Source: Alphaproteobacteria bacterium
GTDB taxonomy: Bacteria > Pseudomonadota > Alphaproteobacteria > VGEJ01
Reading direction: 5' to 3'
Assembly (NCBI GenBank): GCA_965226045.1
Contig: CBDDBU010000021.1
Coordinates: 1 to 64,000, forward strand
Length of the DNA stretch: 64,000 bases
Shown here in pieces: positions 1-64,000 of this stretch; positions within the stretch are counted from its first letter, which is position 1; the number at the start of each line of letters is the position of its first letter. A program made the translations under genes and the position numbers. The notes below the pieces were generated by a model. The model made no database searches, was not told the DNA's origin, and saw only the letters and a list, made by a program, of their open reading frames with translations.

Positions 1-729
1 TACGCGAACGCGCTGCCGTGCTCGCTCGCCTGGGAGGCATTCAAGGAAGCGAACGGTGCCCACTCAGGGCGGGAAATGCGTGCTGGCATCGCCCGTCTCC
101 GCCACGCGGATCCAGGCGATAGCAGCGACTTCGAGATTGGGTGCCGCATTTTGACCCAGCCCTTCTTCTTCGCGGAACGCGACTGGATTCCCCCGCCGGC
201 GAGTTTCTCGCCGAGAATTGTGTCTTTCAAGACCTACAACACAGACAGTGCCGAAGGACTGGCTTTGTGGGAAGCCGTGAACGGTCGCCTCAGCCGGCCA
301 CAGATGGCGGGCATGGCAGGGGAGCAGGCGCGATTTGGCGAGCCGCATCTCATTCGTCCTCGCCTCGGGCAAGGCGCGTTCCGCGTGCTGGTCACGGATA
401 TCTATTGGCGGCGATGCGCGGTCACTCAAGAGCGGACACTGCCGGCTTTGGAGGCGGCGCATATACGCCCCTACGGCGATGGCGGTGCACACGAGGCGCA
501 GAACGGTCTTTTGCTGCGGCGGGACATTCACAGCCTGTTCGACGCCGGCTATGTGACGGTGACTCCCGATCTGCGCTTCGATGTAAGCCGACGGATCCGG
601 GAGGAGTTTGACAACGGCAAGCACTACTACGCGCTTCACGGTCGCAAAATCGATGCGCCTTCGGATATCGGCCAGCGCCCGGATACCGCCGCCCTGACTT
701 GGCACAACGAGCATTGTTTCAAGGGATGA
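1..729 (+). CDS. HNH endonuclease (HNH_2 / restriction-endonuclease-like), 5' partial at window edge
   Basis: Reading frame is open from position 1 (no in-frame stop upstream of the listed Met at 76). C-terminal motif AAHIRPYGDGGAHEAQNGLLLRRDIHSLFDAGYV matches the His-Asn-His spacing of HNH nucleases. GC3-rich codon usage. Confidence 0.5.
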   Translation, partial: YANALPCSLAWEAFKEANGAHSGREMRAGIARLRHADPGDSSDFEIGCRILTQPFFFAERDWIPPPASFSPRIVSFKTYNTDSAEGLALWEAVNGRLSRPQMAGMAGEQARFGEPHLIRPRLGQGAFRVLVTDIYWRRCAVTQERTLPALEAAHIRPYGDGGAHEAQNGLLLRRDIHSLFDAGYVTVTPDLRFDVSRRIREEFDNGKHYYALHGRKIDAPSDIGQRPDTAALTWHNEHCFKG

Positions 730-795
730 CGGAGAACGCCGATGACCGATGACGACCCCGACACCCCGATGCGCATGGTGGCTTTCGAGAATGTG

Positions 796-854
796 CTAAC
801 AGCCCGTTGATTAAGTGGCTTTTTCCGGCTCTCACTCCCAGATGAGGAATGCGG
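796..854. repeat. 59-bp terminal inverted-repeat copy (IS5/IS1182-like end, CTAACAGCCCGTTGA...)
   Basis: Near-perfect reverse-complement match to 8169..8226 (one mismatch). Begins with the same CTAACAGCCCGTTGA motif as the IS at 41247. Confidence 0.7.
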
Positions 855-888
855 CGGCGAAAGCCGTCTGGCCGCTTTGCGAGACCCC

Positions 889-2229
889 TGTCCCTCCCAT
901 TTATTCCATCTATCGCAGAAACCTTGGAATTTTGCATCACCACCGGATACCCTTTCCGGCATGCATAAGATCATCGACTTTCAATCGGCATGCATAAGAT
1001 CTCGGGCGCGCCGTCGCGCTTGCCAATCTTCGCGGACCGCGCGGCGCTCCACACAGAAATCCTTGCCCTGCGACAGCAGGTAGCTGTCCTGAAACGGAAA
1101 AGGCCCCGGCCATCGCTTCGGAAGGCAGATAGGGTTTTCTGGGTCATCCTGTCTTGCCTATGGCCTGGCTGGCGCCACGCCCTGGTAATCGTCAGGCCCG
1201 AGACCGTCATCGGTTGGCACCGCAAGGGGTTCAGGCTTTTCTGGACATGGAAGTCGCGGCGGAGAAAGCCGGGCCGACCACCGGTGTCGAGGGAGATCCG
1301 CCATCTGGTCCGACGGATGTCGCGGGAGAACACACGGTGGGGCGCACCTCGGATCCATGGCGAGCTTTTGAAGCTTGGCTTTTCCATCTCCCAGGCCGCC
1401 GTCTCGAAATACATGGTCCGTTACCCATCGCCGCCATCGCAGTCGTGGCGGACATTCCTTACAAATCACGCCGATTGCCTGGCGTCGATCGATTTCTTCG
1501 TGGTCCCCACGGCCACGTTCCACCTCCTGTTCGGGTTCATCGTGCTCCACCACGAGCGCCGCCAGATCGTGCATTTCGGTGTCACGGCGAACCCGACGAT
1601 GGCGTGGGTCGCACAGCAGATCCGAGAGGCATTCCCGTGGGGCACGGCGCCGCGGTACCTGATCCGCGACCGGGACGGCGCATACGGGCAATCGTTCCGC
1701 TCGACCGTGACGGCGATGGGCGTGGAAGAGGTCGTTACGGCGCCACGGAGCCCGTGGCAAAATCCGTATGTGGAACGCCTGATCGGCAGCGTGAGGCGCG
1801 AATGCCTGGACCATTCGATCATCCTCAACGAGCGGCATTTGCGGCGCATTCTTGGCTCATACCTCGACTATTATCACGGTTCAAGGACCCACTTGTCGCT
1901 CGGCAAGGACACCCCGGATGGACGACCCGTTCAGCCGGCCGGGTCCGGAACGGTCGTTTCCTTGCCCAAGGTCGGCGGTCTGCATCATCGTTACGAACGC
2001 CTCGCGGCCTGACCACCCCCGCTCGGATTCGATCAATTCCTCTCTGTGGCAACGTGGACGCTGCCGGCATCCGCATGCCCTTGCATAGGTTCGCTGGCAC
2101 GATCCGGCGGAATAAGCATCGTGATGACCGCGCCCATGGTCGATTACAAAATCCACTGGCTCAAAATGATGTCCGTGCCGGAGAGCCGAGCCGTCGTTGG
2201 GAGGCACGATGGAATAAATGGAAGGGACA
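889..2229 (+). mobile_element. IS481-family insertion sequence, copy 1 (carries a 47-bp insertion near the transposase start)
   Basis: About 1.3 kb unit, repeated at 4213..5506. Terminal inverted repeats are TGTCCCTCCCATTTATTCC (left) and GGAATAAATGGAAGGGACA (right). Encodes an rve/DDE integrase-type transposase. Confidence 0.8.
990..2012 (+). CDS. IS481-family DDE transposase (integrase core domain)
   Basis: 340 aa. HTH region (RWGAPRIHGELLKLG), rve core (DFFVVPT ... DRDGAYG ... SPWQNPYVERL). Identical to the 4285..5289 product apart from the N-terminus. Confidence 0.8.
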   Translation: MHKISGAPSRLPIFADRAALHTEILALRQQVAVLKRKRPRPSLRKADRVFWVILSCLWPGWRHALVIVRPETVIGWHRKGFRLFWTWKSRRRKPGRPPVSREIRHLVRRMSRENTRWGAPRIHGELLKLGFSISQAAVSKYMVRYPSPPSQSWRTFLTNHADCLASIDFFVVPTATFHLLFGFIVLHHERRQIVHFGVTANPTMAWVAQQIREAFPWGTAPRYLIRDRDGAYGQSFRSTVTAMGVEEVVTAPRSPWQNPYVERLIGSVRRECLDHSIILNERHLRRILGSYLDYYHGSRTHLSLGKDTPDGRPVQPAGSGTVVSLPKVGGLHHRYERLAA

Positions 2230-2589
2230 GGCCAGCACGGCCGCAGACCGAATGCAGGATCGCGCATCGTTGAGACAGCCTGCCCCGGGTTGCTTCTGCC
2301 GGCTTCAGACCGTCCCGCCGCCGTCGACAGTATGTCGACCGCTGGACCGGCTTGGCTCACGCCAACCTTCCGTCCTGAGCAAGGAGTGACCCGATAGCCA
2401 TATCTGCCATACTGGCTGGCCAAGCGGATGATCGCGGCCGCATCTGGCCTCCATCATCCCGTTCCCGGGGCTCTTGAGCGAGCGATGTTCCTGCAACAGC
2501 ACGGCACGTCGCTCGGAGAAGTTCGGCCTGGAGATGATCAACACGGCGGCCGATTAGCATTCTGAGCGCCTCTTTCAATTATCAGCTTA

Positions 2590-2860
2590 TCCAACGTCAG
2601 ATCCAGCGTTCCACGGATTCTGCTGCTCCAGGTCCTTCAGACGCTTGGCCCAGTACGAAGGCCGCCATATTCCTTGCACCAGCGGTAACCTGCGCCGGAT
2701 ACGCCGGCGACGACAAGTTCAACGGGCTGGCCCTGCGCCAAAGCCACACTGCGGTCTTCGAGCAACATGCTGATAATCTGCTGAGGTGTCGCGGACGGCT
2801 CATGTTGTCCTCCTTTCGAGGGGGCAAATGCGCCAAACTCCAATCAATCTGGACCATTTT
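2590..2860 (-). pseudogene. IS3-family (IS407-like) orfA remnant, multiply frameshifted
   Basis: Fragments GVSGAGYRWCKEYGGLRTG and AKRLKDLEQQN are spread over three frames and resemble the IS407-group OrfA (FYRWRKKYGG ... KRLKELEAEN). Truncated by the IS481 copy at 2229. Confidence 0.3.
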
Positions 2861-4212
2861 GCCTCACTCGATAACGCTCGAACAGCTGCCAAGTCATCAC
2901 GCTGATACACCGCCCATGCTTTTTCGTGGCACGTGAAAAAGGTGATTGTGCCGGTATCGCCAATCTGAAGAATTGACCCCGCTTCAGATCGCCGTTGATT
3001 CCGGTTCCGTCCCGGCGCAGCATTTTGGCTCTGTGAACTATATTTGAGGGGGGCCCTGGATGAGATCGCACCATCGACCTCTTGAAGGGTGTAAGGATCG
3101 CTCACGGCAGACCGAACTCGCCGATCCTGACAAGACGGGACCAAGGTTCATGTTGGGATGGGTCCTGTAAGCCCAAGGTCAAGCGAGAAATTTTAGTACC
3201 GAACGCCATCGTCTCAAGAACTCCACGCACGTGGATCGAACGTATCGTCCCTGGTCCTCATGCGTGCCGATGTTCCAGCCGCGTGATCGTCTGCCCTCGC
3301 GGTCGATGCCGGCAATGAGTGGGCGTTCCCGCCAGTTCGTCATATGGCCTCTGTTGTAGCTCAGGGCCGTCTGTGATCGTTAGCATTTGAGCTATGAAGC
3401 TGCCGTGTCGATCAATGGACTCATGTAGCCGTTCTGCTCCGTCCAGGTTCCCCGCCCTGCCAATCCCGGATGGGTTGAGTTTGAACGATACCCGCCCGCA
3501 GATAGAGACATCGTCGATGGTATAGTGCGTACGTGGCAGCTGTAGACCCGCCTTGTCTTATGTCGCTCAATCCGTTCGCCTCTTGGTGCCATGTGAATGA
3601 GGACTTCGCCATCGATCTGTTTTTCCGACATGTTTCTCCGATCTGCAACTTCAACTCCTGGCAATCGTCGATCGCCTGGACATTGCACGCCACGACATAG
3701 CCTCGATGCTTCTCGCTCGCAGCCCTCGACGATGCCTCGATGGGAAGCTTGGGGTGGATAGGGCTGAGCCCGGTCCCCACGACTTGGCGGAAGGCCTTTG
3801 AGCAAAATTTCGACACCATCTTGGAGCGGGCCATGTGAGACTGATACCCCTCTCCTGCGCCAAACGGTGAAGTTTCCAGGCCTTGCCTCCGTCACATTTC
3901 CTCGGCCTAGGCGCCGCTGCCCCAGCCAGATAAGGACGTACAGCGGGAGCGTACAGATGTCATCATCGGAACAAGATTTTCGAGGGATGTCAGTCACGGG
4001 GTCTGCCGGAATCCTCCGGCATTTGGATCTGGAGGCAAGATTGCTGCAGCGTTCCGCTGTTACCCGCCAAGCGTTGAGAATCAGCAAACCACTCGCAGCC
4101 AATGGCGAGGCGTCCCATTCGAGTATTCATGTTGATCAATCTGTAGCGAGGACGGCTCGAGCTGGTGCCGAACCCGTTGCAATCCAAAGCAGACTTCCCT
4201 GTTGTGAGACCC

Positions 4213-5506
4213 TGTCCCTCCCATTTATTCCATCTATCGCAGAAACCTTGGAATTTTGCATCACCACCGGATACCCTTTCCGGCATGCATAAGATCATCG
4301 AAATCTTCGCGGACCGCGCGGCGCTCCACACAGAAATCCTTGCCCTGCGACAGCAGGTAGCTGTCCTGAAACGGAAAAGGCCCCGGCCATCGCTTCGGAA
4401 GGCAGATAGGGTTTTCTGGGTCATCCTGTCTTGCCTATGGCCTGGCTGGCGCCACGCCCTGGTAATCGTCAGGCCCGAGACCGTCATCGGTTGGCACCGC
4501 AAGGGGTTCAGGCTTTTCTGGACATGGAAGTCGCGGCGGAGAAAGCCGGGCCGACCACCGGTGTCGAGGGAGATCCGCCATCTGGTCCGACGGATGTCGC
4601 GGGAGAACACACGGTGGGGCGCACCTCGGATCCATGGCGAGCTTTTGAAGCTTGGCTTTTCCATCTCCCAGGCCGCCGTCTCGAAATACATGGTCCGTTA
4701 CCCATCGCCGCCATCGCAGTCGTGGCGGACATTCCTTACAAATCACGCCGATTGCCTGGCGTCGATCGATTTCTTCGTGGTCCCCACGGCCACGTTCCAC
4801 CTCCTGTTCGGGTTCATCGTGCTCCACCACGAGCGCCGCCAGATCGTGCATTTCGGTGTCACGGCGAACCCGACGATGGCGTGGGTCGCACAGCAGATCC
4901 GAGAGGCATTCCCGTGGGGCACGGCGCCGCGGTACCTGATCCGCGACCGGGACGGCGCATACGGGCAATCGTTCCGCTCGACCGTGACGGCGATGGGCGT
5001 GGAAGAGGTCGTTACGGCGCCACGGAGCCCGTGGCAAAATCCGTATGTGGAACGCCTGATCGGCAGCGTGAGGCGCGAATGCCTGGACCATTCGATCATC
5101 CTCAACGAGCGGCATTTGCGGCGCATTCTTGGCTCATACCTCGACTATTATCACGGTTCAAGGACCCACTTGTCGCTCGGCAAGGACACACCGGATGGAC
5201 GACCCGTTCAGCCGGCCGGGTCCGGAACGGTCGTTTCCTTGCCCAAGGTCGGCGGTCTGCATCATCGTTACGAACGCCTCGCGGCCTGACCACCCCCGCT
5301 CGGATTCGATCAATTCCTCTCTGTGGCAACGTGGACGCTGCCGGCATCCGCATGCCCTTGCATAGGTTCGCTGGCACGATCCGGCGGAATAAGCATCGTG
5401 ATGACCGCGCCCATGGTCGATTACAAAATCCACTGGCTCAAAATGATGTCCGTGCCGGAGAGCCGAGCCGTCGTTGGGAGGCACGATGGAATAAATGGAA
5501 GGGACA
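4213..5506 (+). mobile_element. IS481-family insertion sequence, copy 2
   Basis: Same inverted repeats and body as 889..2229 but without the 47-bp insertion. No target-site duplication evident. Confidence 0.8.
4285..5289 (+). CDS. IS481-family DDE transposase
   Basis: Start set at the internal Met (MHKIIEIFADRAAL), because the listed ORF start at 4165 lies outside the IS left end at 4213. rve-domain motifs as in copy 1. Confidence 0.75.
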   Translation: MHKIIEIFADRAALHTEILALRQQVAVLKRKRPRPSLRKADRVFWVILSCLWPGWRHALVIVRPETVIGWHRKGFRLFWTWKSRRRKPGRPPVSREIRHLVRRMSRENTRWGAPRIHGELLKLGFSISQAAVSKYMVRYPSPPSQSWRTFLTNHADCLASIDFFVVPTATFHLLFGFIVLHHERRQIVHFGVTANPTMAWVAQQIREAFPWGTAPRYLIRDRDGAYGQSFRSTVTAMGVEEVVTAPRSPWQNPYVERLIGSVRRECLDHSIILNERHLRRILGSYLDYYHGSRTHLSLGKDTPDGRPVQPAGSGTVVSLPKVGGLHHRYERLAA

Positions 5507-5588
5507 AGCTATCGTGCAAGGGATGAACGGCAAGCGGTTGCAATACCGCGAGCTGGTGGCCTAGTCGGCCACCACTGAAATCGTAAGG

Positions 5589-5644
5589 GCCGTCTCCGAC
5601 GCTGGCAGGCTGGGAGAGACGGAGACCCCATCGGCTTTTTTTTC
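5589..5644 (+). terminator. Rho-independent-terminator-like hairpin plus T9 run (orphaned)
   Basis: CCGTCTCC ... GAGACGG stem followed by CCCCATCGGC and nine T. Lies about 80 bp past the IS481 copy-2 right end, with no intact upstream gene. Confidence 0.4.
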
Positions 5645-6776
5645 ACTAGTCGCAACTGGGTGCCGGATGCACAAGTCCCTATCAATCCCAGCCCGAGACG
5701 GTGAGTTCGTACCCGCACGCGCGGCACCTGAATTCGGCGAAAGTATCGTCTCCCGTGGCGACAAATCTGTCTTTACTGACCTCGAGCACCGAGACGGCCC
5801 CCCGGATTATGAAGCAGTCGGGACAACGCAGGTCAGCCCCAAGACGCGGTCTAAACTTGAGAAGGCGCTGATACGCCGCGCCCGCTATCTTACTTTCCTC
5901 TGTCTTCTTCGTGCTTTGCGTCTGAAGGTCGAGTGTCTCGAGATCAAGGCGCGGCCTTCTTCTTCACTTGCTGCGCCGCAAGGTCACGGGCGCGCTTCTT
6001 AATCTCATCGTCAGTTCGTGCATAAGCGAGACTGCTTCTTCCACGTATGTAAGGTACCGCTTATGCACTTTGTTCCGGCGCAACCAACATGTTGCGGGGT
6101 GACCCAGGTTTGGCGCGGATGGCGATGGCGAACAGGGAGCGGACAGGTGGCGTGCCGCGTTCTGCGTCGGTTGAAGCGGAAGACCGAAGCGGCTCGTCGA
6201 GATAGGTTTGCAGGTATTTCCTGCGCAGCCCGTGATAGACCCCCCGGGCCCAGCCCTTGAGGTTGCGGAGAACATCTGATGGATCCAGGGCAAGACAAGA
6301 TGTGCGGCCATGGCGCCGATGACGTGGGGATCTGTGCTGGTTGACGGGGACGCCGGCATATCCGGCCCATCCATCGGTCTTGGCGGTAAAGCTGCATCTT
6401 CGGGGCGATGTTACGGGCGATGAACGGCGTTGAGACTGCCGGCACCGTAGTCGGTGAGAGCGGCCAGGCGCAATCGGCAAACGGCTTGTTGCCGTCGCCC
6501 ACCTCGGATGCCACCGACCACGAGCAACTTGCCGGGTCATGGCTTCGCCCGGGGCCGAGGCCGGCGGGGTCGTTCTTGGTCCGGAAAGTGCAGGGAGGTT
6601 TCGTCGATCTCGACCAGCCCCGACAACGGATTGCGGTCTGGATCGACCATCGCCCGGCGCAGTTTGGCGGCCAGTATCCAGGCCGTGCGATAGGACCCGA
6701 GAGTCGAGCTGCTTCTGACAGCTGAAGGGCGGAGATGCCGTACCGAATGGGTCGCCATCAGATAGGCCGCCCAGAA

Positions 6777-7866
6777 CGGCTTTGGTGCATGGAGCCGCGA
6801 TGGTGTGATCGCCCATTCCCCGGTTGGTTAGCGGATCCTGATTGTGTTTGGTTTCGCCGCACGGATAGAGCGATTGAGTGCGTCGATCTGCATGGCGATT
6901 TCGGTTTGTTGGGATTGGAATGTGCGAGCGTTGAGCTTGCCGCCGTTGAGCCTCTTGACGCGAGCCATGGCTGTTTCGCCAAGCGCTCTCAATCCGTAGC
7001 CCTGTCGTTTCTGCCAGTTCATCCTTCCCTTCGACGCGATCTCCGCCGCATGGTGCTCCCGTTCCGATCCGCCATGAGGCGTGTCCGGGAGAGGAATGGA
7101 TGTGGCGCGTGGCGGGATGATGATTTCAGGTGGTGAATTCGGTGGCCGAGCTTCTCGGATCGCTTTTGTCACGGGCTCCCCGTCATAGGCGCCGTCGGCA
7201 AACACGCGCCGGATCATCCCACCGGAACCGGCGACCAGCGGTCCCGCCATCGTCGCATCGGCCGTGTCGTCACCGGTCAGTTCATGCGCCCGTATCTCGC
7301 TGCTGGCCGGGTCAACCGAGATATGCAGCTTGCGCCACGAGCGCCGCGTTTCACCGTGCTTGGCGCGAGCCCACTCGCCAGCGCCAAAGAATTTCAGGCC
7401 CGTGGAATCCAGCACGATATCCGTAGACCGCTTGTTCGTGCTGGTTTCCACAACGACATCCACCGTTCGCCGCCGCCGCGACAGCGTGGTGTGATCCGGC
7501 ACCGGCAGATCACACCCCATCAAGTCCACGAGGGAACGCACAAAGCCTTCCGTCTGGCGCAGCGGCAGTCTGAAGACCACCCCCAGCATCAGTGTCGTGG
7601 AAATCGCCAACTCTGAAAACCGCCGCTGGCCACCAGGAGTTCGCCGCTTGGCTGCGTCCCATTGCTCCAGGGCGCTCTCATCAATCCAGAAACGAATGTC
7701 GCCGCGCCGAACCAAACCACGGTCATAATCCGGCCAGTTCATGACCCGGTACTTGGCTCTGGGGATATGGTGGCGACGCGATGCGTGGAACTTGAAAGGC
7801 ATGACAAACTCTCAAAGACGGAAGCGGAGCCAGATATACTAATCCTCAGGTCCATGCACCAAACTT
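6777..7866 (-). mobile_element. IS903-group (IS5 family) insertion sequence, copy 1
   Basis: About 1.09 kb. Terminal repeat GGCTTTGGTGCATGGAGCCGC resembles the IS903 GGCTTTGTTGAATAAATC end. Single DDE transposase ORF. Confidence 0.8.
6828..7802 (-). CDS. IS5-family (IS903 group) DDE transposase
   Basis: 324 aa. Motifs KLHISVDPASSEIRAHELTGDDTADA ... FADGAYDGEP ... IIPPRA are typical of IS903-group transposases. Confidence 0.8.
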   Translation of the reverse strand: MPFKFHASRRHHIPRAKYRVMNWPDYDRGLVRRGDIRFWIDESALEQWDAAKRRTPGGQRRFSELAISTTLMLGVVFRLPLRQTEGFVRSLVDLMGCDLPVPDHTTLSRRRRTVDVVVETSTNKRSTDIVLDSTGLKFFGAGEWARAKHGETRRSWRKLHISVDPASSEIRAHELTGDDTADATMAGPLVAGSGGMIRRVFADGAYDGEPVTKAIREARPPNSPPEIIIPPRATSIPLPDTPHGGSEREHHAAEIASKGRMNWQKRQGYGLRALGETAMARVKRLNGGKLNARTFQSQQTEIAMQIDALNRSIRAAKPNTIRIR

Positions 7867-8168
7867 TCGCCTTCGCGTAGTCGCACTCGCCGACCGCCGC
7901 CCGATCACCTTGCGAACCGCTGTTCTCACCCGCCGCTCGTAGCTGTCGCGGACGATGTTCCTTCACGTCGCGGACGATCGGCTTGTTCCTGCCGAAATAC
8001 CCCCGCCGAATCCGCGCTATCGTCTCCACAACCAGCATCCCCCATCACCTCGTCCGTCCAAAACGAGGTGCCATGGACCAGCATGGTTCAGGGGGTCAAA
8101 GTTGGACGCCGATCACCCCGCAACCGGGGTCAACATGACAAACTCGTTCCAGGCAGGCCGTTCCACAC

Positions 8169-8226
8169 CGCATTCCTCATCTGGGGGTGAGAGCCGGAAA
8201 AAGCCACTTAATCAACGGGCTGTTAG
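8169..8226. repeat. 58-bp terminal inverted-repeat copy (partner of 796..854)
   Basis: Reverse complement of 796..854. Confidence 0.7.
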
Positions 8227-8342
8227 ACATTGCAGGTATTTCCGGCGGCCATTATGCTGATTGCGATGGCAGCATGGCGCCCTAACCGGGCGCTGGAGCG
8301 TCTCAATCGCTTATCCACCACGCCTGAACGAGGAGAATATCC

Positions 8343-8645
8343 ATGAAGAAGAGCCCGCTTGTTCTAACGGCCGCACTCCTGGCCGCCTCTAATCTCGCGA
8401 GCGCTGAACTCGCGCAAGCAGCAGACAATAATGCCGAATGCTATGGCGTCTCGCTCGCCGGCAAGAACGACTGCAAGGCGGGTCCAGGCACGACCTGCGC
8501 CGGTAGCTCGACTGTCGACTACCAAGGCAACTCCTGGAAGCTGGTCCCCGCGGGCACCTGCGAGTCGATGACCTTCGAGACCATGGATGGCCGTATGGTG
8601 AAGGGTAGCCTCACCGAGCTGAAACGCGATCTGCCGAAGACCTGA
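8343..8645 (+). CDS. bufA: Bufferin precursor (DUF2282 family, BufA-like), signal peptide plus Cys-rich core
   Basis: 100 aa. Sec signal ([21 protein letters not shown]), then [16 protein letters not shown] ... [24 protein letters not shown], matching DUF2282/bufferin precursors. GAGGAG ribosome-binding site 8 bp upstream. Confidence 0.7.
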
Positions 8646-8717
8646 TAGGAAACCGCTCGGTTTGCCGCCCGCCCCCATACCCCGCGGCGACCGGACGGCC
8701 GTTTCTGGACCCCGGCC

Positions 8718-9593
8718 ATGGCCGTTTCGTTTTCCGCTGCCGCCTTTCCGCCGCAGATACCGTCGCGGGCCGGTGTCGGTTTCAAGGGCGAGCATGCAGA
8801 GACGGTTTTCGGGGACCGGCCCGACATCGGCTGGTTCGAGGTCCATCCGGAAAACTACATGGTTGCAGGCGGGCCGCGGCTGGCCCTGCTTGAGGAGTTG
8901 CGCAACGCATATCCTTTGTCGCTGCACGGTGTCGGCCTGTCGCTCGGCGGCGCCGAACGTCTCGACGTTGATCATCTGATCGCATTGCTCGCGTTGGTGG
9001 ATCGCTTCCAGCCAGGGCTCGTTTCCGAACATATCGCTTGGTCGACGCATAGCGGAATATGGTTCGCCGACCTGCTGCCACCCAGCCTCAGCCGGGCCGG
9101 CCTCGACTGCCTGTGCGACAATATCGACGAGATGCAGGAATCCCTCGGACGGCAGATGCTGATCGAGAACCCAGCCAGCTATCTGACCTTGCCCGACCGC
9201 GAAATGGACGAGGCGGCGTTCATCGTCGAAGCGGCTCGGCGGTCCGGCTGCGGCCTGCTGATTGACGTCAACAACATCCATGTCAGCGCAGTCAATACCG
9301 GTATCGACGCCGAAACCTATGTCGACGCCATTCCCGGCGACCTGATCGGGGAGATCCATCTCGCCGGGTTTACGATCGACGATGCGGGCGGCGAACACCT
9401 GTTGATTGACAGCCACGGAGCCGCAGTCGACGCGGCGGTCTGGCGGCTCTACGAGCGGCTGATCGGGCGAATTGGAGCACGGCCCACGCTGGTCGAATGG
9501 GACAAGGATATTCCCGACTGGGAATTGCTGCATGCCGAGGCCATGGAGGCCGAGACCTGCCTGGCGCGTCTCTCCGAGCCCGTGCCGGCGTGA
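8718..9593 (+). CDS. bufB: DUF692 (MNIO / BufB-like) multinuclear non-heme iron oxidase
   Basis: 291 aa. Motifs GVGFKGEH, EVHPENYM, YPLSLHGVGLSLG, SEHIAW and NNIHVS are characteristic of DUF692/UPF0276 enzymes that modify DUF2282 peptides. Confidence 0.8.
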   Translation: MAVSFSAAAFPPQIPSRAGVGFKGEHAETVFGDRPDIGWFEVHPENYMVAGGPRLALLEELRNAYPLSLHGVGLSLGGAERLDVDHLIALLALVDRFQPGLVSEHIAWSTHSGIWFADLLPPSLSRAGLDCLCDNIDEMQESLGRQMLIENPASYLTLPDREMDEAAFIVEAARRSGCGLLIDVNNIHVSAVNTGIDAETYVDAIPGDLIGEIHLAGFTIDDAGGEHLLIDSHGAAVDAAVWRLYERLIGRIGARPTLVEWDKDIPDWELLHAEAMEAETCLARLSEPVPA

Positions 9594-9613
9594 GGCGGCC
9601 TGCCGAAACCAGA

Positions 9614-10393
9614 ATGGATCCCGCAGCCATTCAGTCGGATTTTGCCGCTGCCCTACACAATCCATCGCCAGATGCCGTGCCCACCGGCTTTTCCGATGTG
9701 GCGGCACGGCGGTTCCGCGTTTACCGCAACAATGTGCGCATCGCACTGATCGAAGCGCTGGGGGCGGCCTATCCGGCTGTCCTGCGGCTTGTCGGCATAC
9801 CGTTCTTCGAGCAGATGGCCCGCGTCTACATCGAAGCCTGCCCAGCACGGCAACGCACGCTCAACCTGTATGGCGACGGGTTCGACGACTTCGTCGGCGG
9901 TTTCGGGCCGGCGCGCGGATTGCCGTACCTCGCCGATGTCGCCCGGCTTGAGCGTGCGGTGCTCGAGGCGTGCCACGCTGCCGATGCACCAGCGCTTGAC
10001 CCGGTATTGTTGACGGCGCTCGGGCCCGGACTTGCCTCGGCGCGGTTGACGCCACACCCCGCGACCCGGCTGATCCGCTCGGCCTATCCCATCGCCGATA
10101 TATGGCACGCCAACAACGGCGATTCACTGCTGGAGGACGAACTCGTCCTCGCTAACACAGCCGCCGGCGCGCTCGTGATGCGGCCTGGCTTTTCCGTCTC
10201 GGTGGAGGCGCTCGCTTCCGGCCAGTGTACTTTCGTCGAGACCCTGCTGGCCGGCGACAATTTGGCGGCGGCGAACGCAGCGGCGGTCTTGTTCGATGAG
10301 GGATTCGACATCATTGTGGCGTTCCGGGACCTGCTTGCCGCGGGAGCCTTCGCCGGTATCGCAAGCAAACCGCTCGAAGGAGAACAGGTATGA
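9614..10393 (+). CDS. bufC: DUF2063 (BufC-like) partner protein of the DUF692 enzyme
   Basis: Start set at internal Met (MDPAAIQSDFAAAL), just after the bufB stop. DUF2063-like N-terminus. Overlaps the next gene by ATGA. Confidence 0.65.
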   Translation: MDPAAIQSDFAAALHNPSPDAVPTGFSDVAARRFRVYRNNVRIALIEALGAAYPAVLRLVGIPFFEQMARVYIEACPARQRTLNLYGDGFDDFVGGFGPARGLPYLADVARLERAVLEACHAADAPALDPVLLTALGPGLASARLTPHPATRLIRSAYPIADIWHANNGDSLLEDELVLANTAAGALVMRPGFSVSVEALASGQCTFVETLLAGDNLAAANAAAVLFDEGFDIIVAFRDLLAAGAFAGIASKPLEGEQV

Positions 10394-10878
10394 GCGGTGA
10401 CAAACTGACGGCCGCGGCAAGCGGCATATTGCGCAAACTGGCGCCGCTGGTCGATGGGGGCCACCGCGTTGCGGATTCCATTACGCGTCGGCTGACGCCG
10501 TTGGCGCTGCTTACCCTTCGGCTGCCGATCGCCGTGGTGTTCTGGCGTTCCGGCCGCACCAAGGTCGAGGGCTGGAGCATCTTCTCGGTCAAGGACACCC
10601 AGTATTTCCTGTTCCGGGAGGAGTTCGGCGTGCCGCTGCCGGAACTCACGGCCCATCTCACAGCGCTGGCCGAGCACATTCTGCCGGTCCTGCTCGTGCT
10701 TGGCCTGTTCACGCGTCTCAGCGCACTCGGAATGTTCACCATGACCATGGTTATCCAGCTATTCGTCTATCCCGACGCATGGTTGAGTGCCCACATGTTC
10801 TGGGCGGTCATCCTGCTCGCCGTGATGGTACTCGGGCCGGGAACGATCTCGCTCGATAAACTGCTGTTCCGCCGGTAG
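10390..10878 (+). CDS. bufD: DoxX-family membrane protein (BufD-like)
   Basis: 162 aa with 3-4 predicted TM helices. Translationally coupled to bufC. DoxX is the usual fourth gene of buf1-type operons. Confidence 0.65.
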   Translation: MSGDKLTAAASGILRKLAPLVDGGHRVADSITRRLTPLALLTLRLPIAVVFWRSGRTKVEGWSIFSVKDTQYFLFREEFGVPLPELTAHLTALAEHILPVLLVLGLFTRLSALGMFTMTMVIQLFVYPDAWLSAHMFWAVILLAVMVLGPGTISLDKLLFRR

Positions 10879-11195
10879 ATCGTTTCGTCACCCTGCGGCG
10901 GACGATTGGATCGGCGGCGGTGTGAAACCGGTTCCTCGCCAATCTGTGGCCGCGTTGCAGTGGGCCTGCCTACAATCGGCGCTCGCCGGGGGTTTGGCGT
11001 GCGGGTTCGACGCCGAGCGGCATGCCACTCTACAGATGCGGTTCGATTATGAGGAGTCAAACTCCCGCGCCAGACCAAAACCCCGGGGTTGTTGGAGCCG
11101 ACTGATTCCGGCCATTGGAGCGCATTTCCAATAGACAGAATCTGAAAGGGGATTGAAGTAAACCGCTAGCCGGTGGCCGAGAAGGCCTTCGACTT

Positions 11196-12423
11196 GGCTT
11201 TGGTGCATGGAGCCGCGATGGTGTGATCGCCCATTCCCCGGTTGGTTAGCGGATCCTGATTGTGTTTGGTTTCGCCGCACGGATAGAGCGATTGAGTGCG
11301 TCGATCTGCATGGCGATTTCGGTTTGTTGGGATTGGAATGTGCGAGCGTTGAGCTTGCCGCCGTTGAGCCTCTTGACGCGAGCCATGGCTGTTTCGCCAA
11401 GCGCTCTCAATCCGTAGCCCTGTCGTTTCTGCCAGTTCATCCTTCCCTTCGACGCGATCTCCGCCGCATGGTGCTCCCGTTCCGATCCGCCATGAGGCGT
11501 GTCCGGGAGAGGAATGGATGTGGCGCGTGGCGGGATGATGATTTCAGGTGGTGAATTCGGTGGCCGAGCTTCTCGGATCGCTTTTGTCACGGGCTCCCCG
11601 TCATAGGCGCCGTCGGCAAACACGCGCCGGATCATCCCACCGGAACCGGCGACCAGCGGTCCCGCCATCGTCGCATCGGCCGTGTCGTCACCGGTCAGTT
11701 CATGCGCCCGTATCTCGCTGCTGGCCGGGTCAACCGAGATACGCAGCTTGCGCCACGAGCGCCGCGTTTCATCGCCTTCTGCCGGTCGTTCTTCCCCTGG
11801 TCCCGCCATCGTCGCATCGGCCGTGTCGTCACCGGTCAGTTCATGCGCCCATCTCGCTGCTGGCCGGGTCAACCGAGATATGCAGCTTGCGCCACGAGCG
11901 CCGCGTTTCACCGTGCTTGGCGCGAGCCCACTCGCCAGCGCCAAAGAATTTCAGGCCCGTGGAATCCAGCACGATATCCGTAGACCGCTTGTTCGTGCTG
12001 GTTTCCACAACGACATCCACCGTTCGCCGCCGCCGCGACAGCGTGGTGTGATCCGGCACCGGCAGATCACACCCCATCAAGTCCACGAGGGAACGCACAA
12101 AGCCTTCCGTCTGGCGCAGCGGCAGTCTGAAGACCACCCCCAGCATCAGTGTCGTGGAAATCGCCAACTCTGAAAACCGCCGCTGGCCACCAGGAGTTCG
12201 CCGCTTGGCTGCGTCCCATTGCTCCAGGGCGCTCTCATCAATCCAGAAACGAATGTCGCCGCGCCGAACCAAACCACGGTCATAATCCGGCCAGTTCATG
12301 ACCCGGTACTTGGCTCTGGGGATATGGTGGCGACGCGATGCGTGGAACTTGAAAGGCATGACAAACTCTCAAAGACGGAAGCGGAGCCAGATATACTAAT
12401 CCTCAGGTCCATGCACCAAAGCC
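11196..12423 (-). mobile_element. IS903-group (IS5 family) insertion sequence, copy 2, disrupted by a ~120-bp internal partial duplication
   Basis: Same ends as copy 1 (GGCTTTGGTGCATGG ... CCATGCACCAAAGCC). Body identical except for the duplicated segment around 11760..11880 and a point difference. Confidence 0.8.
11246..12359 (-). pseudogene. IS903-group transposase, split by internal duplication / frameshift
   Basis: ORFs 11246..11944 and 11841..12359 together cover the 324-aa transposase of copy 1, with the repeated segment HELTGDDTADATMAGP. Confidence 0.8.
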
Positions 12424-12547
12424 GTAGGACGGGGCTGCTGATGCCCGGGAGCGGGCCTCTGACGACGGTAGAAGGAAGCCCGTGGCACCCCCAGCGCTCG
12501 GCACGCCGGCGCCACGCCGACCTGCGATGCGAGCGGCTGGACGGCCA

Positions 12548-13165
12548 TCAGCAGTCCTTCCCGTGTTCGAGGCTGAATCCCAGCAGCCCGGCAACTTTTC
12601 CCTGGACGTCCAGGATCGTATGGGCGGTGTGCAGCTCCTTCTCCAGCCGAGCCACTTTCGCCTCGAGCTCGTGCACCTTCGCGCTGAGGGGGTTGCGCTC
12701 GGCGGGCTTCCGACCGCGTTTGCTCGGGGTCAGGCCTTGAAGCGACCCCTCACGCCGCGCCCTGCGCTGCCATTCCGTCAGATGGGAGCTGTACACCTCC
12801 GAGTGGCGCCGTCGTTGGTTATAGAAGATCTCGATGTACTCGAATAGCGCAGCCCTGGCCTCGCGCCGGGTAGAAAACCGGGTACGGTGCACGAGTTCGG
12901 TCTTGAGAGATCCAAAGAAGCTCTCCATAGGGGCGTTGTCGAGGCAATTCCCCTTGCGGCTCATGGAGGCCTTGATGCCATGGAGGCGGAGCAGTTTGCG
13001 GTAGTCACCGCAGGCATATTGCACACCGCGGTCGGAATGGTGGATCAGCCCCATGGGCAACCGGCGGCTGCGGATCGCCATCTTCAGCGCCTCCTCTCTT
13101 CAGCCGCCTCCTCCAGAATCCGCAGTCGATACTGCGCGGTGAACTTGCGCCTCTTCGGCGCCCGC
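12548..13165 (-). pseudogene. IS3-family transposase mosaic (OrfA N-terminus, OrfB C-terminal rve fragment, then a second OrfA-like leucine-zipper fragment)
   Basis: PKRRKFTAQYRLRILEEA (OrfA start) sits in one frame. MGLIHHSDRGVQY ... SMSRKGNCLDNAPMESFFGSLKTE ... FYNQRRRHS (OrfB C-terminus) follows. Then SKRGRKPAERNPLSAKVHELEAKVARLEKEL (OrfA-like zipper). Internally deleted and rearranged. Confidence 0.6.
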
Positions 13166-13334
13166 CGCCGGCTTGGCCACGACCTCCGGGTCCGGCGTTG
13201 GCCGCGCGTGGCTGGCTCCGGCCCCGGGGGCCTCGTCGCGACGCTCCTCGACCCCCAGGGCCGGAGCGTCCATCTCTTGCAATGTCATCGATTCTCTCTC
13301 TGCGGTCATTGGTATTCACCTCCACCGCCCTACA

Positions 13335-13371
13335 GTAATTCCAAGGGGGCCGGTAATTCCAAGGGGGGCCG
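13335..13371. repeat. 18/19-bp tandem direct repeat (GTAATTCCAAGGGGGCCG x2) at the IS3-remnant / AT-rich-islet junction
   Basis: Direct reading of sequence. Confidence 0.8.
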
Positions 13372-13435
13372 GTGTCTCAGTGAGGTTGGCAGAGAGGGGC
13401 ACACTCATTTCTAGTCAACTGGCAGAGCTATTTAG

Positions 13436-14206
13436 ATGCTCGTCACAAGGGGCATGAGGCGTTCGCTAAAGCCCCAGACGCTAGTCATTGTAGCGAAACA
13501 TTTCGACAAGCTTTACGAAGACCTCTGGCAGGATGATGTATTTCATTACACGGGGATGGGCCGAAAGGGGAATCAACGGCTAGATCGTACTCAAAATAGA
13601 ACATTACGTGACCACGAAACACTTGGTGTGTCAGTCCATGTGTGTCAGTCCATTTTTTGAGCAATTTGTACCGGCCAAATATCACTATCAAGGAGAGGTG
13701 TACCTATCTGACAACCCGTATCAGGAGCACCAACCTGATGTCGAAGGAAATGACCGTTTAGTCTGGGTTTCCCCATTGAAGCTAAAAGTTGGTGACCCCG
13801 TACCTGAACCTCTGAATCAATATCGTGCTCGATTTGAGAAAAAGGAGAAAAGATCCGCTCAACTATCTCCAGCAAAGCTCAAGAAGAAGGCTCAACTGGC
13901 TAAGGGGTCAGCTGGGCGTAAACGTGTTTCGACCCTCCAGCACAAGAGAGATGAAAACGTTGCAGCCTATGCCAAGAATAGAGCTGCGGGATTTTGCGAT
14001 CTTTGCGAGAAACTGGCACCGTTTCTAAAAAAACGGACGGTAAACCCTACTTAGAGGTCCATCATATAATGTGGTTGGCTAGGGGCGGTGAAGATACGAT
14101 TTCCAATACCGTTTCCCTATGCCCGAACTGCCACCGCAAGATGCATTCATTGAACCTGCAGCACGATGTTTCTCGATTAACCGAAAAAGCTAGATCGTAT
14201 AAGTGA
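13436..14206 (+). pseudogene. SRA(YDG)-HNH type IV (modification-dependent) restriction endonuclease, 5'-truncated and frameshifted
   Basis: Frame 1 FHYTGMGRKGNQRLDRTQNRTL resembles the UHRF1 SRA segment FTYTGSGGRD ... NRAL. Frame 2 YHYQGEVY ... LVWVS resembles the SRA YDG motif region. C-terminal HNH motif CDLCEKLAPF ... EVHHIMWLARGG ... NTVSLCPNCHRKMH is split by a +1 shift at an A7 run (14027..14033). A 14-bp perfect tandem duplication lies at 13626..13653. Sits in an AT-rich (~45% GC) islet. Confidence 0.65.
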
Positions 14207-14242
14207 AATTCTTACATTCGGTGAGCAGTATGGAATCTGGAA

Positions 14243-14439
14243 TTATCTATAAGGCTTATCCCTCTGCATCCGGTAACGCAATATGAGGGGGCTACGCAGT
14301 TGTCGGTTGTCGAGCGGGTAGTTGGTCGCGAAAGCGCACTTTGCCTGGGCCTTAGCCGGGTCGCGCCGCTGCGCGCGTAGCATCGAGGCCACCACCCGTT
14401 GATCCTACCGGGGCCAGAGGGATAAGCCTTTTATCTATA
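14243..14439. repeat. Inverted repeat pair (core AAGGCTTATCCCTCTG / CAGAGGGATAAGCCTT) separated by ~150 bp; MITE-like or structured-RNA-like
   Basis: 16-bp perfect inverted repeat at 14251..14266 and 14415..14430, with partial extension. The GC-rich spacer contains the palindrome GCGCGCCGCTGCGCGCG. Confidence 0.5.
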
Positions 14440-14590
14440 TCCTGATCAACGAAGAGATGCCCGGATACGTCAAGATTGGGAAGACTGAAGGCCCTCTCGA
14501 GAGACGGATGAGGGGCTTGATACAACGGGCGTGCCTCTTCCGTTTGACTGCTTTTAAGCCCTCAAGGTTGGCGATGTAGATTTCGTCGGA
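14421..14590 (+). pseudogene. T5orf172 / GIY-YIG-like domain remnant
   Basis: FIYILINEEMPGYVKIGKTEGPLERR matches the T5orf172 consensus (YVL.N...KIG.T). Continuation DTTGVPLPFD is in another frame. No start codon; decays after ~50 codons. Confidence 0.4.
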
Positions 14591-14816
14591 AAACAGCTCC
14601 CACCAGACCAATGAGGTCAGTCGGAACCCTCATCCGAAAGTGATATCGCTTCTGCCTCTATCTGTACATACATGCCATCGCCGTGTAGCAATTTGTGTAG
14701 CAAACACGGCTCACGACACGGTGGATCACGCTTAAGTGATTGTTTGGCCTATGTTTTCACAAAGAATGGCGGAGTTAGAGAGGGAACAGATGGTCTGACC
14801 GACGCATGCAGCCGGT

Positions 14817-15686
14817 CTACCTGCCGATATCGACCAGGTCGCCGTAGGTCTCGGGGCGACGGTCGCGGTAGAACTGCCATAGGTCGCGGACCTCGCGCAC
14901 CTGGTCGAGGTCGATGTCGGATACCACCAGCTCGTCGTCGGTCTCGCTCGCCTGGGCGATGATCTGGCCGCGCGGGTCGACCACGTAGGACGAGCCGTAG
15001 AAGCGCCCGACGTTCCATGGCGCCTCCTCGCCGACCCGGTTGATGGCGCCGATGAAGACGCCGTTGGCCACCGCTGCCGCCGGCTGCTCCAACTCCCACA
15101 GGTATTGGCTCAAACCCGCCACGGTGGCCGAGGGGTTGACAATGTACTCGGCGCCGCGGAGCGCGAGCGCCCGCCATCCTTCGGGAAAGTGGCGGTCGTA
15201 GCAGATGTAGACGCCGAGCTTGCAATAGGCGGTCTCGAACACCGGCCAGCCGCTCGCGCCAGGCTTGAAGAAGAACTTCTCGTAGAAGCCGGAGACCTGG
15301 GGGATGTGGGTCTTGCGATACTTGCCGAGGTAGCTGCCATCAGCGTCGATCACGGCTGCGGTGTTGTAGTAGACCCCGGTCATCTCCTCCTCGTAGACCG
15401 GCGCCACGATCACCATGTCGTGGCGCTTGGCGAGTTCGCGCATGTGGCTCACGGTCGGCCCGTCGGGCACCTTCTCGGCGGCGGCGTACCACTTCCGGTC
15501 CTGGCTCGGCGGGAAATAGGGCTGGGTGAAGACCTCTTGGAGGGAGAGTATGCGTACCCCCTGGGCTGCCGCCTTGGCGATGAAGGGCTCGTGCGCGGCG
15601 ATCATCCGGTCGCCGATAGCCTGCGGGCTGTCGCCGGTGTCGCCCTTAAGCGACATCTGAATCAGGCCGACCTTGACGATGCTCAT
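14817..15686 (-). CDS. Beta-ureidopropionase / N-carbamoyl-amino-acid amidohydrolase (CN-hydrolase family)
   Basis: 289 aa. Nitrilase-superfamily catalytic context (E, K, C in GVYICYDRHFPE). Genomic context with preTA and dihydropyrimidinase. Confidence 0.75.
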   Translation of the reverse strand: MSIVKVGLIQMSLKGDTGDSPQAIGDRMIAAHEPFIAKAAAQGVRILSLQEVFTQPYFPPSQDRKWYAAAEKVPDGPTVSHMRELAKRHDMVIVAPVYEEEMTGVYYNTAAVIDADGSYLGKYRKTHIPQVSGFYEKFFFKPGASGWPVFETAYCKLGVYICYDRHFPEGWRALALRGAEYIVNPSATVAGLSQYLWELEQPAAAVANGVFIGAINRVGEEAPWNVGRFYGSSYVVDPRGQIIAQASETDDELVVSDIDLDQVREVRDLWQFYRDRRPETYGDLVDIGR

Positions 15687-15888
15687 ATGGCCCCCTCGGG
15701 CTCGCGACCCTGGCTGCCCTCGTTCGACGCATGAACTTCATTCCATGGTCCACCGAAACGCCGAGCCAGGCAAGCGCGCCCGAGGGCCTCCTGCGGTGGG
15801 ACTTGATGGGGCGGGCTTGATGGGGGCGGACGGCCCTCGTAGTGTCATTTGAGCACATGAACGCGGGGAGGCGCGGCGGAGGTCCGAC

Positions 15889-17256
15889 ATGGTGGACAGT
15901 CCCGACATCGCATCGGCGCGGCGCAATCAGGCCGACTACGGAACGGCGTTCGCCGACTCGAAGCCACCGCTCGACCGCCCGCGCGCGCTGGTCGACGCGG
16001 CGCGCTGCTACTTCTGTTTCGACGCACCTTGCGTCGAGGCCTGCCCCACCGGCATCGACGTGCCGAGCTTCATTCGCAAGATCTCGACCGACAACGTGCG
16101 CGGCGCGGCGCTCGACATTCTCGAGCCGAATATCTTTGGCGGCGCGTGCGCGCGGGTGTGCCCGACCGAGGCGCTGTGCGAGGAAGCCTGCGTGCGCACG
16201 GCACAGGAAGGAAAGCCGGTGCGCATCGGCCTGTTGCAGCGCTACGCGACCGATTGGTTGCTGGCCAGTGGCGAGCAGCCCTTCTCGCGCGCCGTCGCTA
16301 GCGGCAAGCGCGTGGCGGTCGTTGGCGCCGGCCCGGCGGGTTTGGCGGCCGCCCACCGCCTGGCACGCCTCGGCCACGCCATCACGGTGTTCGAGGCGAG
16401 AGCGAAGCCCGGCGGACTTAACGAATACGGCATCGCCGCCTATAAGGTACCGAACAATTTCGCGCACCTGGAGACGGACTTCATCCTCGGTATCGGCGGC
16501 ATCGACGTCCGGTACGGCAAGGCGCTCGGGCGAGACGTAGCGCTCGGCGGCCTGCGGGCCGAATTCGACGCGGTTTTTATCGCCACCGGCCAGGCCGGCG
16601 TTCGCGCCATCGAGACCGAGGGTGCCGCGCTCGACGGCGTGCGCTCGGCGGTCTGTTTCATCGCCGAACTGCGGCAAGCCGAGGATGTGAGCCGACTGCC
16701 GGTGGGGCGGCGCATCGTCGTCATCGGCGGCGGCAACACGGCTATCGACATTGCCGCTCAGACCCGCCGCCTCGGGGCGGAGGACGTGACCATCGTCTAC
16801 CGGCGCGGGCCCGAGGCGATGGGCGCGACCCGCCACGAGCAGGAATTCGCCCAGACCGACGGGGTGCGGATCAAGCACTGGGCGCGCCCCGGCCGTCTGA
16901 TCGGCGCGGGCGGTCACGTTATCTCAGCCGAGTTCGAACGCACCCAAGAGACCGACGGCGGGAGGCTTACCGGCACTGGTGAGACGTTCGCGTTGCCTGC
17001 TGATATGGTCTTCACGGCGATCGGGCAGGCGTTCGTTATCGATCCGGTTTCAGGGGATGGTGAGGCACTGGACATCGTCGATGGCCGCATCGCGGTGAGC
17101 GGCGACGGCGCAACCTCGCTCAGCGGCGTCTACGCCGGCGGGGATTGCGTCGCCGGCGAGGACTTGACGGTCCAGGCTGCCGAGGATGGCAAGCGCGCCG
17201 GCCTCGCGATCGATCGCTATCTCAGCACTGCCGTGCAAGGAGAAGACGATGGCTGA
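15889..17256 (+). CDS. preT: NAD-dependent dihydropyrimidine dehydrogenase subunit PreT (GltD-like, FAD/NAD binding plus Fe-S)
   Basis: 455 aa. CxxCxxxCP ferredoxin motifs plus [14 protein letters not shown] dinucleotide fold. Overlaps preA start by 8 nt. Confidence 0.85.
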   Translation: MVDSPDIASARRNQADYGTAFADSKPPLDRPRALVDAARCYFCFDAPCVEACPTGIDVPSFIRKISTDNVRGAALDILEPNIFGGACARVCPTEALCEEACVRTAQEGKPVRIGLLQRYATDWLLASGEQPFSRAVASGKRVAVVGAGPAGLAAAHRLARLGHAITVFEARAKPGGLNEYGIAAYKVPNNFAHLETDFILGIGGIDVRYGKALGRDVALGGLRAEFDAVFIATGQAGVRAIETEGAALDGVRSAVCFIAELRQAEDVSRLPVGRRIVVIGGGNTAIDIAAQTRRLGAEDVTIVYRRGPEAMGATRHEQEFAQTDGVRIKHWARPGRLIGAGGHVISAEFERTQETDGGRLTGTGETFALPADMVFTAIGQAFVIDPVSGDGEALDIVDGRIAVSGDGATSLSGVYAGGDCVAGEDLTVQAAEDGKRAGLAIDRYLSTAVQGEDDG

Positions 17257-18520
17257 TCTCAGCGCTAACCTGGCCGGCGTCAAGTCGCCGAACCCGTTCT
17301 GGCTCGCGTCCGGACCGCCGGCCGACAAGGCCTACAACGTCGCCCGGGCCTTCGAGGCGGGCTGGGGTGGCGTGGTCTGGAAAACCTTGGGCGATCCCAT
17401 CGTCAATACTGCGTCGCGCTATGGCGCCGCCGCAAGCAACGGTTCGCGAGTCGCGGGGTTCACAAACATCGAGCTCATCACCGATCGCGCGCTCGACGTC
17501 AATCTGCGCGAGATCACGGAGATCAAGCGCGACTGGCCCGACCGCGCCGTCGTCGTGTCGGCGATGGTGCCCTGCACCGAGCCCGAGTGGGAGGTGATGG
17601 TCAAGCGGATCGAGGAGACGGGAGCCGATGGCGTCGAGCTCAATTTCGGCTGTCCGCACGGCATGTCGGAACGCGGCATGGGGGCTGCCGTAGGTCAGGT
17701 GCCCGATTATGTCGAGATGGTGACGGCCTGGGCCAAGGCCCACACCAGCCTGCCGGTGATCGTCAAGCTGACGCCCAATGTGACGAGCATCCTGGCGACG
17801 GCCAGGGCGGCGCGAAACGGGGGCGCCGACTCGGTATCGCTCATCAACACCGTGGCGTCCATCATCGGCGTCGATCTCGATACCATGTCGCCGCTGCCGA
17901 GCGTCGACGGCAAGGGCAGCCACGGTGGCTATTGCGGCCCCGCGGTGCGGCCGATCGCGCTGCGCATGGTCGGCGACATCGTCCGCGAGCCCGACCTGGC
18001 CGATCTGCCGATCTCCGGCATCGGCGGCATCGAGACCTGGCGCGAGGCGGCCGAGTTCATCGCCCTGGGGTGCGGCTCGGTACAGGTCTGCACGGCCGCC
18101 ATGCACTACGGCTTCAAGATCGTGGACGACATGATCGACGGGCTCGGCAATTGGATGGACGAGAAGGGCTACGCGCGCCTCGACGATTTCCGCGCCGCGG
18201 CGGTCAGCAACTACGTCAGTTGGGAAAACCTCGACCTCAACTTCGAACTCCTCGCCCACATCGACCAGGACCTCTGCATCAGGTGCGGGCTCTGCCATAT
18301 CGCCTGCGAGGACACCGCCCATCAGGCGATCCGCGCGCGTCGCGACAACGGTGACCGCCGCTATGAGGTGATCGACGCCGAGTGCGTCGGCTGCAATCTC
18401 TGCGCGCTGGTCTGTCCGGTCGAGGGCTGCGTGACCATGCGGCCAGTGGACAACGGCAAGCCCTACATGTCCTGGGCAGAGCATCCGCGCAATCCGGCCA
18501 ACGCGGCCAGCACGGAGTGA
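17249..18520 (+). CDS. preA: Dihydropyrimidine dehydrogenase subunit PreA (DHOD-like TIM barrel plus C-terminal 2x[4Fe-4S])
   Basis: Start set at MADLSANLAG. DHOD/DHPD family motifs and C-terminal CIRCGLCHIAC ... CVGCNLCALVCP. Confidence 0.85.
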   Translation: MADLSANLAGVKSPNPFWLASGPPADKAYNVARAFEAGWGGVVWKTLGDPIVNTASRYGAAASNGSRVAGFTNIELITDRALDVNLREITEIKRDWPDRAVVVSAMVPCTEPEWEVMVKRIEETGADGVELNFGCPHGMSERGMGAAVGQVPDYVEMVTAWAKAHTSLPVIVKLTPNVTSILATARAARNGGADSVSLINTVASIIGVDLDTMSPLPSVDGKGSHGGYCGPAVRPIALRMVGDIVREPDLADLPISGIGGIETWREAAEFIALGCGSVQVCTAAMHYGFKIVDDMIDGLGNWMDEKGYARLDDFRAAAVSNYVSWENLDLNFELLAHIDQDLCIRCGLCHIACEDTAHQAIRARRDNGDRRYEVIDAECVGCNLCALVCPVEGCVTMRPVDNGKPYMSWAEHPRNPANAASTE

Positions 18521-19704
18521 GCCTGCCGCTTGCTGGCCTCAAGCTAGTGGCGATCGAGCGCTTTGGCGCTGGCCCCTATGGCTCGGGGCATTGCGCCGAC
18601 ATGGGCGCCGACGTCATCCGCATCGAACATGCGACTGCCGGCCCCGACGCGGCGCGGGTCATGGGCCCGTACCTCCTGGGCGCGGACGATTCGCAGTTCT
18701 TCCAGGCCTTCAACCGCAACAAGCGCTCGCTGTCGCTCGATCTCAAGCATCTGCGCGGTCGCGAAGTGCTGGAGCGCCTGGTCGCGACGGCCGATGGCCT
18801 GATCAACAACCTGCGCGGCGATCAGCCAGACAAGCTCGGCCTGACTTACGACCGGCTCAAGGGGCCCAACCCGCGCATCGTCTGTGCCCATATCTCGGGG
18901 TACGGTCGCGACGGCCCACGCAAGAGCTGGCCCGGCTACGACTACTTGATGCAGGCGGAGGCCGGCTTCCTGTCGCTGACCGGCGAGCCCGATGGCGCGC
19001 CCGCCCGGTTCGGCCTGTCGATGGTCGACTACATGACCGGGATGACGGCGGCGTTCGCCTTGCTGGCCGGCATCATGGCGGCGCGGCAGAGTGGCGAGGG
19101 CCGCGATGTCGACGTCTCGCTCTATGACGTCGCTATGCACCAGCTATCCTATCCGGGGGTGTGGTACTTGAACGAAGGGTTGGTGACCGCGCGTGTCGCG
19201 CGTTCCGGTCACCCTTATGTGGCGCCCTCCCAGCTCTGCCGCACCGCCGATGGCTGGATCTTCATCATGGCCCAGACCCAGAAGTTCTGGGCTCTTCTGT
19301 GCGACCGGATCGGGTGGCCGGAACTCACCGACGATCCACGCTTCCGGAGCTATGAGGATCGACACGAGAACCGCGACGTCCTGACCGAGGTGCTCGACGA
19401 GATCCTGACCCGGCGGACGACGGCCGAATGGATCGCGGTCTTCGCCGGCGTCCTGCCCTGCGCGCCGGTCAACGAGATCGCCCAGGCCTTGGACAACCCG
19501 TACTTTCGCCAGCGCGGTGGGGTGCGGACCGTCGCCCATCCCGACCGGCCCGACCTTAAGCTGTTGGCCAGCCCGATCCGCCTCGACGAGCCGATCCCCG
19601 ACCGACCCGGCCCCAAGCTCGGGGCCGACACCGACGCCATTCTCGCCGAACTCGGCTACGACGACGAGGAGATCGATGCGCTCCGACAAGCCGGCGCCGT
19701 CTAG
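18517..19704 (+). CDS. Family III CoA-transferase (CaiB/BaiF family)
   Basis: Probable GTG start overlapping the preA stop (GTGA). N-terminus LAGLKLVAIERFGAGPYGSGHCADMGADVIRIE matches the CaiB-family Rossmann region. Confidence 0.8.
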   Translation: MSLPLAGLKLVAIERFGAGPYGSGHCADMGADVIRIEHATAGPDAARVMGPYLLGADDSQFFQAFNRNKRSLSLDLKHLRGREVLERLVATADGLINNLRGDQPDKLGLTYDRLKGPNPRIVCAHISGYGRDGPRKSWPGYDYLMQAEAGFLSLTGEPDGAPARFGLSMVDYMTGMTAAFALLAGIMAARQSGEGRDVDVSLYDVAMHQLSYPGVWYLNEGLVTARVARSGHPYVAPSQLCRTADGWIFIMAQTQKFWALLCDRIGWPELTDDPRFRSYEDRHENRDVLTEVLDEILTRRTTAEWIAVFAGVLPCAPVNEIAQALDNPYFRQRGGVRTVAHPDRPDLKLLASPIRLDEPIPDRPGPKLGADTDAILAELGYDDEEIDALRQAGAV

Positions 19705-19860
19705 CAGGTGCAAGGCTCTCGCTCCGATCCTTCGAGACGCGGCCCTTCAGGCCGCTTCTCAGGTTGAGGAACACTCACAGATGCTCTTGCTGAGGAGGCG
19801 CGAAGCGCCGCCTCGAAGCATCGGAGCCGTTGGCGCCCAGCCCGTTCGAAGCGCAGCATC

Positions 19861-21021
19861 ATGAAGCTAGAGGGAGTCCGTGTTCTCGACCTGTCGCTGT
19901 TTTTGCCCGGCCCGCTGCTGACCCAGATGATGGCTGACCACGGCGCCGAGGTGATCAAGCTCGAACCACCTGGCGCCGGCGAGCCGAGCCGCGCGATCGA
20001 CCGCCAGCGCGACGGCGTCTCGGTGTTTTTCGCGAATACTCACCGGGGCAAGAAATCGATCCAACTCGACCTCAAGACCGACCAAGGCCGCGAGATCGCG
20101 CTCCGGCTGGCCGCACGCGCCGATGTGATGATCGAGGGCTTTCGCCCCGGCGTCGTCGACCGCCTCGGGATCGGCTACGCTCAAGTGAGCCGGCGGTCGC
20201 CGCGTCTCGTTTACTGCTCGATCTCCGCCTTCGGCCAGGACGGCCCGTATGCGCGCCGGCCCGCCCACGATCTCGCCACCGAGGCGCTGGCGGGCATCCT
20301 GAGCATTACCTTGGGCGGCGATGGACAGCCGGCCATGCCGGGCATCGCCGCCGCCGACATCCTGTCATCGACGATGGCGCTCTCGGCGGTCTTGATGGCG
20401 CTGCTGCGCCGCGAAACGACCGGCCTGGGCGACTACATCGACATGGCCATGATGGACGCCCTGATGGCGGCGGTGCCCAATAACATGGGCCCGGTGCTGG
20501 CGGACAAGCGCGCCCCGGTCGTCGAGCACGAGCGGCCGTGGGGCGGCAACGCCATGTACCGGATCTACGCGACCAAGGACGGCCGCCACGTGGTGTTAGG
20601 CGGCGCGGAGATGCATTTCGCCCGCAACGTGCTGGAGGCGCTGGGCCGCCCCGATCTTCTCGCACTGTGCGAGCCGCCGCCGGGCCCACACCAAGACCCG
20701 GTCAAGCACTTCCTAGCGGCAACCTTCCGCACCCGGACCCAGGCCGAATGGGTCGAATTCTTCGCGGCGGTCGAGTGCCCCGTCGCCCCCGTCAAGACCA
20801 TGCGCGAGGCCGCCGACGATCCCCAGGTCCGCGCGCGGCGCATGATCGTCGAGGACGAGCGCGGCTGGGAACACGTCGGAACACCGCTAAAGTTCCAAGA
20901 CGAGCCCGGCCAGCCCAATTTCACATTCCCGAGGTTGGGCCAGCACACCGAGGAGATCGTTCACGAACTCGACTTCAACGACGCCGAGATCGCCGCGATG
21001 CGGGAACGCGGCGTGTTTTAG
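19861..21021 (+). CDS. Family III CoA-transferase (CaiB/BaiF family), second paralog
   Basis: 386 aa. MKLEGVRVLDLSLFLPGPLLTQMMADHGAEVIKLEPPG is the canonical CaiB-family N-terminus. Confidence 0.85.
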   Translation: MKLEGVRVLDLSLFLPGPLLTQMMADHGAEVIKLEPPGAGEPSRAIDRQRDGVSVFFANTHRGKKSIQLDLKTDQGREIALRLAARADVMIEGFRPGVVDRLGIGYAQVSRRSPRLVYCSISAFGQDGPYARRPAHDLATEALAGILSITLGGDGQPAMPGIAAADILSSTMALSAVLMALLRRETTGLGDYIDMAMMDALMAAVPNNMGPVLADKRAPVVEHERPWGGNAMYRIYATKDGRHVVLGGAEMHFARNVLEALGRPDLLALCEPPPGPHQDPVKHFLAATFRTRTQAEWVEFFAAVECPVAPVKTMREAADDPQVRARRMIVEDERGWEHVGTPLKFQDEPGQPNFTFPRLGQHTEEIVHELDFNDAEIAAMRERGVF

Positions 21022-21175
21022 CAGGCGGCCTCCCGCAGGGAACCGTTGCGCCAACCGGTTCGACCCCTTGAATGTGAACCTCCCCCTTGCTGCGGCCAAT
21101 TCGCGCGCGGCAAGTCGGCCCTTGCTTGTGCTGGTCCGGCGGCGGTCCTAGCATCGCCCGAGGATACGAGACGCG

Positions 21176-22057
21176 ATGACACAACGACACCAACGCCGAG
21201 CCGAGCTGGCGGCGCGCATCCGCGCTAAGGACTTCGTGACCGCGCCCGGTATTTTCGACCTGATCTCGGCCCGTATCGCCGATGGCTACGACTTCCCCGC
21301 GCTCTATATGACCGGATACGGTACGGTGGCGTCGCATTTGGGCCTGCCCGATGCGGGTCTTGCCACCTATAGCGATATGGTCGGCCGCGTCGCCCGCATC
21401 TGCGAGGTCGTGGACACGCCGCTGATCGCGGATGGTGACACCGGCTATGGCGGTCTCCTCAACGTGGAACACACCGTGCGCGGTTACGAGCTGGCGGGCG
21501 CCGCAGCCATCCAGCTCGAGGACCAGCAGTTTCCGAAGAAATGCGGCCACACGCCCGACCGGCCCGTGGTTCCGCTTGCCGACATGGTGGCGAAGATCCG
21601 CGTCGCGGGGGCGGCGCGCGACTCGAGCGACTTTCTGATCATCGCGCGGACCGATGCGCGCACCAACCACGGCCTCGACGAGGCCCTGCGACGGGCTGAG
21701 GCGTTCGCCGAGGCGGGTGCCGACGTGCTGTTCGTCGAGGCCCCGGAATCGATCGACGAGATGCGCGAGATTGGCCGGCGCTTCGATCTACCCCTGCTCG
21801 TCAACATGGTTGATGGTGGAAAGACGCCGGTGCTGAGCCGGGCGGACCTCGTCGACATCGGCTATGCGCTGGCGATCTTTCCGGCGACCGGCTTCCTCGC
21901 CATGGGCGCGGCGCTGCGCGGGGTCTACGGCCATCTCGCCAACCAGGGATCGAGCGCCAACCTAGAGACGCCGCTCGACGACTTCGGCGAGTTCAGCAAG
22001 CTGATGGGGTTCGAGGCGGTGTGGGCGTTTGAGCGCCGCTGGGCCGACGAGAGCTGA
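21176..22057 (+). CDS. Isocitrate lyase / PEP mutase family protein (methylisocitrate-lyase / carboxyvinyl-carboxyphosphonate phosphorylmutase-like)
   Basis: 293 aa. Family motifs PGIFDLISAR ... YMTGYG ... DGDTGYGG ... KKCGH. Confidence 0.75.
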   Translation: MTQRHQRRAELAARIRAKDFVTAPGIFDLISARIADGYDFPALYMTGYGTVASHLGLPDAGLATYSDMVGRVARICEVVDTPLIADGDTGYGGLLNVEHTVRGYELAGAAAIQLEDQQFPKKCGHTPDRPVVPLADMVAKIRVAGAARDSSDFLIIARTDARTNHGLDEALRRAEAFAEAGADVLFVEAPESIDEMREIGRRFDLPLLVNMVDGGKTPVLSRADLVDIGYALAIFPATGFLAMGAALRGVYGHLANQGSSANLETPLDDFGEFSKLMGFEAVWAFERRWADES

Positions 22058-22072
22058 GCCGAACCGCGCGGT

Positions 22073-22714
22073 TCAGGCCGCCGCCTTCTGCAGCCGTTGA
22101 AGGACGTGGGCGCTGGTCGCGACGTCGGCGTATTTCTGCTCTATGTCGAAGAGATTGGCCTCGTGCGGGCCAAGGGCGCGGTCGCCAACGCAATCGCTGA
22201 CCACGATGGTGCGGAAGTTATGACTGCATGAATCGACCACGGACGCGCGAACACAACCCGAGGTGGTGCAGCCGGTCACGAGCAGCGTATCTACCCCACG
22301 CATCACCAGCCACGGCGCAAGGCCGGTGCCGAAGAACGCTGAAGGCTCGGTCTTGCGAACGATGAACTCGCCGGGCAGCGGCTTCAGCTGGGGCACGATC
22401 TGGCCCGCCTCGGCGCTCTCAGTCAGCGTTTTCAGCGCCGGCACCTTGAGGCAGAACACGCCCGCATCCGACCCGTCATCGGCGTAGACGACCCGGGTGA
22501 AGGCGACCGGGATGCACGCCGCCCGCGCGCCATCGAGCAAGATACGCGTCCGTTTGATCGCAGCGTCGATGTTACCACCGCCGAACTGGCCCGCGTCGTT
22601 GAACCCGTTGGTGAAGTCGACAATCAGCAACGCCGGAGCCCGACCGAACCCGACCTCGTTGGCGAAGCCTTGTCGGCGATAGATGTCTAGTTCGCTCAAC
22701 CGACCCTCCTCCAT
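22073..22714 (-). CDS. Isochorismatase-family cysteine hydrolase (RutB / CSHase-like)
   Basis: Start set at MEEGRLSELDIY by alignment to the paralog at 39483. Motifs LLIVDFTNGF and VTGCTTSGCVRAS (catalytic Cys). Confidence 0.7.
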   Translation of the reverse strand: MEEGRLSELDIYRRQGFANEVGFGRAPALLIVDFTNGFNDAGQFGGGNIDAAIKRTRILLDGARAACIPVAFTRVVYADDGSDAGVFCLKVPALKTLTESAEAGQIVPQLKPLPGEFIVRKTEPSAFFGTGLAPWLVMRGVDTLLVTGCTTSGCVRASVVDSCSHNFRTIVVSDCVGDRALGPHEANLFDIEQKYADVATSAHVLQRLQKAAA

Positions 22715-22848
22715 CCTACGCCCCTGATCATAAACCATCGCGGCATGATGACATATGGCGCGATACGATCGGGCGGGCGCGACGGTCATTTGGCATCGGG
22801 GTGGCCGCAAGCTAACTTCGCGCGAGTTGTGGTTGCGCCGGGCACGGT

Positions 22849-23895
22849 ATGGACGGTCAGTCGACGGTTTTCCTCGAGGTGATGGTCGGGATAGCGGTTG
22901 TCGGTCTGCTGGCCTTTCTCGTGCTGTTGGTGGCGCGGGGCCCGGCTGGAGCGAGACCAGGCGACGGCGCAGGACGAGCACCGCCCGCGCCGCACTGGGC
23001 CGGGATCCTGCTGGCCGTGGTCCTGCTAATCGTCGTCATGCTGGTGGTGGTGTGGCGGCTCCCGCCACTCACCGCCGATCTCGCGCCGTCCGGCTGGCGC
23101 GAAGGGCCGCGCGCGCTGGTGTTTTTTGGCGTCATGTTGGCGGCTGGGGCGGTCGGCTTGGTGGCCTATCTTGGCTTTCTACTGGCCGGCACCGCGGGCG
23201 GCCTATCCGGCGCCGGACCGGCGGGAGTCGCGGCCGCGCCTGCGGCGAATGGGACCGAGGCGGGCTCAGGGCTGCGGATGCTCGGCCTGCTGGCCCTGGG
23301 CCTCGCGTTCTTGGCCCTCAGCTGGGCTTACCTCGACGGTGAACGGCAATACGCCCTGGTGCACGACCTTCTCTACCCGGCGAGCTTCGCGGTGGCATTG
23401 GTCCTGCTCTTCGATAAGGCCACCCGCGCCTGGAGCGTCAAGGGTGGCGGGGCGAGCGCCCGAGAGTGGCTGTTGTGCGACGCGCTTGTTTTTCTATTGG
23501 TGCTCGGTTTTCTCGACCTTTCAAGCCGCAGCGGAGGCGAGGACTACGGCGTGTTATGGGATGTTCTCCATATTGCACTGTTCTTCCTTGCGTTCTGGCT
23601 CCTCGATCGCACAGCGAGCACTCTGCGATTTCTCGCCGCCTATGGTTATCTGATGGTGCTGCCCATACTGCACCTCATCGCGGCGCCTTCGCCCGTGCCC
23701 GACGCCGACGGCGTGCTCTGGTGGACGACGGTCTGGCCATTCTTCTTCCTGGCGGCGCTGTTCTTCGTCCTCGAGATTATCATGCTGGTGGCGTGGCGGG
23801 ATTGGGCGGTGGGCATGGTCGCACTGGTCAAGGATGGGGTCTTCATCGGAGCCTATGCCATCCTGCTGATCGGCGCTATTCCGGCGCCGGCGTGA
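22849..23895 (+). CDS. Polytopic membrane protein, hypothetical
   Basis: 348 aa, about 9 hydrophobic segments, strong GC3 bias. No recognisable family. Confidence 0.5.
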   Translation: MDGQSTVFLEVMVGIAVVGLLAFLVLLVARGPAGARPGDGAGRAPPAPHWAGILLAVVLLIVVMLVVVWRLPPLTADLAPSGWREGPRALVFFGVMLAAGAVGLVAYLGFLLAGTAGGLSGAGPAGVAAAPAANGTEAGSGLRMLGLLALGLAFLALSWAYLDGERQYALVHDLLYPASFAVALVLLFDKATRAWSVKGGGASAREWLLCDALVFLLVLGFLDLSSRSGGEDYGVLWDVLHIALFFLAFWLLDRTASTLRFLAAYGYLMVLPILHLIAAPSPVPDADGVLWWTTVWPFFFLAALFFVLEIIMLVAWRDWAVGMVALVKDGVFIGAYAILLIGAIPAPA

Positions 23896-24060
23896 CGCCA
23901 ACGGCCATCGGGAGCCATGTTGGGGTCACGGCGGCGTTTGCCTTCGGTTCAGGCAATCGAGTAAATAGGGCCATCATCCGAGTACCGAGGCCGTCACCAA
24001 TGTCACCACGCTCTGGTCCCCGACGGGCAAGAAACTTGGTCCCATGAGAAGGCTGTCCCC

Positions 24061-24525
24061 ATGACAGGTTGGCAGTGGTTTGGGACGCTGGTCGGCTTCC
24101 TCCTGTACATTATCCTGCTGATTTTTCTGTTCTACTACGAGCCGTTCGAGGAACTCTTCAATCTCGTCATCCATGGCATCAGCTACGACAGCACGATCTT
24201 CTGGGTCGCGCTACTGATCGGCATCGTCGGCTTCTGCGGCTTCCACTGGCGCGCGTACCGGCTGTATGAGGTGCAGCAACAGGCGGTCGAATCCATGGTC
24301 TTGGCCTCGCTGCGGGGCTCGACCTTCACAGCGATTCTGCTGAGCGCCGGCGCCACTCTGCAAGCGGTGCAGATATTGTGTCTTCACCTGCTGCGCGCCG
24401 AGAGCGTTCTGAACGCCGGGCTCGGCCAGCGCCTCGCCGCAGTGGTGATGCTGGCGATTCTGACCGGCATCTTTTGTATCATCTTCTGGTTGCTGAAGTT
24501 GGTCCGCCCGGTCGGCCAATCCTGA
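24061..24525 (+). CDS. Small membrane protein, hypothetical (paralog of 37672..38199)
   Basis: 154 aa, 4 TM segments. About 35% identical over the N-terminal half to the ORF at 37672. Sits next to dihydropyrimidinase. Confidence 0.5.
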   Translation: MTGWQWFGTLVGFLLYIILLIFLFYYEPFEELFNLVIHGISYDSTIFWVALLIGIVGFCGFHWRAYRLYEVQQQAVESMVLASLRGSTFTAILLSAGATLQAVQILCLHLLRAESVLNAGLGQRLAAVVMLAILTGIFCIIFWLLKLVRPVGQS

Positions 24526-24532
24526 GCGGAAG

Positions 24533-25948
24533 TTAGCCGCCGGGCGTCGCCGTCGCGTGCAAGCCGCCGTAGGGGCCGCGGCGCATGAACATGCCGTCGC
24601 CTGCCCGCCCGACATATTTTCCGGCATCAACGATGACCTTGCCCCGCGACAGAACCGTCTCGGTGAAGCCCTTTACGCGCATCCCCTCATAGGCGTTGTA
24701 ATCGATGTTCATGTGATGGGTCTTGGGATTGTGGTAGCTGATCGTCTCTTCGTGGTCGGGATCAAAGATGACGATATCGGCATCGCTGCCCACGGCGATC
24801 GTCCCTTTGCGCGGGAACAGCCCGAAGATCTTGGCGGGCCCGGTCGAGGTCAGTTCGACGAACCGATTGAGGCCGATGCGCCCCTGGCTCACGCCGTGGT
24901 GGTAGATCAGGCTCATGCGGTTCTCGACCCCCGGACCCCCGTTGGGGATCTTGCTGAAATCGCTGATGCCGATCTCTTTTTGATCCTTGAGGCAAAACGG
25001 ACAATGGTCGGTGGCGATGACGTGGAGATCGCCGCCGCGCAGCCCGCGCCAGAGCTCATCCTGGTTCCACTTCTCCCGCAGCGGCGGCGTCAGCACATAC
25101 TTGGCGCCGTCGAAGCCGGGCTCGTCATAGGCGCTGACATCGAGCAGCAGATATTGCGGACAGGTCTCGCCGTGGGCCATCACACCGCGCGCCTGGGCGT
25201 CACGTATTTCCTTCAAGGAATCGTATGAGCTCATGTGCACGATGTAGACCGGCGCGCGCGCGACCTCGGCGATGGCCAGCGCGCGATGGGTGCCCTCCGC
25301 CTCCAGTCGCGTCGGGCGGGTGATGGCGTGATACTTGGGCGCGGTGTGGCCCTCGGCGAGGGCGATTTTGACGAGCTCATCGATGACGATACCGTTCTCC
25401 GCGTGCATGCAGACCAGCGTGCCGTCCTCGCCGGCCTTGCGCATCGCCCGGAAGATGGTGGCGTCGTCGGAGAGCAACACCCCCGGGTACGCCATGAATA
25501 GCTTGTAGCTCGTCACCCCGTCGTCGGCGAGCCGGCGCATCTCGTGGGTGCGCGTGTCGGGCATGTCGGTGACGATCATGTGAAAGCCGTAGTCGATGGC
25601 GGTCTTGCCGGCCGCCTTCTCGTGCCAGGTGTCGAGCGCCTCCAGGGTCGAGGTTCCCTTGGCCTGAACGGCGAAGTCGACGATGCAAGTGGTCCCGCCG
25701 TACGCGGCCGCACGGGTTCCGGTCTCGAACGTGTCCGACGTCGTGGTGCCGCCGAACGGCATCTCCAGGTGGGTGTGGGGATCGACCCCGCCCGGAATCA
25801 CCAGCTTGCCCGCAGCATCGATCACCCGGTCGGCAGCGATGACGAGATCGGCGCCGATCAGGGTGACGGTCGAGTCTTCGATGAAGATATCGGCGTGGTA
25901 GTCGTCGCTTGCCGTCACCACGCGGCCGTTCTTGATCAGCACGCTCAT
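24533..25948 (-). CDS. Dihydropyrimidinase / D-hydantoinase (cyclic amidohydrolase)
   Basis: 471 aa. Metal-binding GVDPHTHLEMPF, carboxylated-Lys region, HAE and DHCPF motifs. Confidence 0.85.
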   Translation of the reverse strand: MSVLIKNGRVVTASDDYHADIFIEDSTVTLIGADLVIAADRVIDAAGKLVIPGGVDPHTHLEMPFGGTTTSDTFETGTRAAAYGGTTCIVDFAVQAKGTSTLEALDTWHEKAAGKTAIDYGFHMIVTDMPDTRTHEMRRLADDGVTSYKLFMAYPGVLLSDDATIFRAMRKAGEDGTLVCMHAENGIVIDELVKIALAEGHTAPKYHAITRPTRLEAEGTHRALAIAEVARAPVYIVHMSSYDSLKEIRDAQARGVMAHGETCPQYLLLDVSAYDEPGFDGAKYVLTPPLREKWNQDELWRGLRGGDLHVIATDHCPFCLKDQKEIGISDFSKIPNGGPGVENRMSLIYHHGVSQGRIGLNRFVELTSTGPAKIFGLFPRKGTIAVGSDADIVIFDPDHEETISYHNPKTHHMNIDYNAYEGMRVKGFTETVLSRGKVIVDAGKYVGRAGDGMFMRRGPYGGLHATATPGG

Positions 25949-26096
25949 ATCATCCTCCCCGCTTTGTTGCGTTCCCCGGCTCGGAATCCTAAGCTACTAC
26001 TAGAAGCAAATGTTTGTAAGAAATACCTAGCGAATTCCGTGCGATAGCGCCCCAGCCGATTCTCTCGGGACGGCGCACGGGCCTGTATTCGCGACG

Positions 26097-26370
26097 AGAA
26101 AACAGAGGGAGAATCTCATGCGGGTCAAACAAAATGATACCACCAAGACCACCCAGCGGACCGCGATCAGTCGCCGGCGCCTGATGGGCACGACGGCCGC
26201 CGTGGCGGCCGCCGGCGCGATCACGGGCTTCCCAGAAAACAGAGGGAGAATCTCATGCGGGTCAAACAAAATGATACCACCAAGACCACCCAGCGGACCG
26301 CGATCAGTCGCCGGCGCCTGATGGGCACGACGGCCGCCGTGGCGGCCGCCGGCGCGATCACGGGCTTCCC
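26097..26370. repeat. Perfect 137-bp tandem duplication covering the RBS, start codon and signal-peptide N-terminus of the ABC substrate-binding-protein gene
   Basis: Units 26097..26233 and 26234..26370 are identical. 137 is not a multiple of 3, so the first start (26118) reads into a frameshifted 67-aa ORF while the second start (26255) heads the intact gene. Confidence 0.85.
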
Positions 26371-27541
26371 CAACATCGTGCGCGCCGCCGAGGATGTGCG
26401 GACCATCGGACTCGGGGTCAGCATCATCAACGAAATCCAGAGCCAGGCCTCCGAGGATCTGGGGTTCGGCGTGCGCGGTCAGGCGCTCGGTTACGGCGCC
26501 ATGTTCGGCAAAATGCTCAACCAGAACGACCAGTACGAGGTCGCCGAAGGCTACTTCAACGATATGGACGTGTTCATCCCGTCCAAGGTCTGGCAGCCGA
26601 TCGACACTCAGCGGATCACGGAGTGGGAGAACGTCACGAATCTCTCGAAGACGGGCCGGCTCACGCCCGACTCCAACCCCGGCCAGGGCGATGCGCCGTT
26701 CCGTCAATTGTGGCTCGACGAGAATGGAGACCGGGTCGAGGGGCCGTCACGCTACGTCTCGATGGTTCCCGGGTGGCACAACGCCGATTCCATCGGCTAC
26801 AACCCGGACGAGACCGGCCGCAAGATCGAGAGCTGGGCCGAACTGTTCAGCGACGATTTCAGGGGCCAGGTGGCGCTCCTGAACGTGCCTCAGATCGGTG
26901 TCATGGATGCCGCCTTGGGCGTCGAGGCGTTGGGTCTCCTGACCTTCAAGGACAAGGGCAACATGACCAAGCAGGAGATCGATTTCCTGATGGATTTCCT
27001 GATCGAGAAGAAAAAGGCCGGGCATTTCCGGGCCTTCTGGGAGACCTTTGGCCAGTCGGTGAACCTGATGGTCAGCGGCGAGGTCGCACTGGAAAGCATG
27101 TGGTCGCCGGCGGTGACCGCCATCAAGGCCGAGGGCGTGCGGTGCGTCTATGCCTTCCCCAAGGAGGGCATGCGCGGCTGGCACGGTGGTTGCGCCATCT
27201 CGGCCAAGGCCACCGGCAAGGCGCTCGACCAGGCCTACGAGTACATCAACTGGTGGCTGAGCGGTTGGCCCGGTGCGTTCGTGGCCCGTCAGGGTTATTA
27301 CATGTCAGTGCCCGAGAACGTGCGGAAGCATCTCGAGCCGGAGGAATGGGACTACTGGTACGACGGGAAAGCCGCCGCCAGGGAACTGCCCGATCCGTTC
27401 GGCAACATCATCGTGCCCGAAGGCGAAGTCAGGGACGGCGGATCCTATTGGGATCGCTTCAAGAACATCGCCGTGTGGAACTCGTTGATGGACGAGAATG
27501 ATTATCTGGTGAAGCGCTGGACGGAGTTCTTGACCGCCTGA
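26255..27541 (+). CDS. ABC transporter periplasmic substrate-binding protein (PotD/PotF-like), Tat signal
   Basis: 428 aa. RRRLMGTTAAVAAAGA twin-arginine signal. Polyamine/opine-type SBP fold. Confidence 0.8.
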   Translation: MRVKQNDTTKTTQRTAISRRRLMGTTAAVAAAGAITGFPNIVRAAEDVRTIGLGVSIINEIQSQASEDLGFGVRGQALGYGAMFGKMLNQNDQYEVAEGYFNDMDVFIPSKVWQPIDTQRITEWENVTNLSKTGRLTPDSNPGQGDAPFRQLWLDENGDRVEGPSRYVSMVPGWHNADSIGYNPDETGRKIESWAELFSDDFRGQVALLNVPQIGVMDAALGVEALGLLTFKDKGNMTKQEIDFLMDFLIEKKKAGHFRAFWETFGQSVNLMVSGEVALESMWSPAVTAIKAEGVRCVYAFPKEGMRGWHGGCAISAKATGKALDQAYEYINWWLSGWPGAFVARQGYYMSVPENVRKHLEPEEWDYWYDGKAAARELPDPFGNIIVPEGEVRDGGSYWDRFKNIAVWNSLMDENDYLVKRWTEFLTA

Positions 27542-27588
27542 TCGCGACGCGCTTCGCCCTCTCCGGTCGGAGGGACGGCCGCGATCAA

Positions 27589-27622
27589 CCCCCTCCCCTT
27601 CGTGGTCGGGCCGGGGGAGGGG
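27589..27622. repeat. REP-like hairpin (CCCCTCCCC ... GGGGAGGGG); possible terminator-like stem-loop after the SBP gene
   Basis: 9-bp G/C stem, 15-nt loop, no T-tract. The same stem motif recurs at 50933..50971. Confidence 0.5.
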
Positions 27623-27722
27623 TGAGCCGCTGCGCCTTGTGGATAGCGGCCGTTGTCCACGATTCACCCCCACCCCGGCCCTCCCCCGTCGACGGGGATG
27701 AGGCGCGTCGACGTCGTGATCG

Positions 27723-28703
27723 ATGACTGAGTCCGTCCAGCACCCCGGCCTGATTGGTGGTCAGCTCCGCGCGCCGACGGTTGTCGTCTCGGCCGCGGCC
27801 GAGAAGATTCGACGCCGACCTGGCTTCTCGACGGGCTGGTTGATAGCGCCCGCGAGCCTGTGGCTGCTGGTGTTCCTGGTAGTTCCCCTGGTCAGCATCG
27901 CGGGTTTCAGTCTGTGGACGGCCGCCGACCAAGGCGTTTCGGCCGGGTTGACGCTCGAATACTATGCGGCGTTCTTCGAGGAGGAGGGGTTCTTCGATCC
28001 CGCCTCCTCGAAGTTCCTCACCCCAAGCGTGTTCGTCAGGACATTGTTCACCACCTTCATTTTCACCCTCGAGGTGATGGCGCTGTGCCTGCTGGTGGGC
28101 TACCCGATCGCCTACTTCCTGGCCATGCAAGTGCAGTCGTTCAAATGGCAAATGGCTCTGTTCCTTGTGGCGCTGGTGCCGTTCTGGACCAGCTACCTGA
28201 TTCGGGCGGTGGCTTGGCTGCCGATGCTGGGACGGCGCGGACTGCTGAATAAGGCGCTGGTCAGCTTGGACATCGTCGACAAGCCAGCAAGCTTTCTGCT
28301 GTATTCCGAGTTCGGCTACACGATGGCTCTGGTTCAGCTCTACGTGGTGCTGTCCGTCGGACCGATCTTCTTTTCCTTGGCCAAGATCGATCGCTCGATC
28401 CTGGAAGCCGCCCGCGACATGGGCGCCTCGCCATTCAACGTCTTCAGGGAGATCATCCTTCCGCTTTCGCTGCCGGGCGTTGCCATCGGCATGATCTTCA
28501 TTTTCGTCATGATCATGGGGGAATTCGCGACCGCGGTCGTGGTCTATGGCGGCAAGACGTCGACCACGGGAACTGTCATCCTCAACTACTATGCCATCGC
28601 CAACTACCCGTTCGCGGCGGTCAACGCGGTCATGCTGATGTTGGCGATGATGATCGGGGTGGTGATCATCTTGCGCGTCGTCGACATTCGCAAGGAGCTT
28701 TGA
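27723..28703 (+). CDS. ABC transporter permease (PotB-like)
   Basis: 326 aa, 6 TM segments, EAA-like loop (ILEAARDMGASPFNVFREIILPLSLPG). Confidence 0.8.
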   Translation: MTESVQHPGLIGGQLRAPTVVVSAAAEKIRRRPGFSTGWLIAPASLWLLVFLVVPLVSIAGFSLWTAADQGVSAGLTLEYYAAFFEEEGFFDPASSKFLTPSVFVRTLFTTFIFTLEVMALCLLVGYPIAYFLAMQVQSFKWQMALFLVALVPFWTSYLIRAVAWLPMLGRRGLLNKALVSLDIVDKPASFLLYSEFGYTMALVQLYVVLSVGPIFFSLAKIDRSILEAARDMGASPFNVFREIILPLSLPGVAIGMIFIFVMIMGEFATAVVVYGGKTSTTGTVILNYYAIANYPFAAVNAVMLMLAMMIGVVIILRVVDIRKEL

Positions 28704-28704
28704 G

Positions 28705-29532
28705 GTGGCGCGCTGGTCCCGAGCGAGGCGGCGGCGAGCCGGTGTGAAGGCCGGCTTCAGCATCTATTACGCGATCTTCCTGGTGTTCATCTTCGGACCG
28801 ATGATCGCCATGTTCGTCCTCTCGTTCCAAGGCCAGCGAGGGGGCACCAGCTTCCCCATGCGGGGGTTCAGCTTCTACTGGTGGGGAAAACTGTTCGAAC
28901 CATCGGCGGTGGGCGATCTGCAGGGCGCCATGTTTCGCTCGCTCATTCTGGCGCTGATCGTGATGGTCATCACCGCGCTCTTCGCGACCATGCTGGCGAT
29001 GGCCTTTCGCAAGCGCTTCTTTGCTTCGGGTGTGCTGTTCTACACGATCATGGCCGGCCTCATGGCGCCCGGGATTCTGCTCAGTCTCGGCCTCGCCACG
29101 TTGCTGCGCGAACTCAACATCTCGCCGGCATGGTGGTCGTCTGGGCTTGGTGTCCACGTCGTGTGGACCTTGCCGTTCGGGTTCCTCGTGATGATGGCCG
29201 TCTTCAATCGCTTCGACGCCAGCCTCGAGGAGGCGGCGCGGGACATGGGGGCCGACGAGTGGACCGTCTTCAAGGAAGTGACCTTGCCGCTGATCGGCCC
29301 GGGGATAGCGGCCGCCGGCCTGTTCGGGTTTACGTTGTCCTACGATGAGTTCGCCCGCACCACCCTCCTGGCCGGCGAGTACAACACGCTGCCGCTCGAC
29401 ATCAACGCCTCGATGACTCAGCGCATCCGCCCCACGCTGTTTGCGCTAGGCACCGCGTCGACGCTGTTCTCGCTCGCCATGATCGGTCTGTTCGTGGTGA
29501 TTTACACCGTGCTCTACCGGCGCCTCCGCTGA
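28705..29532 (+). CDS. ABC transporter permease (PotC-like)
   Basis: 275 aa. EAA loop LEEAARDMGADEWTVFKEVTLPLIGPG. Confidence 0.8.
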   Translation: MARWSRARRRRAGVKAGFSIYYAIFLVFIFGPMIAMFVLSFQGQRGGTSFPMRGFSFYWWGKLFEPSAVGDLQGAMFRSLILALIVMVITALFATMLAMAFRKRFFASGVLFYTIMAGLMAPGILLSLGLATLLRELNISPAWWSSGLGVHVVWTLPFGFLVMMAVFNRFDASLEEAARDMGADEWTVFKEVTLPLIGPGIAAAGLFGFTLSYDEFARTTLLAGEYNTLPLDINASMTQRIRPTLFALGTASTLFSLAMIGLFVVIYTVLYRRLR

Positions 29533-29535
29533 CGA

Positions 29536-30621
29536 CTATCGATCGAGCAACACGCCCGCCTCGGCCGGCCAACAGATCGTCTCCGGTTCGCCCATCTCGT
29601 AGAGGCGATCCGAGATGTTGCGGTGCTGCTCCACGCGCACGAACAGGCCGGATGAGATTTCGAACACATCGGTTTCCAGCGAGCCCCTGAACTCGGTGGT
29701 GATGTAGCGGCCCTCGACCCGATTGGCCATCCCCGGTTGCTCGCCGGTATGCATGGAATCGGCCCGGACCGAGAAAGACGCCTCCTCGCCGACGCGCACG
29801 CGACGGACGCGCTCAGGCACCCGGACATAGAACAAATTGTCGGCGGATTCGACGAACACCATCGAGCCGCTGCGCGATTTGATGGTGCCGTTGAGCAGGT
29901 TGTTGTTGCCGATGAACTCGGCCACGAACTTGGTGCGCGGATCGTTGTAGATCTCGCGCGATGTGCCCGTCTGCTGGATCACCGCGTCGCTCATGACGAT
30001 GACCTTGTCGGCCATCGACATCGCCTCCTCCTGGGAATGGGTGACCATGATGAAGGTGATGCCGAGTTCGCGCTGAATCTTTTTGAGCTCGACGATCATG
30101 GATTGGCGCAGGTTGTAGTCGAGCGAACCCAGCGGCTCGTCCAGCAACAACACCGTGGGTCTACTGATCAATGCTCTGGCCAACGCCACACGCTGCTGCT
30201 GTCCGCCGCTGAGATCGCTCGGCCGCCGGCCGGCCAATTCGGTCAGCCCGACCATCTCCAGCATATCCGCCACCCGCCCGGCTCGTTCCTCCTTGGACCG
30301 CCCCTGCATCTTGAGGCTGAATTCGACGTTCGCCGCGACGGTGCGGTGAGGGAACAGCGCGAAGCTCTGGAACATCATCGAGGTGTCGCGCTGGGACGGG
30401 GGGAGGTCGGTCACGTCCCGTCCCGCGACATGAATCGTGCCGGAGGTGACCTCGTCCAGGCCGCCGATCATCCGCAACGTCGTCGTCTTGCCGCAGCCGC
30501 TGGGGCCGAGCAGGGCCACCAACTCTCCGTGCTCGATCTCGGCATCGAAATCGATCACGGCCCGGACGCCGCCAGCGAAGGTCTTGTTGACCTGGCGCAA
30601 GACAACGTCGTACTCGGGCAT
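29536..30621 (-). CDS. ABC transporter ATP-binding protein (PotA-like, C-terminal TOBE domain)
   Basis: 361 aa. Walker A GPSGCGKTT, signature LSGGQQQRVALARAL, Walker B LLLDEP. Confidence 0.85.
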   Translation of the reverse strand: MPEYDVVLRQVNKTFAGGVRAVIDFDAEIEHGELVALLGPSGCGKTTTLRMIGGLDEVTSGTIHVAGRDVTDLPPSQRDTSMMFQSFALFPHRTVAANVEFSLKMQGRSKEERAGRVADMLEMVGLTELAGRRPSDLSGGQQQRVALARALISRPTVLLLDEPLGSLDYNLRQSMIVELKKIQRELGITFIMVTHSQEEAMSMADKVIVMSDAVIQQTGTSREIYNDPRTKFVAEFIGNNNLLNGTIKSRSGSMVFVESADNLFYVRVPERVRRVRVGEEASFSVRADSMHTGEQPGMANRVEGRYITTEFRGSLETDVFEISSGLFVRVEQHRNISDRLYEMGEPETICWPAEAGVLLDR

Positions 30622-30646
30622 GTGGCGCCCCCAGCCGGTCCACAGC

Positions 30647-33064
30647 CTAAGTCGTGGCCCGCGCCATGGCCTCTATCAGGCTCCAGACATTCTCGAAGGT
30701 GACGTCTGCGAACTCGCCCCGCTCGCTTAGGTCCCTCAAAAGACGCACCGCCTGAACCATCGCTTCGTCGGCGCCCGCGGCGTCTGTCAATATCGTGACC
30801 GCCTCGGCCAGCGGAACCTCCCGTGCCTCGCGCGTGCCTAGGGTCTCGCCCACGAGCGCGGCGAGTTGCTCATAGGCGCGCCGAATCGACGCGGGGTCGT
30901 CGTCGGACCGACCAAAGACGCCGCGCACACCGTTGGCCGCGAAGCGACGGCGCAGGCCCTCGGGCATCGACTGTGCGAGCCCCTCCAAGACCTCGCCGAG
31001 GCCGAAGCCGGTGGTGAACATGCCGCGGACGGTGTCCATGGTGCCGTCGCCGCCGCCGTACATGCGGATTTGGGCGTTCTGTAAGGCGTTACCCATGGCC
31101 TTGGCCTGGTCGATATGGACGTCGCGCTCGGCCTCGATATAGAGTTTCGAGAGTTCCAGGAAAGTAGCCGCCTCGTTGTATTTCTTGAGCGCCACCGCCT
31201 TGGCCTCTAGTCCGGTGGCCTCGGCCGCCAGCCGTCGTTGATCGTTCGCGACCCGAAGCGCATCAACCTCCATTTCCGCGCGGCCCGCAGCGCCCGCTTC
31301 ACGCTCGATGCCTTCGGCGCTGATCTTCTGGGCATCGCTGAGGGCGTGCGCCCGGACCCGCGTCGCCTCCGCCTCGAGCGCCGCCGCCTGGCGCCGGGCC
31401 TCGGCCTGGCTCACCATGTGCATGCTCGTGATTTCGGCTTTTCTCTCCTCTTCGATGCCCTGCCGCTCGGCCAGCTTCTCCGCATCGATGCGCTCGATCT
31501 CCTTGTCGCGCACGGCATTCGCTAGGGGGCGCACCGACTCCATGTCGTGCTCGGCGCGCTCGCGCTCGGCCGTGGTCTCAAGGCGCTTGGCCGCGACCTC
31601 TTCAAGCTCGCGGGTCTTCTCGACCAACACGATCTCGCGATCGCGCTCCTCCACCTCGCGCGCTAGAAAGCGATGAATGTCGACCCTCTCGCGCTCTTGT
31701 TCCTTGGCGATGAGCGCGATCTCGCGCTCCCGCTGCTCGAGTTCGACCGCCAGGATCTGGCGCAACTCGGCGCGGCGCAACGCCTCCTCCTTAGCGATCT
31801 CCTCGGCCTGAACCTCCCAGCGCTGCTGCAGCACATACCGCTGCTGCTCGCTCAAAATCCGCGCCTTTTCGTTGGAAATCTCCTGCTCCTGGCGGGCCGC
31901 CGCCACGGCCTCTTCCTTGTCGGTATCCAGCGTCGCGAGCTTGGTCGCGAGCTGACGCTGATGCATCGCCAGCGTCACCGTTTCGGTCGCCTTGTGGCGC
32001 TGGTTGCGCGCCTCCTCCTCGTCGGTGGCGATAGCGGTGGCCCGCTTGATCTCCGCCAGTTCCCGCTCTTTTTCCTTCTCGATGAGCGTGATTTCCTTGT
32101 CCTTGCGCTCCTGCTCCAAGGCCAGAGATCGATGAATTTCGCTGGCCTCGCGTTTCTGCGCCTCTTCCGTGAGAGATACCTCCCGCTCGGTCCGCTGACG
32201 CTCGAGCGCCACCTCGTTGGTGAGTTCCTGCTCCTCGACGGCGCGTCGCTGGTTGAGTACGAAGATCTGCTTCTCGCGGACGTGGAGGGCTTGGTCGTTC
32301 GAGACCGACTTGTCCTGATCGGCGCGCGCGAAGGCTTCCTGCCGCTCGATCTCGAGCAGCTCAAGCTGGGTGTCCAATTCTTTCTGGCGAATGGCGACCG
32401 AGGTCCGCTTCTCGGTATCGTGCACCACCCGGCGCGCGTTGGACGTGATCTCGGTGATGATCTTGAGACCCTCGGCGTCGAACACGTTCTCGGCCTTGAA
32501 GTACTCCTTGCCCGTCTGTTCAAGGGTGACGATCGTGACCTCTTCGAGGACCAGGCCATTGGCGCTGAAGCCTTCGACCGCATTGGCCTTGATCGCCTGG
32601 GCGAAGATGTCGCGGTTCTCATGCAGCTCGCTCAGGGTTTTGGTGGCGGCGTAGCTGCGTAACGCGCTGACTACCTTGGCCTCGAGCAGGTTGCGGATCT
32701 GCTCGGCATCGAAGGTTTTGTCGCCGAGGCTGCGGCTTGCCGTCAGCAGATGGTCGACGGTGTGGCCGACGTGGGTGTAGAGCTCGGCGACGACATCGAC
32801 GCGAATCTTGTCGGCCGTCAGGATCGCCTGATCGCGCGATCGGCTGACGATCAGCTTGATCGTCTCAAGCGATACCCAGGTGATCTCGTGGAAGACGGGG
32901 AGAACGATCACGCCCTGGCCTAGGCACACCTTCGTGCCCAGAAAGCCGGTGCGGATGAACCCCATGTTGGCGGGGGCTCGTTTGTAGACCCAGATCGAGA
33001 GGATATAGATGATCGCGGCAACAATGATCGCGATGACAAAAACAATGATCACATTTTCGACCAT
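30647..33064 (-). CDS. Flotillin-family protein (SPFH/Band-7 domain plus very long E/A/R-rich coiled coil), YqiK-like
   Basis: 805 aa. N-terminal TM helix and SPFH domain (GFIRTGFLGTKVCLGQGVIVLPVFHEI ...), then ~450 aa of heptad-like EA-repeat coiled coil and a C-terminal flotillin-type tail. Confidence 0.75.
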   Translation of the reverse strand: MVENVIIVFVIAIIVAAIIYILSIWVYKRAPANMGFIRTGFLGTKVCLGQGVIVLPVFHEITWVSLETIKLIVSRSRDQAILTADKIRVDVVAELYTHVGHTVDHLLTASRSLGDKTFDAEQIRNLLEAKVVSALRSYAATKTLSELHENRDIFAQAIKANAVEGFSANGLVLEEVTIVTLEQTGKEYFKAENVFDAEGLKIITEITSNARRVVHDTEKRTSVAIRQKELDTQLELLEIERQEAFARADQDKSVSNDQALHVREKQIFVLNQRRAVEEQELTNEVALERQRTEREVSLTEEAQKREASEIHRSLALEQERKDKEITLIEKEKERELAEIKRATAIATDEEEARNQRHKATETVTLAMHQRQLATKLATLDTDKEEAVAAARQEQEISNEKARILSEQQRYVLQQRWEVQAEEIAKEEALRRAELRQILAVELEQREREIALIAKEQERERVDIHRFLAREVEERDREIVLVEKTRELEEVAAKRLETTAERERAEHDMESVRPLANAVRDKEIERIDAEKLAERQGIEEERKAEITSMHMVSQAEARRQAAALEAEATRVRAHALSDAQKISAEGIEREAGAAGRAEMEVDALRVANDQRRLAAEATGLEAKAVALKKYNEAATFLELSKLYIEAERDVHIDQAKAMGNALQNAQIRMYGGGDGTMDTVRGMFTTGFGLGEVLEGLAQSMPEGLRRRFAANGVRGVFGRSDDDPASIRRAYEQLAALVGETLGTREAREVPLAEAVTILTDAAGADEAMVQAVRLLRDLSERGEFADVTFENVWSLIEAMARATT

Positions 33065-33143
33065 ACTCGCCGTCCTGGATTGTTCTTTGAGTTACGCTCC
33101 GACCTCTTTGAGGCCACCCCCCGCCCGCTTCAGCCGCGACATC

Positions 33144-35444
33144 TCAAACCCCCAGCCACGCCCCGTTCGCCGATCGACGCTCCCCGAAATCGAAGACCGG
33201 GAGGTCCTTGCGCTCGCGCTTTAGGTTCTTGCGTCGTTCTTGGGTCGCCCTCTGATCAACCTGCACAGGCGTGCCGACCACGACCACGCCATAGGCGTTG
33301 CTTGCCACGTCCGCTGTCATCAGCTTCCGCGCCACATCGTTGCGCACCCGCGACGGGTCGCGCTCCAGGGCGTCGCCCCAGCCCCCGCCGCCGGCGGTGC
33401 GAAAGACGATACGATCGCCGCGCCCGACTTTGACGTTGTCGATCTTCGAGGGCAGGGACTCGCGACCACCGTCGGCTCGCTCCAGCCATTTTGATGAGCA
33501 CGCGCCGGGCCTGCCGCCGAGAATCCCCCAGGGCTGGGTGAGGTGCCGATCATCGTGGATCGATATCTCGCCCGCCTCGAGAAGCAAGTAGACCTTCTCC
33601 ACGCCATTGCCCCCGCGATGCTTGCCGGCGCCACCGGTGTCGGCGACGCTGCCATAGCGCTCGATGATCATCGGATAGTAGCTCTCAAGGTACTCGGTGG
33701 GGATGTTCTCGAACAGCGGCCACCACGAGTGACCATCCAGGCCATCGCCGATCGGGCGACCGGGAATGCCGCCATAGAGAATCTCCATCAACTGGAAGCC
33801 GCGCCCATCGCGGTCCACGCCCGAGTAGAGGAAATGCGGGCTTGAGCCATAACCTGCGGCCGTCGCCATCTCGGGCGCATTGCGGCTAAGCGCGCCGCCC
33901 AGCACATCGAACTGCCGCGACAGGGCGTGGGTGCGACCGCCGAGCGCCGCCGGGAAGGTCGGGTGGACCAGCGAACCCTCCGGCATGGTGACGTGGATGA
34001 GGTCGTAGAAGCCATCGTTGAAGAGAATCTGGGGGTCGAACACCATGATCATGTAGACCCCGATGAACATCTTGAACATGCCCTCGTGGAGATAGAAGTT
34101 GATCGGCCCCGGCGATTGCGGCGCGGTGCCGGTCCAATCGAAGTAGGCGTGCTCGCCCTCGCGCCACACGGTGAGCTTCATCTTGAAGGGACCATTGCCG
34201 AGGCCGTCGTCGTCGACATAGTCCTCGAACGACTGCGGCTCCTCCGGCAAGTTCTGGACGATGAGTTGGCGCATGGCGCGGTTGGTCCGTTCCAGCAAGG
34301 CCTCGCAGGCCTGCCTGTAGGTCTCCTTGCCGAACCGCTCGCAAATCTCGATTACCCGTTTTTCGCCGGCCCGGCTGCCGGCGATGATTGCCATCAGGTC
34401 GCTGTAGTTCATTTCGGGCGTGCGCGTGTTGTTCATGATCAAGTCGATCGCCGACTTGTTGAGTTCTCCGCGCTCGTAGATCTTGATCGGCGGGATCTTC
34501 AGACCCTCGCCAAAAATCGAGGTAGCGGCGGTCGGCATGCTGCCTGGCACCGGGCCGCCGACATCCATCACGTGGCCGAACATCGAGCTGAAGCCGACCA
34601 TCTCCCCGTCGTGGAAGATCGGCACCAGCACCATCCAGTCATTGATGTGGCTGATCGCCCCGCCGCATTTGTAGGGATCGCTCTGTAGAATTACATCGCC
34701 GGGATAGAGTTCGAAGTTCTGGGCTGCCAGCATCTCCGTGACATAGGAGCCGAACTGGCCGACGATCATCCGGCCCTTGGCGTCGGTGATCATGGGGAAC
34801 TCGTCATGCTGCTCGCGAATGACCGGCGACATGGCCGAGCGAAACAGCACCGCGTCCATCTCGTGGCGGGCGTTGCGCAGCGCGTTCTCGACCAGATCCA
34901 GCGTGATCGTGTCGAGCCGCCCGCGCGACGCGCGCTCCGTGCGCGACGGCTCTGGCAGGGGCGAGGCCGCCCCGCGCCCACCGCTGCTAGACGGCTGAGG
35001 CGGCTCATCTTGTTCGCGGGCCGCCGCCCCGGAGCCGAACAATTCGGCGCAATGCGCCAGCGCGTCGGCGGTCGCGCGGCGCAGCGCCGCACCTTCGTCG
35101 CCGTTGACCCGGGCCGAGCCGAACTGCGATTTCGTCACGCCGTCAACCTCGAGTTTGCAGAGCACGGTGACCATACCGTTCTCGGTCTTACGATTGACCA
35201 CCTCCGAGGACCAGCCGGGGCCGAACCGGGCATTGAGCGACGCCCCCACATCGCCGTCGCGTTCAGCGCTCATGACGTCCACGCTCGCAGACGCCAAGTC
35301 CTCGCGCGTTGCGGGCCGATGAGTGACGCCGAGCAGGCCGAAGTCGCGCTTCTGAGCATCGAGAATCTTGTCGAACTGCTGCTTGTTCGTCTTCATCAGG
35401 TCGTCGAGCGACAGGCTTTGGAAACGCGGGTTCAGGTCCGACAT
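33144..35444 (-). CDS. Hydantoinase B / oxoprolinase-family subunit (HyuB-like) with ~175-aa N-terminal extension carrying Rad52/Sak-like motifs
   Basis: 766 aa. The HyuB core starts near LDTITLDLVENALRNARHEMDAVLFRS, with no in-frame start codon in front of it. The N-terminal extension contains NARFGPGWSSEVV and ALRRATADALAHCAELFG, resembling the Rad52/Sak N-domain motifs (FGY.GW...; EAVSDALKRCAKAFG). Starts 13 nt after the hyuA stop. Confidence 0.75.
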   Translation of the reverse strand: MSDLNPRFQSLSLDDLMKTNKQQFDKILDAQKRDFGLLGVTHRPATREDLASASVDVMSAERDGDVGASLNARFGPGWSSEVVNRKTENGMVTVLCKLEVDGVTKSQFGSARVNGDEGAALRRATADALAHCAELFGSGAAAREQDEPPQPSSSGGRGAASPLPEPSRTERASRGRLDTITLDLVENALRNARHEMDAVLFRSAMSPVIREQHDEFPMITDAKGRMIVGQFGSYVTEMLAAQNFELYPGDVILQSDPYKCGGAISHINDWMVLVPIFHDGEMVGFSSMFGHVMDVGGPVPGSMPTAATSIFGEGLKIPPIKIYERGELNKSAIDLIMNNTRTPEMNYSDLMAIIAGSRAGEKRVIEICERFGKETYRQACEALLERTNRAMRQLIVQNLPEEPQSFEDYVDDDGLGNGPFKMKLTVWREGEHAYFDWTGTAPQSPGPINFYLHEGMFKMFIGVYMIMVFDPQILFNDGFYDLIHVTMPEGSLVHPTFPAALGGRTHALSRQFDVLGGALSRNAPEMATAAGYGSSPHFLYSGVDRDGRGFQLMEILYGGIPGRPIGDGLDGHSWWPLFENIPTEYLESYYPMIIERYGSVADTGGAGKHRGGNGVEKVYLLLEAGEISIHDDRHLTQPWGILGGRPGACSSKWLERADGGRESLPSKIDNVKVGRGDRIVFRTAGGGGWGDALERDPSRVRNDVARKLMTADVASNAYGVVVVGTPVQVDQRATQERRKNLKRERKDLPVFDFGERRSANGAWLGV

Positions 35445-35457
35445 GCCTAGGTCCTCT

Positions 35458-37536
35458 TCACGGTCCGCTCGAGCCGCCCGATCGGGCGCCGCCCTGGGGG
35501 TAGATCAAGATGTTCAAGTACTCGTCGACGTCACCCACATGATCGGGATGAATGACGGTTGTCGTATCGTCTTGCAGGATCACCGCTGGGCCGAGCACAC
35601 GGTGGCCCGCGACCAGAAGGGTCCGATCGTAGATATTGGCGGTTAGGAAGTTGCCGTCGAAATAGACGCGATGCTGTTCGACCACGGCGGCGGACGCGTC
35701 CGGGCCGCCCTTCTCGAAGCTCGGGAAGCTAACCTTGGCCACTTGGCCGGTGCCGACCGCCCGCAGGTTAACGAGCTCGACGGGCGCATTCACCTTGAAG
35801 CCATAGAGACGCTCGTGGGCGGCGCCGAAGCGGCTTTCGATATCGCTCAGGCCACCGTTGCCGAGGGCGTCGGGATTGACGTCGAGGGAGAACTCGTAGC
35901 CTTGGCGGAAGTAGCGCACGTCGACTTGATAGTGCAGCTCCTGGCGCCCGTCGTCGATACCTTCTTCCTGCAGCCAAGCCCTCGCATCTCGTCCCAGTTC
36001 CGTCAGAATCTGATTCACCTGGGCCGCCCCGGCGTCCTCGATGTTGCGAATGAAGGTCCGGGCAAACTCGTTCTTGACATCAGAGTAGAGGAAACCGAGC
36101 GCCGACAGCACGCCCGGCGTCGGCGGGATGATGACTGGAAAGCAGTCGGCCAAGCGGCCCACGGCGTTGCCATGCAACGGGCCCGCGCCGCCAAACGCCA
36201 CCAGCACGAAGTCGCGCGGATCGAGCCCCTTTTGCACTGTCACCAGTCGCAAGGCGCCCAACATGTTCTCGTTGACGATGTCGAGAATACCCTGAGCGGC
36301 CGCGTGGACATCCAAACCGAGCGCGTCGCCGATCTTGGCGATGGCGGCCTCGGCCGCGCCGGCGTCGAGGGCCATCTCGCCGCCGAGCAGGCTGGGCGGT
36401 AGGTGGCCCAGCACCACGTTCGCGTCGGTCACCGTCGGCAATTCGCCGCCCCGGCCGTAACACGCCGGCCCCGGCACGGCGCCCGCGCTTTCCGGCCCCA
36501 CGCGCAACGCGCCGGTCATCGGCACATGGGCGATGGAGCCGCCGCCCGCGCCAACGCTGTGCACCTCGACCGAGGGCACCTTGACCGGATAGTAGCCGAG
36601 CGAGGTCTGCCGCGAGATGGTCGGCTTGCCCTCCTGGATCAACGACACGTCGGTGGACGTGCCGCCCATGTCGAAGCCGAGCGCTTGTGGGTATCCCGCC
36701 AGTGAGGCAATAAAAGCGGCGCCCGAAACTCCGCCCGCCGGCCCCGACAGCATAGTGAGTACCGGAAAATCGCTGGCCCTCTGGACGCTCATGAGTCCGC
36801 CGTCGGAGCGCACGATGTTGACGTGGGGAGAGAACTGAATCTCGCGCAATCGGTTCTCGATGCCGTGTAGATACCGGCGCACGCTGGGCCGCACATAGGC
36901 GTTCATCACCGCCACCAGCGTGCGCTCGTATTCGCGGAACTCGGGCAGGATTTCGGAGGACAACGAAACGGTCATGTCGGCGTCGAGCTCGCCCACGAGA
37001 TCCTTCAGCCGCTCTTCGTGGAGCGAATTGGCGTAGGAGTGGAGGAGCGAAACGGTGATCGCCTCGGCCCCCAGGTCGATCAGTTCGCGGATCGCTGCCC
37101 GCGCATGCTCCTCGTCCAGCGGCGTCATGATCTCGCCACGCGCGGTGACGCGCTCGCGAACGCCACGGGTCAACTCCAAGTCGGCCATCAGCTCGGGCTT
37201 GATCATGGTGATCCAGCCCGCCAACGGGCCCGGGGTCTGGGATCGCGCCAGGTGCAGAACTTGTTCGAAATTCTCGGTCACCAGAAGTCCGACCTTCGCG
37301 CCCTTGCCTTCCAAGACGATATTGGTCGAGACCGTTGTGCCGTGGAGAAGCGCCCGAATGTCCGCCGGCGCGACGCCCGATTCGGCGACGATCTTGTTGA
37401 TGCCGGTAAGTATACCGACCGATTGGTCGTGGGGGGTTGACGGCGTCTTCAGCAGGCGCAGGGCGCCGGTATTCTCGTCGAACAGCAGCAAGTCCGTAAA
37501 CGTGCCACCGACATCGACGCCGAGGCGGCGGCTCAT
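35458..37536 (-). CDS. Hydantoinase A / oxoprolinase-family subunit (HyuA-like; acetone-carboxylase beta-like)
   Basis: Start set at MSRRLGVDVGGTFTD (ASKHA-fold ATPase N-terminus). About 692 aa. Confidence 0.85.
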   Translation of the reverse strand: MSRRLGVDVGGTFTDLLLFDENTGALRLLKTPSTPHDQSVGILTGINKIVAESGVAPADIRALLHGTTVSTNIVLEGKGAKVGLLVTENFEQVLHLARSQTPGPLAGWITMIKPELMADLELTRGVRERVTARGEIMTPLDEEHARAAIRELIDLGAEAITVSLLHSYANSLHEERLKDLVGELDADMTVSLSSEILPEFREYERTLVAVMNAYVRPSVRRYLHGIENRLREIQFSPHVNIVRSDGGLMSVQRASDFPVLTMLSGPAGGVSGAAFIASLAGYPQALGFDMGGTSTDVSLIQEGKPTISRQTSLGYYPVKVPSVEVHSVGAGGGSIAHVPMTGALRVGPESAGAVPGPACYGRGGELPTVTDANVVLGHLPPSLLGGEMALDAGAAEAAIAKIGDALGLDVHAAAQGILDIVNENMLGALRLVTVQKGLDPRDFVLVAFGGAGPLHGNAVGRLADCFPVIIPPTPGVLSALGFLYSDVKNEFARTFIRNIEDAGAAQVNQILTELGRDARAWLQEEGIDDGRQELHYQVDVRYFRQGYEFSLDVNPDALGNGGLSDIESRFGAAHERLYGFKVNAPVELVNLRAVGTGQVAKVSFPSFEKGGPDASAAVVEQHRVYFDGNFLTANIYDRTLLVAGHRVLGPAVILQDDTTTVIHPDHVGDVDEYLNILIYPQGGARSGGSSGP

Positions 37537-37671
37537 GACCCCTTTAGTCCCCCGACCCAGCGGTGCGCACCTCGCTCGCGGCGCTCGGAACTCCCGCCTA
37601 AACTGGTTGTCGTCATCCCTGGCTTTGGTATATTGCCCAATGCCTCGCCGCTGCCCATACCCGCTCTGATC

Positions 37672-38199
37672 ATGGCACAAGAAACCGTTGGCCCGCGCAA
37701 ACCCCGATTCTTCATCGTTGGCGTGGGGATCATTATACTATTGGTGTTTCTCTATTTTTACCGACCATTTGAAGATTACTTTACACAAGGCATTCGGGAC
37801 GTTGATTCATCCAATATAGTTTTCTGGTCTGCTTCTCTGGTGGGCATACTCGCCTACATGATCTCTCATTGGCGGTCCTTCCGCCACAACATCTTTCGCG
37901 ATGTCACCAACCTCGACATCGAGACGCTGGTCTTCGACACGCTACAGATCGCCATCCTGGTCGCCGTCATCTTCTGCGCCGGCGCGATCCTGCAGGAAAT
38001 CGAGATGCTGGCCGAGCATCTGATCGAACGCGGAACCATCGTAGGGCCGGTGTTCGGCGGCGGACTGCTCTCGATCATACTTCTGTTTATTCTTGCGGTC
38101 GCGTTCTATCTCCTGCATCGCATGGTGCGCGGCTTTCGGGTGGGCTGGCGTCCCGGCCGGCCGCGGCCGAGATCGCGGTCGACCGCCCGCCTGCCCTAG
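37672..38199 (+). CDS. Small membrane protein, hypothetical (paralog of 24061..24525)
   Basis: Start set at [19 protein letters not shown] / FLFYYEPFEELF and HWRSFR / HWRAYR are conserved between the two paralogs. Confidence 0.5.
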
Positions 38200-39302
38200 C
38201 CGGCGGCGGCGGTCGACCGCGCGGGACCGCCGACGAACGGTTGGCGCTTGATGAAGTCGTCGGCGATCTCGTCGAAGGTGTGCCAGCGCACGCCGGAGTG
38301 GCTCGAGATGTACTCGATCATCCGCTCGATCATCAGCAACACCTGGGGCCGGCCCGAGATGTCGGGGTGGATGGTCAGGGTGAACACCGCGTAGTCCATC
38401 TCGCGGTAGACCCAGTCGAACTGATCGCGCCACCACTCCTCGATATCGCGCGGGTTCACCCAGCCGTGGCTGTTGGGCACGTTCTTCATGAACATCAGCG
38501 GCGGCAGGTCGTCGAGGTACCAGCTGGCCGGGATCTGCACGATCGGCACGGTGGTGCCGAGCTCCATCGGCTTCATCCAGGTGTGGGCCGGCTTGCCGTA
38601 GTCGATCAGCGTCCATGACTCGCCGACCCGGGTCCAGAACGGTGTGAAGTCGTTGTGCATCTGGCTGTGGTCGTACTTGATGCCGCGCTCGAGCAAGAGC
38701 TGTGGCGTCGCCAGGCTCATCTCCCACCACGGCGCGACGTTGCCGCTGGGCGTGCGGCCCGAGATTTTCTCGATCAGCTCGATGCCCTTGTCGAGGATCA
38801 CAGCCTCCTGGTCGGGCGTCATCTGCACCGGGTTCTCGTGGGTGTAGCCGTGCAGGCCAATCTCGTGCCCCTCGTCGGCCACCCGCGTCATGATGTCGGG
38901 CCAGGTCTCGATAGTATGACCGGGGATGAACCAACTGGTGCGCAGGTCCACGCGCTTCAGCATATCCAACATGCGCGGCGTGCCGATCTCGGCCGAAAAC
39001 ACGCCGCGGCCGATGTCGCTGGGCGAATCGCCACCGCCATAGGAGCCGATCTGCCCGGCCACCGCATCAACGTCGATGCCGATGGCGCACAGAATGTCCT
39101 TCTTGCCGCCGCCTGACGCCGAGCGTGCCGTCGCTCCCGCACTGGTCCCGGGCAGGCTCGATCCCGCGCCGGTTTCCCGCGCCGCGGCCGCCGACGCACC
39201 GATCGGACGCGGACTGTAGCGCGGCCCGATGCCGCCGCCGGGCGCCACGGCATCGGATCGCCCCGGATGTCCACGGAACCCAGAATCAGAACGATCGCTC
39301 AT
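38196..39302 (-). CDS. Polysaccharide-deacetylase-family (NodB-fold) amidohydrolase
   Basis: 368 aa. Deacetylase-type DVD and His motifs. The N-terminal ~60 aa is low-complexity, so the true start is uncertain. Confidence 0.65.
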
Positions 39303-39482
39303 GACGATACCCTTCCCTGCCGGTCAATTCATTTTCAGGCAAGCCGCACTCGGCTCGATCTCTCGTCTTCTGATACAACCCACTCCACGGCCGATCAACT
39401 GGGCCGCGTTGATCGGCCAGGGACCAGGCGCTATCGTGACGGGGCGCTATCGTCGTCAATGAGAGCTGGCTCGGAGGCCGAG

Positions 39483-40214
39483 ATGAGCGATTGGCGACAA
39501 GACACACGCGAGGACTACCAGCGCAAGGGCCTTGGCGTGCGCGCGGGCTATGGGGCCAAACCAGTCCTCTTGCTGGTCGATTTCATCAATGGATTCACCG
39601 ACCCCAGCACGCCGCTGGGCGGCGATCTCACGGGCCAGATCGCGGCGACCAAGAGGCTGCTGGCCGAATGCCGCGCCCAGGGCCAAACCATCGTCTACAC
39701 GACCATCGCGTACGCGCCGGATCTGCGCGACGCCGGGATGTGGATCAAGAAGATTCCTTCTCTGGAGATTCTGACAAAAGGATCACCGATGGTCGAGATC
39801 GATGAGCGCGTTCGTCCCCGCCGCGGCGAACGCGTGGTCGAAAAGAAGTTCGCGAGCGCGTTCTTTGGTACCTATCTCGACGCCTATTTGCGCGGTCTTG
39901 GCATCGACACCGTCATCATGACGGGCTGCACCACCAGCGGCTGCATCCGCGCCTCGGCGGTGGACTCGATCCAGTACGGCTACTACACGGTCGTGGTCGG
40001 AGACGCTGTCGGCGACAGAGCGAAGGGCCCGCACGACGCGAATCTGTTCGATATCGAGGCCAAATACGGCGATGTGGTCTCCAGCCACGAGGTGCTAACG
40101 TACCTCCGATCGCTCGAAGGCACGGACGGTCTTGCTGGCCAGGCCAACGTTGATTTCCGGCGCTGGTGGGGTGCGGAATCGCCGCCGGCCGAGGATCGGC
40201 GCCGTGGGGCATAA
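39483..40214 (+). CDS. Isochorismatase-family cysteine hydrolase, second paralog
   Basis: Start at MSDWRQD. Motifs LLLVDFINGF and MTGCTTSGCIRAS, collinear with 22073..22714. Confidence 0.7.
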   Translation: MSDWRQDTREDYQRKGLGVRAGYGAKPVLLLVDFINGFTDPSTPLGGDLTGQIAATKRLLAECRAQGQTIVYTTIAYAPDLRDAGMWIKKIPSLEILTKGSPMVEIDERVRPRRGERVVEKKFASAFFGTYLDAYLRGLGIDTVIMTGCTTSGCIRASAVDSIQYGYYTVVVGDAVGDRAKGPHDANLFDIEAKYGDVVSSHEVLTYLRSLEGTDGLAGQANVDFRRWWGAESPPAEDRRRGA

Positions 40215-40263
40215 CGACGGAGCGCCCAACGAGGCCGGGAGGCTCTCGGCGCGATTCGACGAG

Positions 40264-40722
40264 ATGTTGGAGACCAGTCGGCGCGACCTGGACGCGCTCT
40301 ATCGCGACGAAAACGGCAAGCCGTCGAGGCTCGTGCTATCTCGCGCGGCTCGATCGGCCCATACATCATCCTCGGAGCGGGCCGTCAGCGGCTTCGATCC
40401 AAGATCAACCCCGACCGCACGCGTCCTCGACGATTGGTTCGGCGGTCGCTGGCGCTTTGAGATCACCGACCGCCGCCACGATGGCGACGAGGTGGTGGTG
40501 AGCGGGCGCGTCGTGGTCGAGAATCAAGGCATCGAAATGTCGGGCACCGGACGCGCCGCCGTTGCCACCGGAAACGCGGCGATCGAAGGAACGACGGCGG
40601 GTGTCGTCTTCAGGGTCAAGCCCACGCACGCTATGGCGCGCGACAGCGTTGGCGGCCCGGAAGACTCCGCTTTCCGCCAGGCCGCCGCCGTGGCGCTCGC
40701 GCGTTGCGCGCAACTCCCGTAG
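40264..40722 (+). CDS. Hypothetical protein, paralogous to the N-terminal extension of the HyuB-like protein (weak Rad52-like motifs)
   Basis: Start at MLETSRR. WFGGRWRFEI ... EDSAFRQAAAVALARCAQL parallels the HyuB N-terminal FGPGWSSEV ... EGAALRRATADALAHCAEL. Strong GC3 bias. Confidence 0.4.
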   Translation: MLETSRRDLDALYRDENGKPSRLVLSRAARSAHTSSSERAVSGFDPRSTPTARVLDDWFGGRWRFEITDRRHDGDEVVVSGRVVVENQGIEMSGTGRAAVATGNAAIEGTTAGVVFRVKPTHAMARDSVGGPEDSAFRQAAAVALARCAQLP

Positions 40723-40789
40723 GTCAGTTGCCGGCGAACGAGTTAATTTGGCGCAAGACCTCCTGTGGGCGGCTTTGTCAGACTAGCTG

Positions 40790-41052
40790 GCGTGAGCCGG
40801 CCGATCAGACCCGGTCACCACTCGACCGAACCGGTTTCACCAGAACCCGACCGTCTCCTGGCAGATATCGATGCCGCGCTCGGACAGAAGGTCCTCGACT
40901 TGGCGCAGCGACAGCGGATAGCGGACATACATCATCACCGCCAGGCGGATCACCTCGGGCGAGCTGTTGAAGTAGCGGACGGGATCGCGCATTGCCGAAA
41001 GCTGAGGAGCCTCGCCAGGGGCCTCAAGCCGATTTACTCTGACAATGCCCCC
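40790..41052 (-). mobile_element. IS6-family element, 5' fragment (IRL plus first ~60 codons of transposase), truncated
   Basis: GGCATTGTCAGAGTAAATCGG inverted repeat and MRDPVRYFNSSPEVIRLAVMMYVRYPLSLRQVEDLLSERGIDIC are identical to the complete copy at 48855, then diverge. Confidence 0.7.
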
Positions 41053-41246
41053 TGCATCTCTATACCGAAGCGTTGCTATCGGCGGTCCCGGTGCCCGATC
41101 CGGCCGTCCGCAGCAAAAGGCGGATCCTGCTGGAGGGAGACGTGCCGAGCCCAATAGACCCACCCTCGGGCTGCCGGTTTCACACCCGGTGTCCGTACGT
41201 CGAGGCGCGCTGCCGCACCGGGACACTGGGTCGCCTGCCACATGCG

Positions 41247-42725
41247 CTAACAGCCCGTTGACGAAGTCTTCCCTGGACGAAGTCGGCATGGTCTGATTCT
41301 CTGGTGTCCTGGCCTGAAGGGGGGTTCGCTGATGGCGATGGGACAGCAGAAGGATCGTCAGGGGGACTTGATGGTGAGCTGGTCGGAGATGCCGCGCTCG
41401 CCAGGTCATGTATTTTACGACCGCCTGCAGTTGGTACTGATCGAGGGCGGCTTCGACGGCTTCGCCGAGGCGGTCTGCCAGCCCTATTACGCGGCCAGGA
41501 TGGGGGCGCCTTCGGTGCCACCCGGGCGCTACTTCCGTATGCACCTGGTGGGCTACTTCGAGGGTATCGACTCTGAGCGTGGGCTGGAGTGGCGCTGCTC
41601 GGATTCCCTGTCGCTACGGGAGTTCCTGCTGTTGGAGATGCGGGAACGGGTGCCGGACCATTCCTGGCTGTCACGGACCCGCGCGCGCCTGCCCCATGAA
41701 GTCCACACGGCGGTGTTTGACTGGGTCCTGGCGCTGATCGCCGAGGCGGGTCTGGTGAAGGGCGAGCGCATCGGGGTGGATGCCTCGACCATGGAGGCCA
41801 ACGCGGCGCTGCGCAACATCGTGCGGAGGGACACGGGCGAGGGTTACCGGGGGATGCTGGAGCGCTTGGCCCAGGAGAGCGGTATCGAGACACCCACGGC
41901 TGAGGACCTGGCGCGTCTGGACCGCAAGCGCAAGGGCAAGAAGCTCTCGAACCAGGACTGGGTTTCCAGGAGCGACCCCGAGGCCAAGATCGCCAAGATG
42001 AAGGACGGCACCACGCACCTGGCCTACAAGCCCGAGCACGCGGTGGATCTGGACACCGGCGCGGTGGTGGCGGCGGAGCTGCACCCGGCCGACGAGGGCG
42101 ATACGACAACGCTTCCCAAGACCCTGGCGGCGGCCGAGGCAAACCTCGAGGCGGTGGATGTGGCGCCGACGGCCGAAGATCCGGCCGAATGTGTGACCGA
42201 TAAGGGCTACCACTCACGGTTGGTCTTGAAGGCGCTCGACGACGGCCCCTGGAAGAGCCGGATCTCCGAGCCCAAGCAGAAGGGTTTTGCGCGCTGGCAC
42301 GGAGATGATGCGGCTCGCCGGGCGGTCACCAACAACCGGACCCGGCTGTTATCGGGGGTGGCCAGGGAAGCCTTCAAGCTGCGCGCCGAGATCGTCGAGC
42401 GCTCCTTTGCCCACAACCTCGATCGCGGCGGTATGCGCCGGACCTGGCTTCGGGGCCGCGAGAACGTGCACAAGCGATACCTGCTTCACGTCGCCGGCCA
42501 CAACCTATCGTTGCTGATGCGCCAACTCATCGGCGCCGGCACCCCGAAGGAGGCCGTGGCGGGCGGAATTGGCGCCTTGTTCGTGCTTGTTACGCCCGCT
42601 GGAGCCGTCCTGGTCGTTCAGATCGTCCTCATCGTCTCGGAGGATGGCGAAACCGCCTTCGCCGCGATATGCTTCGCCGTGGCGTGAAACCCGGTCAATG
42701 ACGCCTTTTTCAACGGGCTGCTAAG
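41247..42725 (+). mobile_element. IS5/IS1182-family insertion sequence (~1.48 kb)
   Basis: Inverted repeats CTAACAGCCCGTTGACG and CAACGGGCTGCTAAG. Single 451-aa DDE transposase. Confidence 0.75.
41332..42687 (+). CDS. IS5/IS1182-family DDE transposase
   Basis: 451 aa. Conserved N-region (GRYFRMHLVGYFEGIDSERGLEWRCSDSLSLREFL) and C-terminal DDE_Tnp_1-like region (VTDKGYHS ... ERSFAHNLDRGGMRRTWLRGRENV). Confidence 0.8.
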   Translation: MAMGQQKDRQGDLMVSWSEMPRSPGHVFYDRLQLVLIEGGFDGFAEAVCQPYYAARMGAPSVPPGRYFRMHLVGYFEGIDSERGLEWRCSDSLSLREFLLLEMRERVPDHSWLSRTRARLPHEVHTAVFDWVLALIAEAGLVKGERIGVDASTMEANAALRNIVRRDTGEGYRGMLERLAQESGIETPTAEDLARLDRKRKGKKLSNQDWVSRSDPEAKIAKMKDGTTHLAYKPEHAVDLDTGAVVAAELHPADEGDTTTLPKTLAAAEANLEAVDVAPTAEDPAECVTDKGYHSRLVLKALDDGPWKSRISEPKQKGFARWHGDDAARRAVTNNRTRLLSGVAREAFKLRAEIVERSFAHNLDRGGMRRTWLRGRENVHKRYLLHVAGHNLSLLMRQLIGAGTPKEAVAGGIGALFVLVTPAGAVLVVQIVLIVSEDGETAFAAICFAVA

Positions 42726-42734
42726 GGCGGCGCG

Positions 42735-43709
42735 CTAGAAATGGCGGTCGAATGAGCCGTTCCACTGGGCGTAGATGCTCCCCAGCTGGTCCACCACCCG
42801 CATCACCGCGTCGATGGGAATCCCGTCATCGCCGATGAAGTTGGGGTCCATGGTGCCACCGTCCAGGCACCCTAACGCCACCACTCCCTCGACCAGCTTC
42901 TTGACAGTCTTCCCATCGACCATCAGATCGCGATTGCTCGTCCCTAAGGCGAGCGCCGTGGCCACGCCGTAAGCGCCGTAGTTGGAGACCGCAGCGGAAA
43001 ACAGGTGCTTGGTCGCCGTGGTGGTGGCGGTGCCGCCGCCGCAGGGGCAGCCGCACTCGGCGCCGAACAACACGATCTCCCGGACCTTGTCGTGGATCTT
43101 GCCGAAGCCGATCTCGTTGCCGCCATCGCCGATGCCGACCGTCAACTTGCCCTTGTCGTTCATCGCCTCGATGAAATCGTCGATGTAGTAATCGCCGGTC
43201 TTGGCGAGCGGCGTCCCCATCACCGAGTGGCGGATTCCTTCCCGGTTGCGACCCAGCTTCTCGATGGTGACGGCGATGTCGTAGTGATCGGCCCATGCCA
43301 TGAGCTCCTCGGGCGCGCGATCGGTGGTGTGGACAATATTGCCCTCGAATCCGAGCGTGTCGATAAGGCTGCTCACCACATCGTGCATGTCCCTCTCGAC
43401 CATGATATCGACGTTGTGACCGAGCAGGCTCAGCGCCCGTCCCAGCACGGCGGCGCCGATCGGGCCATCCACCTCCCCCTTGGGCAGGTGGCCCTCAAGG
43501 ACGATGCCGGTGACCATGGCCACGTTAGCGTTCTGCATTCCTAAGATGGCCTGGGAAATATCGTAGGTGACCGGGTTCTCACCGCGCGCAAGCTCGTACA
43601 GCGGGCGAATGAAGCCCTGCAGCATGTTGTGCGGGCGCATTTCGGTGGTCAGCAGCAGCTCCAGGTTTTCATAGGGCGAGCGGGGATCGACGTTCATTTC
43701 CTTGGCCAC
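42735..43709 (-). CDS. Hypothetical protein (possible DUF4392 / cyclase-like), orphaned between IS elements
   Basis: 324 aa, strong GC3 bias. Motifs GIGDGGNEIGFGKI and CGCPCGGG. Family assignment is from memory only. Confidence 0.35.
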   Translation of the reverse strand: MAKEMNVDPRSPYENLELLLTTEMRPHNMLQGFIRPLYELARGENPVTYDISQAILGMQNANVAMVTGIVLEGHLPKGEVDGPIGAAVLGRALSLLGHNVDIMVERDMHDVVSSLIDTLGFEGNIVHTTDRAPEELMAWADHYDIAVTIEKLGRNREGIRHSVMGTPLAKTGDYYIDDFIEAMNDKGKLTVGIGDGGNEIGFGKIHDKVREIVLFGAECGCPCGGGTATTTATKHLFSAAVSNYGAYGVATALALGTSNRDLMVDGKTVKKLVEGVVALGCLDGGTMDPNFIGDDGIPIDAVMRVVDQLGSIYAQWNGSFDRHF

Positions 43710-43740
43710 GATTTGCCTCCTTTGTTCAAGAACGGACGGA

Positions 43741-44148
43741 TCATTGGTTGGTGCGGGGATCGAGCGCGTCTCGCAATCCGTCCCCGATGAAGTTCATGTT
43801 CAGCACGGCGGCGGCGATCATCACCGTGGGAAAGGTCACCAACCACCAAGCCTCTTCCAGATATCGTCACGCCTCATTCAAGTCGCGGCCCCAACTGGCG
43901 GTGGGCGGCTGAACGCCCAAGCCCAAGAAGCTTAAGGAGGCTTCCGCGATCACCGCCCGGGAAAAGGTAACGGCGATCAGCACGACGATCACGCCGATGA
44001 TGTTGGGCACAATGTCCCCTAGGATAACGCGCCAGTTGGGAGCGCCCAGTGCCACCGAGGCGGAGACGTACGCATTCTCGCGTAGGCTCAACGTATTGCC
44101 GCGCGCGAGCCGCGCGAACACGGGGATATACACCAAACCCACCGACAA
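43741..44148 (-). pseudogene. ABC transporter permease (DppC/OppC-like) 3' fragment, frameshifted and 5'-truncated by the IS3 insertion
   Basis: Frame A reads ILGDIVPNIIGVIVVLIAVTFSRAVIAEASLSFLGLGVQPPTASWGRDLNEA then stops. Frame B continues WWLVTFPTVMIAAAVLNMNFIGDGLRDALDPRTNQ (canonical C-terminus). Confidence 0.65.
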
Positions 44149-44223
44149 AATTGTCCATCGTCAGAATGAATGGGACAGCATCGGCGTTTTCTTAGTGGAG
44201 GGTCTGGCTCATGGCGGTTGATG

Positions 44224-45453
44224 TTAGGTCGCTTGCTTGTGGTGGGCCAAGCGGCGTTTGCGGATGGTCAGGTCTTTGATCTCTCTCCTTCTCTCGATGG
44301 TGGCGTGGTCGCGGCCGAAGTAGACGTCAGCCGGCGTTAGATTGCCGAGGCTTTCGTGATAGCGGCGGTGGTTGTAGCGCTCGATCAAGACGCCGATGCT
44401 GACCTCAAGATCGCCCGGCAGATAGTAGTTCTCCAACAGGACGCGGTTCTTCAGGGTCTGATGCCAGCGCTCTATCTTGCCCTGGGTCTGGGGATGGTTT
44501 GGCGCGCCCCGGACGTGATCCATACCCTGGTCCTCGAGCCAGTTGGCGAGATCACCGGCGATGTAGGACGAGCCATTGTCGCTGAGCAGACGGGGTTCGT
44601 GAACGACCTCAGCCTTGCCGCAGCCTGATGCCTGCAGGGCTAGCGTGAGGGTCTCGGCCACGTCGTCCGCCCGCATGGTGGTGCACAGCTTCCAGGCGAT
44701 GATGTAGCGCGAGAAGTCGTCCAGGATCGTTGACAGATAGAACCAGCCCCATCCGATGACCTTGAAGTAGGTGAAGTTGGTCTGCCACAGCTGGTTGGGC
44801 GCGGTGGTCTTATCATGGAACTCATCGGCTGCCTTGATGACGACGAAGACCGGGCTGGTGATCAGGTGGTGGGCCTTGAGCAGGCGGTAGACGGACGCCT
44901 CCGAGACGAAGTAGCCCTTGGTGTCGGTGAACGTTGCTGCCAGTTCCCGTGGCGACAGCTCCGGCTCATCCAAAGCCAGGTCAACGATCTGGCTGCGGAT
45001 ATCGTCCGGGGTACGGTTCCACACCCGGCCGGGACCGCAGCTACGGTCTTCAAGACCGGCTTCATCAAAGGCCTGGTAGCGGTCGTACCACCGGTAGAAT
45101 GTTGTCGTCGTAATACCCAGCTTGTCCAACGTCCGCCGGACCGATAGATGGGGGTGTTCAACCAGCCGGATGATCTCCAGCTTCTCGGAGGCGGGATACC
45201 TCATTCGTCGTCTCCCCCAGCCCCGGCCATGCGGTTTTGAGCAGCCGGTTCTCCAGCACCTGTTCGGCAAGCGCCTCCTTGAGGTCGCGCATCTCGCGGC
45301 GCAGGTCCTTGACCTCACCTGAGGACGCCTGGCGCGCGGTATCGCCCGAAAGCCGTTTCTTGCCGGCCTCGAGGAACTCCTTCGACCAGCTGTAATACAG
45401 ACTCTCGGCGACCCCTTCCCGGCGGCACAGCTCAGCGATGCTGTCCCCACCAC
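44224..45453 (-). CDS. IS3-family transposase OrfB (HTH_21 plus rve integrase core); expressed as OrfAB by -1 frameshift, the 5' part overlaps orfA
   Basis: rve motifs LWQTNFTYFKV ... SDNGSSYIAGDLANWLEDQGMDHVRGAPNHPQTQGKIERWHQTLK. Confidence 0.75.
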   Translation of the reverse strand: MVGTASLSCAAGKGSPRVCITAGRRSSSRPARNGFRAIPRARRPQVRSRTCAARCATSRRRLPNRCWRTGCSKPHGRGWGRRRMRYPASEKLEIIRLVEHPHLSVRRTLDKLGITTTTFYRWYDRYQAFDEAGLEDRSCGPGRVWNRTPDDIRSQIVDLALDEPELSPRELAATFTDTKGYFVSEASVYRLLKAHHLITSPVFVVIKAADEFHDKTTAPNQLWQTNFTYFKVIGWGWFYLSTILDDFSRYIIAWKLCTTMRADDVAETLTLALQASGCGKAEVVHEPRLLSDNGSSYIAGDLANWLEDQGMDHVRGAPNHPQTQGKIERWHQTLKNRVLLENYYLPGDLEVSIGVLIERYNHRRYHESLGNLTPADVYFGRDHATIERRREIKDLTIRKRRLAHHKQAT

Positions 45454-45574
45454 GCAGGCCCGACAGCACGATCCGGATCTTCTCTTCGGCCGAATACTGC
45501 TTGCGCGTCTTGCGGCGAATATTCCGCACCGTCCGATCGGCGCTGTCTCTCGAACTCATCGATCTCTGTCCCAT
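45158..45574 (-). CDS. IS3-family transposase OrfA (HTH plus leucine zipper)
   Basis: 138 aa. RKTRKQYSAEEKIRIV ... SLYYSWSKEF ... EVKDLRREMRDLKEALAEQVLENRLLK. Confidence 0.75.
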   Translation of the reverse strand: MGQRSMSSRDSADRTVRNIRRKTRKQYSAEEKIRIVLSGLRGGDSIAELCRREGVAESLYYSWSKEFLEAGKKRLSGDTARQASSGEVKDLRREMRDLKEALAEQVLENRLLKTAWPGLGETTNEVSRLREAGDHPAG

Positions 45575-45687
45575 CTTCGTTCCCTTCGCTCACGACGATG
45601 AACCAGAAATCCTCCCTTATGAAATCACCTCAATCCGTCCCATAGGTGCTGACGTCAGACAAGCAAGCTAGCGGTACTCCCGTGTCT

Positions 45688-47313
45688 CTACGGACGGCGC
45701 GTGGTCCAATCGGTAGATGTCTCGAACGCGTAGGCCGCATTGAGCACCACGCCGTCCTCGAACTTGCGCCCGACAAGCGCCATCCCCACCGGCAGCCCCT
45801 CGGACATGGCGCAAGGCACGCTGATGGCAGGCATTCCCGTGATGTTGAACTGACCCCCGGAACCGACAAACATCTCAAAGGAGCGATGCACCGATTCCTC
45901 TGGGCCACAGTCTTCGGGGGGTAGCTCCGTCGCCTTGATAGGCGTGGCCGGCAGCACCAGCAGATCCACCTGTTGGAAAATTTCCTCGTAGGCCGCCGTC
46001 AGCTTGCGCGCGAGGTTCTGCGCCTTGGCGTAGTACTTGCCGTGGTAGTTGTTGTGAAGATAGGCGCCCGTCAACATGAACGTCTTCGCTGATGGCGACA
46101 AGTCGTTGGCGCGCCTCGGCAACGCGCGGGCGAAGTACTCCAAGAGATGGGTGTTGTAGAAACCCGCCCAGCCATGCCCCATGCCGTTGCCCAGGATAAG
46201 GGTGCCGTATGTGCCCTCCAAGGCCATGGCCACCAGGATCGCCTGCCCGTCGCGGTGGGCTGGCACGGAAACGGAGCTGACTTCGGCGCCCAGCGTCTCA
46301 AAATGCTGCGCCGCATCTCTCACCGCCTGATCGACATCGGGCTGGGAGACGCCCTCATAGCCAAATCCGTCCTCCAGGATGCCGATGCGCAGGCCGTCCA
46401 CCTTGCCGGTGAGAGCCACGGAATAGGCTTCCGGCGTGAACTCGGGCTGGCGGGGGTCCAGTCCGTCCGGTCCGGCGACCGCCTCCAGCAGCAGCGCCAC
46501 GTCCCGCGTCGAATTGGCCATGGGCCCGACGTGGTCCAGCGTCGGTTCCATCGGGATCGCGCCGGTGTAAGGGACCACGCCCATGGTGGCTTTCATGCCA
46601 TAGATGCCACACCACGAGGCCGGCAGCCGCACCGAGCCCCCCTGATCCACGCCGATAGCCATATCCACTTCCTTGGCGGCGACCAGCGCCGCGCTGCCAT
46701 TGGAAGAGCCGCCCGAGGAACGGGAGGGATCGTGCGGATTGCGCACCGGCCCCGTGAGGGAATTGTGGCCCGCTCCGCCAAAGGAGAAACCCTCGCTGGC
46801 CGCCTTGCCGGCGATGATGCCCCCGGCATGCAGAATGCGGGTGACTACGGTGGCATCCACATCGGGTACGAAGCCCTCCATCACCGCGGTGCCGGCAGCC
46901 ATGGGCACCCCGGCGACGCAAATGACGTCCTTCAGGACCACCCGCTTGCCCGCCAACAAGCCATCGGATGCGCCCTTGATCTCGGTCTTGTAGTACCAGG
47001 CGTTGTAGGGGTCTTCCTCGGGTTCCGGGCGGCGCCCCGGCGTCCGGGGGTATTTCACCGCCGGCTTGGGCTCCACCATCGTATCGATGGCCGCGTAGGC
47101 GGCCAGGTTCTCGATGATTAGGCTACGGTATTGCTCCAACTCGCTCGTCGCCATCGTGAGATGTAGCGACTCGGCGAGGGCTCTCGTCTCGTCTACCGTC
47201 GGGGGGCGTAGTCGCACTGGCCAATCCCGCAAGAATCGGTAAGTGTAGACGCCAATGCTACAGCGCGCACCGAGCGGCTTCAAGATACGACGAGCTCGCC
47301 CTGTCAATGACAC
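45688..47313 (-). CDS. Amidase-signature (AS) family amidase
   Basis: 541 aa as listed (an alternative start at Met54, position 47154, gives ~488 aa). Signature [37 protein letters not shown] (Ser-cisSer-Lys family). Confidence 0.8.
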   Translation of the reverse strand: [541 protein letters not shown]

Positions 47314-47432
47314 GTAAAGATGTCCGGATTAGGTAGCACATTAAATGTCCGCTGCTGTTGTTGGGCCTGTGGGGAAGTGGGAAGGCGCGGAGCGGCTTGC
47401 CACTTCCCCACAGGCTTGGTCGCCGAGCGGAT

Positions 47433-48605
47433 TTAGGCGGCCCGTAAGCTTGACTTGTCGGTTTCGAGGTTGCCCTCCTGATCGTAGCGTCCGAGGCATC
47501 TGGGGCCGTGGAAGACAGCGAGCGTGCCGTCGGGATATTCATGGACGCGGACGCTGGCCTTGACGAAGTGCCGGCGGTGGGACTGTTCGGGGATCTGCAG
47601 GAGCAGCCCGTGATAGCGCACGGTGTTGTCGTTCTGGACCTGACGGGCTTCCTGGATTGAAAGGATGTCGGTGAGCTCGGGCCCGAGGTAGGCGACGAAG
47701 GCGGAGCCTGGCTCGGCTGCCGGCACGGCGAATTGGGCGTTGAAGGCCAGCAGGAAGACCTCGCGGATGTAGCGGTTGGCCGCCTCGATGTCGCTGATCC
47801 CGGCCAGTCTGAGCTCTTGCGGCAGACGGTTCTGGAGCGTGCCGAAGAGCCGCTCGACCCGCCCCCGGGCCTGTGGCGAATAGGAGGGGATGTGCTCGAT
47901 GCCGAGCTGCGAGAGCGCCCGCCCGACCTGCGTCGGCCGCTCCTTGTCGACCTTACCGCCGGCCTTCGGCGTCACGAAGTAATGGCTCCCCCGGTCGGTG
48001 TAGAAGCTGCAGAACAGACCCTTCGCCTCGATCGTCTCCTGGAGCCCCCGGAAGCTCGAGTGCGTGCTTTCCTCCTCCACCAGAAAAGCCGAATAGACCT
48101 CGCTCGTGGCATCGTCCATGCTCGCCACCAGGTCCAGCTCTCGGTCCAACGCCGCAAGCCAGCGGAAGGGCGAGGCGTCCTGGAACACCAGCATGCCGGG
48201 AAGCGGCCGCCTGGGCCGCCGCCGGCGGTGCACCCCGCGGCGCTTCGCCGGCTTCACCAGACCCGCCCGCTGAAGCTGAAGCTTGGTCCAGGTGTAGCCG
48301 TAGGCGAAGCCATGATCGCACACCAGGTGCTCGTGAAAGTGCTTCGTCGTGAAGTCCCAATAGCGCGTCCGGTACTGCTCCAGCAGCCACTCAATCTGGT
48401 CCACTGGCGCCCGCCGACCAGAGGCTCGGCCGCGGCGCCGGTCGATCAGGCCCTCCGCCCCCTCAGCCTCGTAACGATCCCGAAGCCGGCGAAAGTGACG
48501 TTCGCTCATCCCCAACACCTCCGCCGCCTCCAAACAACTCAACCGGCCACTGCCATACCGACCAATCGCCTCGACAATCCGAGCCACTCTGACCTCCGGT
48601 AGCAT
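47433..48605 (-). CDS. DDE integrase-type transposase (IS481/ISNCY-like), 390 aa
   Basis: N-terminal HTH (LSCLEAAEVLGMSERHFRRLRDRYEAEG) and rve core (DRGSHYF ... YSPQARGRVERLFGTLQ). Confidence 0.7.
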   Translation of the reverse strand: MLPEVRVARIVEAIGRYGSGRLSCLEAAEVLGMSERHFRRLRDRYEAEGAEGLIDRRRGRASGRRAPVDQIEWLLEQYRTRYWDFTTKHFHEHLVCDHGFAYGYTWTKLQLQRAGLVKPAKRRGVHRRRRPRRPLPGMLVFQDASPFRWLAALDRELDLVASMDDATSEVYSAFLVEEESTHSSFRGLQETIEAKGLFCSFYTDRGSHYFVTPKAGGKVDKERPTQVGRALSQLGIEHIPSYSPQARGRVERLFGTLQNRLPQELRLAGISDIEAANRYIREVFLLAFNAQFAVPAAEPGSAFVAYLGPELTDILSIQEARQVQNDNTVRYHGLLLQIPEQSHRRHFVKASVRVHEYPDGTLAVFHGPRCLGRYDQEGNLETDKSSLRAA

Positions 48606-48854
48606 CCGACCTCCCCGGTTTCAAATCGTTCCAAAAACCGGACAGATCGTCTGCTACCTAACCCGGACATATCATCTGCTACTGACAGATACGACGAGCT
48701 CGCCCCCGCCACTGCCACCAAATGCCGCCCAGACGTTCGTCAGACCAAGGCGACCCCGTCACCACAAACTGCGGCAGCCGGTGGGCCTGTCAGAGATCAG
48801 GACTGGCCGCGCGTCGGTAAATACAAACTGCGGCGCCGTTCGAGACGGCTCTCG

Positions 48855-49661
48855 GGCACTGTCAGAGGGAATCGGCTTGCGGCCCCTGGCGAGGCTCCTC
48901 AGCTTTCGGCAATGCGCGATCCCGTCCGCTACTTCAACAGCTCGCCCGAGGTGATCCGCCTGGCGGTGATGATGTATGTCCGCTATCCGCTGTCGCTGCG
49001 CCAAGTCGAGGACCTTCTGTCCGAGCGCGGCATCGATATCTGCCACGAGACGGTCCGGTTTCTGGTGGAGCCGGTTCGGTCCGATGTTCGCTGCGGAGAT
49101 CCGCAAGCGACGTGTTGATAGCCGGTCACATTCACAGTGGCGCTGGCATCTTGACGAGGTGTTTGTGCGGATCAATGGCGAGACCCGTTACCTCTGGCGT
49201 GCGGTTGATCACGAAGGCGAGGTGCTCGAGGTCTTCGCCACGAAACGCCGGGACCGCGGGGCTGCGCTGAAGTTTCTGACGCGCGCGATGAAGCGCTACG
49301 GCCGCCCACGGTCGATCGTCACGGATCGTCTCCGCTCGTACCGGGCTGCGATGAAGATCGTTGGCGTTTCGGATCGCCAGGAGTGTGGCCGATGGCTTAA
49401 CAACCGGGCAGAGAACTCACACCAGCCGTTCCGACGACGTGAACGGGCCATGGCGCGGTTCCGAAGTCCGACGACGCTGCAGAAGTTCGCCTCCGCTCAC
49501 GCCTCCGTCCACAATCATTTCAACCACGAGCGCCATCTCACGAGCCGCAAGGTCTACAAGGAAAAGCGTTCAGCCGCTCTAGCTGAATGGCGCAGCCTCG
49601 CTGCCCGACCGCAGCCGCCGTTCCGTTTTCTGCGGACTGCCACTTTTGTCTGACAATGCCC
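48855..49661 (+). mobile_element. IS6-family insertion sequence (807 bp), complete ends, transposase frameshifted
   Basis: IRL GGCACTGTCAGAGGGAATCGG, IRR GGGCATTGTCAGACAA (reverse complement). Length typical of IS26-like elements. Confidence 0.8.
48912..49653 (+). pseudogene. IS6-family transposase with +1 frameshift (extra C in GTCCGGTTTCTGGTGG)
   Basis: N-part MRDPVRYFN ... ETVRF is in one frame. The remainder WWSRFGPMFAAEIRKRR ... YLWRAVD ... TDRLRSY ... NNRAENSHQ is in the next frame. Confidence 0.75.
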
Positions 49662-49770
49662 ATTTCGGGCTTCTTCATGGTCCTCGGGCGTCGCGTCGAA
49701 CGCGGCGTAAACCCGCGCGATCTCCGCTTCGACTTCGAGGAACCGCTGGTCCGGTTTCTCAGACCGCGCC

Positions 49771-49965
49771 GTGGCCACGGCCGGGATGGCGAAAAAGCGG
49801 CTGAAGCGCGGCGTGTTCCGCTCGATCGTCGATCTCCAGACTGCCATCAACCGCTACATTGGCGATCACAACCAAGCTCCGAAGCCGTTCGTCTGGAGCA
49901 AGCACGTCAATGGTATCCTCGACCGTGTCGCCCACGTGAACCAAGCGTTAGAGTCGCTACACTAA
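49771..49965 (+). pseudogene. IS630-family transposase C-terminal remnant
   Basis: GVFRSIVDLQTAINRYIGDHNQAPKPFVWSKHVNGILDRV matches IS630/Tc1 C-termini. The upstream part is removed by the IS6 insertion at 49661. Confidence 0.55.
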
Positions 49966-50828
49966 GTTCGTGGGTGCTTCGAGGCCGTGGGCGCTTGTAG
50001 CCGCCGTGCCGAAGACGCCTGCGAACGTTCGAGACCGTATCACCGCCTCGGCGATGAGCGCGTGAGCGCGCGAGTTCCAGTGCCCGTCAGTCGGGAAATC
50101 GAACCGCTTTGCGTTCGCGAGATAGTCGTCTGCGAAGATCGGTTGCAGGTCGATCGCCTCGTAGCCGCGCCGCGTCACATTGGCCAGAAACCGACTGCGG
50201 TTGACGTCGAAATAGCTTCCTGCGCCGGACGATGTGGCGTCTCCATGAGGATCGAGTGGCGCCACCACGAACAGAATGCGATCGGGGGTGAGGCCGGCAA
50301 AAGCTGGCAAACGGTCGAGAAAGGCCAGCTCTCTGACCAAGGACTCGGCCATCTTCTGCGGGTCCGCCTGTCTGGGCACGTCCGCGAGAAACTCCAACTT
50401 CTTCGCCCCCGTGAAGTACTGCGCCAGTTGCCACTTCCCATGCACGCCCATGTTGATGGCGACATAATGCTTGCAAGCGCCGACCAGCGGAGGAGGCGCC
50501 GCAGAAGGCTCGGCCGGTAGTCGACGCGCCTCAGCGCGATAGTGCCGTCTTCTTCCTCGTCGAAATAATGGAACCCACTCTTGACGTCGTGGCCGGGCCT
50601 CAGGACCGCCTCCCAGAAGTCGTTGGCCTGGATGCCGAAGGCCATTGCGTCAGGGCCAAAGGTCTCCCGCGCGTACCTGGCCCAGATCAGGTACTGGCCG
50701 AACCCTGAGCCGGAGGCGGCGAAGCTGTAGACCCGCGGATTGCCCGCAGACCGCGCCGCCAGCCGCCCCACCCTTCGCGATGGCGTCTGGAACGTCTTCT
50801 TCATGACCCACAAGATTTCATGACCCAC
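49957..50828 (-). pseudogene. AlgX/AlgJ-like SGNH-type protein, frameshifted
   Basis: Two overlapping frames (50175..50828 and 49957..50451) together give a ~290-aa protein. The C-terminal part contains DGHWNSRAHALIAEAV (the DxHW motif of AlgX_N/SGNH proteins). Confidence 0.45.
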
Positions 50829-50932
50829 AAGATCGCCCAGCTCGACCTGAGGCGATCACAGGACCATCTTCAACCTGTCAACCATGTCCCCGAACACCCA
50901 CAAGGGGGGAGCGAGAAATGGGTCACGATCTT

Positions 50933-50971
50933 CTCCCCCTCCCCAGCGTGGGAGAGGGAGGGGGGAGGGGG
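50933..50971. repeat. REP-like hairpin (CTCCCCCTCCCC ... GGGAGGGGGGAGGGGG), second copy of the motif at 27589
   Basis: Direct reading. Same C4TC4 / G4AG4 stem. Confidence 0.5.
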
Positions 50972-51005
50972 CTTGCGAGGCCGCACGTGGCGACGCATCA
51001 ACGTT

Positions 51006-51458
51006 TCAGGCGGAGCCGACGATGAGGCTGCGGACGGAGCGGTTGGCGACCGCGAGGCGGGCGACGTCGATCCCCCCGCCGATCTCGCCGTTGCCGATGG
51101 CGGCATCGAAGACGCGCGTGGTCAGCGCCCGCTGCTAGCTGTAGAGGTCGTCAACGATGACGGTCATCGCCAGCCGCTGCCAATAGTCCCCGGCGGTGAC
51201 GGCGTCAGCGGCGGCGCGCAGCCAGTCGAGGCCGAGATGAGCGCCGATCGCGAAGTAGACCTGTCCGACCGCTCCGATCGGTCGCTCGCACGTCTTCGCC
51301 GGCTGGACGATATCGCACGCCGCAGCCAATGGTTCGAGGGCAGCCACTCGCGCCGCGGCATCGTCGGGGACGCCCTCGGCGACGAGTGACTCCATCCGCT
51401 GTCGCCATGCGTCGCGGTCGATCTTCACGATTTGCTTAGCGATGCCGTGGCTGAACCA
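51006..51458 (-). pseudogene. NAD-specific glutamate dehydrogenase (large GdhB-type) C-terminal remnant with in-frame TAG
   Basis: VYFAIGAHLGLDWLRAAADAVTAGDYWQRLAMTVIVDDLYS, then TAG, then QRALTTRVFDAAIG ... resembles the conserved C-terminal region of bacterial NAD-GDH (... LDWL ... DDLYAQQRAL ...) as recalled from memory. The upstream ~1500 codons are absent, with the IS1182 element abutting at 51467. Confidence 0.45.
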
Positions 51459-51537
51459 TTACAAACTAGCAGCCTGTCGGACTGAGGTCCACGAGAATGG
51501 GTGTGGACGGATCGCGATGTGGAGAGGTCATGGGATC

Positions 51538-51730
51538 GAGCGCCTTTCGTGAGGACACGGAGTGCGGTCGCTTGGCCGCGCCGCAGGGTGAGTATACTCT
51601 TATGCCCTCTCGTGAGGGCACGAAGTACGTTCGCGCTCGCGCGTGCCGCAAGGCGAGCATACCTTATTCCTTTTCGCGAGGCGGAGTCCGGCCGCCTGCT
51701 CAAGCGTATTGCAAGGTGAACATTCTCTTT
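51538..51730. repeat. About 65-bp tandem repeat x ~2.7 in the subterminal region of the IS1182-family element
   Basis: Units beginning CCTTTCGTGAGGACACGGAGTGCGG, CCTCTCGTGAGGGCACGAAGTACG and CTTTTCGCGAGGCGGAGTCCGG. Confidence 0.6.
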
Positions 51731-51745
51731 ATGTTCCAGGGAGGG

Positions 51746-53049
51746 TCACCAGGTTCCATTCGCCCGTGACCTTGTCCAGGCCGCGTAGCGAGAACTGGCG
51801 GAAGCCCATGGCCGATTTGATGATGCCGAACACCGGTTCCGGCGTTTGCTTGCGCAGGGCGTAGAGTTGCCGGCCCTCGGGCGTCGCAGTCGATGTGTCA
51901 TCGCTTCCAGCGGCGTCGGGTTCTCCGGGGGCGGCGGCGCGCCGGCGAAGCGGTCCTTCCAGGAGAGATGATGGCGTTCCCGGCCGGGCGTGATCAACGG
52001 CGCGATCTCGGCCTCGGCGCAGGCGTTCACGTTGGCCTCGCTGAAGTAGCCGCTGTCCGCCAGCAGGGTCTCGGGCGCGCCCAGCGCCTCGGGAAGGCGG
52101 GCGAGCGCTTCCAGCGCCGGCTCGATTTGCCGCTTGTCGCCTGGACCACGTCGTTGGTGACCACCAGCAGGCTGTCGGCCGCCACCAGGGCTTGGGCGTT
52201 GTAGGCCTGTTCGAAGCCGCCGCCGGCCACCGGCATGATGCGCGAGTCCGCGTCGGTCAGATTGACCTGGTCCTTCGGCCCGGGCCCGGCCACCGGCGGC
52301 TCGGGTGGACGGCCGCCCGGCTTGCGGCCCGTCTTCTCGGCCTTCTCCGCGCGCGCCCGCTTCGCCTCGTACTCGCCCGTTCCCGATCGCCTTAGCCTCG
52401 GCGATGCGGGCCAGACGATCCTCGTTCGGGCCAGTTCCTCGGGCACCGACATCCCGTCGGGCACATCCGCCCCATCGGCCGCCTCCGCCAACGCCATCAA
52501 CTCCGCCACCTCGGCCTTCAACCGGGCTTCGAGCTCGCAGGCGTGTTTCCACGACAGCGCGCTGTGCCGGCTCGCGTTGGCGTGCACCTTGGTGCCGTCC
52601 AGCGCCACCGTGCCGAGCTTCAGCACCCCGGCTTCCCGGGCCAGCAGCAGCACCTCGACGAACAGCCCTTCGATCCGGTCGAGAAAACGCCGCCGGAACG
52701 CGGCGATGGTATCGTGGTCGGGATGATCGTTGGCCGCGATGAAGCGGAAAGCGACAGAATCATAGGTCGCGCGCTCCAACTTGCGGCTCGAAAACACCCC
52801 CGTGGCGTAGCCGTAGACCAGAAGCCCCAGCAGCATGCTCGGGTGATAGGACGCCGAGCCCGAGCCGCGATAGGCCTTCACGAACGCCGAGAGGTCCAAC
52901 TGCTCGATCACCTCGACCACGAAGCGCGCCAGATGCCGCTCGGGAAGCCATTCCTCCACCGACGGCGGCAGCAGAAACCCCGTCTCCCGGTCGACCGGTC
53001 GGTTTGCTTGACGGCCTCCATCACGCGCGGGCAAATCAACTGATACCAT
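51746..53049 (-). pseudogene. IS1182-family DDE transposase, split into two frames
   Basis: 52027..53049 carries the N-region (PPSVEEWLPERHLARFVVEVIEQLDLSAF ... YHPSMLLGLLVYGYATGVFSSRKLE ... LDGTKVHANAS). 51746..52552 carries C-terminal DDE residues (LLADSGYFSEANV). Confidence 0.75.
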
Positions 53050-53164
53050 CGAATCCTATTTCGACTCCCGGCTCAAGTCCGACAGGCTGCTAGCCTGCGA
53101 CTACGAAATAATGCTTGCGTGATCGCGCCCGTGCGCCAACCGCCCGCTGGAGGGAGACCCAAAG

Positions 53165-54517
53165 ATGGACGCAGCCAAGACAAACAAAATAGACACGTTC
53201 ATGGAGGGACTGAGACGCCGCAACCCGCATGAGGACGAATTCCATCAGGCGGTCTACGAGGTCGCCTCCAACGTCTTCCCGTTCATCGAGGACAAGCCAA
53301 TCTACCACGAAATGGAGATCATGCGGCGCATCGCCGAGCCCGACCGCATCATCGTGTTTCGCGTCTGCTGGGAGGACGATAAGGGTCACATCCGGGTCAA
53401 CCGCGGCTATCGCGTGCAGAACAACAACTCGATCGGCCCGTACAAGGGCGGCATTCGGTTCCATCCCTCCGTGACCCTGAGCGTGCTCAAGTTCCTGGCC
53501 TTCGAGCAGACCTTCAAGAACAGTCTGACGGGGCTGCCGATGGGCGGCGGCAAGGGCGGGGCGGACTTCAATCCGCGCGGCAAGTCGAACAACGAGGTCA
53601 TGCGGTTCTGCCAGTCGTTCATGAGCGAGCTCTACCGCCACGTCGGCGACGACGTTGACGTGCCGGCCGGTGACATCGGCGTCGGCGCTCGCGAGATCGG
53701 CTTCATGTTTGGCCAGTACAAGCGCCTGACCAACCGCTTTTCGGGGGTGCTCACGGGCAAGGGCATGGAGTTCGGCGGCAGCCCGATCCGGACCGAGGCG
53801 ACGGGCTATGGCGCCGTCTACTTCATGGACCACATCCTCAAACACCGCGGTAATTCGTTCGAGGGCAAGACCTGCCTGGTCTCGGGCTCCGGCAACGTCG
53901 CAACCTACGCGGTCGAGAAGATCAACCAGCTTGGCGGCAAAGTGGTCACGGTGTCCGATTCGGCTGGTTTCGTCCACGATCCCGACGGCATCGACGCCGA
54001 CAAGCTCGCCTATGTCATGGAGCTGAAGACCAAGCGGCGCGGCCGCATCGAGGAGTACGCCACCGAGTACGGCGTCAAGTTCCACGCGGGCAAGCGGCCT
54101 TGGGACGTGCCGTGCGATCTCGCCTTTCCGTGCGCGACCCAAAACGAGATCAGCACCGAGGATGCCAAGACGCTGATCAAGAATGGCTGCATCGGCGTCT
54201 CCGAGGGCGCCAACATGCCGACCGGGCAGGACGGCATCCACGCCTTCCTCGGCGCCAAGCTCTTGTTCGCGCCGAGCAAGGCCGCCAACGCCGGCGGTGT
54301 CGCGGTCTCTGGCCTTGAGATGAGTCAGAACTCGGCCCGCATCACCTGGAAGGAAGAGGAGCTCCAGTCGCTGCTGCGCGACATCATGACCGGCATTCAC
54401 GACGGCTGCGTCGAGTATGGCGGCACGGGCGGCGACTACATCGACTACGTCAAGGGCGCCAACGTCTCCGGCTTCATAAAGGTCGCCGACGCGATGCTGG
54501 CCTACGGCGTGGTGTAG
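53165..54517 (+). CDS. gdhA: NADP-specific glutamate dehydrogenase
   Basis: 450 aa. GGGKGG (PMGGGKGGADFNP) and glutamate-binding lysine region. Rossmann motif GSGNVATYA. Confidence 0.9.
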   Translation: MDAAKTNKIDTFMEGLRRRNPHEDEFHQAVYEVASNVFPFIEDKPIYHEMEIMRRIAEPDRIIVFRVCWEDDKGHIRVNRGYRVQNNNSIGPYKGGIRFHPSVTLSVLKFLAFEQTFKNSLTGLPMGGGKGGADFNPRGKSNNEVMRFCQSFMSELYRHVGDDVDVPAGDIGVGAREIGFMFGQYKRLTNRFSGVLTGKGMEFGGSPIRTEATGYGAVYFMDHILKHRGNSFEGKTCLVSGSGNVATYAVEKINQLGGKVVTVSDSAGFVHDPDGIDADKLAYVMELKTKRRGRIEEYATEYGVKFHAGKRPWDVPCDLAFPCATQNEISTEDAKTLIKNGCIGVSEGANMPTGQDGIHAFLGAKLLFAPSKAANAGGVAVSGLEMSQNSARITWKEEELQSLLRDIMTGIHDGCVEYGGTGGDYIDYVKGANVSGFIKVADAMLAYGVV

Positions 54518-54533
54518 CGGCCGCGCGAGACAA

Positions 54534-55451
54534 GTGGCGAGCCGCCGAACCCATCGCGGCGTGCTCGTCTCACCGCGCCCTCGCGCGAGCCCGTCGAGGG
54601 TGCGGCTCCGGTGTCCCGGCCGCGCTGCGGTTGTGGTTGGGGCCCTGGCGCTTTGCTCACTGCCCTACGCGGCGGCGGCGGATGCGCATTCGAAGCCGCT
54701 GTTCGAGGTGGGCTTGGCTGGCGGCGGCGGCTACCTGCCCGACTATCCGGCCTCGGACGAGAGACACTTTCGCGCCCTCGCTCTGCCTTTCGTCGCCTAC
54801 CGCGGCGAATTTCTGCGCAGTGACGAAAAGGGGCTGCTGCGCGGACGCATCCTGAGCACCGAGCGGCTCGAGCTTGATGTAAGCTTGACCGGTTCGTTCC
54901 CCGCCGATGCCGACGACAACGAGGCGCGGCGCGGCATGCCCGATCTCGGCTGGCTCGGCGAAATCGGGCCGCGGCTGCAGATCACGATCGCGCGCGCTGG
55001 CCGCGACGCCAAGCTCGAGATCGAACTGCCCGTGCGCGCGGTGTTCTCGACCGACCTCTCCGCGCTCGATTATCGCGGCTTGGTGGTCGCGCCACAGCTC
55101 GCCTACCAGCATGACGATTTCCTGCGTAGCGGCCTCGAACTCAAGCTTAGCGGCGGACCTTCGTTCGCGACGCGCGAGCTGATGGATTTGTTCTACGAGG
55201 TCGAGGCGCGCTTCGCGACGCCAGCGCGGGCCGCGTTCGCCGCCCGGCCCGGCCATCTCGGGACGGCGCTGCAGCTGACGACGTTGTATGCGATTGACGA
55301 GCGCACCCGGTCGTTCCTCGTCATGCGGGCCGATTCGCACCATGGCGCGGCCAACCAGAACAGTCCCCTGTTCGGCGCCGACCTGACCGCGAGCATCGGT
55401 ATCGGTGTGATCTGGTCCTTCTATCAGTCGGAACGGCGGGTCCGTGAATAG
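54534..55451 (+). CDS. mipA: MipA/OmpV-family outer-membrane protein (MltA-interacting protein)
   Basis: 305 aa. Signal peptide (AVVVGALALCSLPYAAAADA). Beta-barrel-like alternating pattern, ends in an aromatic residue. The true start may be a downstream GTG. Confidence 0.65.
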   Translation: MASRRTHRGVLVSPRPRASPSRVRLRCPGRAAVVVGALALCSLPYAAAADAHSKPLFEVGLAGGGGYLPDYPASDERHFRALALPFVAYRGEFLRSDEKGLLRGRILSTERLELDVSLTGSFPADADDNEARRGMPDLGWLGEIGPRLQITIARAGRDAKLEIELPVRAVFSTDLSALDYRGLVVAPQLAYQHDDFLRSGLELKLSGGPSFATRELMDLFYEVEARFATPARAAFAARPGHLGTALQLTTLYAIDERTRSFLVMRADSHHGAANQNSPLFGADLTASIGIGVIWSFYQSERRVRE

Positions 55452-56718
55452 GCGCAACCGCGACCTGGCGCGAACCCGAACCTGCACCCTCAGGCCTTAA
55501 GCCGTCATTTACCTGCTCGGCCGCATACTCGCGGGTGATTGGAACCCCAAGGGCCCGAGCACCATGAGCAGTTCCGCGGAACCCGTCGTCCAGACCGTTA
55601 GTTTCGACCACAAGTTCTTTTCGACCGTCACCGAGCCGGTGTTTCGCGTCTCGGAACAGAGCGGCGACGCGGGCCTCCCATACCTCGGCCGCGATGTTGA
55701 CCGCTTTGCGCAGGAGCACGCGCCGATGGCAGCTGGTCTGCACGCCCTGCCACGAGAGGCGAACCTCCTCCTCGATCTTGCGGTTGACGAAGACGTGGTT
55801 GTTGAGGCTGGCGGCGTGCTCGAACGCGGCCTGGGCCGCGCTCGATCGGGTCGAGAAGCCGGCGAACCGGTCCCACGTCGAGCGCACGACCACCGACCAG
55901 TCGCGGCGTAGGCCGGGCACCGCGTTGATGTCGTCTTCCTAGTTGGCGGTGCCTACCAGGTCGATGCGCGGGTAATAGGCCGACGCCACGACCCGTTGAT
56001 TCGACCGCGCGAGGTCGATCTGGCGGCTGGAGTTGGCGATTAGCGGGTTGTATGAGAGCGCGGCCTGCACCGATTCGTCCAGCGAGGCCGGCAGCAGATG
56101 ATAGGGCGGCAGCGGATAGCTCATGCCCGCGACTTCAGGTGAATGGTTGAAGACCCGGCGGTAGCGATCGGCCGCCTCGCGAAGCGCCCCCTCGAACACC
56201 ACCCGTTGCTCACGGGCCAGCTGCAGGCGAGATTTGGCGAGCAGCGCATCGACCGCGATGCCCGAACCCCGGCGCACGCGCTCGTCCTCGAGGTTGAGTT
56301 GGATGCGGATGACTTCTTCGTTGCTGCGCGAGATGTCCACCAACCGGGCTTGGCGCAGCACGTCGATATACGCGGTAGTGCCCTCGAACAGAGTAGTCTG
56401 GCGCGTGCTTTCGAGCACGTCGGTGGCCAGATGTTCGGTGATCTGCGCTGTTTCCTTTTCGAAGCGTTTGCGCGACCCGTCGAACAGGTTTTGGGTGACC
56501 GTCAGCCGTTCTTGGCTGCGCGCGAAGGTCTCGTCGAAGTAGTCGCGCCGCTGTTTGCTGTCGACTTCCTCGAAACCGTTTTGGCCTGACAGTGACACGC
56601 GCGGTAAATACGAGGCCGACGCAACCCCGATGCCCTCGCGGGCCGCCGTAGCCAACGTCGTGAGCCGGCCGCTGCCATGGTCGTCATTTGACCTTGTGCG
56701 GCACGGAGCGGCACCCAA
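55321..56718 (-). pseudogene. TolC-like outer-membrane efflux protein, N-terminally eroded, with in-frame TAG and degenerate C-terminus
   Basis: 55939..56718 and 55321..55920 are in the same frame, separated by TAG (LVGTAN*EDDINAVPGLRRDW). Outer-membrane-factor repeat features are present. The last ~90 codons overlap mipA and are non-homologous. Confidence 0.6.
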
Positions 56719-56818
56719 AAAGCCGGCTGGGCGCCACGCTGGTCAGCTCACGCCGGCGGCGCTAGGTTGGCCCACCATTCCCCAACTCGCCCGGTCCAGC
56801 CCCGTGGAGTCCCCGACA

Positions 56819-57238
56819 ATGAGCGAGAGCGTGCCCGAGGGCTACCAGCCGTTGCCGTTGGATCGCGGCTTCGAGGCGCGCATCGGCCCGCTCTACGTTC
56901 GCTTCGATGACGCGGTGGCGCAGATTGGCGTTCGGGTCGCCGAGCATCATCTCAATCCGGGCGGCCGGCTGCACGGCGGCATGTCGATGACGCTCGTGGA
57001 CGAGGCGGCCGCGCTGGCAGCGTTTCAGGCGCTGGGGACCGGTGCGAGGTTCGCCACCATCAGCCTCAACTGCGACTTCATGGCCGCCGCCGCGGTGGGG
57101 GATTGGGTCGAGGCCGAGGCCGAGATCGTGCGCCAAACCCGCCGGCTCCTGTTCGTGCGGGCGAGCGCGTTCACGGCGAATCGGTTGTTGCTGACGGCCA
57201 GCGGCATCTGGCGCCTATTCCCGGCCGGCCCCGAATAG
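56819..57238 (+). CDS. PaaI/YbgC-like hot-dog-fold thioesterase
   Basis: Start at MSESVPEGY. RLHGGMSMTLVDEAA is the PaaI-type motif. 139 aa. Confidence 0.75.
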   Translation: MSESVPEGYQPLPLDRGFEARIGPLYVRFDDAVAQIGVRVAEHHLNPGGRLHGGMSMTLVDEAAALAAFQALGTGARFATISLNCDFMAAAAVGDWVEAEAEIVRQTRRLLFVRASAFTANRLLLTASGIWRLFPAGPE

Positions 57239-57280
57239 GCAGCTGTCCAGGCGCCCGGTCCGTGCTTGCCAGGCGCGCCG

Positions 57281-59134
57281 CTACTCGGCGGCCGGCGCGC
57301 CGCTACTCGGCGGCCCTCCTCGATGCGCGGCCTCGATGCCCTCCTCGATGCCCTCCTCGATGCCCTCCCCGATGCCGTGATCGAGTTTCGCCTCGATCGT
57401 GGCGATCTCTTCGGCCGCGGGCTCGAACGATAGCGCCCGACGCCACTGGAAGCGGGCTTCAAGGCGGCGGTCGACGCGCCAATAGGCATCGCCTAGGTGG
57501 TCGTTGATGACCGGGTCGTCGGGGACCAGTTCGGCCGCTCGTTCGAGCCAGCGCACGGCCTCGGCGTACTGACCAAGGCGATAGTAGACCCAACCCAGGC
57601 TGTCGGTGATGTAACCATCGCGCGGTCGCAGGCTGGCCGCTTTGCGCAGCATGTCGAGCGCTTTGTCGTAGTGGGTGCCCTGTTCGATCCACGAATAGCC
57701 GAGGTAGTTGAGGACGAAAGGCTGGTCGGGTCGGAACTCGAGCGCCTGGAGGAAATCGCCCTCCGCGCGAACCCATCGACCCGAGCGCTCGAGCGCGATG
57801 CCGCGTGTGTAGAACAGCGCCCAATCACGCTCGCTGATCGTGGCGATGCGCTGGAACGCGCGATCGTAGGCGGCGACGGCGTCGTCCCAGGAGCCGCGCG
57901 CGCGCAGCATATCGCCGAGCGCGATCAGGGCATCGGTGCGCGCCGGGCGCTCCGCTGCCATGGTCTCGAGAATCTCGCGGGCAGCGCCGACCCGGTCGAG
58001 GCGGTCGAGATCGCCGGCGATCCGCATACGGGCGTTCCAGCCGTACGGCGAGTCGGTGTCGATGCCGCGATATATCGCTATCGCCGCCTCCCACCGCTCC
58101 AGCGATTCGTAGATCGAGGCGAGCACCGTCCGCGCGACCGCGAAGTCCGGGCGCAAGCGGATCGCCAGCCGGGCGAAGATCGCCGCTTCCTCTACCGCGC
58201 CCTCGCGGGCGAGCTCGCCCGCGAGGTTGAAGCACGCCTCGGCGAGGCCGGCTGCCGGCGACTCGACGAACGCGGCCGCCGGATCGCCGCGTCGGGCGGC
58301 CGTCAGCTCGGCGTTGATCAGCGGGTTGTCGGGGTCACGCTTGAGATAGTTCTCGTAGACCGCGATCGCCTCGTCGGTCCGTCCGCGCCGGCGCAGGAAG
58401 GCCGTCTGCGCCTCGACCACGCGCAGCGAGGCGCCCTGGGTCAACTCCATCGACTTGGCGTAGCCGATCTCGGCGGCGTCGAATCGTCCGAGGTAGTCGG
58501 CGATCAGCGCGCCATGAAAGGCGGCGAAGCCCTGCGACGCGGCGCTCTTGCTCAGCACCTCCAGCGCGGCGGAGGCCCGGTCCGCGTCGCCGAGCCCGGC
58601 GTTGATCCACGCCTTCACCAACAGACCGAGCAGCGCCGCCGACCCGCGCGAGGCAAGGTTTTCGATCAGCGGCAGCGCCCGCTCGTGGTCCCCCGCGCGC
58701 ACCAACTCGGCGGCGAGAACCAGGGCGGGGAGCGGATCGTCGGCGGCGACCTGAACCAGTTTGCGCGCCAAGCTGGTCGCGGCCTCGTGGCGCCCGTCGG
58801 CCAGCGTCACCCGCATGAGGTTGCCGGCGAGCGCGAGATTGTCAGGGCTGGCGCTGAGCGCGATCTCGTAGTAATCGGCGGCCCGGGCGTAGTCACCGTC
58901 AGCGCGCGCCTGAATCGCCGCGAGGAATGCCCCGGCCGGAGAGCGCTCACTGGGCCCCTTGCCCTCGATGCGTTGGGGCACCGGGCTGTCGGTCGCCTGG
59001 CTTACGGTCAGCGTTGGCTCGGTCGCGCGGGCATAGCCGGCGGTCAGGGCCAGCAGCAGGCACATCCCGCCCGCGCGGTAGACGCGGCGCCAAACCGCGG
59101 CTGAGCGCGCCCGCTCGGCGTCCGCTCGGCTCAT
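57281..59134 (-). CDS. TPR-repeat protein with signal peptide and C-terminal (GIEE)n repeats
   Basis: Start set at MSRADAERARS (signal/TM MCLLLALTAGYARA). More than 10 TPR-like repeats. C-terminus GIGEGIEEGIEEGIEAA. A 22-bp tandem duplication generates the stop codon. Confidence 0.65.
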   Translation of the reverse strand: MSRADAERARSAAVWRRVYRAGGMCLLLALTAGYARATEPTLTVSQATDSPVPQRIEGKGPSERSPAGAFLAAIQARADGDYARAADYYEIALSASPDNLALAGNLMRVTLADGRHEAATSLARKLVQVAADDPLPALVLAAELVRAGDHERALPLIENLASRGSAALLGLLVKAWINAGLGDADRASAALEVLSKSAASQGFAAFHGALIADYLGRFDAAEIGYAKSMELTQGASLRVVEAQTAFLRRRGRTDEAIAVYENYLKRDPDNPLINAELTAARRGDPAAAFVESPAAGLAEACFNLAGELAREGAVEEAAIFARLAIRLRPDFAVARTVLASIYESLERWEAAIAIYRGIDTDSPYGWNARMRIAGDLDRLDRVGAAREILETMAAERPARTDALIALGDMLRARGSWDDAVAAYDRAFQRIATISERDWALFYTRGIALERSGRWVRAEGDFLQALEFRPDQPFVLNYLGYSWIEQGTHYDKALDMLRKAASLRPRDGYITDSLGWVYYRLGQYAEAVRWLERAAELVPDDPVINDHLGDAYWRVDRRLEARFQWRRALSFEPAAEEIATIEAKLDHGIGEGIEEGIEEGIEAAHRGGPPSSGAPAAE

Positions 59135-59237
59135 CAAATAACCCAGGCCAAACCTCCCGGCTGCGGCGCCCTCGGGTACTATCGCCTTTGCCGGCGCCGC
59201 GCAATCCCGCGCCGGCGCCGCGTTGGAGATCGGCGCG

Positions 59238-60893
59238 CTACATGTTCGGGTAGTTGGGGCCGCCGCTTCCCTCGGGGACCACCCAGGTAATGTTCTGGGT
59301 CGGGTCCTTGATGTCGCAGGTCTTGCAGTGCACGCAATTTTGGGCGTTGATCTGCAGCCGCGGCGCGCCCGCCTCCGCGCCGACGATCTCGTAGACGCCG
59401 GCCGGGCAGTAGCGTTGTTCGGGCGCATCGTATATGGCGAGATTGTGATCGATGGCGCGGGCCGGCTCGGCGAGCCGGAGATGGCTCGGCTGATCCTCCT
59501 CGTGATTGGTGTTCGAGAGAAAGACCGAGGACAGCCGGTCGAAGCTCACCTTGCCGTCAGGCTTGGGATATTCGAGCCGACGGCACGCGGCGGCGGGGCG
59601 CAACGACAGGTGATCGGCGTGGCGGTGACGGAGCGTCCACGGCAACCGCCCGCGCATCAGCTTGAGGTCGAGCCCGCCGTACACGAGGCCGGCGAGAAGG
59701 CCGTGGCGAAAGGCCGGGCGAAAGTTGCGCACCCGGTGCAGTTCTTCATGAACCCATGAGGAGTGCAGCGCCTCGGGGTAGGCGGTGAGCTCGTCGCCGA
59801 CCCGGCCGCCGGCCAAAGCCGCGAACGCCGCCTCGGCGGCCAGCATGCCGCTCTTCATCGCGGTGTGGCTGCCCTTGATCTTGGCTACATTGAGGAAGCC
59901 GGCCGAACAACCGATCAGCGCCCCGCCCGGAAACACCAGCCGCGGGATCGCCTGGAGGCCGCCTTCGTTGATGGCGCGCGCGCCATAGGCGATGCGCTTG
60001 CCGCCGTCGAAGGTCGGGTGCACCGCCGGGTGGGTCTTGAAGCGCTGAAACTCGTCGAACGGGCTGAGGTGGGGGTTTTGGTAATCCAGGCCGACGACGA
60101 AGCCGACCGCGACCAGGCCGCCGGTGAGGTGGTAGAGGAACGAGCCGCCATAGGTGCGCATGTCCATCGGCCAGCCGGCGCTGTGTTCGACCAGGCCCGG
60201 GCGGTGGACGGCCGGATCGACCTCCCACAGTTCCTTGAGACCGATGCCGTAGGTCTGCGGCGCGTCGTCGTCGCGCAGGCCGAAGCGTTGGTCCAGGAGT
60301 TTGGATAGCGAGCCCCGGCAACCCTCGGCGAACAATGTGTATTTGGCCCGCAGTTCGATGCCCCGCTCGAAGGTCGGCTTGGACTCGCCATTGCGGCCGA
60401 TGCCCATATCGCCCGTGGCGACGCCGGTGACGCGGCCGTCGCCATCGACCAGGACCTCGGCGGCGGCGAAGCCGGGATAGATCTCAACGCCGAGCTCCTC
60501 GGCCTGGCCGGCGAGCCAGCGGCACAGGTTGCCGAGGCTGATGATGTAGTTGCCGTGATTGCGGAGTTCGGCGGGCAAGGCGAAATTGGGCAAGCGGATC
60601 GAGCTCGTCGGCGTGAGAATGCGGAACGCCTCGGCCGTCACCGGGGTGTCGAGCGGTGCGCCGCGGGCCTTCCAATCGGGGATCAGCTCATCGAGGGCGC
60701 GCGGCTCCAGCACCGCGCCAGAGAGGATGTGGGCGCCGACTTCCGAGCCCTTTTCGATCACGCACACGCTGATGTCGTGTTCGCCCGCCGCGCTCAATTG
60801 ACGCAGCCGGATCGCGGCGCCGAGGCCGGCCGGGCCGGCGCCGACGATCACGACGTCGTAGTCCATCGATTCGCGCTCGGGTTGTTCGCTCAT
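59238..60893 (-). CDS. Electron-transfer flavoprotein:ubiquinone oxidoreductase (ETF-QO)
   Basis: Start at [26 protein letters not shown]-binding fold. C-terminal 4Fe-4S CxxCxxC ([12 protein letters not shown]). Confidence 0.85.
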
Positions 60894-60955
60894 CGTCGCA
60901 TACCTCAAGTCACTACATCGCGCGCCTTACATAGCGCGCATGATAGCCTATCGCC

Positions 60956-61795
60956 ATGACCCGCACACCGAGCGGCGCCGAACAAGCGCGAGCGTTGCTG
61001 CGTTGGTACGTCGAGGCCGGCGCCGACGAGGCCATCGGTGAGAGCCCGGTCAATCGGTACGCCGAGGCCCCGCCCCGACCGACCGCCGAACCCGCCCCGG
61101 CGGACCGCGAGGCGCCACCGCGACACCCGCCACCGCGCCCAACCGCGACCGTGCCGCTTGCGCTCGAATCGACGGACGCCGCGGCCGGCAACGCGGCCGC
61201 GCTGGCGGCGCCGTGCCAAACCCTTGCCGAGCTTTGCGACGCGCTTGGGCGCTACGAGGGCTGCGCTCTCAAGCACACGGCGACGAACCTAGTGTTCGGC
61301 GACGGCGCGGCGGCGGCCGACGTGATGCTGATCGGCGAGGCGCCGGGCGCCGATGAAGATTGCGAGGGCCTGCCGTTCGTCGGCGTGAGTGGCCGCCTGC
61401 TCGATCGCATGATCGCGGCCATCGGTCTCGACCGCACCAGCGCCTACATCACCAACGTCTTGCCCTGGCGCCCGCCCGGCAATCGCAAGCCGACCACCGC
61501 CGAGTGCATGGCCTGCTTGCCGTTCATCCGGCGTCACATCGCGCTGATCGAGCCGCGTATTCTCATCTTCGTCGGTGGCACGGCGGCGAGCGCGCTGGTC
61601 GGCACGACCCAAGGCATAACCCGATTGCGCGGGCGCTGGCTGATCTATCGCGATCCCGCCGCGCCAGCGGATTCAGAGGGCATTCCGGCGATGCCCATCC
61701 TCCATCCCGCCTACCTCCTGCGCCAACCGGCGCTCAAGCGCGAGACCTGGCACGATCTCCTGAGCGTTCGCGCGCGGCTCGACGAGCTCGGCTAA
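60956..61795 (+). CDS. Uracil-DNA glycosylase, family 4 (Fe-S type), with N-terminal extension
   Basis: 279 aa. GEAPGADED ... LPFVGVSGRLLDRMI ... HPAYLLR motifs. Confidence 0.8.
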   Translation: MTRTPSGAEQARALLRWYVEAGADEAIGESPVNRYAEAPPRPTAEPAPADREAPPRHPPPRPTATVPLALESTDAAAGNAAALAAPCQTLAELCDALGRYEGCALKHTATNLVFGDGAAAADVMLIGEAPGADEDCEGLPFVGVSGRLLDRMIAAIGLDRTSAYITNVLPWRPPGNRKPTTAECMACLPFIRRHIALIEPRILIFVGGTAASALVGTTQGITRLRGRWLIYRDPAAPADSEGIPAMPILHPAYLLRQPALKRETWHDLLSVRARLDELG

Positions 61796-61845
61796 GTACG
61801 CCGGCGGCGGTTGCCGGGGCGGCGCGTATCGGCTATTTGGGAGCG

Positions 61846-63546
61846 ATGCTCTGGGGGGAGATGCCCGCCGCCAGGCGACCGGCGATGGCGGGGAACGCCA
61901 CGACGGCGTGGCTTCGTGCGGTCGGGCTGGCGGCCGCTTTGGCGGTCGCGGTATCCATGCTTGAGGGCGGGTCGCTCGCGGCCAAGGTGGCGCCGCCGGA
62001 CTGGAAGCCCGTGGCGACCCCGTTGGCCGAACCGGTCGACAACACGCCGAGACCGCGCTGGCGACCCGCTGCGCTGGTCAAGGTGGTGCCGGCGTTCACC
62101 GGCTTGCGGATTCTTTCCCCAGACGACGCGGCGCGTTATCGGCGCATTTTCGATCTGCAGAAGAAAGGCGAGTGGGCGGCGGCCGATCGCGAGATCGCGT
62201 GGCTCGACAATCGAGTGCTAATCGGCCACGTGCTCTACCAGCGCTACATGCACCCACGCGCCTACCGGTCGCGCTACAACGAACTTCGCGACTGGTTGGA
62301 AGACCATGGCGACCATCCGGATGCCCGGCGCGTCTACCGGCTGGCGCTGCGGCGCCAACCCGCCGGCGCGGCCGAGCCGCCGCGAGCCCAACCGGCCGCC
62401 GCCGCCAGTCAAGGCGTGGACGAGGTGGCGCCGCGCCGGTCGCGCAAGGCCGTGCGCCAGGCGGCGGTGGATTGGAACAAAGGCCTGGACGCCTGGCGGT
62501 GGGGCGACTACGAGCATGCACTGCGCCGCTTCGCGGCGGTGGCGGACAATCCACACGCCAGCGCCTGGACGGCGGCGGGCGGCGGGTTCTGGGCGGCGCG
62601 CGCGGCGCTCGCCTCAGGCGCTCATGCCGACGTCATGCACTACATGTCGCGCGCCGCCGAGCATCCACTCACCTTCTACGGGCTGGTGGCGGCGCGGTTG
62701 CTGGGCCATGCGATCGAAGCGGGCTGGGCCGAGCCGCCGCTCACGGAGCGGACCGCCCAGCGGCTCAAGGCGATTCCGGCGCTGCGCCGGTCTATCGCAC
62801 TGACCGAGGCCGGAGAGCATCGCCGCGCCGACCGCGAGTTCACCGCCGTCGCGGCGGGCGCCGAGCCGGCGCTGGCCGAGGACGTTCTGGTCGCCGCCGG
62901 TCGGCTCCATCTGGCGCCGGCCTCGATCCGCTTGAGCAAACTGGCGCCGTTCTCGGAGTCGCCGCTGGCGCGCCTCGCTGCCTTCCCCCTGCCGCCCTGG
63001 CGGCCAGAGGGTGGCTTCGAACTGGACCGCGCCCTGATCTACGCCTTCATGCGTCAGGAATCGGAGTTCAGAACCGACGCCAAGAGCCCGGCCGGCGCGC
63101 GCGGCCTGATGCAACTGATGCCGCGCACCGCGAGCTACGTCGCCGGTGATCGCAGCCTGCGCCGGGACCAGCGCGATCGTCTGTACGAGCCGGCCCTCAA
63201 CATCGCCCTGGGTCAGAGGTACCTTCAATGGCTGAACGGCGATCCCGACGTTGGCGGCGATCTGATGCGGCTGGCGGCGGCCTACAATGGCGGTCCCGGC
63301 AATCTCAGGAAGTGGCTGCGCCAGATCGATCACGGCGGCGATTCGCTCCTGTTCATCGAGACCATCCCGGCGTCGGAGACGCGCAATTTCGTCGAACGCG
63401 TGCTGGCCAATCTGTGGATCTACCGCATGCGGCTCGGCCAGGAGACGCCGTCGCTGGATCAAGTTGCCGTCGGCGCCTGGCCGCGCTATGTAGCGCTCGA
63501 CGCGGCGTCGGCGACCACGGTGCCGGTGCGGCTCATAGTCGAATAG
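61846..63546 (+). CDS. Soluble lytic murein transglycosylase (Slt-domain)
   Basis: Start at [12 protein letters not shown] (signal). SLT catalytic motif [29 protein letters not shown] ... AYNGGPGN. Confidence 0.8.
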
Positions 63547-63565
63547 TTTCGCGAGGGACGGCGCC

Positions 63566-64000
63566 GTGGCAGGAATCGACGAGTCCCGACCCTTTATTGC
63601 CGTCAATATCGCCGTTCTCACCGTTTCCGACACACGGACGGAGGGCGACGACCGCTCCGGCGCGATTCTCGCCGAACGGCTGACGGCGGCGGGCCACAAA
63701 CTCGCCGCGCGCGCCATCGTCGCCGATGAGCGCGACCGCATCATCGCCCAGTTGCGGGCGTGGATCCCCGATGCGGGCATCGACGTGGTCATCGCCACCG
63801 GCGGGACCGGCCTGACCGGGCGCGACGTGACACCCGAAGCCTTCGCGGCTGTCTACGAGAAAGAGATCAGCGGCTTCGGCGAGCTATTCCGCCAGCTCAG
63901 TTATCAGACCATCGGCCCCTCGACCATCCAATCGCGGGCGACCGCGGGCGTGGCGGGCAGCACTTATCTGTTCGCGGTGCCGGGCTCGCCGGGCGCCTGC
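63566..64000 (+). CDS. Molybdenum cofactor biosynthesis protein MoaB/MogA family, 3' partial
   Basis: GTG start. [22 protein letters not shown] ... [19 protein letters not shown] is the MoCF_biosynth domain. Runs off the window end. Confidence 0.6.

Follow-up and report, generated by a model that had tools for sequence, protein, structure and literature searches.

The 766-residue open reading frame (ORF) studied here, in a window comprising the whole 64,000-nucleotide stretch of alphaproteobacterial DNA that was analysed, encodes a genuine and conserved fusion in which a hydantoinase B (HyuB) subunit is preceded by a conserved helix of ~25 residues, a disordered loop, a minimal Rad52/Rad22-family core of ~75 residues and a flexible, hypervariable linker of ~40 residues. 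We regard this reading as very likely correct, with a probability of about 0.93. What the core does is much less certain. Our tentative proposal, which we would not back with better than level odds, is that it has been co-opted as a self-assembly or tethering module rather than as a recombinase; the mechanism is an inference, and binding to nucleic acid is not ruled out. The fold has apparently, and in our view probably, been reused for a job not yet described, in a gene cluster for nutrient breakdown with no link to DNA repair.

The first-pass annotation gave no strand for the ORF, which lies on the minus strand and starts at an ATG 13 nt beyond the stop codon of the upstream hyuA gene, with a Shine-Dalgarno-like AGAGGA motif inside this gap. 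The Pfam Hydantoinase_B family matches residues 178-691 over its full length (E 2.2e-149, profile positions 1-518 of 519). For residues 1-175, searches against Pfam (E<=1), PHROGs, NCBIfam and, by phmmer, the PDB (E<=10) returned nothing. There is no in-frame ATG, GTG or TTG in codons 136-195, so that a separate start at the conserved HyuB N-terminus (LDTITLDLVENALRNARHE) is impossible, and GC3 is 0.82-0.84 across all four segments of the ORF. Mean identity to orthologues is 69% for the core and 78% for the HyuB part, compared with only 21% for the linker, implying that the core is under purifying selection. The core is laid out as a helix (64-77), three strands (78-88, 91-100 and 103-112) and a second helix (117-136). 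Residues D15, L16, K18, N20, K21, Q22, Q23, F24 and D25 of the N-terminal helix are invariant, and an HMM of this helix matches only HyuB and the standalone paralogue at each locus.

Features of the fused gene and its neighbourhood, with positions in the 64,000-nucleotide window
Feature	Position	Strand	Remarks
Fused hyuB ORF, 766 aa	33144..35444	minus	N-helix, disordered loop, Rad52-type core, disordered linker, HyuB
N-terminal helix motif (sLDDLmKtNKQQFDkIl), residues 9-36	35337..35420	minus	AF2 helix 13-36
Ala/Ser-rich loop, residues 37-63, predicted disordered	35256..35336	minus	pLDDT <50 for residues 35-63
Minimal Rad52-family core, residues 64-137	35034..35255	minus	Profile, profile-profile and fold comparisons
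Linker, residues 138-175, hypervariable, flexible, Pro/Ala/Ser/Arg-rich, 81% GC	34920..35033	minus	21% mean identity to orthologues
Hydantoinase_B/oxoprolinase catalytic subunit, residues 176-766	33144..34919	minus	Pfam and PDB matches
hyuA (Hydant_A_N, Hydantoinase_A, Hydant_A_C)	35458..37680	minus	Pfam; true start probably ATG at 37539
Flotillin-like SPFH/Band_7 protein, 805 aa, N-terminal TM segment, long coiled coil	30647..33064	minus	
ABC importer ATPase (ABC_tran + TOBE_2)	29536..30621	minus	Last gene of the hyuA/hyuB/Band_7/ABC unit
Permease and SBP genes	26255-29532		Convergent with the ABC ATPase gene
Small multi-TM membrane protein, no Pfam match	37633..38199	plus	Divergent from hyuA
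Isochorismatase-family amidase, weak BiuH/RutB-like match	39267..40214	plus	Always directly precedes the standalone paralogue
Standalone paralogue of the HyuB N-domain	40132..40722	plus	Start codon uncertain

That the fusion is real, as the first-pass annotation had claimed, is borne out by comparison with related genomes. The N-domain and the start of HyuB share one frame in 27 of 31 loci, 25 of these being uninterrupted ORFs of 747-774 aa, and none of the five short-read assemblies (L006, L009, L020, L027 and L029) breaks the frame at the junction. The fusion is also present in five further representatives of 752-779 aa that are mutually <50% identical, and one divergent fusion cluster is named '5-oxoprolinase [Woeseia sp.]', which is gammaproteobacterial by annotation. 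An artificial fusion created by sequencing error, which would have refuted the claim, was looked for across assemblies and not borne out.

The homology of the N-domain to Rad52 rests on profile, profile-profile and fold comparisons. Two motifs had been singled out as resembling the hallmarks of the Rad52/Sak annealing domain. The protein contains both, NARFGPGWSSEVV spanning residues 71-83 and EGAALRRATADALAHCAELFG spanning residues 117-137. In a column-for-column alignment the two motifs coincide with the FG..GW junction and the long helix of proteins scoring above the Pfam Rad52_Rad22 threshold, and their counterparts in human RAD52 are residues 76-88 and 139-159, respectively. When a profile of the domain was run with hmmsearch against 1.84 billion proteins, matches were obtained with E values of 1e-10 to 1e-6, and all ten of the retrieved proteins that were tested score above the gathering threshold of Pfam Rad52_Rad22 (PF04098). 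Alignment of the domain with these proteins by hhalign gave a probability of 99.7% (E 4.1e-26, 78 columns, 40% consensus identity). Both results lie well outside anything that chance would give. A profile built from the retrieved proteins matches both yeast Rad52 (E 1.7e-9) and human RAD52 (E 3e-8). The best structural matches are RAD52, Mgm101 and yeast Rad52, with dsRBD, uS5 and HPF as other top fold neighbours, and the top match in a viral structure library is a phage 'Rad52/59/22' protein. Elements i-iii of the superfamily (PMC9870868), namely a three-stranded antiparallel sheet, a long helix across it and a second helix before the sheet, are all present. Direct searches gave little: PF04098 finds no match in the window protein (E<=1) or in any of 15 fused N-domains (E<=10) and only weak, sub-threshold matches in two of six standalone paralogues (best E 0.0072), and a PDB search with the domain profile returned nothing significant, the best hit being AcrIF5 (E 0.29). 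By way of background, the Rad52/Rad22 family (PF04098) comprises Rad52 and Rad59 of eukaryotes together with Rad52-like proteins of bacteria and phages, and also includes Deinococcus DdrA and phage Sak; Mgm101 has a Pfam family of its own, PF06420. The resemblance noted from sequence alone is thus upheld as true homology to the Rad52/Rad22/Sak family, and the Rad52-like fold, the absence of which would have counted against it, was found. What had not been seen is that only a minimal core of ~75 residues is present, with the DNA-stacking hairpin gone and the basic groove degenerate, that a standalone paralogue lies in the window, and that the setting is a catabolic and transport operon with a flotillin-like gene.

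The features through which Rad52 contacts DNA are largely missing from this core. In human RAD52 the bases of single-stranded DNA (ssDNA) are sandwiched by a β-hairpin formed by residues 52-66, with R55 and V63 (PMC6137706). This hairpin is absent from the window protein, in which the hhalign match begins only at residue 62 and residues 35-63 are predicted to be disordered, with no strands; its position is occupied by the loop of residues 37-63. The hairpin is likewise missing or altered in certain true annealing proteins, Rad59 and Sak among them. Roles in contacting the phosphate backbone have been assigned to the basic groove residues K152, R153 and R156, together with K144 (PMC6137706), and bona fide family members are basic at the equivalents of K144 (27/27), K152 (27/27) and R153 (26/27). 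The window protein has R122 in place of K144, A130 in place of K152, H131 in place of R153 and E134 in place of R156, and the K152 equivalent is basic in none of 41 standalone paralogues and in one of five divergent fusions. The fused family nevertheless has conserved basic residues of its own (R73, K97, K105, R112 and R123). Of 32 fused sequences, 31 have Arg at the positions of R73 and R123, where no bona fide member has a basic residue, and K97, the equivalent of the outer DNA-site residue K102 in human RAD52, is Lys in all 32. It is possible, as an inference from these conserved Arg and Lys residues, that an anion-binding surface, perhaps for nucleic acid, has been re-created. The net charge of the core, taken as a proxy for DNA binding, does not separate the fused family from true Rad52-like proteins.

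The core also occurs in other arrangements. The standalone paralogue shares the N-terminal helix motif, the disordered loop and the Rad52-type core, to which it adds an extra hairpin insert, and ends right after the long helix. In other HyuB paralogues, the third HyuB of locus L038 and the protein P0168, the core is instead found at the C-terminus, and the fused cores are joined to HyuB by long low-complexity linkers. Fusion of the core to HyuB has taken place independently and repeatedly, at either end of the enzyme. The HyuB of L037 retains the N-terminal helix and lacks the core, and a standalone core is encoded nearby; in L047 and L040 no standalone paralogue is found within 9-10 kb. In one further protein (P0094, on a 1-kb contig) a Rad52-like core is joined to an NTF2-like domain. 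For the metagenome scan, an alignment built from distant standalone paralogues proved too divergent, and a narrower set worked.

The gene order is strictly kept. The succession small membrane protein, hyuA, fused hyuB, Band_7, ABC ATPase is seen in all loci long enough to show it, from soil, marine and Tara samples; the Band_7 gene is the next gene after the fused hyuB wherever a locus extends far enough, and the small multi-TM protein is kept in every locus reaching upstream of hyuA. The hyuA start given in the table is supported by a quick alignment of its upstream region, in which a cursory inspection revealed no obvious conserved palindrome. The five-gene unit contains no dedicated transcription regulator. 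No recombination or phage genes, and no shell or encapsulin genes, were present among the scanned ORFs; the exonuclease, SSB or prophage context of true Rad52 members is absent at the window locus, and the domain had no tblastn match in plasmid or phage collections. Other neighbours in the window include a polysaccharide-deacetylase-family protein and an amidohydrolase. No papers on hydantoinase together with Rad52, or together with flotillin, turned up in the literature searches.

For the enzyme part, the best solved relatives are an N-methylhydantoinase (7hk5_A, E 4e-76) and a hydantoinase (6yra_B). No NCBIfam equivalog cutoff is reached, the best match being caprolactamase beta (241.6 bits, cutoff 1000) and another being ApcD (127 bits, cutoff 1500), and the substrate must therefore be left unassigned. 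The fallback offered by the first-pass annotation, that the extension is a known N-terminal segment of acetone-carboxylase-type alpha subunits, was not supported. Window residues 227-656 align to residues 111-563 of 5m45_A (acetone carboxylase alpha) and 5svb_A, and window residues 214-650 to residues 65-518 of 5l9w_A (acetophenone carboxylase delta). This candidate was rejected since 5m45_A and 5l9w_A cover the HyuB core only, residues 1-175 having no PDB match.

What, then, might such a core do in a catabolic enzyme? Given a minimal core with no hairpin, a degenerate groove and a catabolic setting, DNA annealing is not the default expectation. The core retains the sheet together with its overlying helix, which between them are said to determine how Rad52-superfamily multimers curve, and it lacks the base-stacking β-hairpin and conservation of the basic residues that hold the phosphate backbone. 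We suggest that the fused cores and the standalone paralogue, the gene for which lies beside that of the isochorismatase, may multimerise, so that several HyuA/HyuB enzymes would hang on flexible tethers from one scaffold, with the N-terminal helix common to HyuB and the standalone paralogue serving as a putative docking element. Such an assembly would probably work alongside the products of the co-transcribed genes, the flotillin-like membrane scaffold and the ABC importer, and would keep import, ATP-dependent ring opening by HyuAB and a follow-up amidase step close together, the substrate perhaps being a cyclic amide or ureide. That the cores multimerise, that the helix docks, that the flotillin-like protein is connected with the enzyme at all, and that the substrate belongs to this class are inferences only. 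A bolder reading, which we consider rather more likely to be wrong than right, is that the Rad52 fold forms a ring- or filament-like scaffold that does not bind DNA, tethers HyuABs and joins them with the ABC importer and the flotillin-like membrane scaffold into a catabolic metabolon; if true, this would be the first non-nucleic-acid role for the Rad52 fold.

Several points weigh against a scaffold. Only monomer models are available, with no data on oligomeric state, binding partners or localisation, and the link to the flotillin-like protein rests solely on gene order. A Rad52-like 11-mer and a HyuAB heterotetramer would be mismatched in symmetry; HyuAB enzymes are normally described as small heterotetramers. 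Loss of the hairpin is not decisive, being shared in some form by Rad59 and Sak, and net charge is uninformative. The family's own conserved Arg and Lys residues (R73, K97 and R123) may form an anion-binding surface, and the standalone paralogue is missing near the fused gene in L047 and L040.

Two of the alternatives to our reading question the fusion and the homology themselves. If the fusion were an artefact of sequencing, assembly or gene calling that joined a separate small gene to hyuB, it would account for the separate calling of most N-domain homologues in databases, as proteins of 108-217 aa, and for L001 and L002, in which a small gene precedes a shorter hyuB. In L001, however, the hyuB frame is open far upstream of the called start and encodes the conserved RRLDTVSLDLIENALRNARHE, so that one indel within the GC-rich linker suffices to produce the split, and the assemblies with a split hyuB also break hyuA, cobW and Band_7. 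With no start codon for a separate HyuB in the window, and an in-frame junction in five of five short-read assemblies and 27 of 31 loci overall, the comparison of the 31 loci and the reading of the L001 junction in both frames all but exclude an artefact; the "split" gene calls are frameshifts in error-prone long-read MAGs, at the GC-rich linker. A convergent or chance resemblance to Rad52, in which the domain would be a generic α-β-β-β-α (dsRBD-like) fold, could draw on the silence of the Pfam model on 15 of 15 fused N-domains even at E<=10 and on the lack of a significant PDB match for the domain profile. Against this stand the hhalign E value of 4e-26 to Pfam-validated Rad52_Rad22 proteins, hmmsearch E values down to 1e-10 among 1.84 billion sequences and the weak direct PF04098 matches in two of six standalone paralogues, and we regard this explanation as very improbable and effectively refuted.

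The remaining alternatives accept the homology and differ as to function. The domain may still bind single-stranded nucleic acid, DNA or RNA, giving HyuB a second role, for example in autoregulation of the operon, as in PutA, or as an anchor that would hold the enzyme at the nucleoid or on its own mRNA. This remains possible, the evidence from sequence being mixed. In its favour, the domain is a true homologue of ssDNA-annealing proteins, its family-specific basic residues (R73, K97, K105, R112 and R123) persist, with the human K102 equivalent Lys in 32 of 32 fused sequences, its fold neighbours dsRBD, uS5 and HPF also bind nucleic acids, and the conserved five-gene unit lacks a dedicated regulator. 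On the other side, the base-stacking hairpin is missing, the inner-groove trio is A, H and E in the window protein and unconserved across the family, Rad52-type binding is not sequence specific and so a poor basis for operator recognition, the cursory check found no conserved palindrome upstream of hyuA, and independent N- and C-terminal fusions through long linkers suit a tether better than a regulator. An action within its own polypeptide, as a ligand-binding or allosteric module or as a lid or chaperone for the HyuB/HyuA active site, seems unlikely. By analogy, some small α/β regulatory domains act in this way in other enzymes, and the domain co-evolves with HyuB at a similar rate and is always associated with HyuB paralogues. 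However, disordered, hypervariable linkers of 40-90 residues, and placement at either terminus or on a separate protein, are unlike an integrated allosteric domain; the sequence homology is to Rad52 and not to ACT or regulatory families; and solved HyuB-type relatives match the window core starting at their own N-terminus and contain nothing equivalent to residues 1-175.

Domains of the Rad52 superfamily are familiar as machines that anneal DNA in recombination, repair and phage replication. In the present case a metabolic enzyme family has repeatedly taken up a minimal version, as an N-terminal domain, a C-terminal domain and a standalone partner, and this version is kept under purifying selection in Alpha- and Gammaproteobacteria, in soil and sea, while remaining undetected by Pfam, NCBIfam and PHROGs. 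Should the captured core prove to be an assembly scaffold, a multimerising DNA-binding fold would have been recycled for enzyme clustering and could provide a compact natural tag for building enzyme assemblies; should it still bind nucleic acid, a catabolic enzyme would be linked directly to DNA or RNA. In either case the conserved module of small membrane protein, hyuA, Rad52-type::hyuB, flotillin-like protein and ABC ATPase, of which we found no description in the literature searched, supplies a concrete candidate client for bacterial flotillin-like proteins. The analysis also exposes a systematic annotation error, in that long-read MAGs break the fused gene at its GC-rich linker.

Comparison with known systems places the protein between two families. 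With Rad52/Rad22 proteins the fused core shares the succession of helix, three-stranded antiparallel sheet and long helix, and the signature columns L-N-x-x-F-G-x-x-W and G..A.L..A....AL..CA..FG. It differs in its size (~75 residues, compared with an annealing domain of ~180), in the lack of a C-terminal partner-binding region from the fused protein, in the loss of the conserved dibasic K152/R153 pair, with R156 acidic in the window protein and new arginines at R73 and R123, in escaping the Pfam Rad52_Rad22 model, and in being fused to, or encoded beside, a metabolic enzyme instead of accompanying recombination or phage genes. With the HyuB, N-methylhydantoinase B, 5-oxoprolinase and caprolactamase beta family (PF02538) it shares the full-length Hydantoinase_B match and a hyuA directly upstream. 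The solved relatives retrieved (N-methylhydantoinase, hydantoinase, and acetophenone and acetone carboxylase subunits) have no counterpart of residues 1-175, and the window hyuB further differs in being co-transcribed, as inferred from gene order, with genes for a flotillin-like protein and an ABC ATPase.

Two looser analogies may be drawn. PutA is likewise a catabolic enzyme with an N-terminal domain from a DNA-binding fold family, and for the window protein, too, the setting hints at an association with the membrane. The PutA domain is a ribbon-helix-helix that binds its operator sequence-specifically, whereas the domain described here is of the Rad52 type, the binding of which is not sequence specific, and has degenerate DNA-contact residues and no known operator. 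The cargo enzymes of bacterial microcompartments carry terminal targeting or encapsulation helices on disordered linkers. The fused HyuB, by analogy, has an N-terminal helix that is short, conserved and amphipathic in appearance, with a poorly conserved linker behind it, and this helix is common to more than one protein of the window gene cluster. It could equally correspond to Rad52 helix α-1. In contrast to the microcompartment systems, the only candidate scaffold near the fused hyuB is the flotillin-like SPFH protein.

The fused hyuB gene has an ATG start codon. The hyuA stop codon lies 13 nt 5' of it, with a Shine-Dalgarno-like motif (AGAGGA) inside the gap; GC3 is 0.82-0.84 across all segments of the ORF, and residues 178-691 match the Pfam family Hydantoinase_B (E = 2.2e-149). 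Residues 1-175, the N-domain, gave no match to Pfam families, PHROGs or PDB sequences. Codons 136-195 contain no in-frame ATG, GTG or TTG, so that HyuB could not be started separately without loss of its conserved N-terminus. The first-pass annotation, which had described a HyuB protein with an N-terminal extension, lacking a separate HyuB start and beginning just after hyuA, held entirely; only the strand had not been given.

A search with residues 1-176 returned no more than 19 close relatives, at 52-62% identity; most are annotated as separate proteins of 108-217 residues, and on two long-read metagenome contigs a small "gene" appears between hyuA and a shortened hyuB. At the junction in locus L001, the hyuB frame is open far upstream, encoding the conserved RRLDTVSLDLIENALRNARHE ahead of the called start, so one indel within the GC-rich linker is what separates the two frames. 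A genome scan gave 31 loci, all from MAGs labelled Xanthobacteraceae or Alphaproteobacteria. The N-domain and the start of HyuB share one frame in 27 of these, with 25 unbroken ORFs of 747-774 aa, and the in-frame loci include all five short-read assemblies (L006, L009, L020, L027, L029). Where the fusion is broken, hyuA or Band_7 is interrupted as well, a sign of general indel noise. In long-read MAGs (L001/L016, L002, L008, L023, L032) frameshifts occur in the linker, which is 81% GC, and in hyuA, cobW and Band_7; the linker frameshifts thus account for the spurious "standalone" 108-217-aa proteins and truncated HyuB sequences in public protein sets. The database "standalone" entries P0001-P0014 are artefacts, and the fusion is native, as had been claimed. 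The set extends to more divergent fusions, 752-779 aa long (P0036, P0043, P0056, P0066, P0067): one cluster carries the name "5-oxoprolinase [Woeseia sp.]", Woeseia being a gammaproteobacterium, and Tara Oceans and other metagenomes supplied others.

Given the orthologue alignment, AlphaFold2 predicts a helix at residues 13-36, disorder at residues 35-63 (pLDDT <50) and a confident core (pLDDT 83-90) formed by a helix (64-77), strands 78-88, 91-100 and 103-112, and a further helix (117-136). An N-domain HMM found 294 matches among 1.84 billion representatives. Those from outside the family that span profile positions ~62-138 are proteins of 175-250 aa (E = 1e-10 to 1e-6), and all 10 matches tested passed the Pfam Rad52_Rad22 gathering score. 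When the N-domain was aligned with 27 of these Rad52-like proteins, hhalign gave a probability of 99.7% (E = 4.1e-26), with 40% consensus identity over 78 columns; a PDB search with their own profile matched yeast Rad52 at E = 1.7e-9 and human RAD52 at E = 3e-8. The curated Rad52_Rad22 model does not detect the fused domain. The core is homologous to the Rad52 family, and the two Rad52-type motifs noticed in the first-pass annotation also held: in the Rad52 fold, one marks the junction of helix and strand (F-G-x-x-W) and the other is the long helix.

Where a genome locus extends far enough upstream, the domain HMM detects one fused copy and one standalone copy on the opposite strand; L038 has a third. 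The standalone gene lies directly 3' of an isochorismatase homologue in 5/5 metagenome loci with upstream sequence. The N-helix motif (sLDDLLkaNkqQFD) is confined to HyuB and the standalone protein. In L037 a 714-aa HyuB (1-1604, minus strand) keeps this motif and a ~90-residue low-complexity linker but lacks the Rad52 core; the same cluster encodes a 141-aa standalone core protein, P0077, beside the isochorismatase. The third HyuB paralogue of L038 (21211-22289, minus strand) has no N-helix motif and bears its Rad52-type core at the C-terminus, joined by a low-complexity linker; the independent HyuB protein P0168 is built in the same way. In these proteins the core and HyuB have been joined independently. 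P0094, a protein of 287 aa from a marine metagenome, combines a hydrophobic N-terminus, a hairpin-less Rad52-like core and a Cds6_C NTF2-like domain; this may be another non-recombination use of the core, its contig (L048) being too short for context.

Gene order is strict across the soil, marine and Tara samples compared: a gene for a small multi-TM protein, transcribed away from hyuA, is followed by hyuA, fused hyuB, Band_7 and an ABC ATPase, with permease and SBP genes convergent with the hyuA-to-ATPase unit. The flotillin-like protein (805-945 aa across loci) comprises, in the window, a TM segment, an SPFH domain, a very long Glu/Ala/Arg-rich coiled coil and a C-terminal globular part; the literature searched does not mention its gene in this position. 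Frequent neighbours encode a polysaccharide-deacetylase-family protein (weakly PuuE-like), CobW, an AhpC-like protein and amidohydrolases, and the isochorismatase is weakly BiuH/RutB-like. The cluster looks as if it imports and degrades a cyclic amide or ureide, the substrate class being inferred. The ORFs scanned included no recombination or phage genes.

The window also holds a second, paralogous gene set (22073-25948). Its pairing of a ~350-aa unknown protein with a small membrane protein is seen again in L039 and in L038, where it lies right next to the third HyuB; in L035 a homologue of the membrane protein lies directly 5' of a standalone Rad52-like gene. The window lacks the cobW and second hyuA paralogue that in relatives normally follow the standalone gene, possibly through IS activity. 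Near the cluster, a D-glutamate cyclase-like protein has a chemistry (5-oxo-D-proline) akin to that of the oxoprolinases in the HyuAB family.

Features of the window, with coordinates and strands
Feature	Position	Strand	Remarks
Fused hyuB	33144-35444	-	766 aa
hyuA	35458-37680	-	mechanical ORF begins at TTG; orthologue alignment indicates ATG at 37539 (MSRRLGVDVGG...)
Flotillin-like SPFH/Band_7 protein	30647-33064	-	805 aa; always between fused hyuB and ABC ATPase gene
Small multi-TM protein, copy 1	37633-38199	+	no Pfam match; divergent from hyuA in every locus
Small multi-TM protein, copy 2, second set	24061-24525	+	no Pfam match
Standalone paralogue	40132-40722	+	
Isochorismatase, second set	22073-22981	-	
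348-aa protein, second set	22849-23895	+	no Pfam match
Amidohydro_1 enzyme, second set	24533-25948	-	
Transposase, DUF772/DDE_Tnp_1	41332-42687	+	after standalone paralogue
Transposase, rve integrase-type	44224-45453	-	after standalone paralogue
D-glutamate cyclase-like (GLUCM-like_C)	42735-43709	-	near cluster

What might a Rad52-type core do on a hydantoinase? Identity is 21% in the hypervariable linker, 69% in the core and 78% in HyuB. The core retains the sheet and the long helix, which are said to determine how multimers of the Rad52 superfamily curve, its DNA-specific parts are gone, and it is tethered by long, disordered linkers at either end of HyuB or sited on a separate protein. The best-supported reading, to which we give a probability of about 0.45, every mechanistic step being inferred, is that the core has been co-opted for self-assembly or tethering. 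Such a module would bring HyuAB enzymes together, probably beside the flotillin-like scaffold and importer, and the N-helix common to HyuB and the standalone protein would serve as a docking element. An intramolecular regulatory role is unlikely.

The main rival to a tethering module, and a possible one, is that the domain has retained its binding to single-stranded nucleic acid, which would lend HyuB a second function in regulation or localisation. The residues show that the canonical DNA site is degenerate; anion binding, judged from sequence alone, cannot be excluded. Simple loss of binding is countered by basic residues that are conserved within the family itself: R73 and R123, basic in none of the bona fide Rad52-like proteins, and K97, the equivalent of the human outer-site K102. 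The two groups cannot be told apart by net charge. Convergence, by which the likeness to Rad52 would not reflect common descent, is very unlikely given the profile matches, and an origin of the fusion in error is all but excluded by its in-frame conservation.

In the literature searched, no paper treats Rad52 and hydantoinase, or flotillin and hydantoinase, together, and databases name these proteins only hydantoinase B or 5-oxoprolinase. The Rad52 fold and the HyuB enzyme are already known; the combined architecture, the fact that it has arisen repeatedly, and the conserved operon are, as far as that literature goes, probably undescribed.

The Rad52 fold has five elements: a sheet, a helix across it and a second helix, present in all members, and a hairpin and first helix that vary (PMC9870868). 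In human RAD52, K152, R153 and R156 hold phosphates, and the hairpin of residues 52-66, which includes R55 and V63, sandwiches ssDNA bases (PMC6137706). Residue equivalents were mapped through alignments, with 27 proteins in the bona fide set. The position of human K144 is basic in 27/27 and is R122 in the window protein. K152, also basic in 27/27, corresponds to A130, and its equivalent is basic in 0/41 standalone paralogues and 1/5 divergent fusions; R153 (basic in 26/27) corresponds to H131, and R156 (mostly S/T, basic in 3/27) to E134. A fourth arginine, preceding L-N-E-A-F in 26 of the 27, is absent from the fused forms. Where human RAD52 has its hairpin, the window protein has a disordered loop.

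Follow-up and report, generated by a model that had tools for sequence, protein, structure and literature searches.

Rad52-like domains, one fused to HyuB and one free, in a conserved hydantoinase-type gene module

The window analysed in this work is a stretch of 64,000 nucleotides of alphaproteobacterial DNA. It encodes a HyuA/HyuB pair of the hydantoinase type along with a flotillin-like protein, a small membrane protein, two further hydrolases and a small protein that a first-pass annotation had described as a standalone paralog of the HyuB N-terminal domain. The features on which the analysis bears are the following, with coordinates and strand:

30647..33064, minus: SPFH/Band_7 flotillin-like protein (805 aa; PF01145), with an N-terminal transmembrane segment and a long coiled coil
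33144..34913, minus: core of HyuB (Hydantoinase_B/oxoprolinase, residues 178-766; PF02538, 498.7 bits, residues 178-691)
34914..35024, minus: linker rich in Pro, Ala, Arg and Ser between the N-terminal domain and the HyuB core (residues 141-177)
35025..35444, minus: Rad52-like domain at the HyuB N-terminus (residues 1-140), made of an N-helix (13-36), a linker and a core (~62-137)
35458..37539, minus: HyuA (693 aa, ATG 37539), with Pfam Hydant_A_N, Hydantoinase_A and Hydant_A_C; orthologs have 683-707 aa
37672..38199, plus: small polytopic membrane protein of no Pfam family
38196..39302, minus: polysaccharide-deacetylase/PuuE-like hydrolase (PF01522), conserved across loci
39483..40214, plus: isochorismatase-like hydrolase (243 aa, ATG 39483; PF00857, 117 bits); the ortholog in the related locus L002 also has 243 aa
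40204..40722, plus: free gene for a Rad52-like protein (172 aa), start GTG 40204, stop TAG 40720-40722
40234..40299, plus: residues 11-32 of the free copy (RLSARFDEMLETSRRDLDALY), a family-specific N-terminal helix in the AF2 model, with a motif conserved in both paralog families
40300..40410, plus: residues 33-69 of the free copy, a variable linker predicted to be disordered
40411..40713, plus: residues 70-170 of the free copy, its Rad52-superfamily core, with a helix, three strands and a crossing helix
40561..40656, plus: insertion of about 30 residues in the free copy, from strand 3 to the crossing helix, with the motif G-[ST]-A-x-G-V-x-F

HyuB belongs to the Hydantoinase_B family, with a full-length PF02538 match and an adjacent HyuA that carries all three Pfam domains, while the NCBIfam equivalog models stay below their cutoffs (241.6 bits against 1000 for caprolactamase beta, 127 against 1500 for acetophenone carboxylase). 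Its Pfam match begins at residue 178, which leaves an N-terminal extension of 177 residues. The mechanically delimited ORFs of the isochorismatase and of HyuA exceed the real gene lengths. The island also encodes a CN-hydrolase, a PreA-like protein of the dihydropyrimidine dehydrogenase type, a CoA-transferase, a PEP-mutase/ICL-like enzyme, a second isochorismatase, a cyclic amidohydrolase, an amidase, a D-glutamate-cyclase-like protein and an ABC importer, an enzyme set that fits the catabolism of nitrogen heterocycles or amides. As a pair, the ATP-dependent HyuAB and the isochorismatase-fold amidohydrolase recall, by analogy, the route from N-methylhydantoin through N-carbamoylsarcosine to sarcosine.

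The small gene had been delimited as an ORF of 152 aa at 40264-40722, downstream of an isochorismatase gene, and had been compared with the HyuB extension through short strings of residues. These strings are indeed there, WFGGRWRFEI and EDSAFRQAAAVALARCAQL in the plus-strand translation and FGPGWSSEV and EGAALRRATADALAHCAEL in the 766-aa HyuB ORF (33144-35444, minus), and the gene does lie downstream of the isochorismatase gene, which it overlaps. The start, on the other hand, was wrong: ATG 40264 splits the conserved motif LSxxFDEML (RLSxxFDEML in the alignment), and the closest relative, P0001, is called from the same GTG, both of which place the start at GTG 40204 and extend the protein to 172 aa. 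P0001 (98% identical, 172 aa) and a second close relative, P0002 (68% identical, 166 aa), both taken from a set of 5.8 billion proteins, reach 5' of ATG 40264. An AGGA lies 8 nt 5' of GTG 40204, and the gene begins within the end of the isochorismatase gene (stop TAA 40212-40214), with an overlap of 11 nt, the same arrangement being called in three related loci (L002-L004). A promoter and terminator scan around the gene gave nothing exceeding shuffled sequences. Between the window and L002, synteny at the nucleotide level (86.9% identity) stops exactly at the stop codon of the free gene, and several IS elements lie downstream of it in the window. Neither the start codon nor the superfamily identity of the domain had figured in the first-pass annotation.

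The proposed paralogy of this protein with the HyuB N-terminus was borne out by BLASTP, hhalign and HMM searches, all of which were significant. Pairwise BLASTP with composition adjustment aligned the two at 27% identity with E 9e-5, a similarity beyond chance, the free copy having a single insertion of 29 residues. When the free family (A1) was compared with the HyuB-N family (A2) by hhalign, the result was a probability of 97.6% and E 2.8e-12 over 118 columns, and the match takes in, besides the core, an N-terminal helix (SxFD[DE][ML]L..N[KR].QFD.[LI][YF]) that had gone unremarked in the earlier annotation. When an HMM built from free proteins only was run against all six-frame ORFs of the window, the HyuB N-terminus was retrieved with E 1.9e-20, and the only other match was a 42-aa fragment (E 0.46). 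An HMM of the N-helix likewise matched exactly two ORFs per sequence, the fused and the free copy, in 11 of the 11 sequences searched (the window and ten related loci). These alignments show the 172-aa free protein to be a genuine paralog of HyuB residues 1-140.

It may still be asked whether 40264-40722 is a functional gene at all, or a chance ORF or decaying remnant whose resemblance to HyuB is compositional. The genome is GC-rich and has many spurious long ORFs, a crude gene picker chose an antisense ORF at this place owing to its overlap rule, and IS elements crowd the region downstream. However, GC content by codon position over 40134-40700 fits the plus frame (GC3 ~0.78, GC1 ~0.67, GC2 ~0.57), the profile statistics given above (hhalign E 2.8e-12, HMM E 1.9e-20) are strong, and 94 of the top 150 matches of the family profile described below are representatives of free-type clusters. 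Orthologs with the conserved motifs, down to 30% identity, occupy the same position in about 60 loci, the opposite of the lack of conservation that had been named as grounds for dropping the earlier claim. The gene evolves under purifying selection, with dN/dS values (Nei-Gojobori) of 0.49 against L002, 0.23 against L005 and 0.09-0.33 in five pairs of the other clade, that is, below 0.5 in seven of seven comparisons. The value against the closest relative is fairly high and could be read as decay, but selection weaker than in typical enzymes is to be expected, since one third of the protein is a variable linker. The conservation data already refute the reading of this gene as a chance ORF or remnant, which is left with practically no probability.

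The AF2 models give the free and the fused copy the same topology, and both share the order of helix, disordered linker and domain. In the free copy a helix (residues 11-32) and a disordered stretch (pLDDT <50 at residues 39-61, in a linker whose length and sequence vary over the family) are followed by a helix at 70-79, strands at 83-93, 96-105 and 110-119, a low-confidence insertion and a helix at 152-170. The fused copy consists of a helix at 13-36, a low-confidence region, a helix up to residue 77, strands at 78-88, 91-100 and 103-112 and a helix at 117-143, with a core pLDDT of ~90. The insertion of about 30 residues, in which AF2 confidence is low, is typical of the free family and missing in the fused copy; three free members (P0061, P0146, P0147) do without it. 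The shared N-terminal helix has the hydrophobic spacing of an amphipathic helix. The linker that joins the domain to the HyuB core is about 40 residues long and has a different sequence in every locus, with conserved flanks. We propose to group these proteins as a new family, 'HyuB-associated Rad52-like domain', defined by the N-helix (motif S-x-FD-[DE]-[ML]-L..[NS][KR].[QR][FL][DE].[LI][YF]), a variable linker and an alpha-beta3-alpha core ending in AL..C, and by residence in a HyuAB/SPFH/isochorismatase module; both copies in the window have these features and would belong to it.

Related loci were collected in a first set of 41 (the window and 40 others), of which the 37 genome loci are all from Alphaproteobacteria MAGs, mostly Xanthobacteraceae, and four further loci come from metagenomes. 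Across this set the reading frame from the domain into HyuB is intact in 33 loci (619-774 aa), the remainder being frameshift or contig-end artefacts. A word-indexed search with HyuB(1-156) had returned 18 short, apparently standalone homologs of the HyuB N-terminus, prompting the idea that the fusion was an artefact of the window. This idea was rejected, as the frame is continuous in those 33 of 41 loci and the short forms are themselves frameshifts or contig ends. For annotation this means that many 'standalone' versions of the HyuB N-domain in databases are frameshift artefacts. In another locus (L066) a third HyuB-like protein bears the same core at its C-terminus. The domain thus occurs in three architectures, N-terminal fusion, C-terminal fusion and free protein, all of them tied to HyuB-type proteins.

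Scans of both copies against Pfam, NCBIfam and PHROG returned no meaningful match, and in particular PF04098 (Rad52_Rad22; gathering score 20.3 bits) matched neither the free protein nor HyuB at E <= 1, nor any of six further family members (three free, three HyuB fusions); as curated, this Pfam family leaves out both proteins. The relationship emerged when 1.84 billion proteins were searched exhaustively by HMMER with a profile of both families (A3), a search that yielded 515 cluster representatives (50% identity clusters) at E <= 1e-3. The best 150 of these 515 comprise 94 free proteins ending with the domain, 12 recognisable HyuB fusions, 40 fragments or frameshifted forms and 4 proteins with a G[VI]GL.L[YW] tail. 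These four (P0134, P0150, P0156 and P0164), with library-wide A3 E values of 4e-13 to 6e-11, pass the PF04098 gathering score (42-53 bits versus 20.3) and match phage PHROGs of the Erf, Sak and SSAP types. Their alignment (A6) was matched in hhalign by the free family (A4) at 98.9% and E 1.7e-17 and by the fused family (A2) at 99.2% and E 3.7e-19. The profile of the four in turn retrieved human RAD52 (E 0.004), yeast Rad52 (E 0.011) and Mgm101 (E 0.25) from the PDB, where phmmer and family-profile searches of the sequences had found no Rad52 match, with noise such as AcrIF5 (E 0.02). Among viral models, the top Foldseek match was a phage 'Rad52/59/22' protein (E 1.4e-4), followed by SAK3 and ERF proteins.

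Fold alone cannot decide the identity of the domain, because the alpha-beta3-alpha class is common to dsRBD and uS5, so that sequence profiles have to decide. Domains of the dsRBD, uS5 N-domain and HPF/Rv1738 types had no sequence-profile support, and everything points to Rad52_Rad22. With a three-stranded beta-sheet crossed by an alpha-helix predicted in both copies, and significant profile similarity to bona fide members, the searches show both copies to be divergent, reduced members of the Rad52/Rad22 superfamily of single-strand annealing proteins.

The residues compared in the following are R55, Y65, K152, R153 and R156 of human RAD52, with a numbering consistent with the profile alignment. 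When aligned via the profile of the canonical bacterial members, R55 and Y65 fall in a segment, 'R....G..LsY', that these members keep; alignment A7 shows no equivalent of it in either window family, and a disordered linker and the new N-helix take its place. Over the free and fused representatives, the positions of K152, R153 and R156 are mostly Ala, variable, and Glu, Asp or Ala, respectively. At the position of K152, Ala is found in 49 of the 94 free representatives and a basic residue in 10. The R153 equivalent is K or R in 52 of 94 and Asn in 22, whereas that of R156 is acidic (Glu or Asp) in 37 of the 94, with Ala in 18 and a basic residue in 17, and basic in none of the 12 fused representatives. 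The four canonical bacterial Rad52_Rad22 members have KK or RR at the K152/R153 positions; the basic residues of the inner DNA-binding groove are not conserved in the window families. The net charge of the core (~0 to -1) does not separate the two groups, since canonical cores have similar values. The hallmark motifs of Rad52 proteins are the sheet with its crossing helix and a beta-hairpin, both essential for annealing, the hairpin clamping ssDNA jointly with the sheet and the outer face of the sheet setting the curvature of rings or filaments (PMC11783212). No beta-hairpin precedes the first core helix in either AF2 model, and the element that clamps ssDNA is missing from both copies. The free proteins stop a few residues past the crossing helix, with nothing after it.

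These data bear on a reading in which the domain would have kept its binding to nucleic acid, be it ssDNA or RNA. As such it could act as a moonlighting regulator of the operon mRNA or, in the most exotic variant, guide a hydantoinase-type enzyme towards DNA that carries hydantoin lesions. In favor of this reading are the superfamily, a fold class in common with dsRBD and with ribosome-hibernation factors, the one basic residue that about half of the members retain at the R153 equivalent and, in the free family, an Arg-rich strand (ERRR.GDE) that is conserved. The missing hairpin with the R55/Y65 equivalents, the mostly Ala and acidic residues at the K152 and R156 equivalents and a genomic context of small-molecule catabolism and transport make retention of nucleic-acid binding distinctly improbable.

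The genomic context is conserved. Searches of the first set by tblastn with the window proteins revealed one module throughout, made up of the SPFH/flotillin gene, the domain-bearing HyuB (N-HyuB), HyuA, the membrane protein, the deacetylase, the isochorismatase and the free copy, with SPFH/Band_7 proteins of 800-900 aa and the free copy, found in 38 of the 41 loci, right after the isochorismatase. A second set was sampled independently from divergent free-type proteins and comprises 23 metagenome loci, from a scan run with an alignment of 12 closer sequences, plus L042. Here, wherever upstream DNA is available, the free gene comes directly after an isochorismatase-like gene (60-69% identical), and nearly every locus with enough upstream DNA shows the rest of the module. 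All relatives come from metagenomes or MAGs. Altogether about 65 loci in metagenomes of Alpha- and Gammaproteobacteria have the module, to which an ABC transporter also belongs, so that the co-occurrence of the domain with HyuA/HyuB suggested as a check was indeed found; one case is a relative of Woeseia (Gammaproteobacteria) with the same flanking ABC transporter as in the window. In a plasmid collection the cluster was not found, the sole match being the deacetylase (~74%).

Some loci depart from this pattern. In L049, on a 4.8-Mb contig, there is no match to HyuA, fused HyuB or SPFH within 10 kb. L036 has the fused copy, and both the isochorismatase and the free copy are missing within 10 kb, while in L067 the corresponding position (3916-4575, minus) is occupied by an isochorismatase-like gene and no free copy lies within 10 kb, which indicates that the free copy is dispensable in some lineages. 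Directly 3' of the free gene, most Xanthobacteraceae loci carry a second, divergent hyuA2-hyuB2 pair (32-38% identical), a pair that is missing from the window, its closest relatives (L002-L005) and several marine loci.

That the domain is a dedicated accessory module of a hydantoinase-type system, as the first-pass annotation suggested, holds as far as sequence tests go, given the fusions, the conserved module and the restriction of the N-helix to the two paralogs in the loci tested; from this co-occurrence we infer the accessory role. Several kinds of role can be envisaged. One is that of a regulatory or chaperone-like subunit, in which the domain would bind the HyuA/HyuB catalytic core, acting in cis as a fusion and in trans as the free protein (for example on HyuA2B2 where this pair is present), and would control assembly, ATPase coupling or access to the active site, much like the small extra subunits of acetone and acetophenone carboxylases. 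This would agree with the involvement of HyuB-type proteins in the N-fusion, the C-fusion and the free form alike, and with the roughly 30 loci where the free gene lies immediately upstream of hyuA2-hyuB2 and HyuB2 is devoid of the domain. Nevertheless, the window, L002-L005 and several marine loci retain the free gene under purifying selection in the absence of hyuA2B2, the long flexible linker suits tethering more than a fixed regulatory contact, and no likeness to known gamma subunits was found (no Pfam match), so that we consider a regulatory subunit unlikely.

The SPFH/Band_7 gene suggests another possibility, as it lies directly downstream of N-HyuB in every locus with enough DNA, in Alpha- and Gammaproteobacteria alike. 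The amphipathic N-terminal helix or the core could be a docking or targeting module that binds the SPFH protein and brings HyuAB, along with the free protein and its partner, to an SPFH assembly attached to the membrane. NfeD proteins are partners of SPFH proteins, and encapsulation peptides target the cargo of microcompartments; the docking would be analogous to either. The order of helix, disordered linker and domain common to both paralogs, the confinement of the helix motif to these two in the loci tested and the lack of an NfeD-like partner among the ORFs scanned are in line with such a role, but the SPFH protein could belong instead with the adjacent ABC transporter, and our literature search gave no precedent that combines hydantoinase and flotillin. 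Docking to the SPFH protein thus seems rather unlikely. The N-helix as an actual microcompartment encapsulation peptide was discarded as an analogy only, there being no shell gene among the 38 window ORFs scanned.

The role we tentatively favor, as a quite possible one that falls somewhat short of probable, is that of a protein-assembly or tethering module for HyuB-type enzymes, and not of a DNA annealing factor. The domain would have given up DNA annealing and retained the self-association part of the Rad52 fold, that is, the sheet and the crossing helix, and would now serve in the assembly or tethering of HyuB-type ATP-dependent amidohydrolases. HyuB would hold its copy by the flexible linker, about 40 residues long, and translational coupling would tie the free copy to the isochorismatase-like hydrolase. 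Through the core, the shared N-terminal helix or both, the fused and free copies may bind each other or a common partner, and HyuAB and the downstream amidohydrolase step would thereby be kept in one complex, possibly at the membrane beside the flotillin-like scaffold.

This proposal draws on the paralogy and the superfamily identity, with its loss of DNA-binding features, on the dedication to HyuB (N-fusion in 33 of 41 loci, C-fusion in L066, free form in the same module), on the link of the free copy with the isochorismatase, whose genes overlap or abut and are both missing from L036, and on the selection acting on the free gene (dN/dS 0.09-0.49). It has to be weighed against the basic residue that about half of the members have at the R153 equivalent, the Arg-rich strand of the free family and the missing free copy in L067, where an isochorismatase-like gene is present. 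The partner of the free copy may also be HyuA2B2 rather than the isochorismatase, because the free gene precedes hyuA2-hyuB2 in most Xanthobacteraceae loci. In RAD52 structures, the C-terminal part of the N-domain contributes to ring packing, and since the truncated domain is devoid of this part, self-association may have been lost as well. In its fullest form the assembly proposal would describe the first Rad52-superfamily branch acting outside nucleic-acid metabolism, in which a hairpin-less self-assembling core, possibly in mixed rings of fused and free copies, and a giant SPFH protein would organise HyuAB and the isochorismatase-type hydrolase into a membrane-associated metabolon beside the ABC importer; this extended form we hold to be doubtful.

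Proteins of the Rad52 superfamily have so far been described only as DNA/RNA annealing and recombination factors, and the family described here appears to place a known fold superfamily in a new setting, outside recombination. In our literature search no paper was found that joins 'Rad52' with 'hydantoinase', or 'hydantoinase' with 'flotillin', and a large structural survey of the superfamily contains neither 'fusion' nor 'non-DNA' anywhere in its text (PMC11783212). In databases the free proteins are named 'hypothetical protein' and one fused protein '5-oxoprolinase'. Besides flagging an unannotated component and defining a conserved module of seven to eleven genes with an unusual SPFH partner, a large branch (515 clusters) devoid of the DNA clamp and wired into a metabolic enzyme system would widen the known roles of the fold, and the family would offer a natural case in which the assembly role of the Rad52 fold is separated from DNA binding.

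With bacterial and phage Rad52/Rad22 annealing proteins (PF04098), the domain shares a homologous core of a helix, three strands and a crossing helix, and the motifs LN..FG..WS.E(V/I), V.VL.(K/R)L, K.QFG and AL(K/R).A..(D)AL..CA. Unlike them, the window copies have no PF04098 match, no N-terminal hairpin (R...G..LsY) and no G(V/I)GL.LY tail, and they carry an extra N-helix with a disordered linker and, in the free family, the 30-residue insertion; the basic DNA-binding positions are not kept, and the context is metabolic instead of phage or recombination. The N-terminal domain of human RAD52 (5jrb, 1kn0), yeast Rad52 (8g3g) and Mgm101 (9yi6) are linked to the domain only via the bacterial intermediates, and the equivalents of human R55, Y65, K152 and R156 are missing or replaced in the window families. 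A precedent for a small RAD52-like motif in another architecture is RDM1, where such a motif is reused with an RRM in a function distinct from that of RAD52 (PMC11783212), although RDM1 is eukaryotic and still binds nucleic acids, whereas the partner of the window domain is a metabolic enzyme subunit. On the side of the enzymes, the hydantoinase/oxoprolinase/acetone-carboxylase family has small accessory subunits, for example the gamma subunit of acetone carboxylase. No sequence or fold relation with this subunit was detected (no Pfam match) and, unlike it, the module is also fused to the B subunit, at either its N- or C-terminus; the likeness would be that of analogous small extra polypeptides, each dedicated to an ATP-dependent enzyme of the HyuA/HyuB type and encoded in the same cluster.

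The mechanical open reading frames at 39267-40214 (+), 35458-37680 (-) and 37633-38199 (+) had their starts placed too far upstream, and comparison with orthologs gave the following positions:

ATG at 39483, (+) strand: isochorismatase, 243 aa
ATG at 37539, (-) strand: HyuA, 693 aa
ATG at 37672, (+) strand: membrane protein

The database proteins that appear as standalone HyuB N-terminal domains (P0003-P0020 and P0129) are mostly frameshift or contig-end artefacts in long-read metagenome assemblies; in P0129 the isochorismatase and the free gene are fused through a frameshift, and the related locus L001, where both HyuA and HyuB are broken into two pieces, is an example of an assembly artefact. 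The Woeseia-like locus L066 encodes a third HyuB-like protein (21214-22287, (-) strand; 704 aa, extending past the locus edge) whose C-terminus bears the same Rad52-like core (...ALRLRYGDQWSFEVAYYSQRGNIAEVRGEL...SATDVSFRRCVERLL), and the domain therefore occurs in three forms: N-terminal fusion, C-terminal fusion and free protein.

Several membrane-associated proteins are encoded in the window:

37672-38199, (+) strand: small polytopic membrane protein, no Pfam family
24061-24525, (+) strand: its paralog, 30% identical
22849-23895, (+) strand: 348-aa polytopic membrane protein without a family, adjoining the paralog
30647-33064, (-) strand: SPFH/Band_7 flotillin-like protein, 805 aa

All loci retain the first of these genes, in the interval that separates HyuA from the deacetylase. 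The paralog and the 348-aa protein are both also kept in L066 (19562-20023 and 20099-21151). The SPFH/Band_7 protein, which consists of an N-terminal transmembrane segment, a coiled coil of ~400 residues rich in Glu, Arg and Ala, and a globular C-terminal part, is encoded immediately 3' of the N-terminally fused HyuB in all related loci; its gene is in turn followed by that of the ABC-transporter ATPase, and no NfeD-type partner was seen for it among the ORFs scanned.

Synteny with L002, the closest relative (86.9% nucleotide identity), stops exactly at the stop codon of the free gene (40721). Beyond it, between 40723 and 53049, a D-glutamate-cyclase-like gene and an amidase gene are interspersed among transposase genes:

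~40837-41000, (-) strand: IS6-like transposase fragment
41332-42687: IS5-like element
44224-45453: IS3-like element
47433-48605, 48976-49653 and 52027-53049: other transposase genes

In most loci from Xanthobacteraceae MAGs, a second, divergent hyuA2-hyuB2 pair (32-38% identical) begins ~500 nt past the free gene (L006-L035, L037-L041, L057, L062 and L063; e.g. L011:219-4056, (-) strand), HyuB2 being devoid of the Rad52-like domain. The pair is missing in the window, in L002-L005 and in several marine loci. Free-gene dN/dS looks higher in the clade that lacks the pair (0.23-0.49) than in the other clade (0.09-0.33), although the comparisons are few.

Many related loci carry a gene for a cobW-type GTPase, of a metallochaperone family, flanked in L001 and L067 by the deacetylase and membrane-protein genes and adjoined in L042 and L067 by a family-less ORF of 103-108 aa (regions L001:4048-5073, L042:169-1585 and L067:5790-7148); neither this ORF nor the cobW-type gene is present in the window. 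Upstream of the module, the stretch 14817-25948 encodes a CN-hydrolase, a PreA-like protein (DHO_dh plus 4Fe-4S), a family III CoA-transferase, a PEP-mutase/ICL-like enzyme, a cyclic amidohydrolase and another isochorismatase, which shares 47% identity with that of the module. Together this looks like a wider pyrimidine/amide catabolic island.
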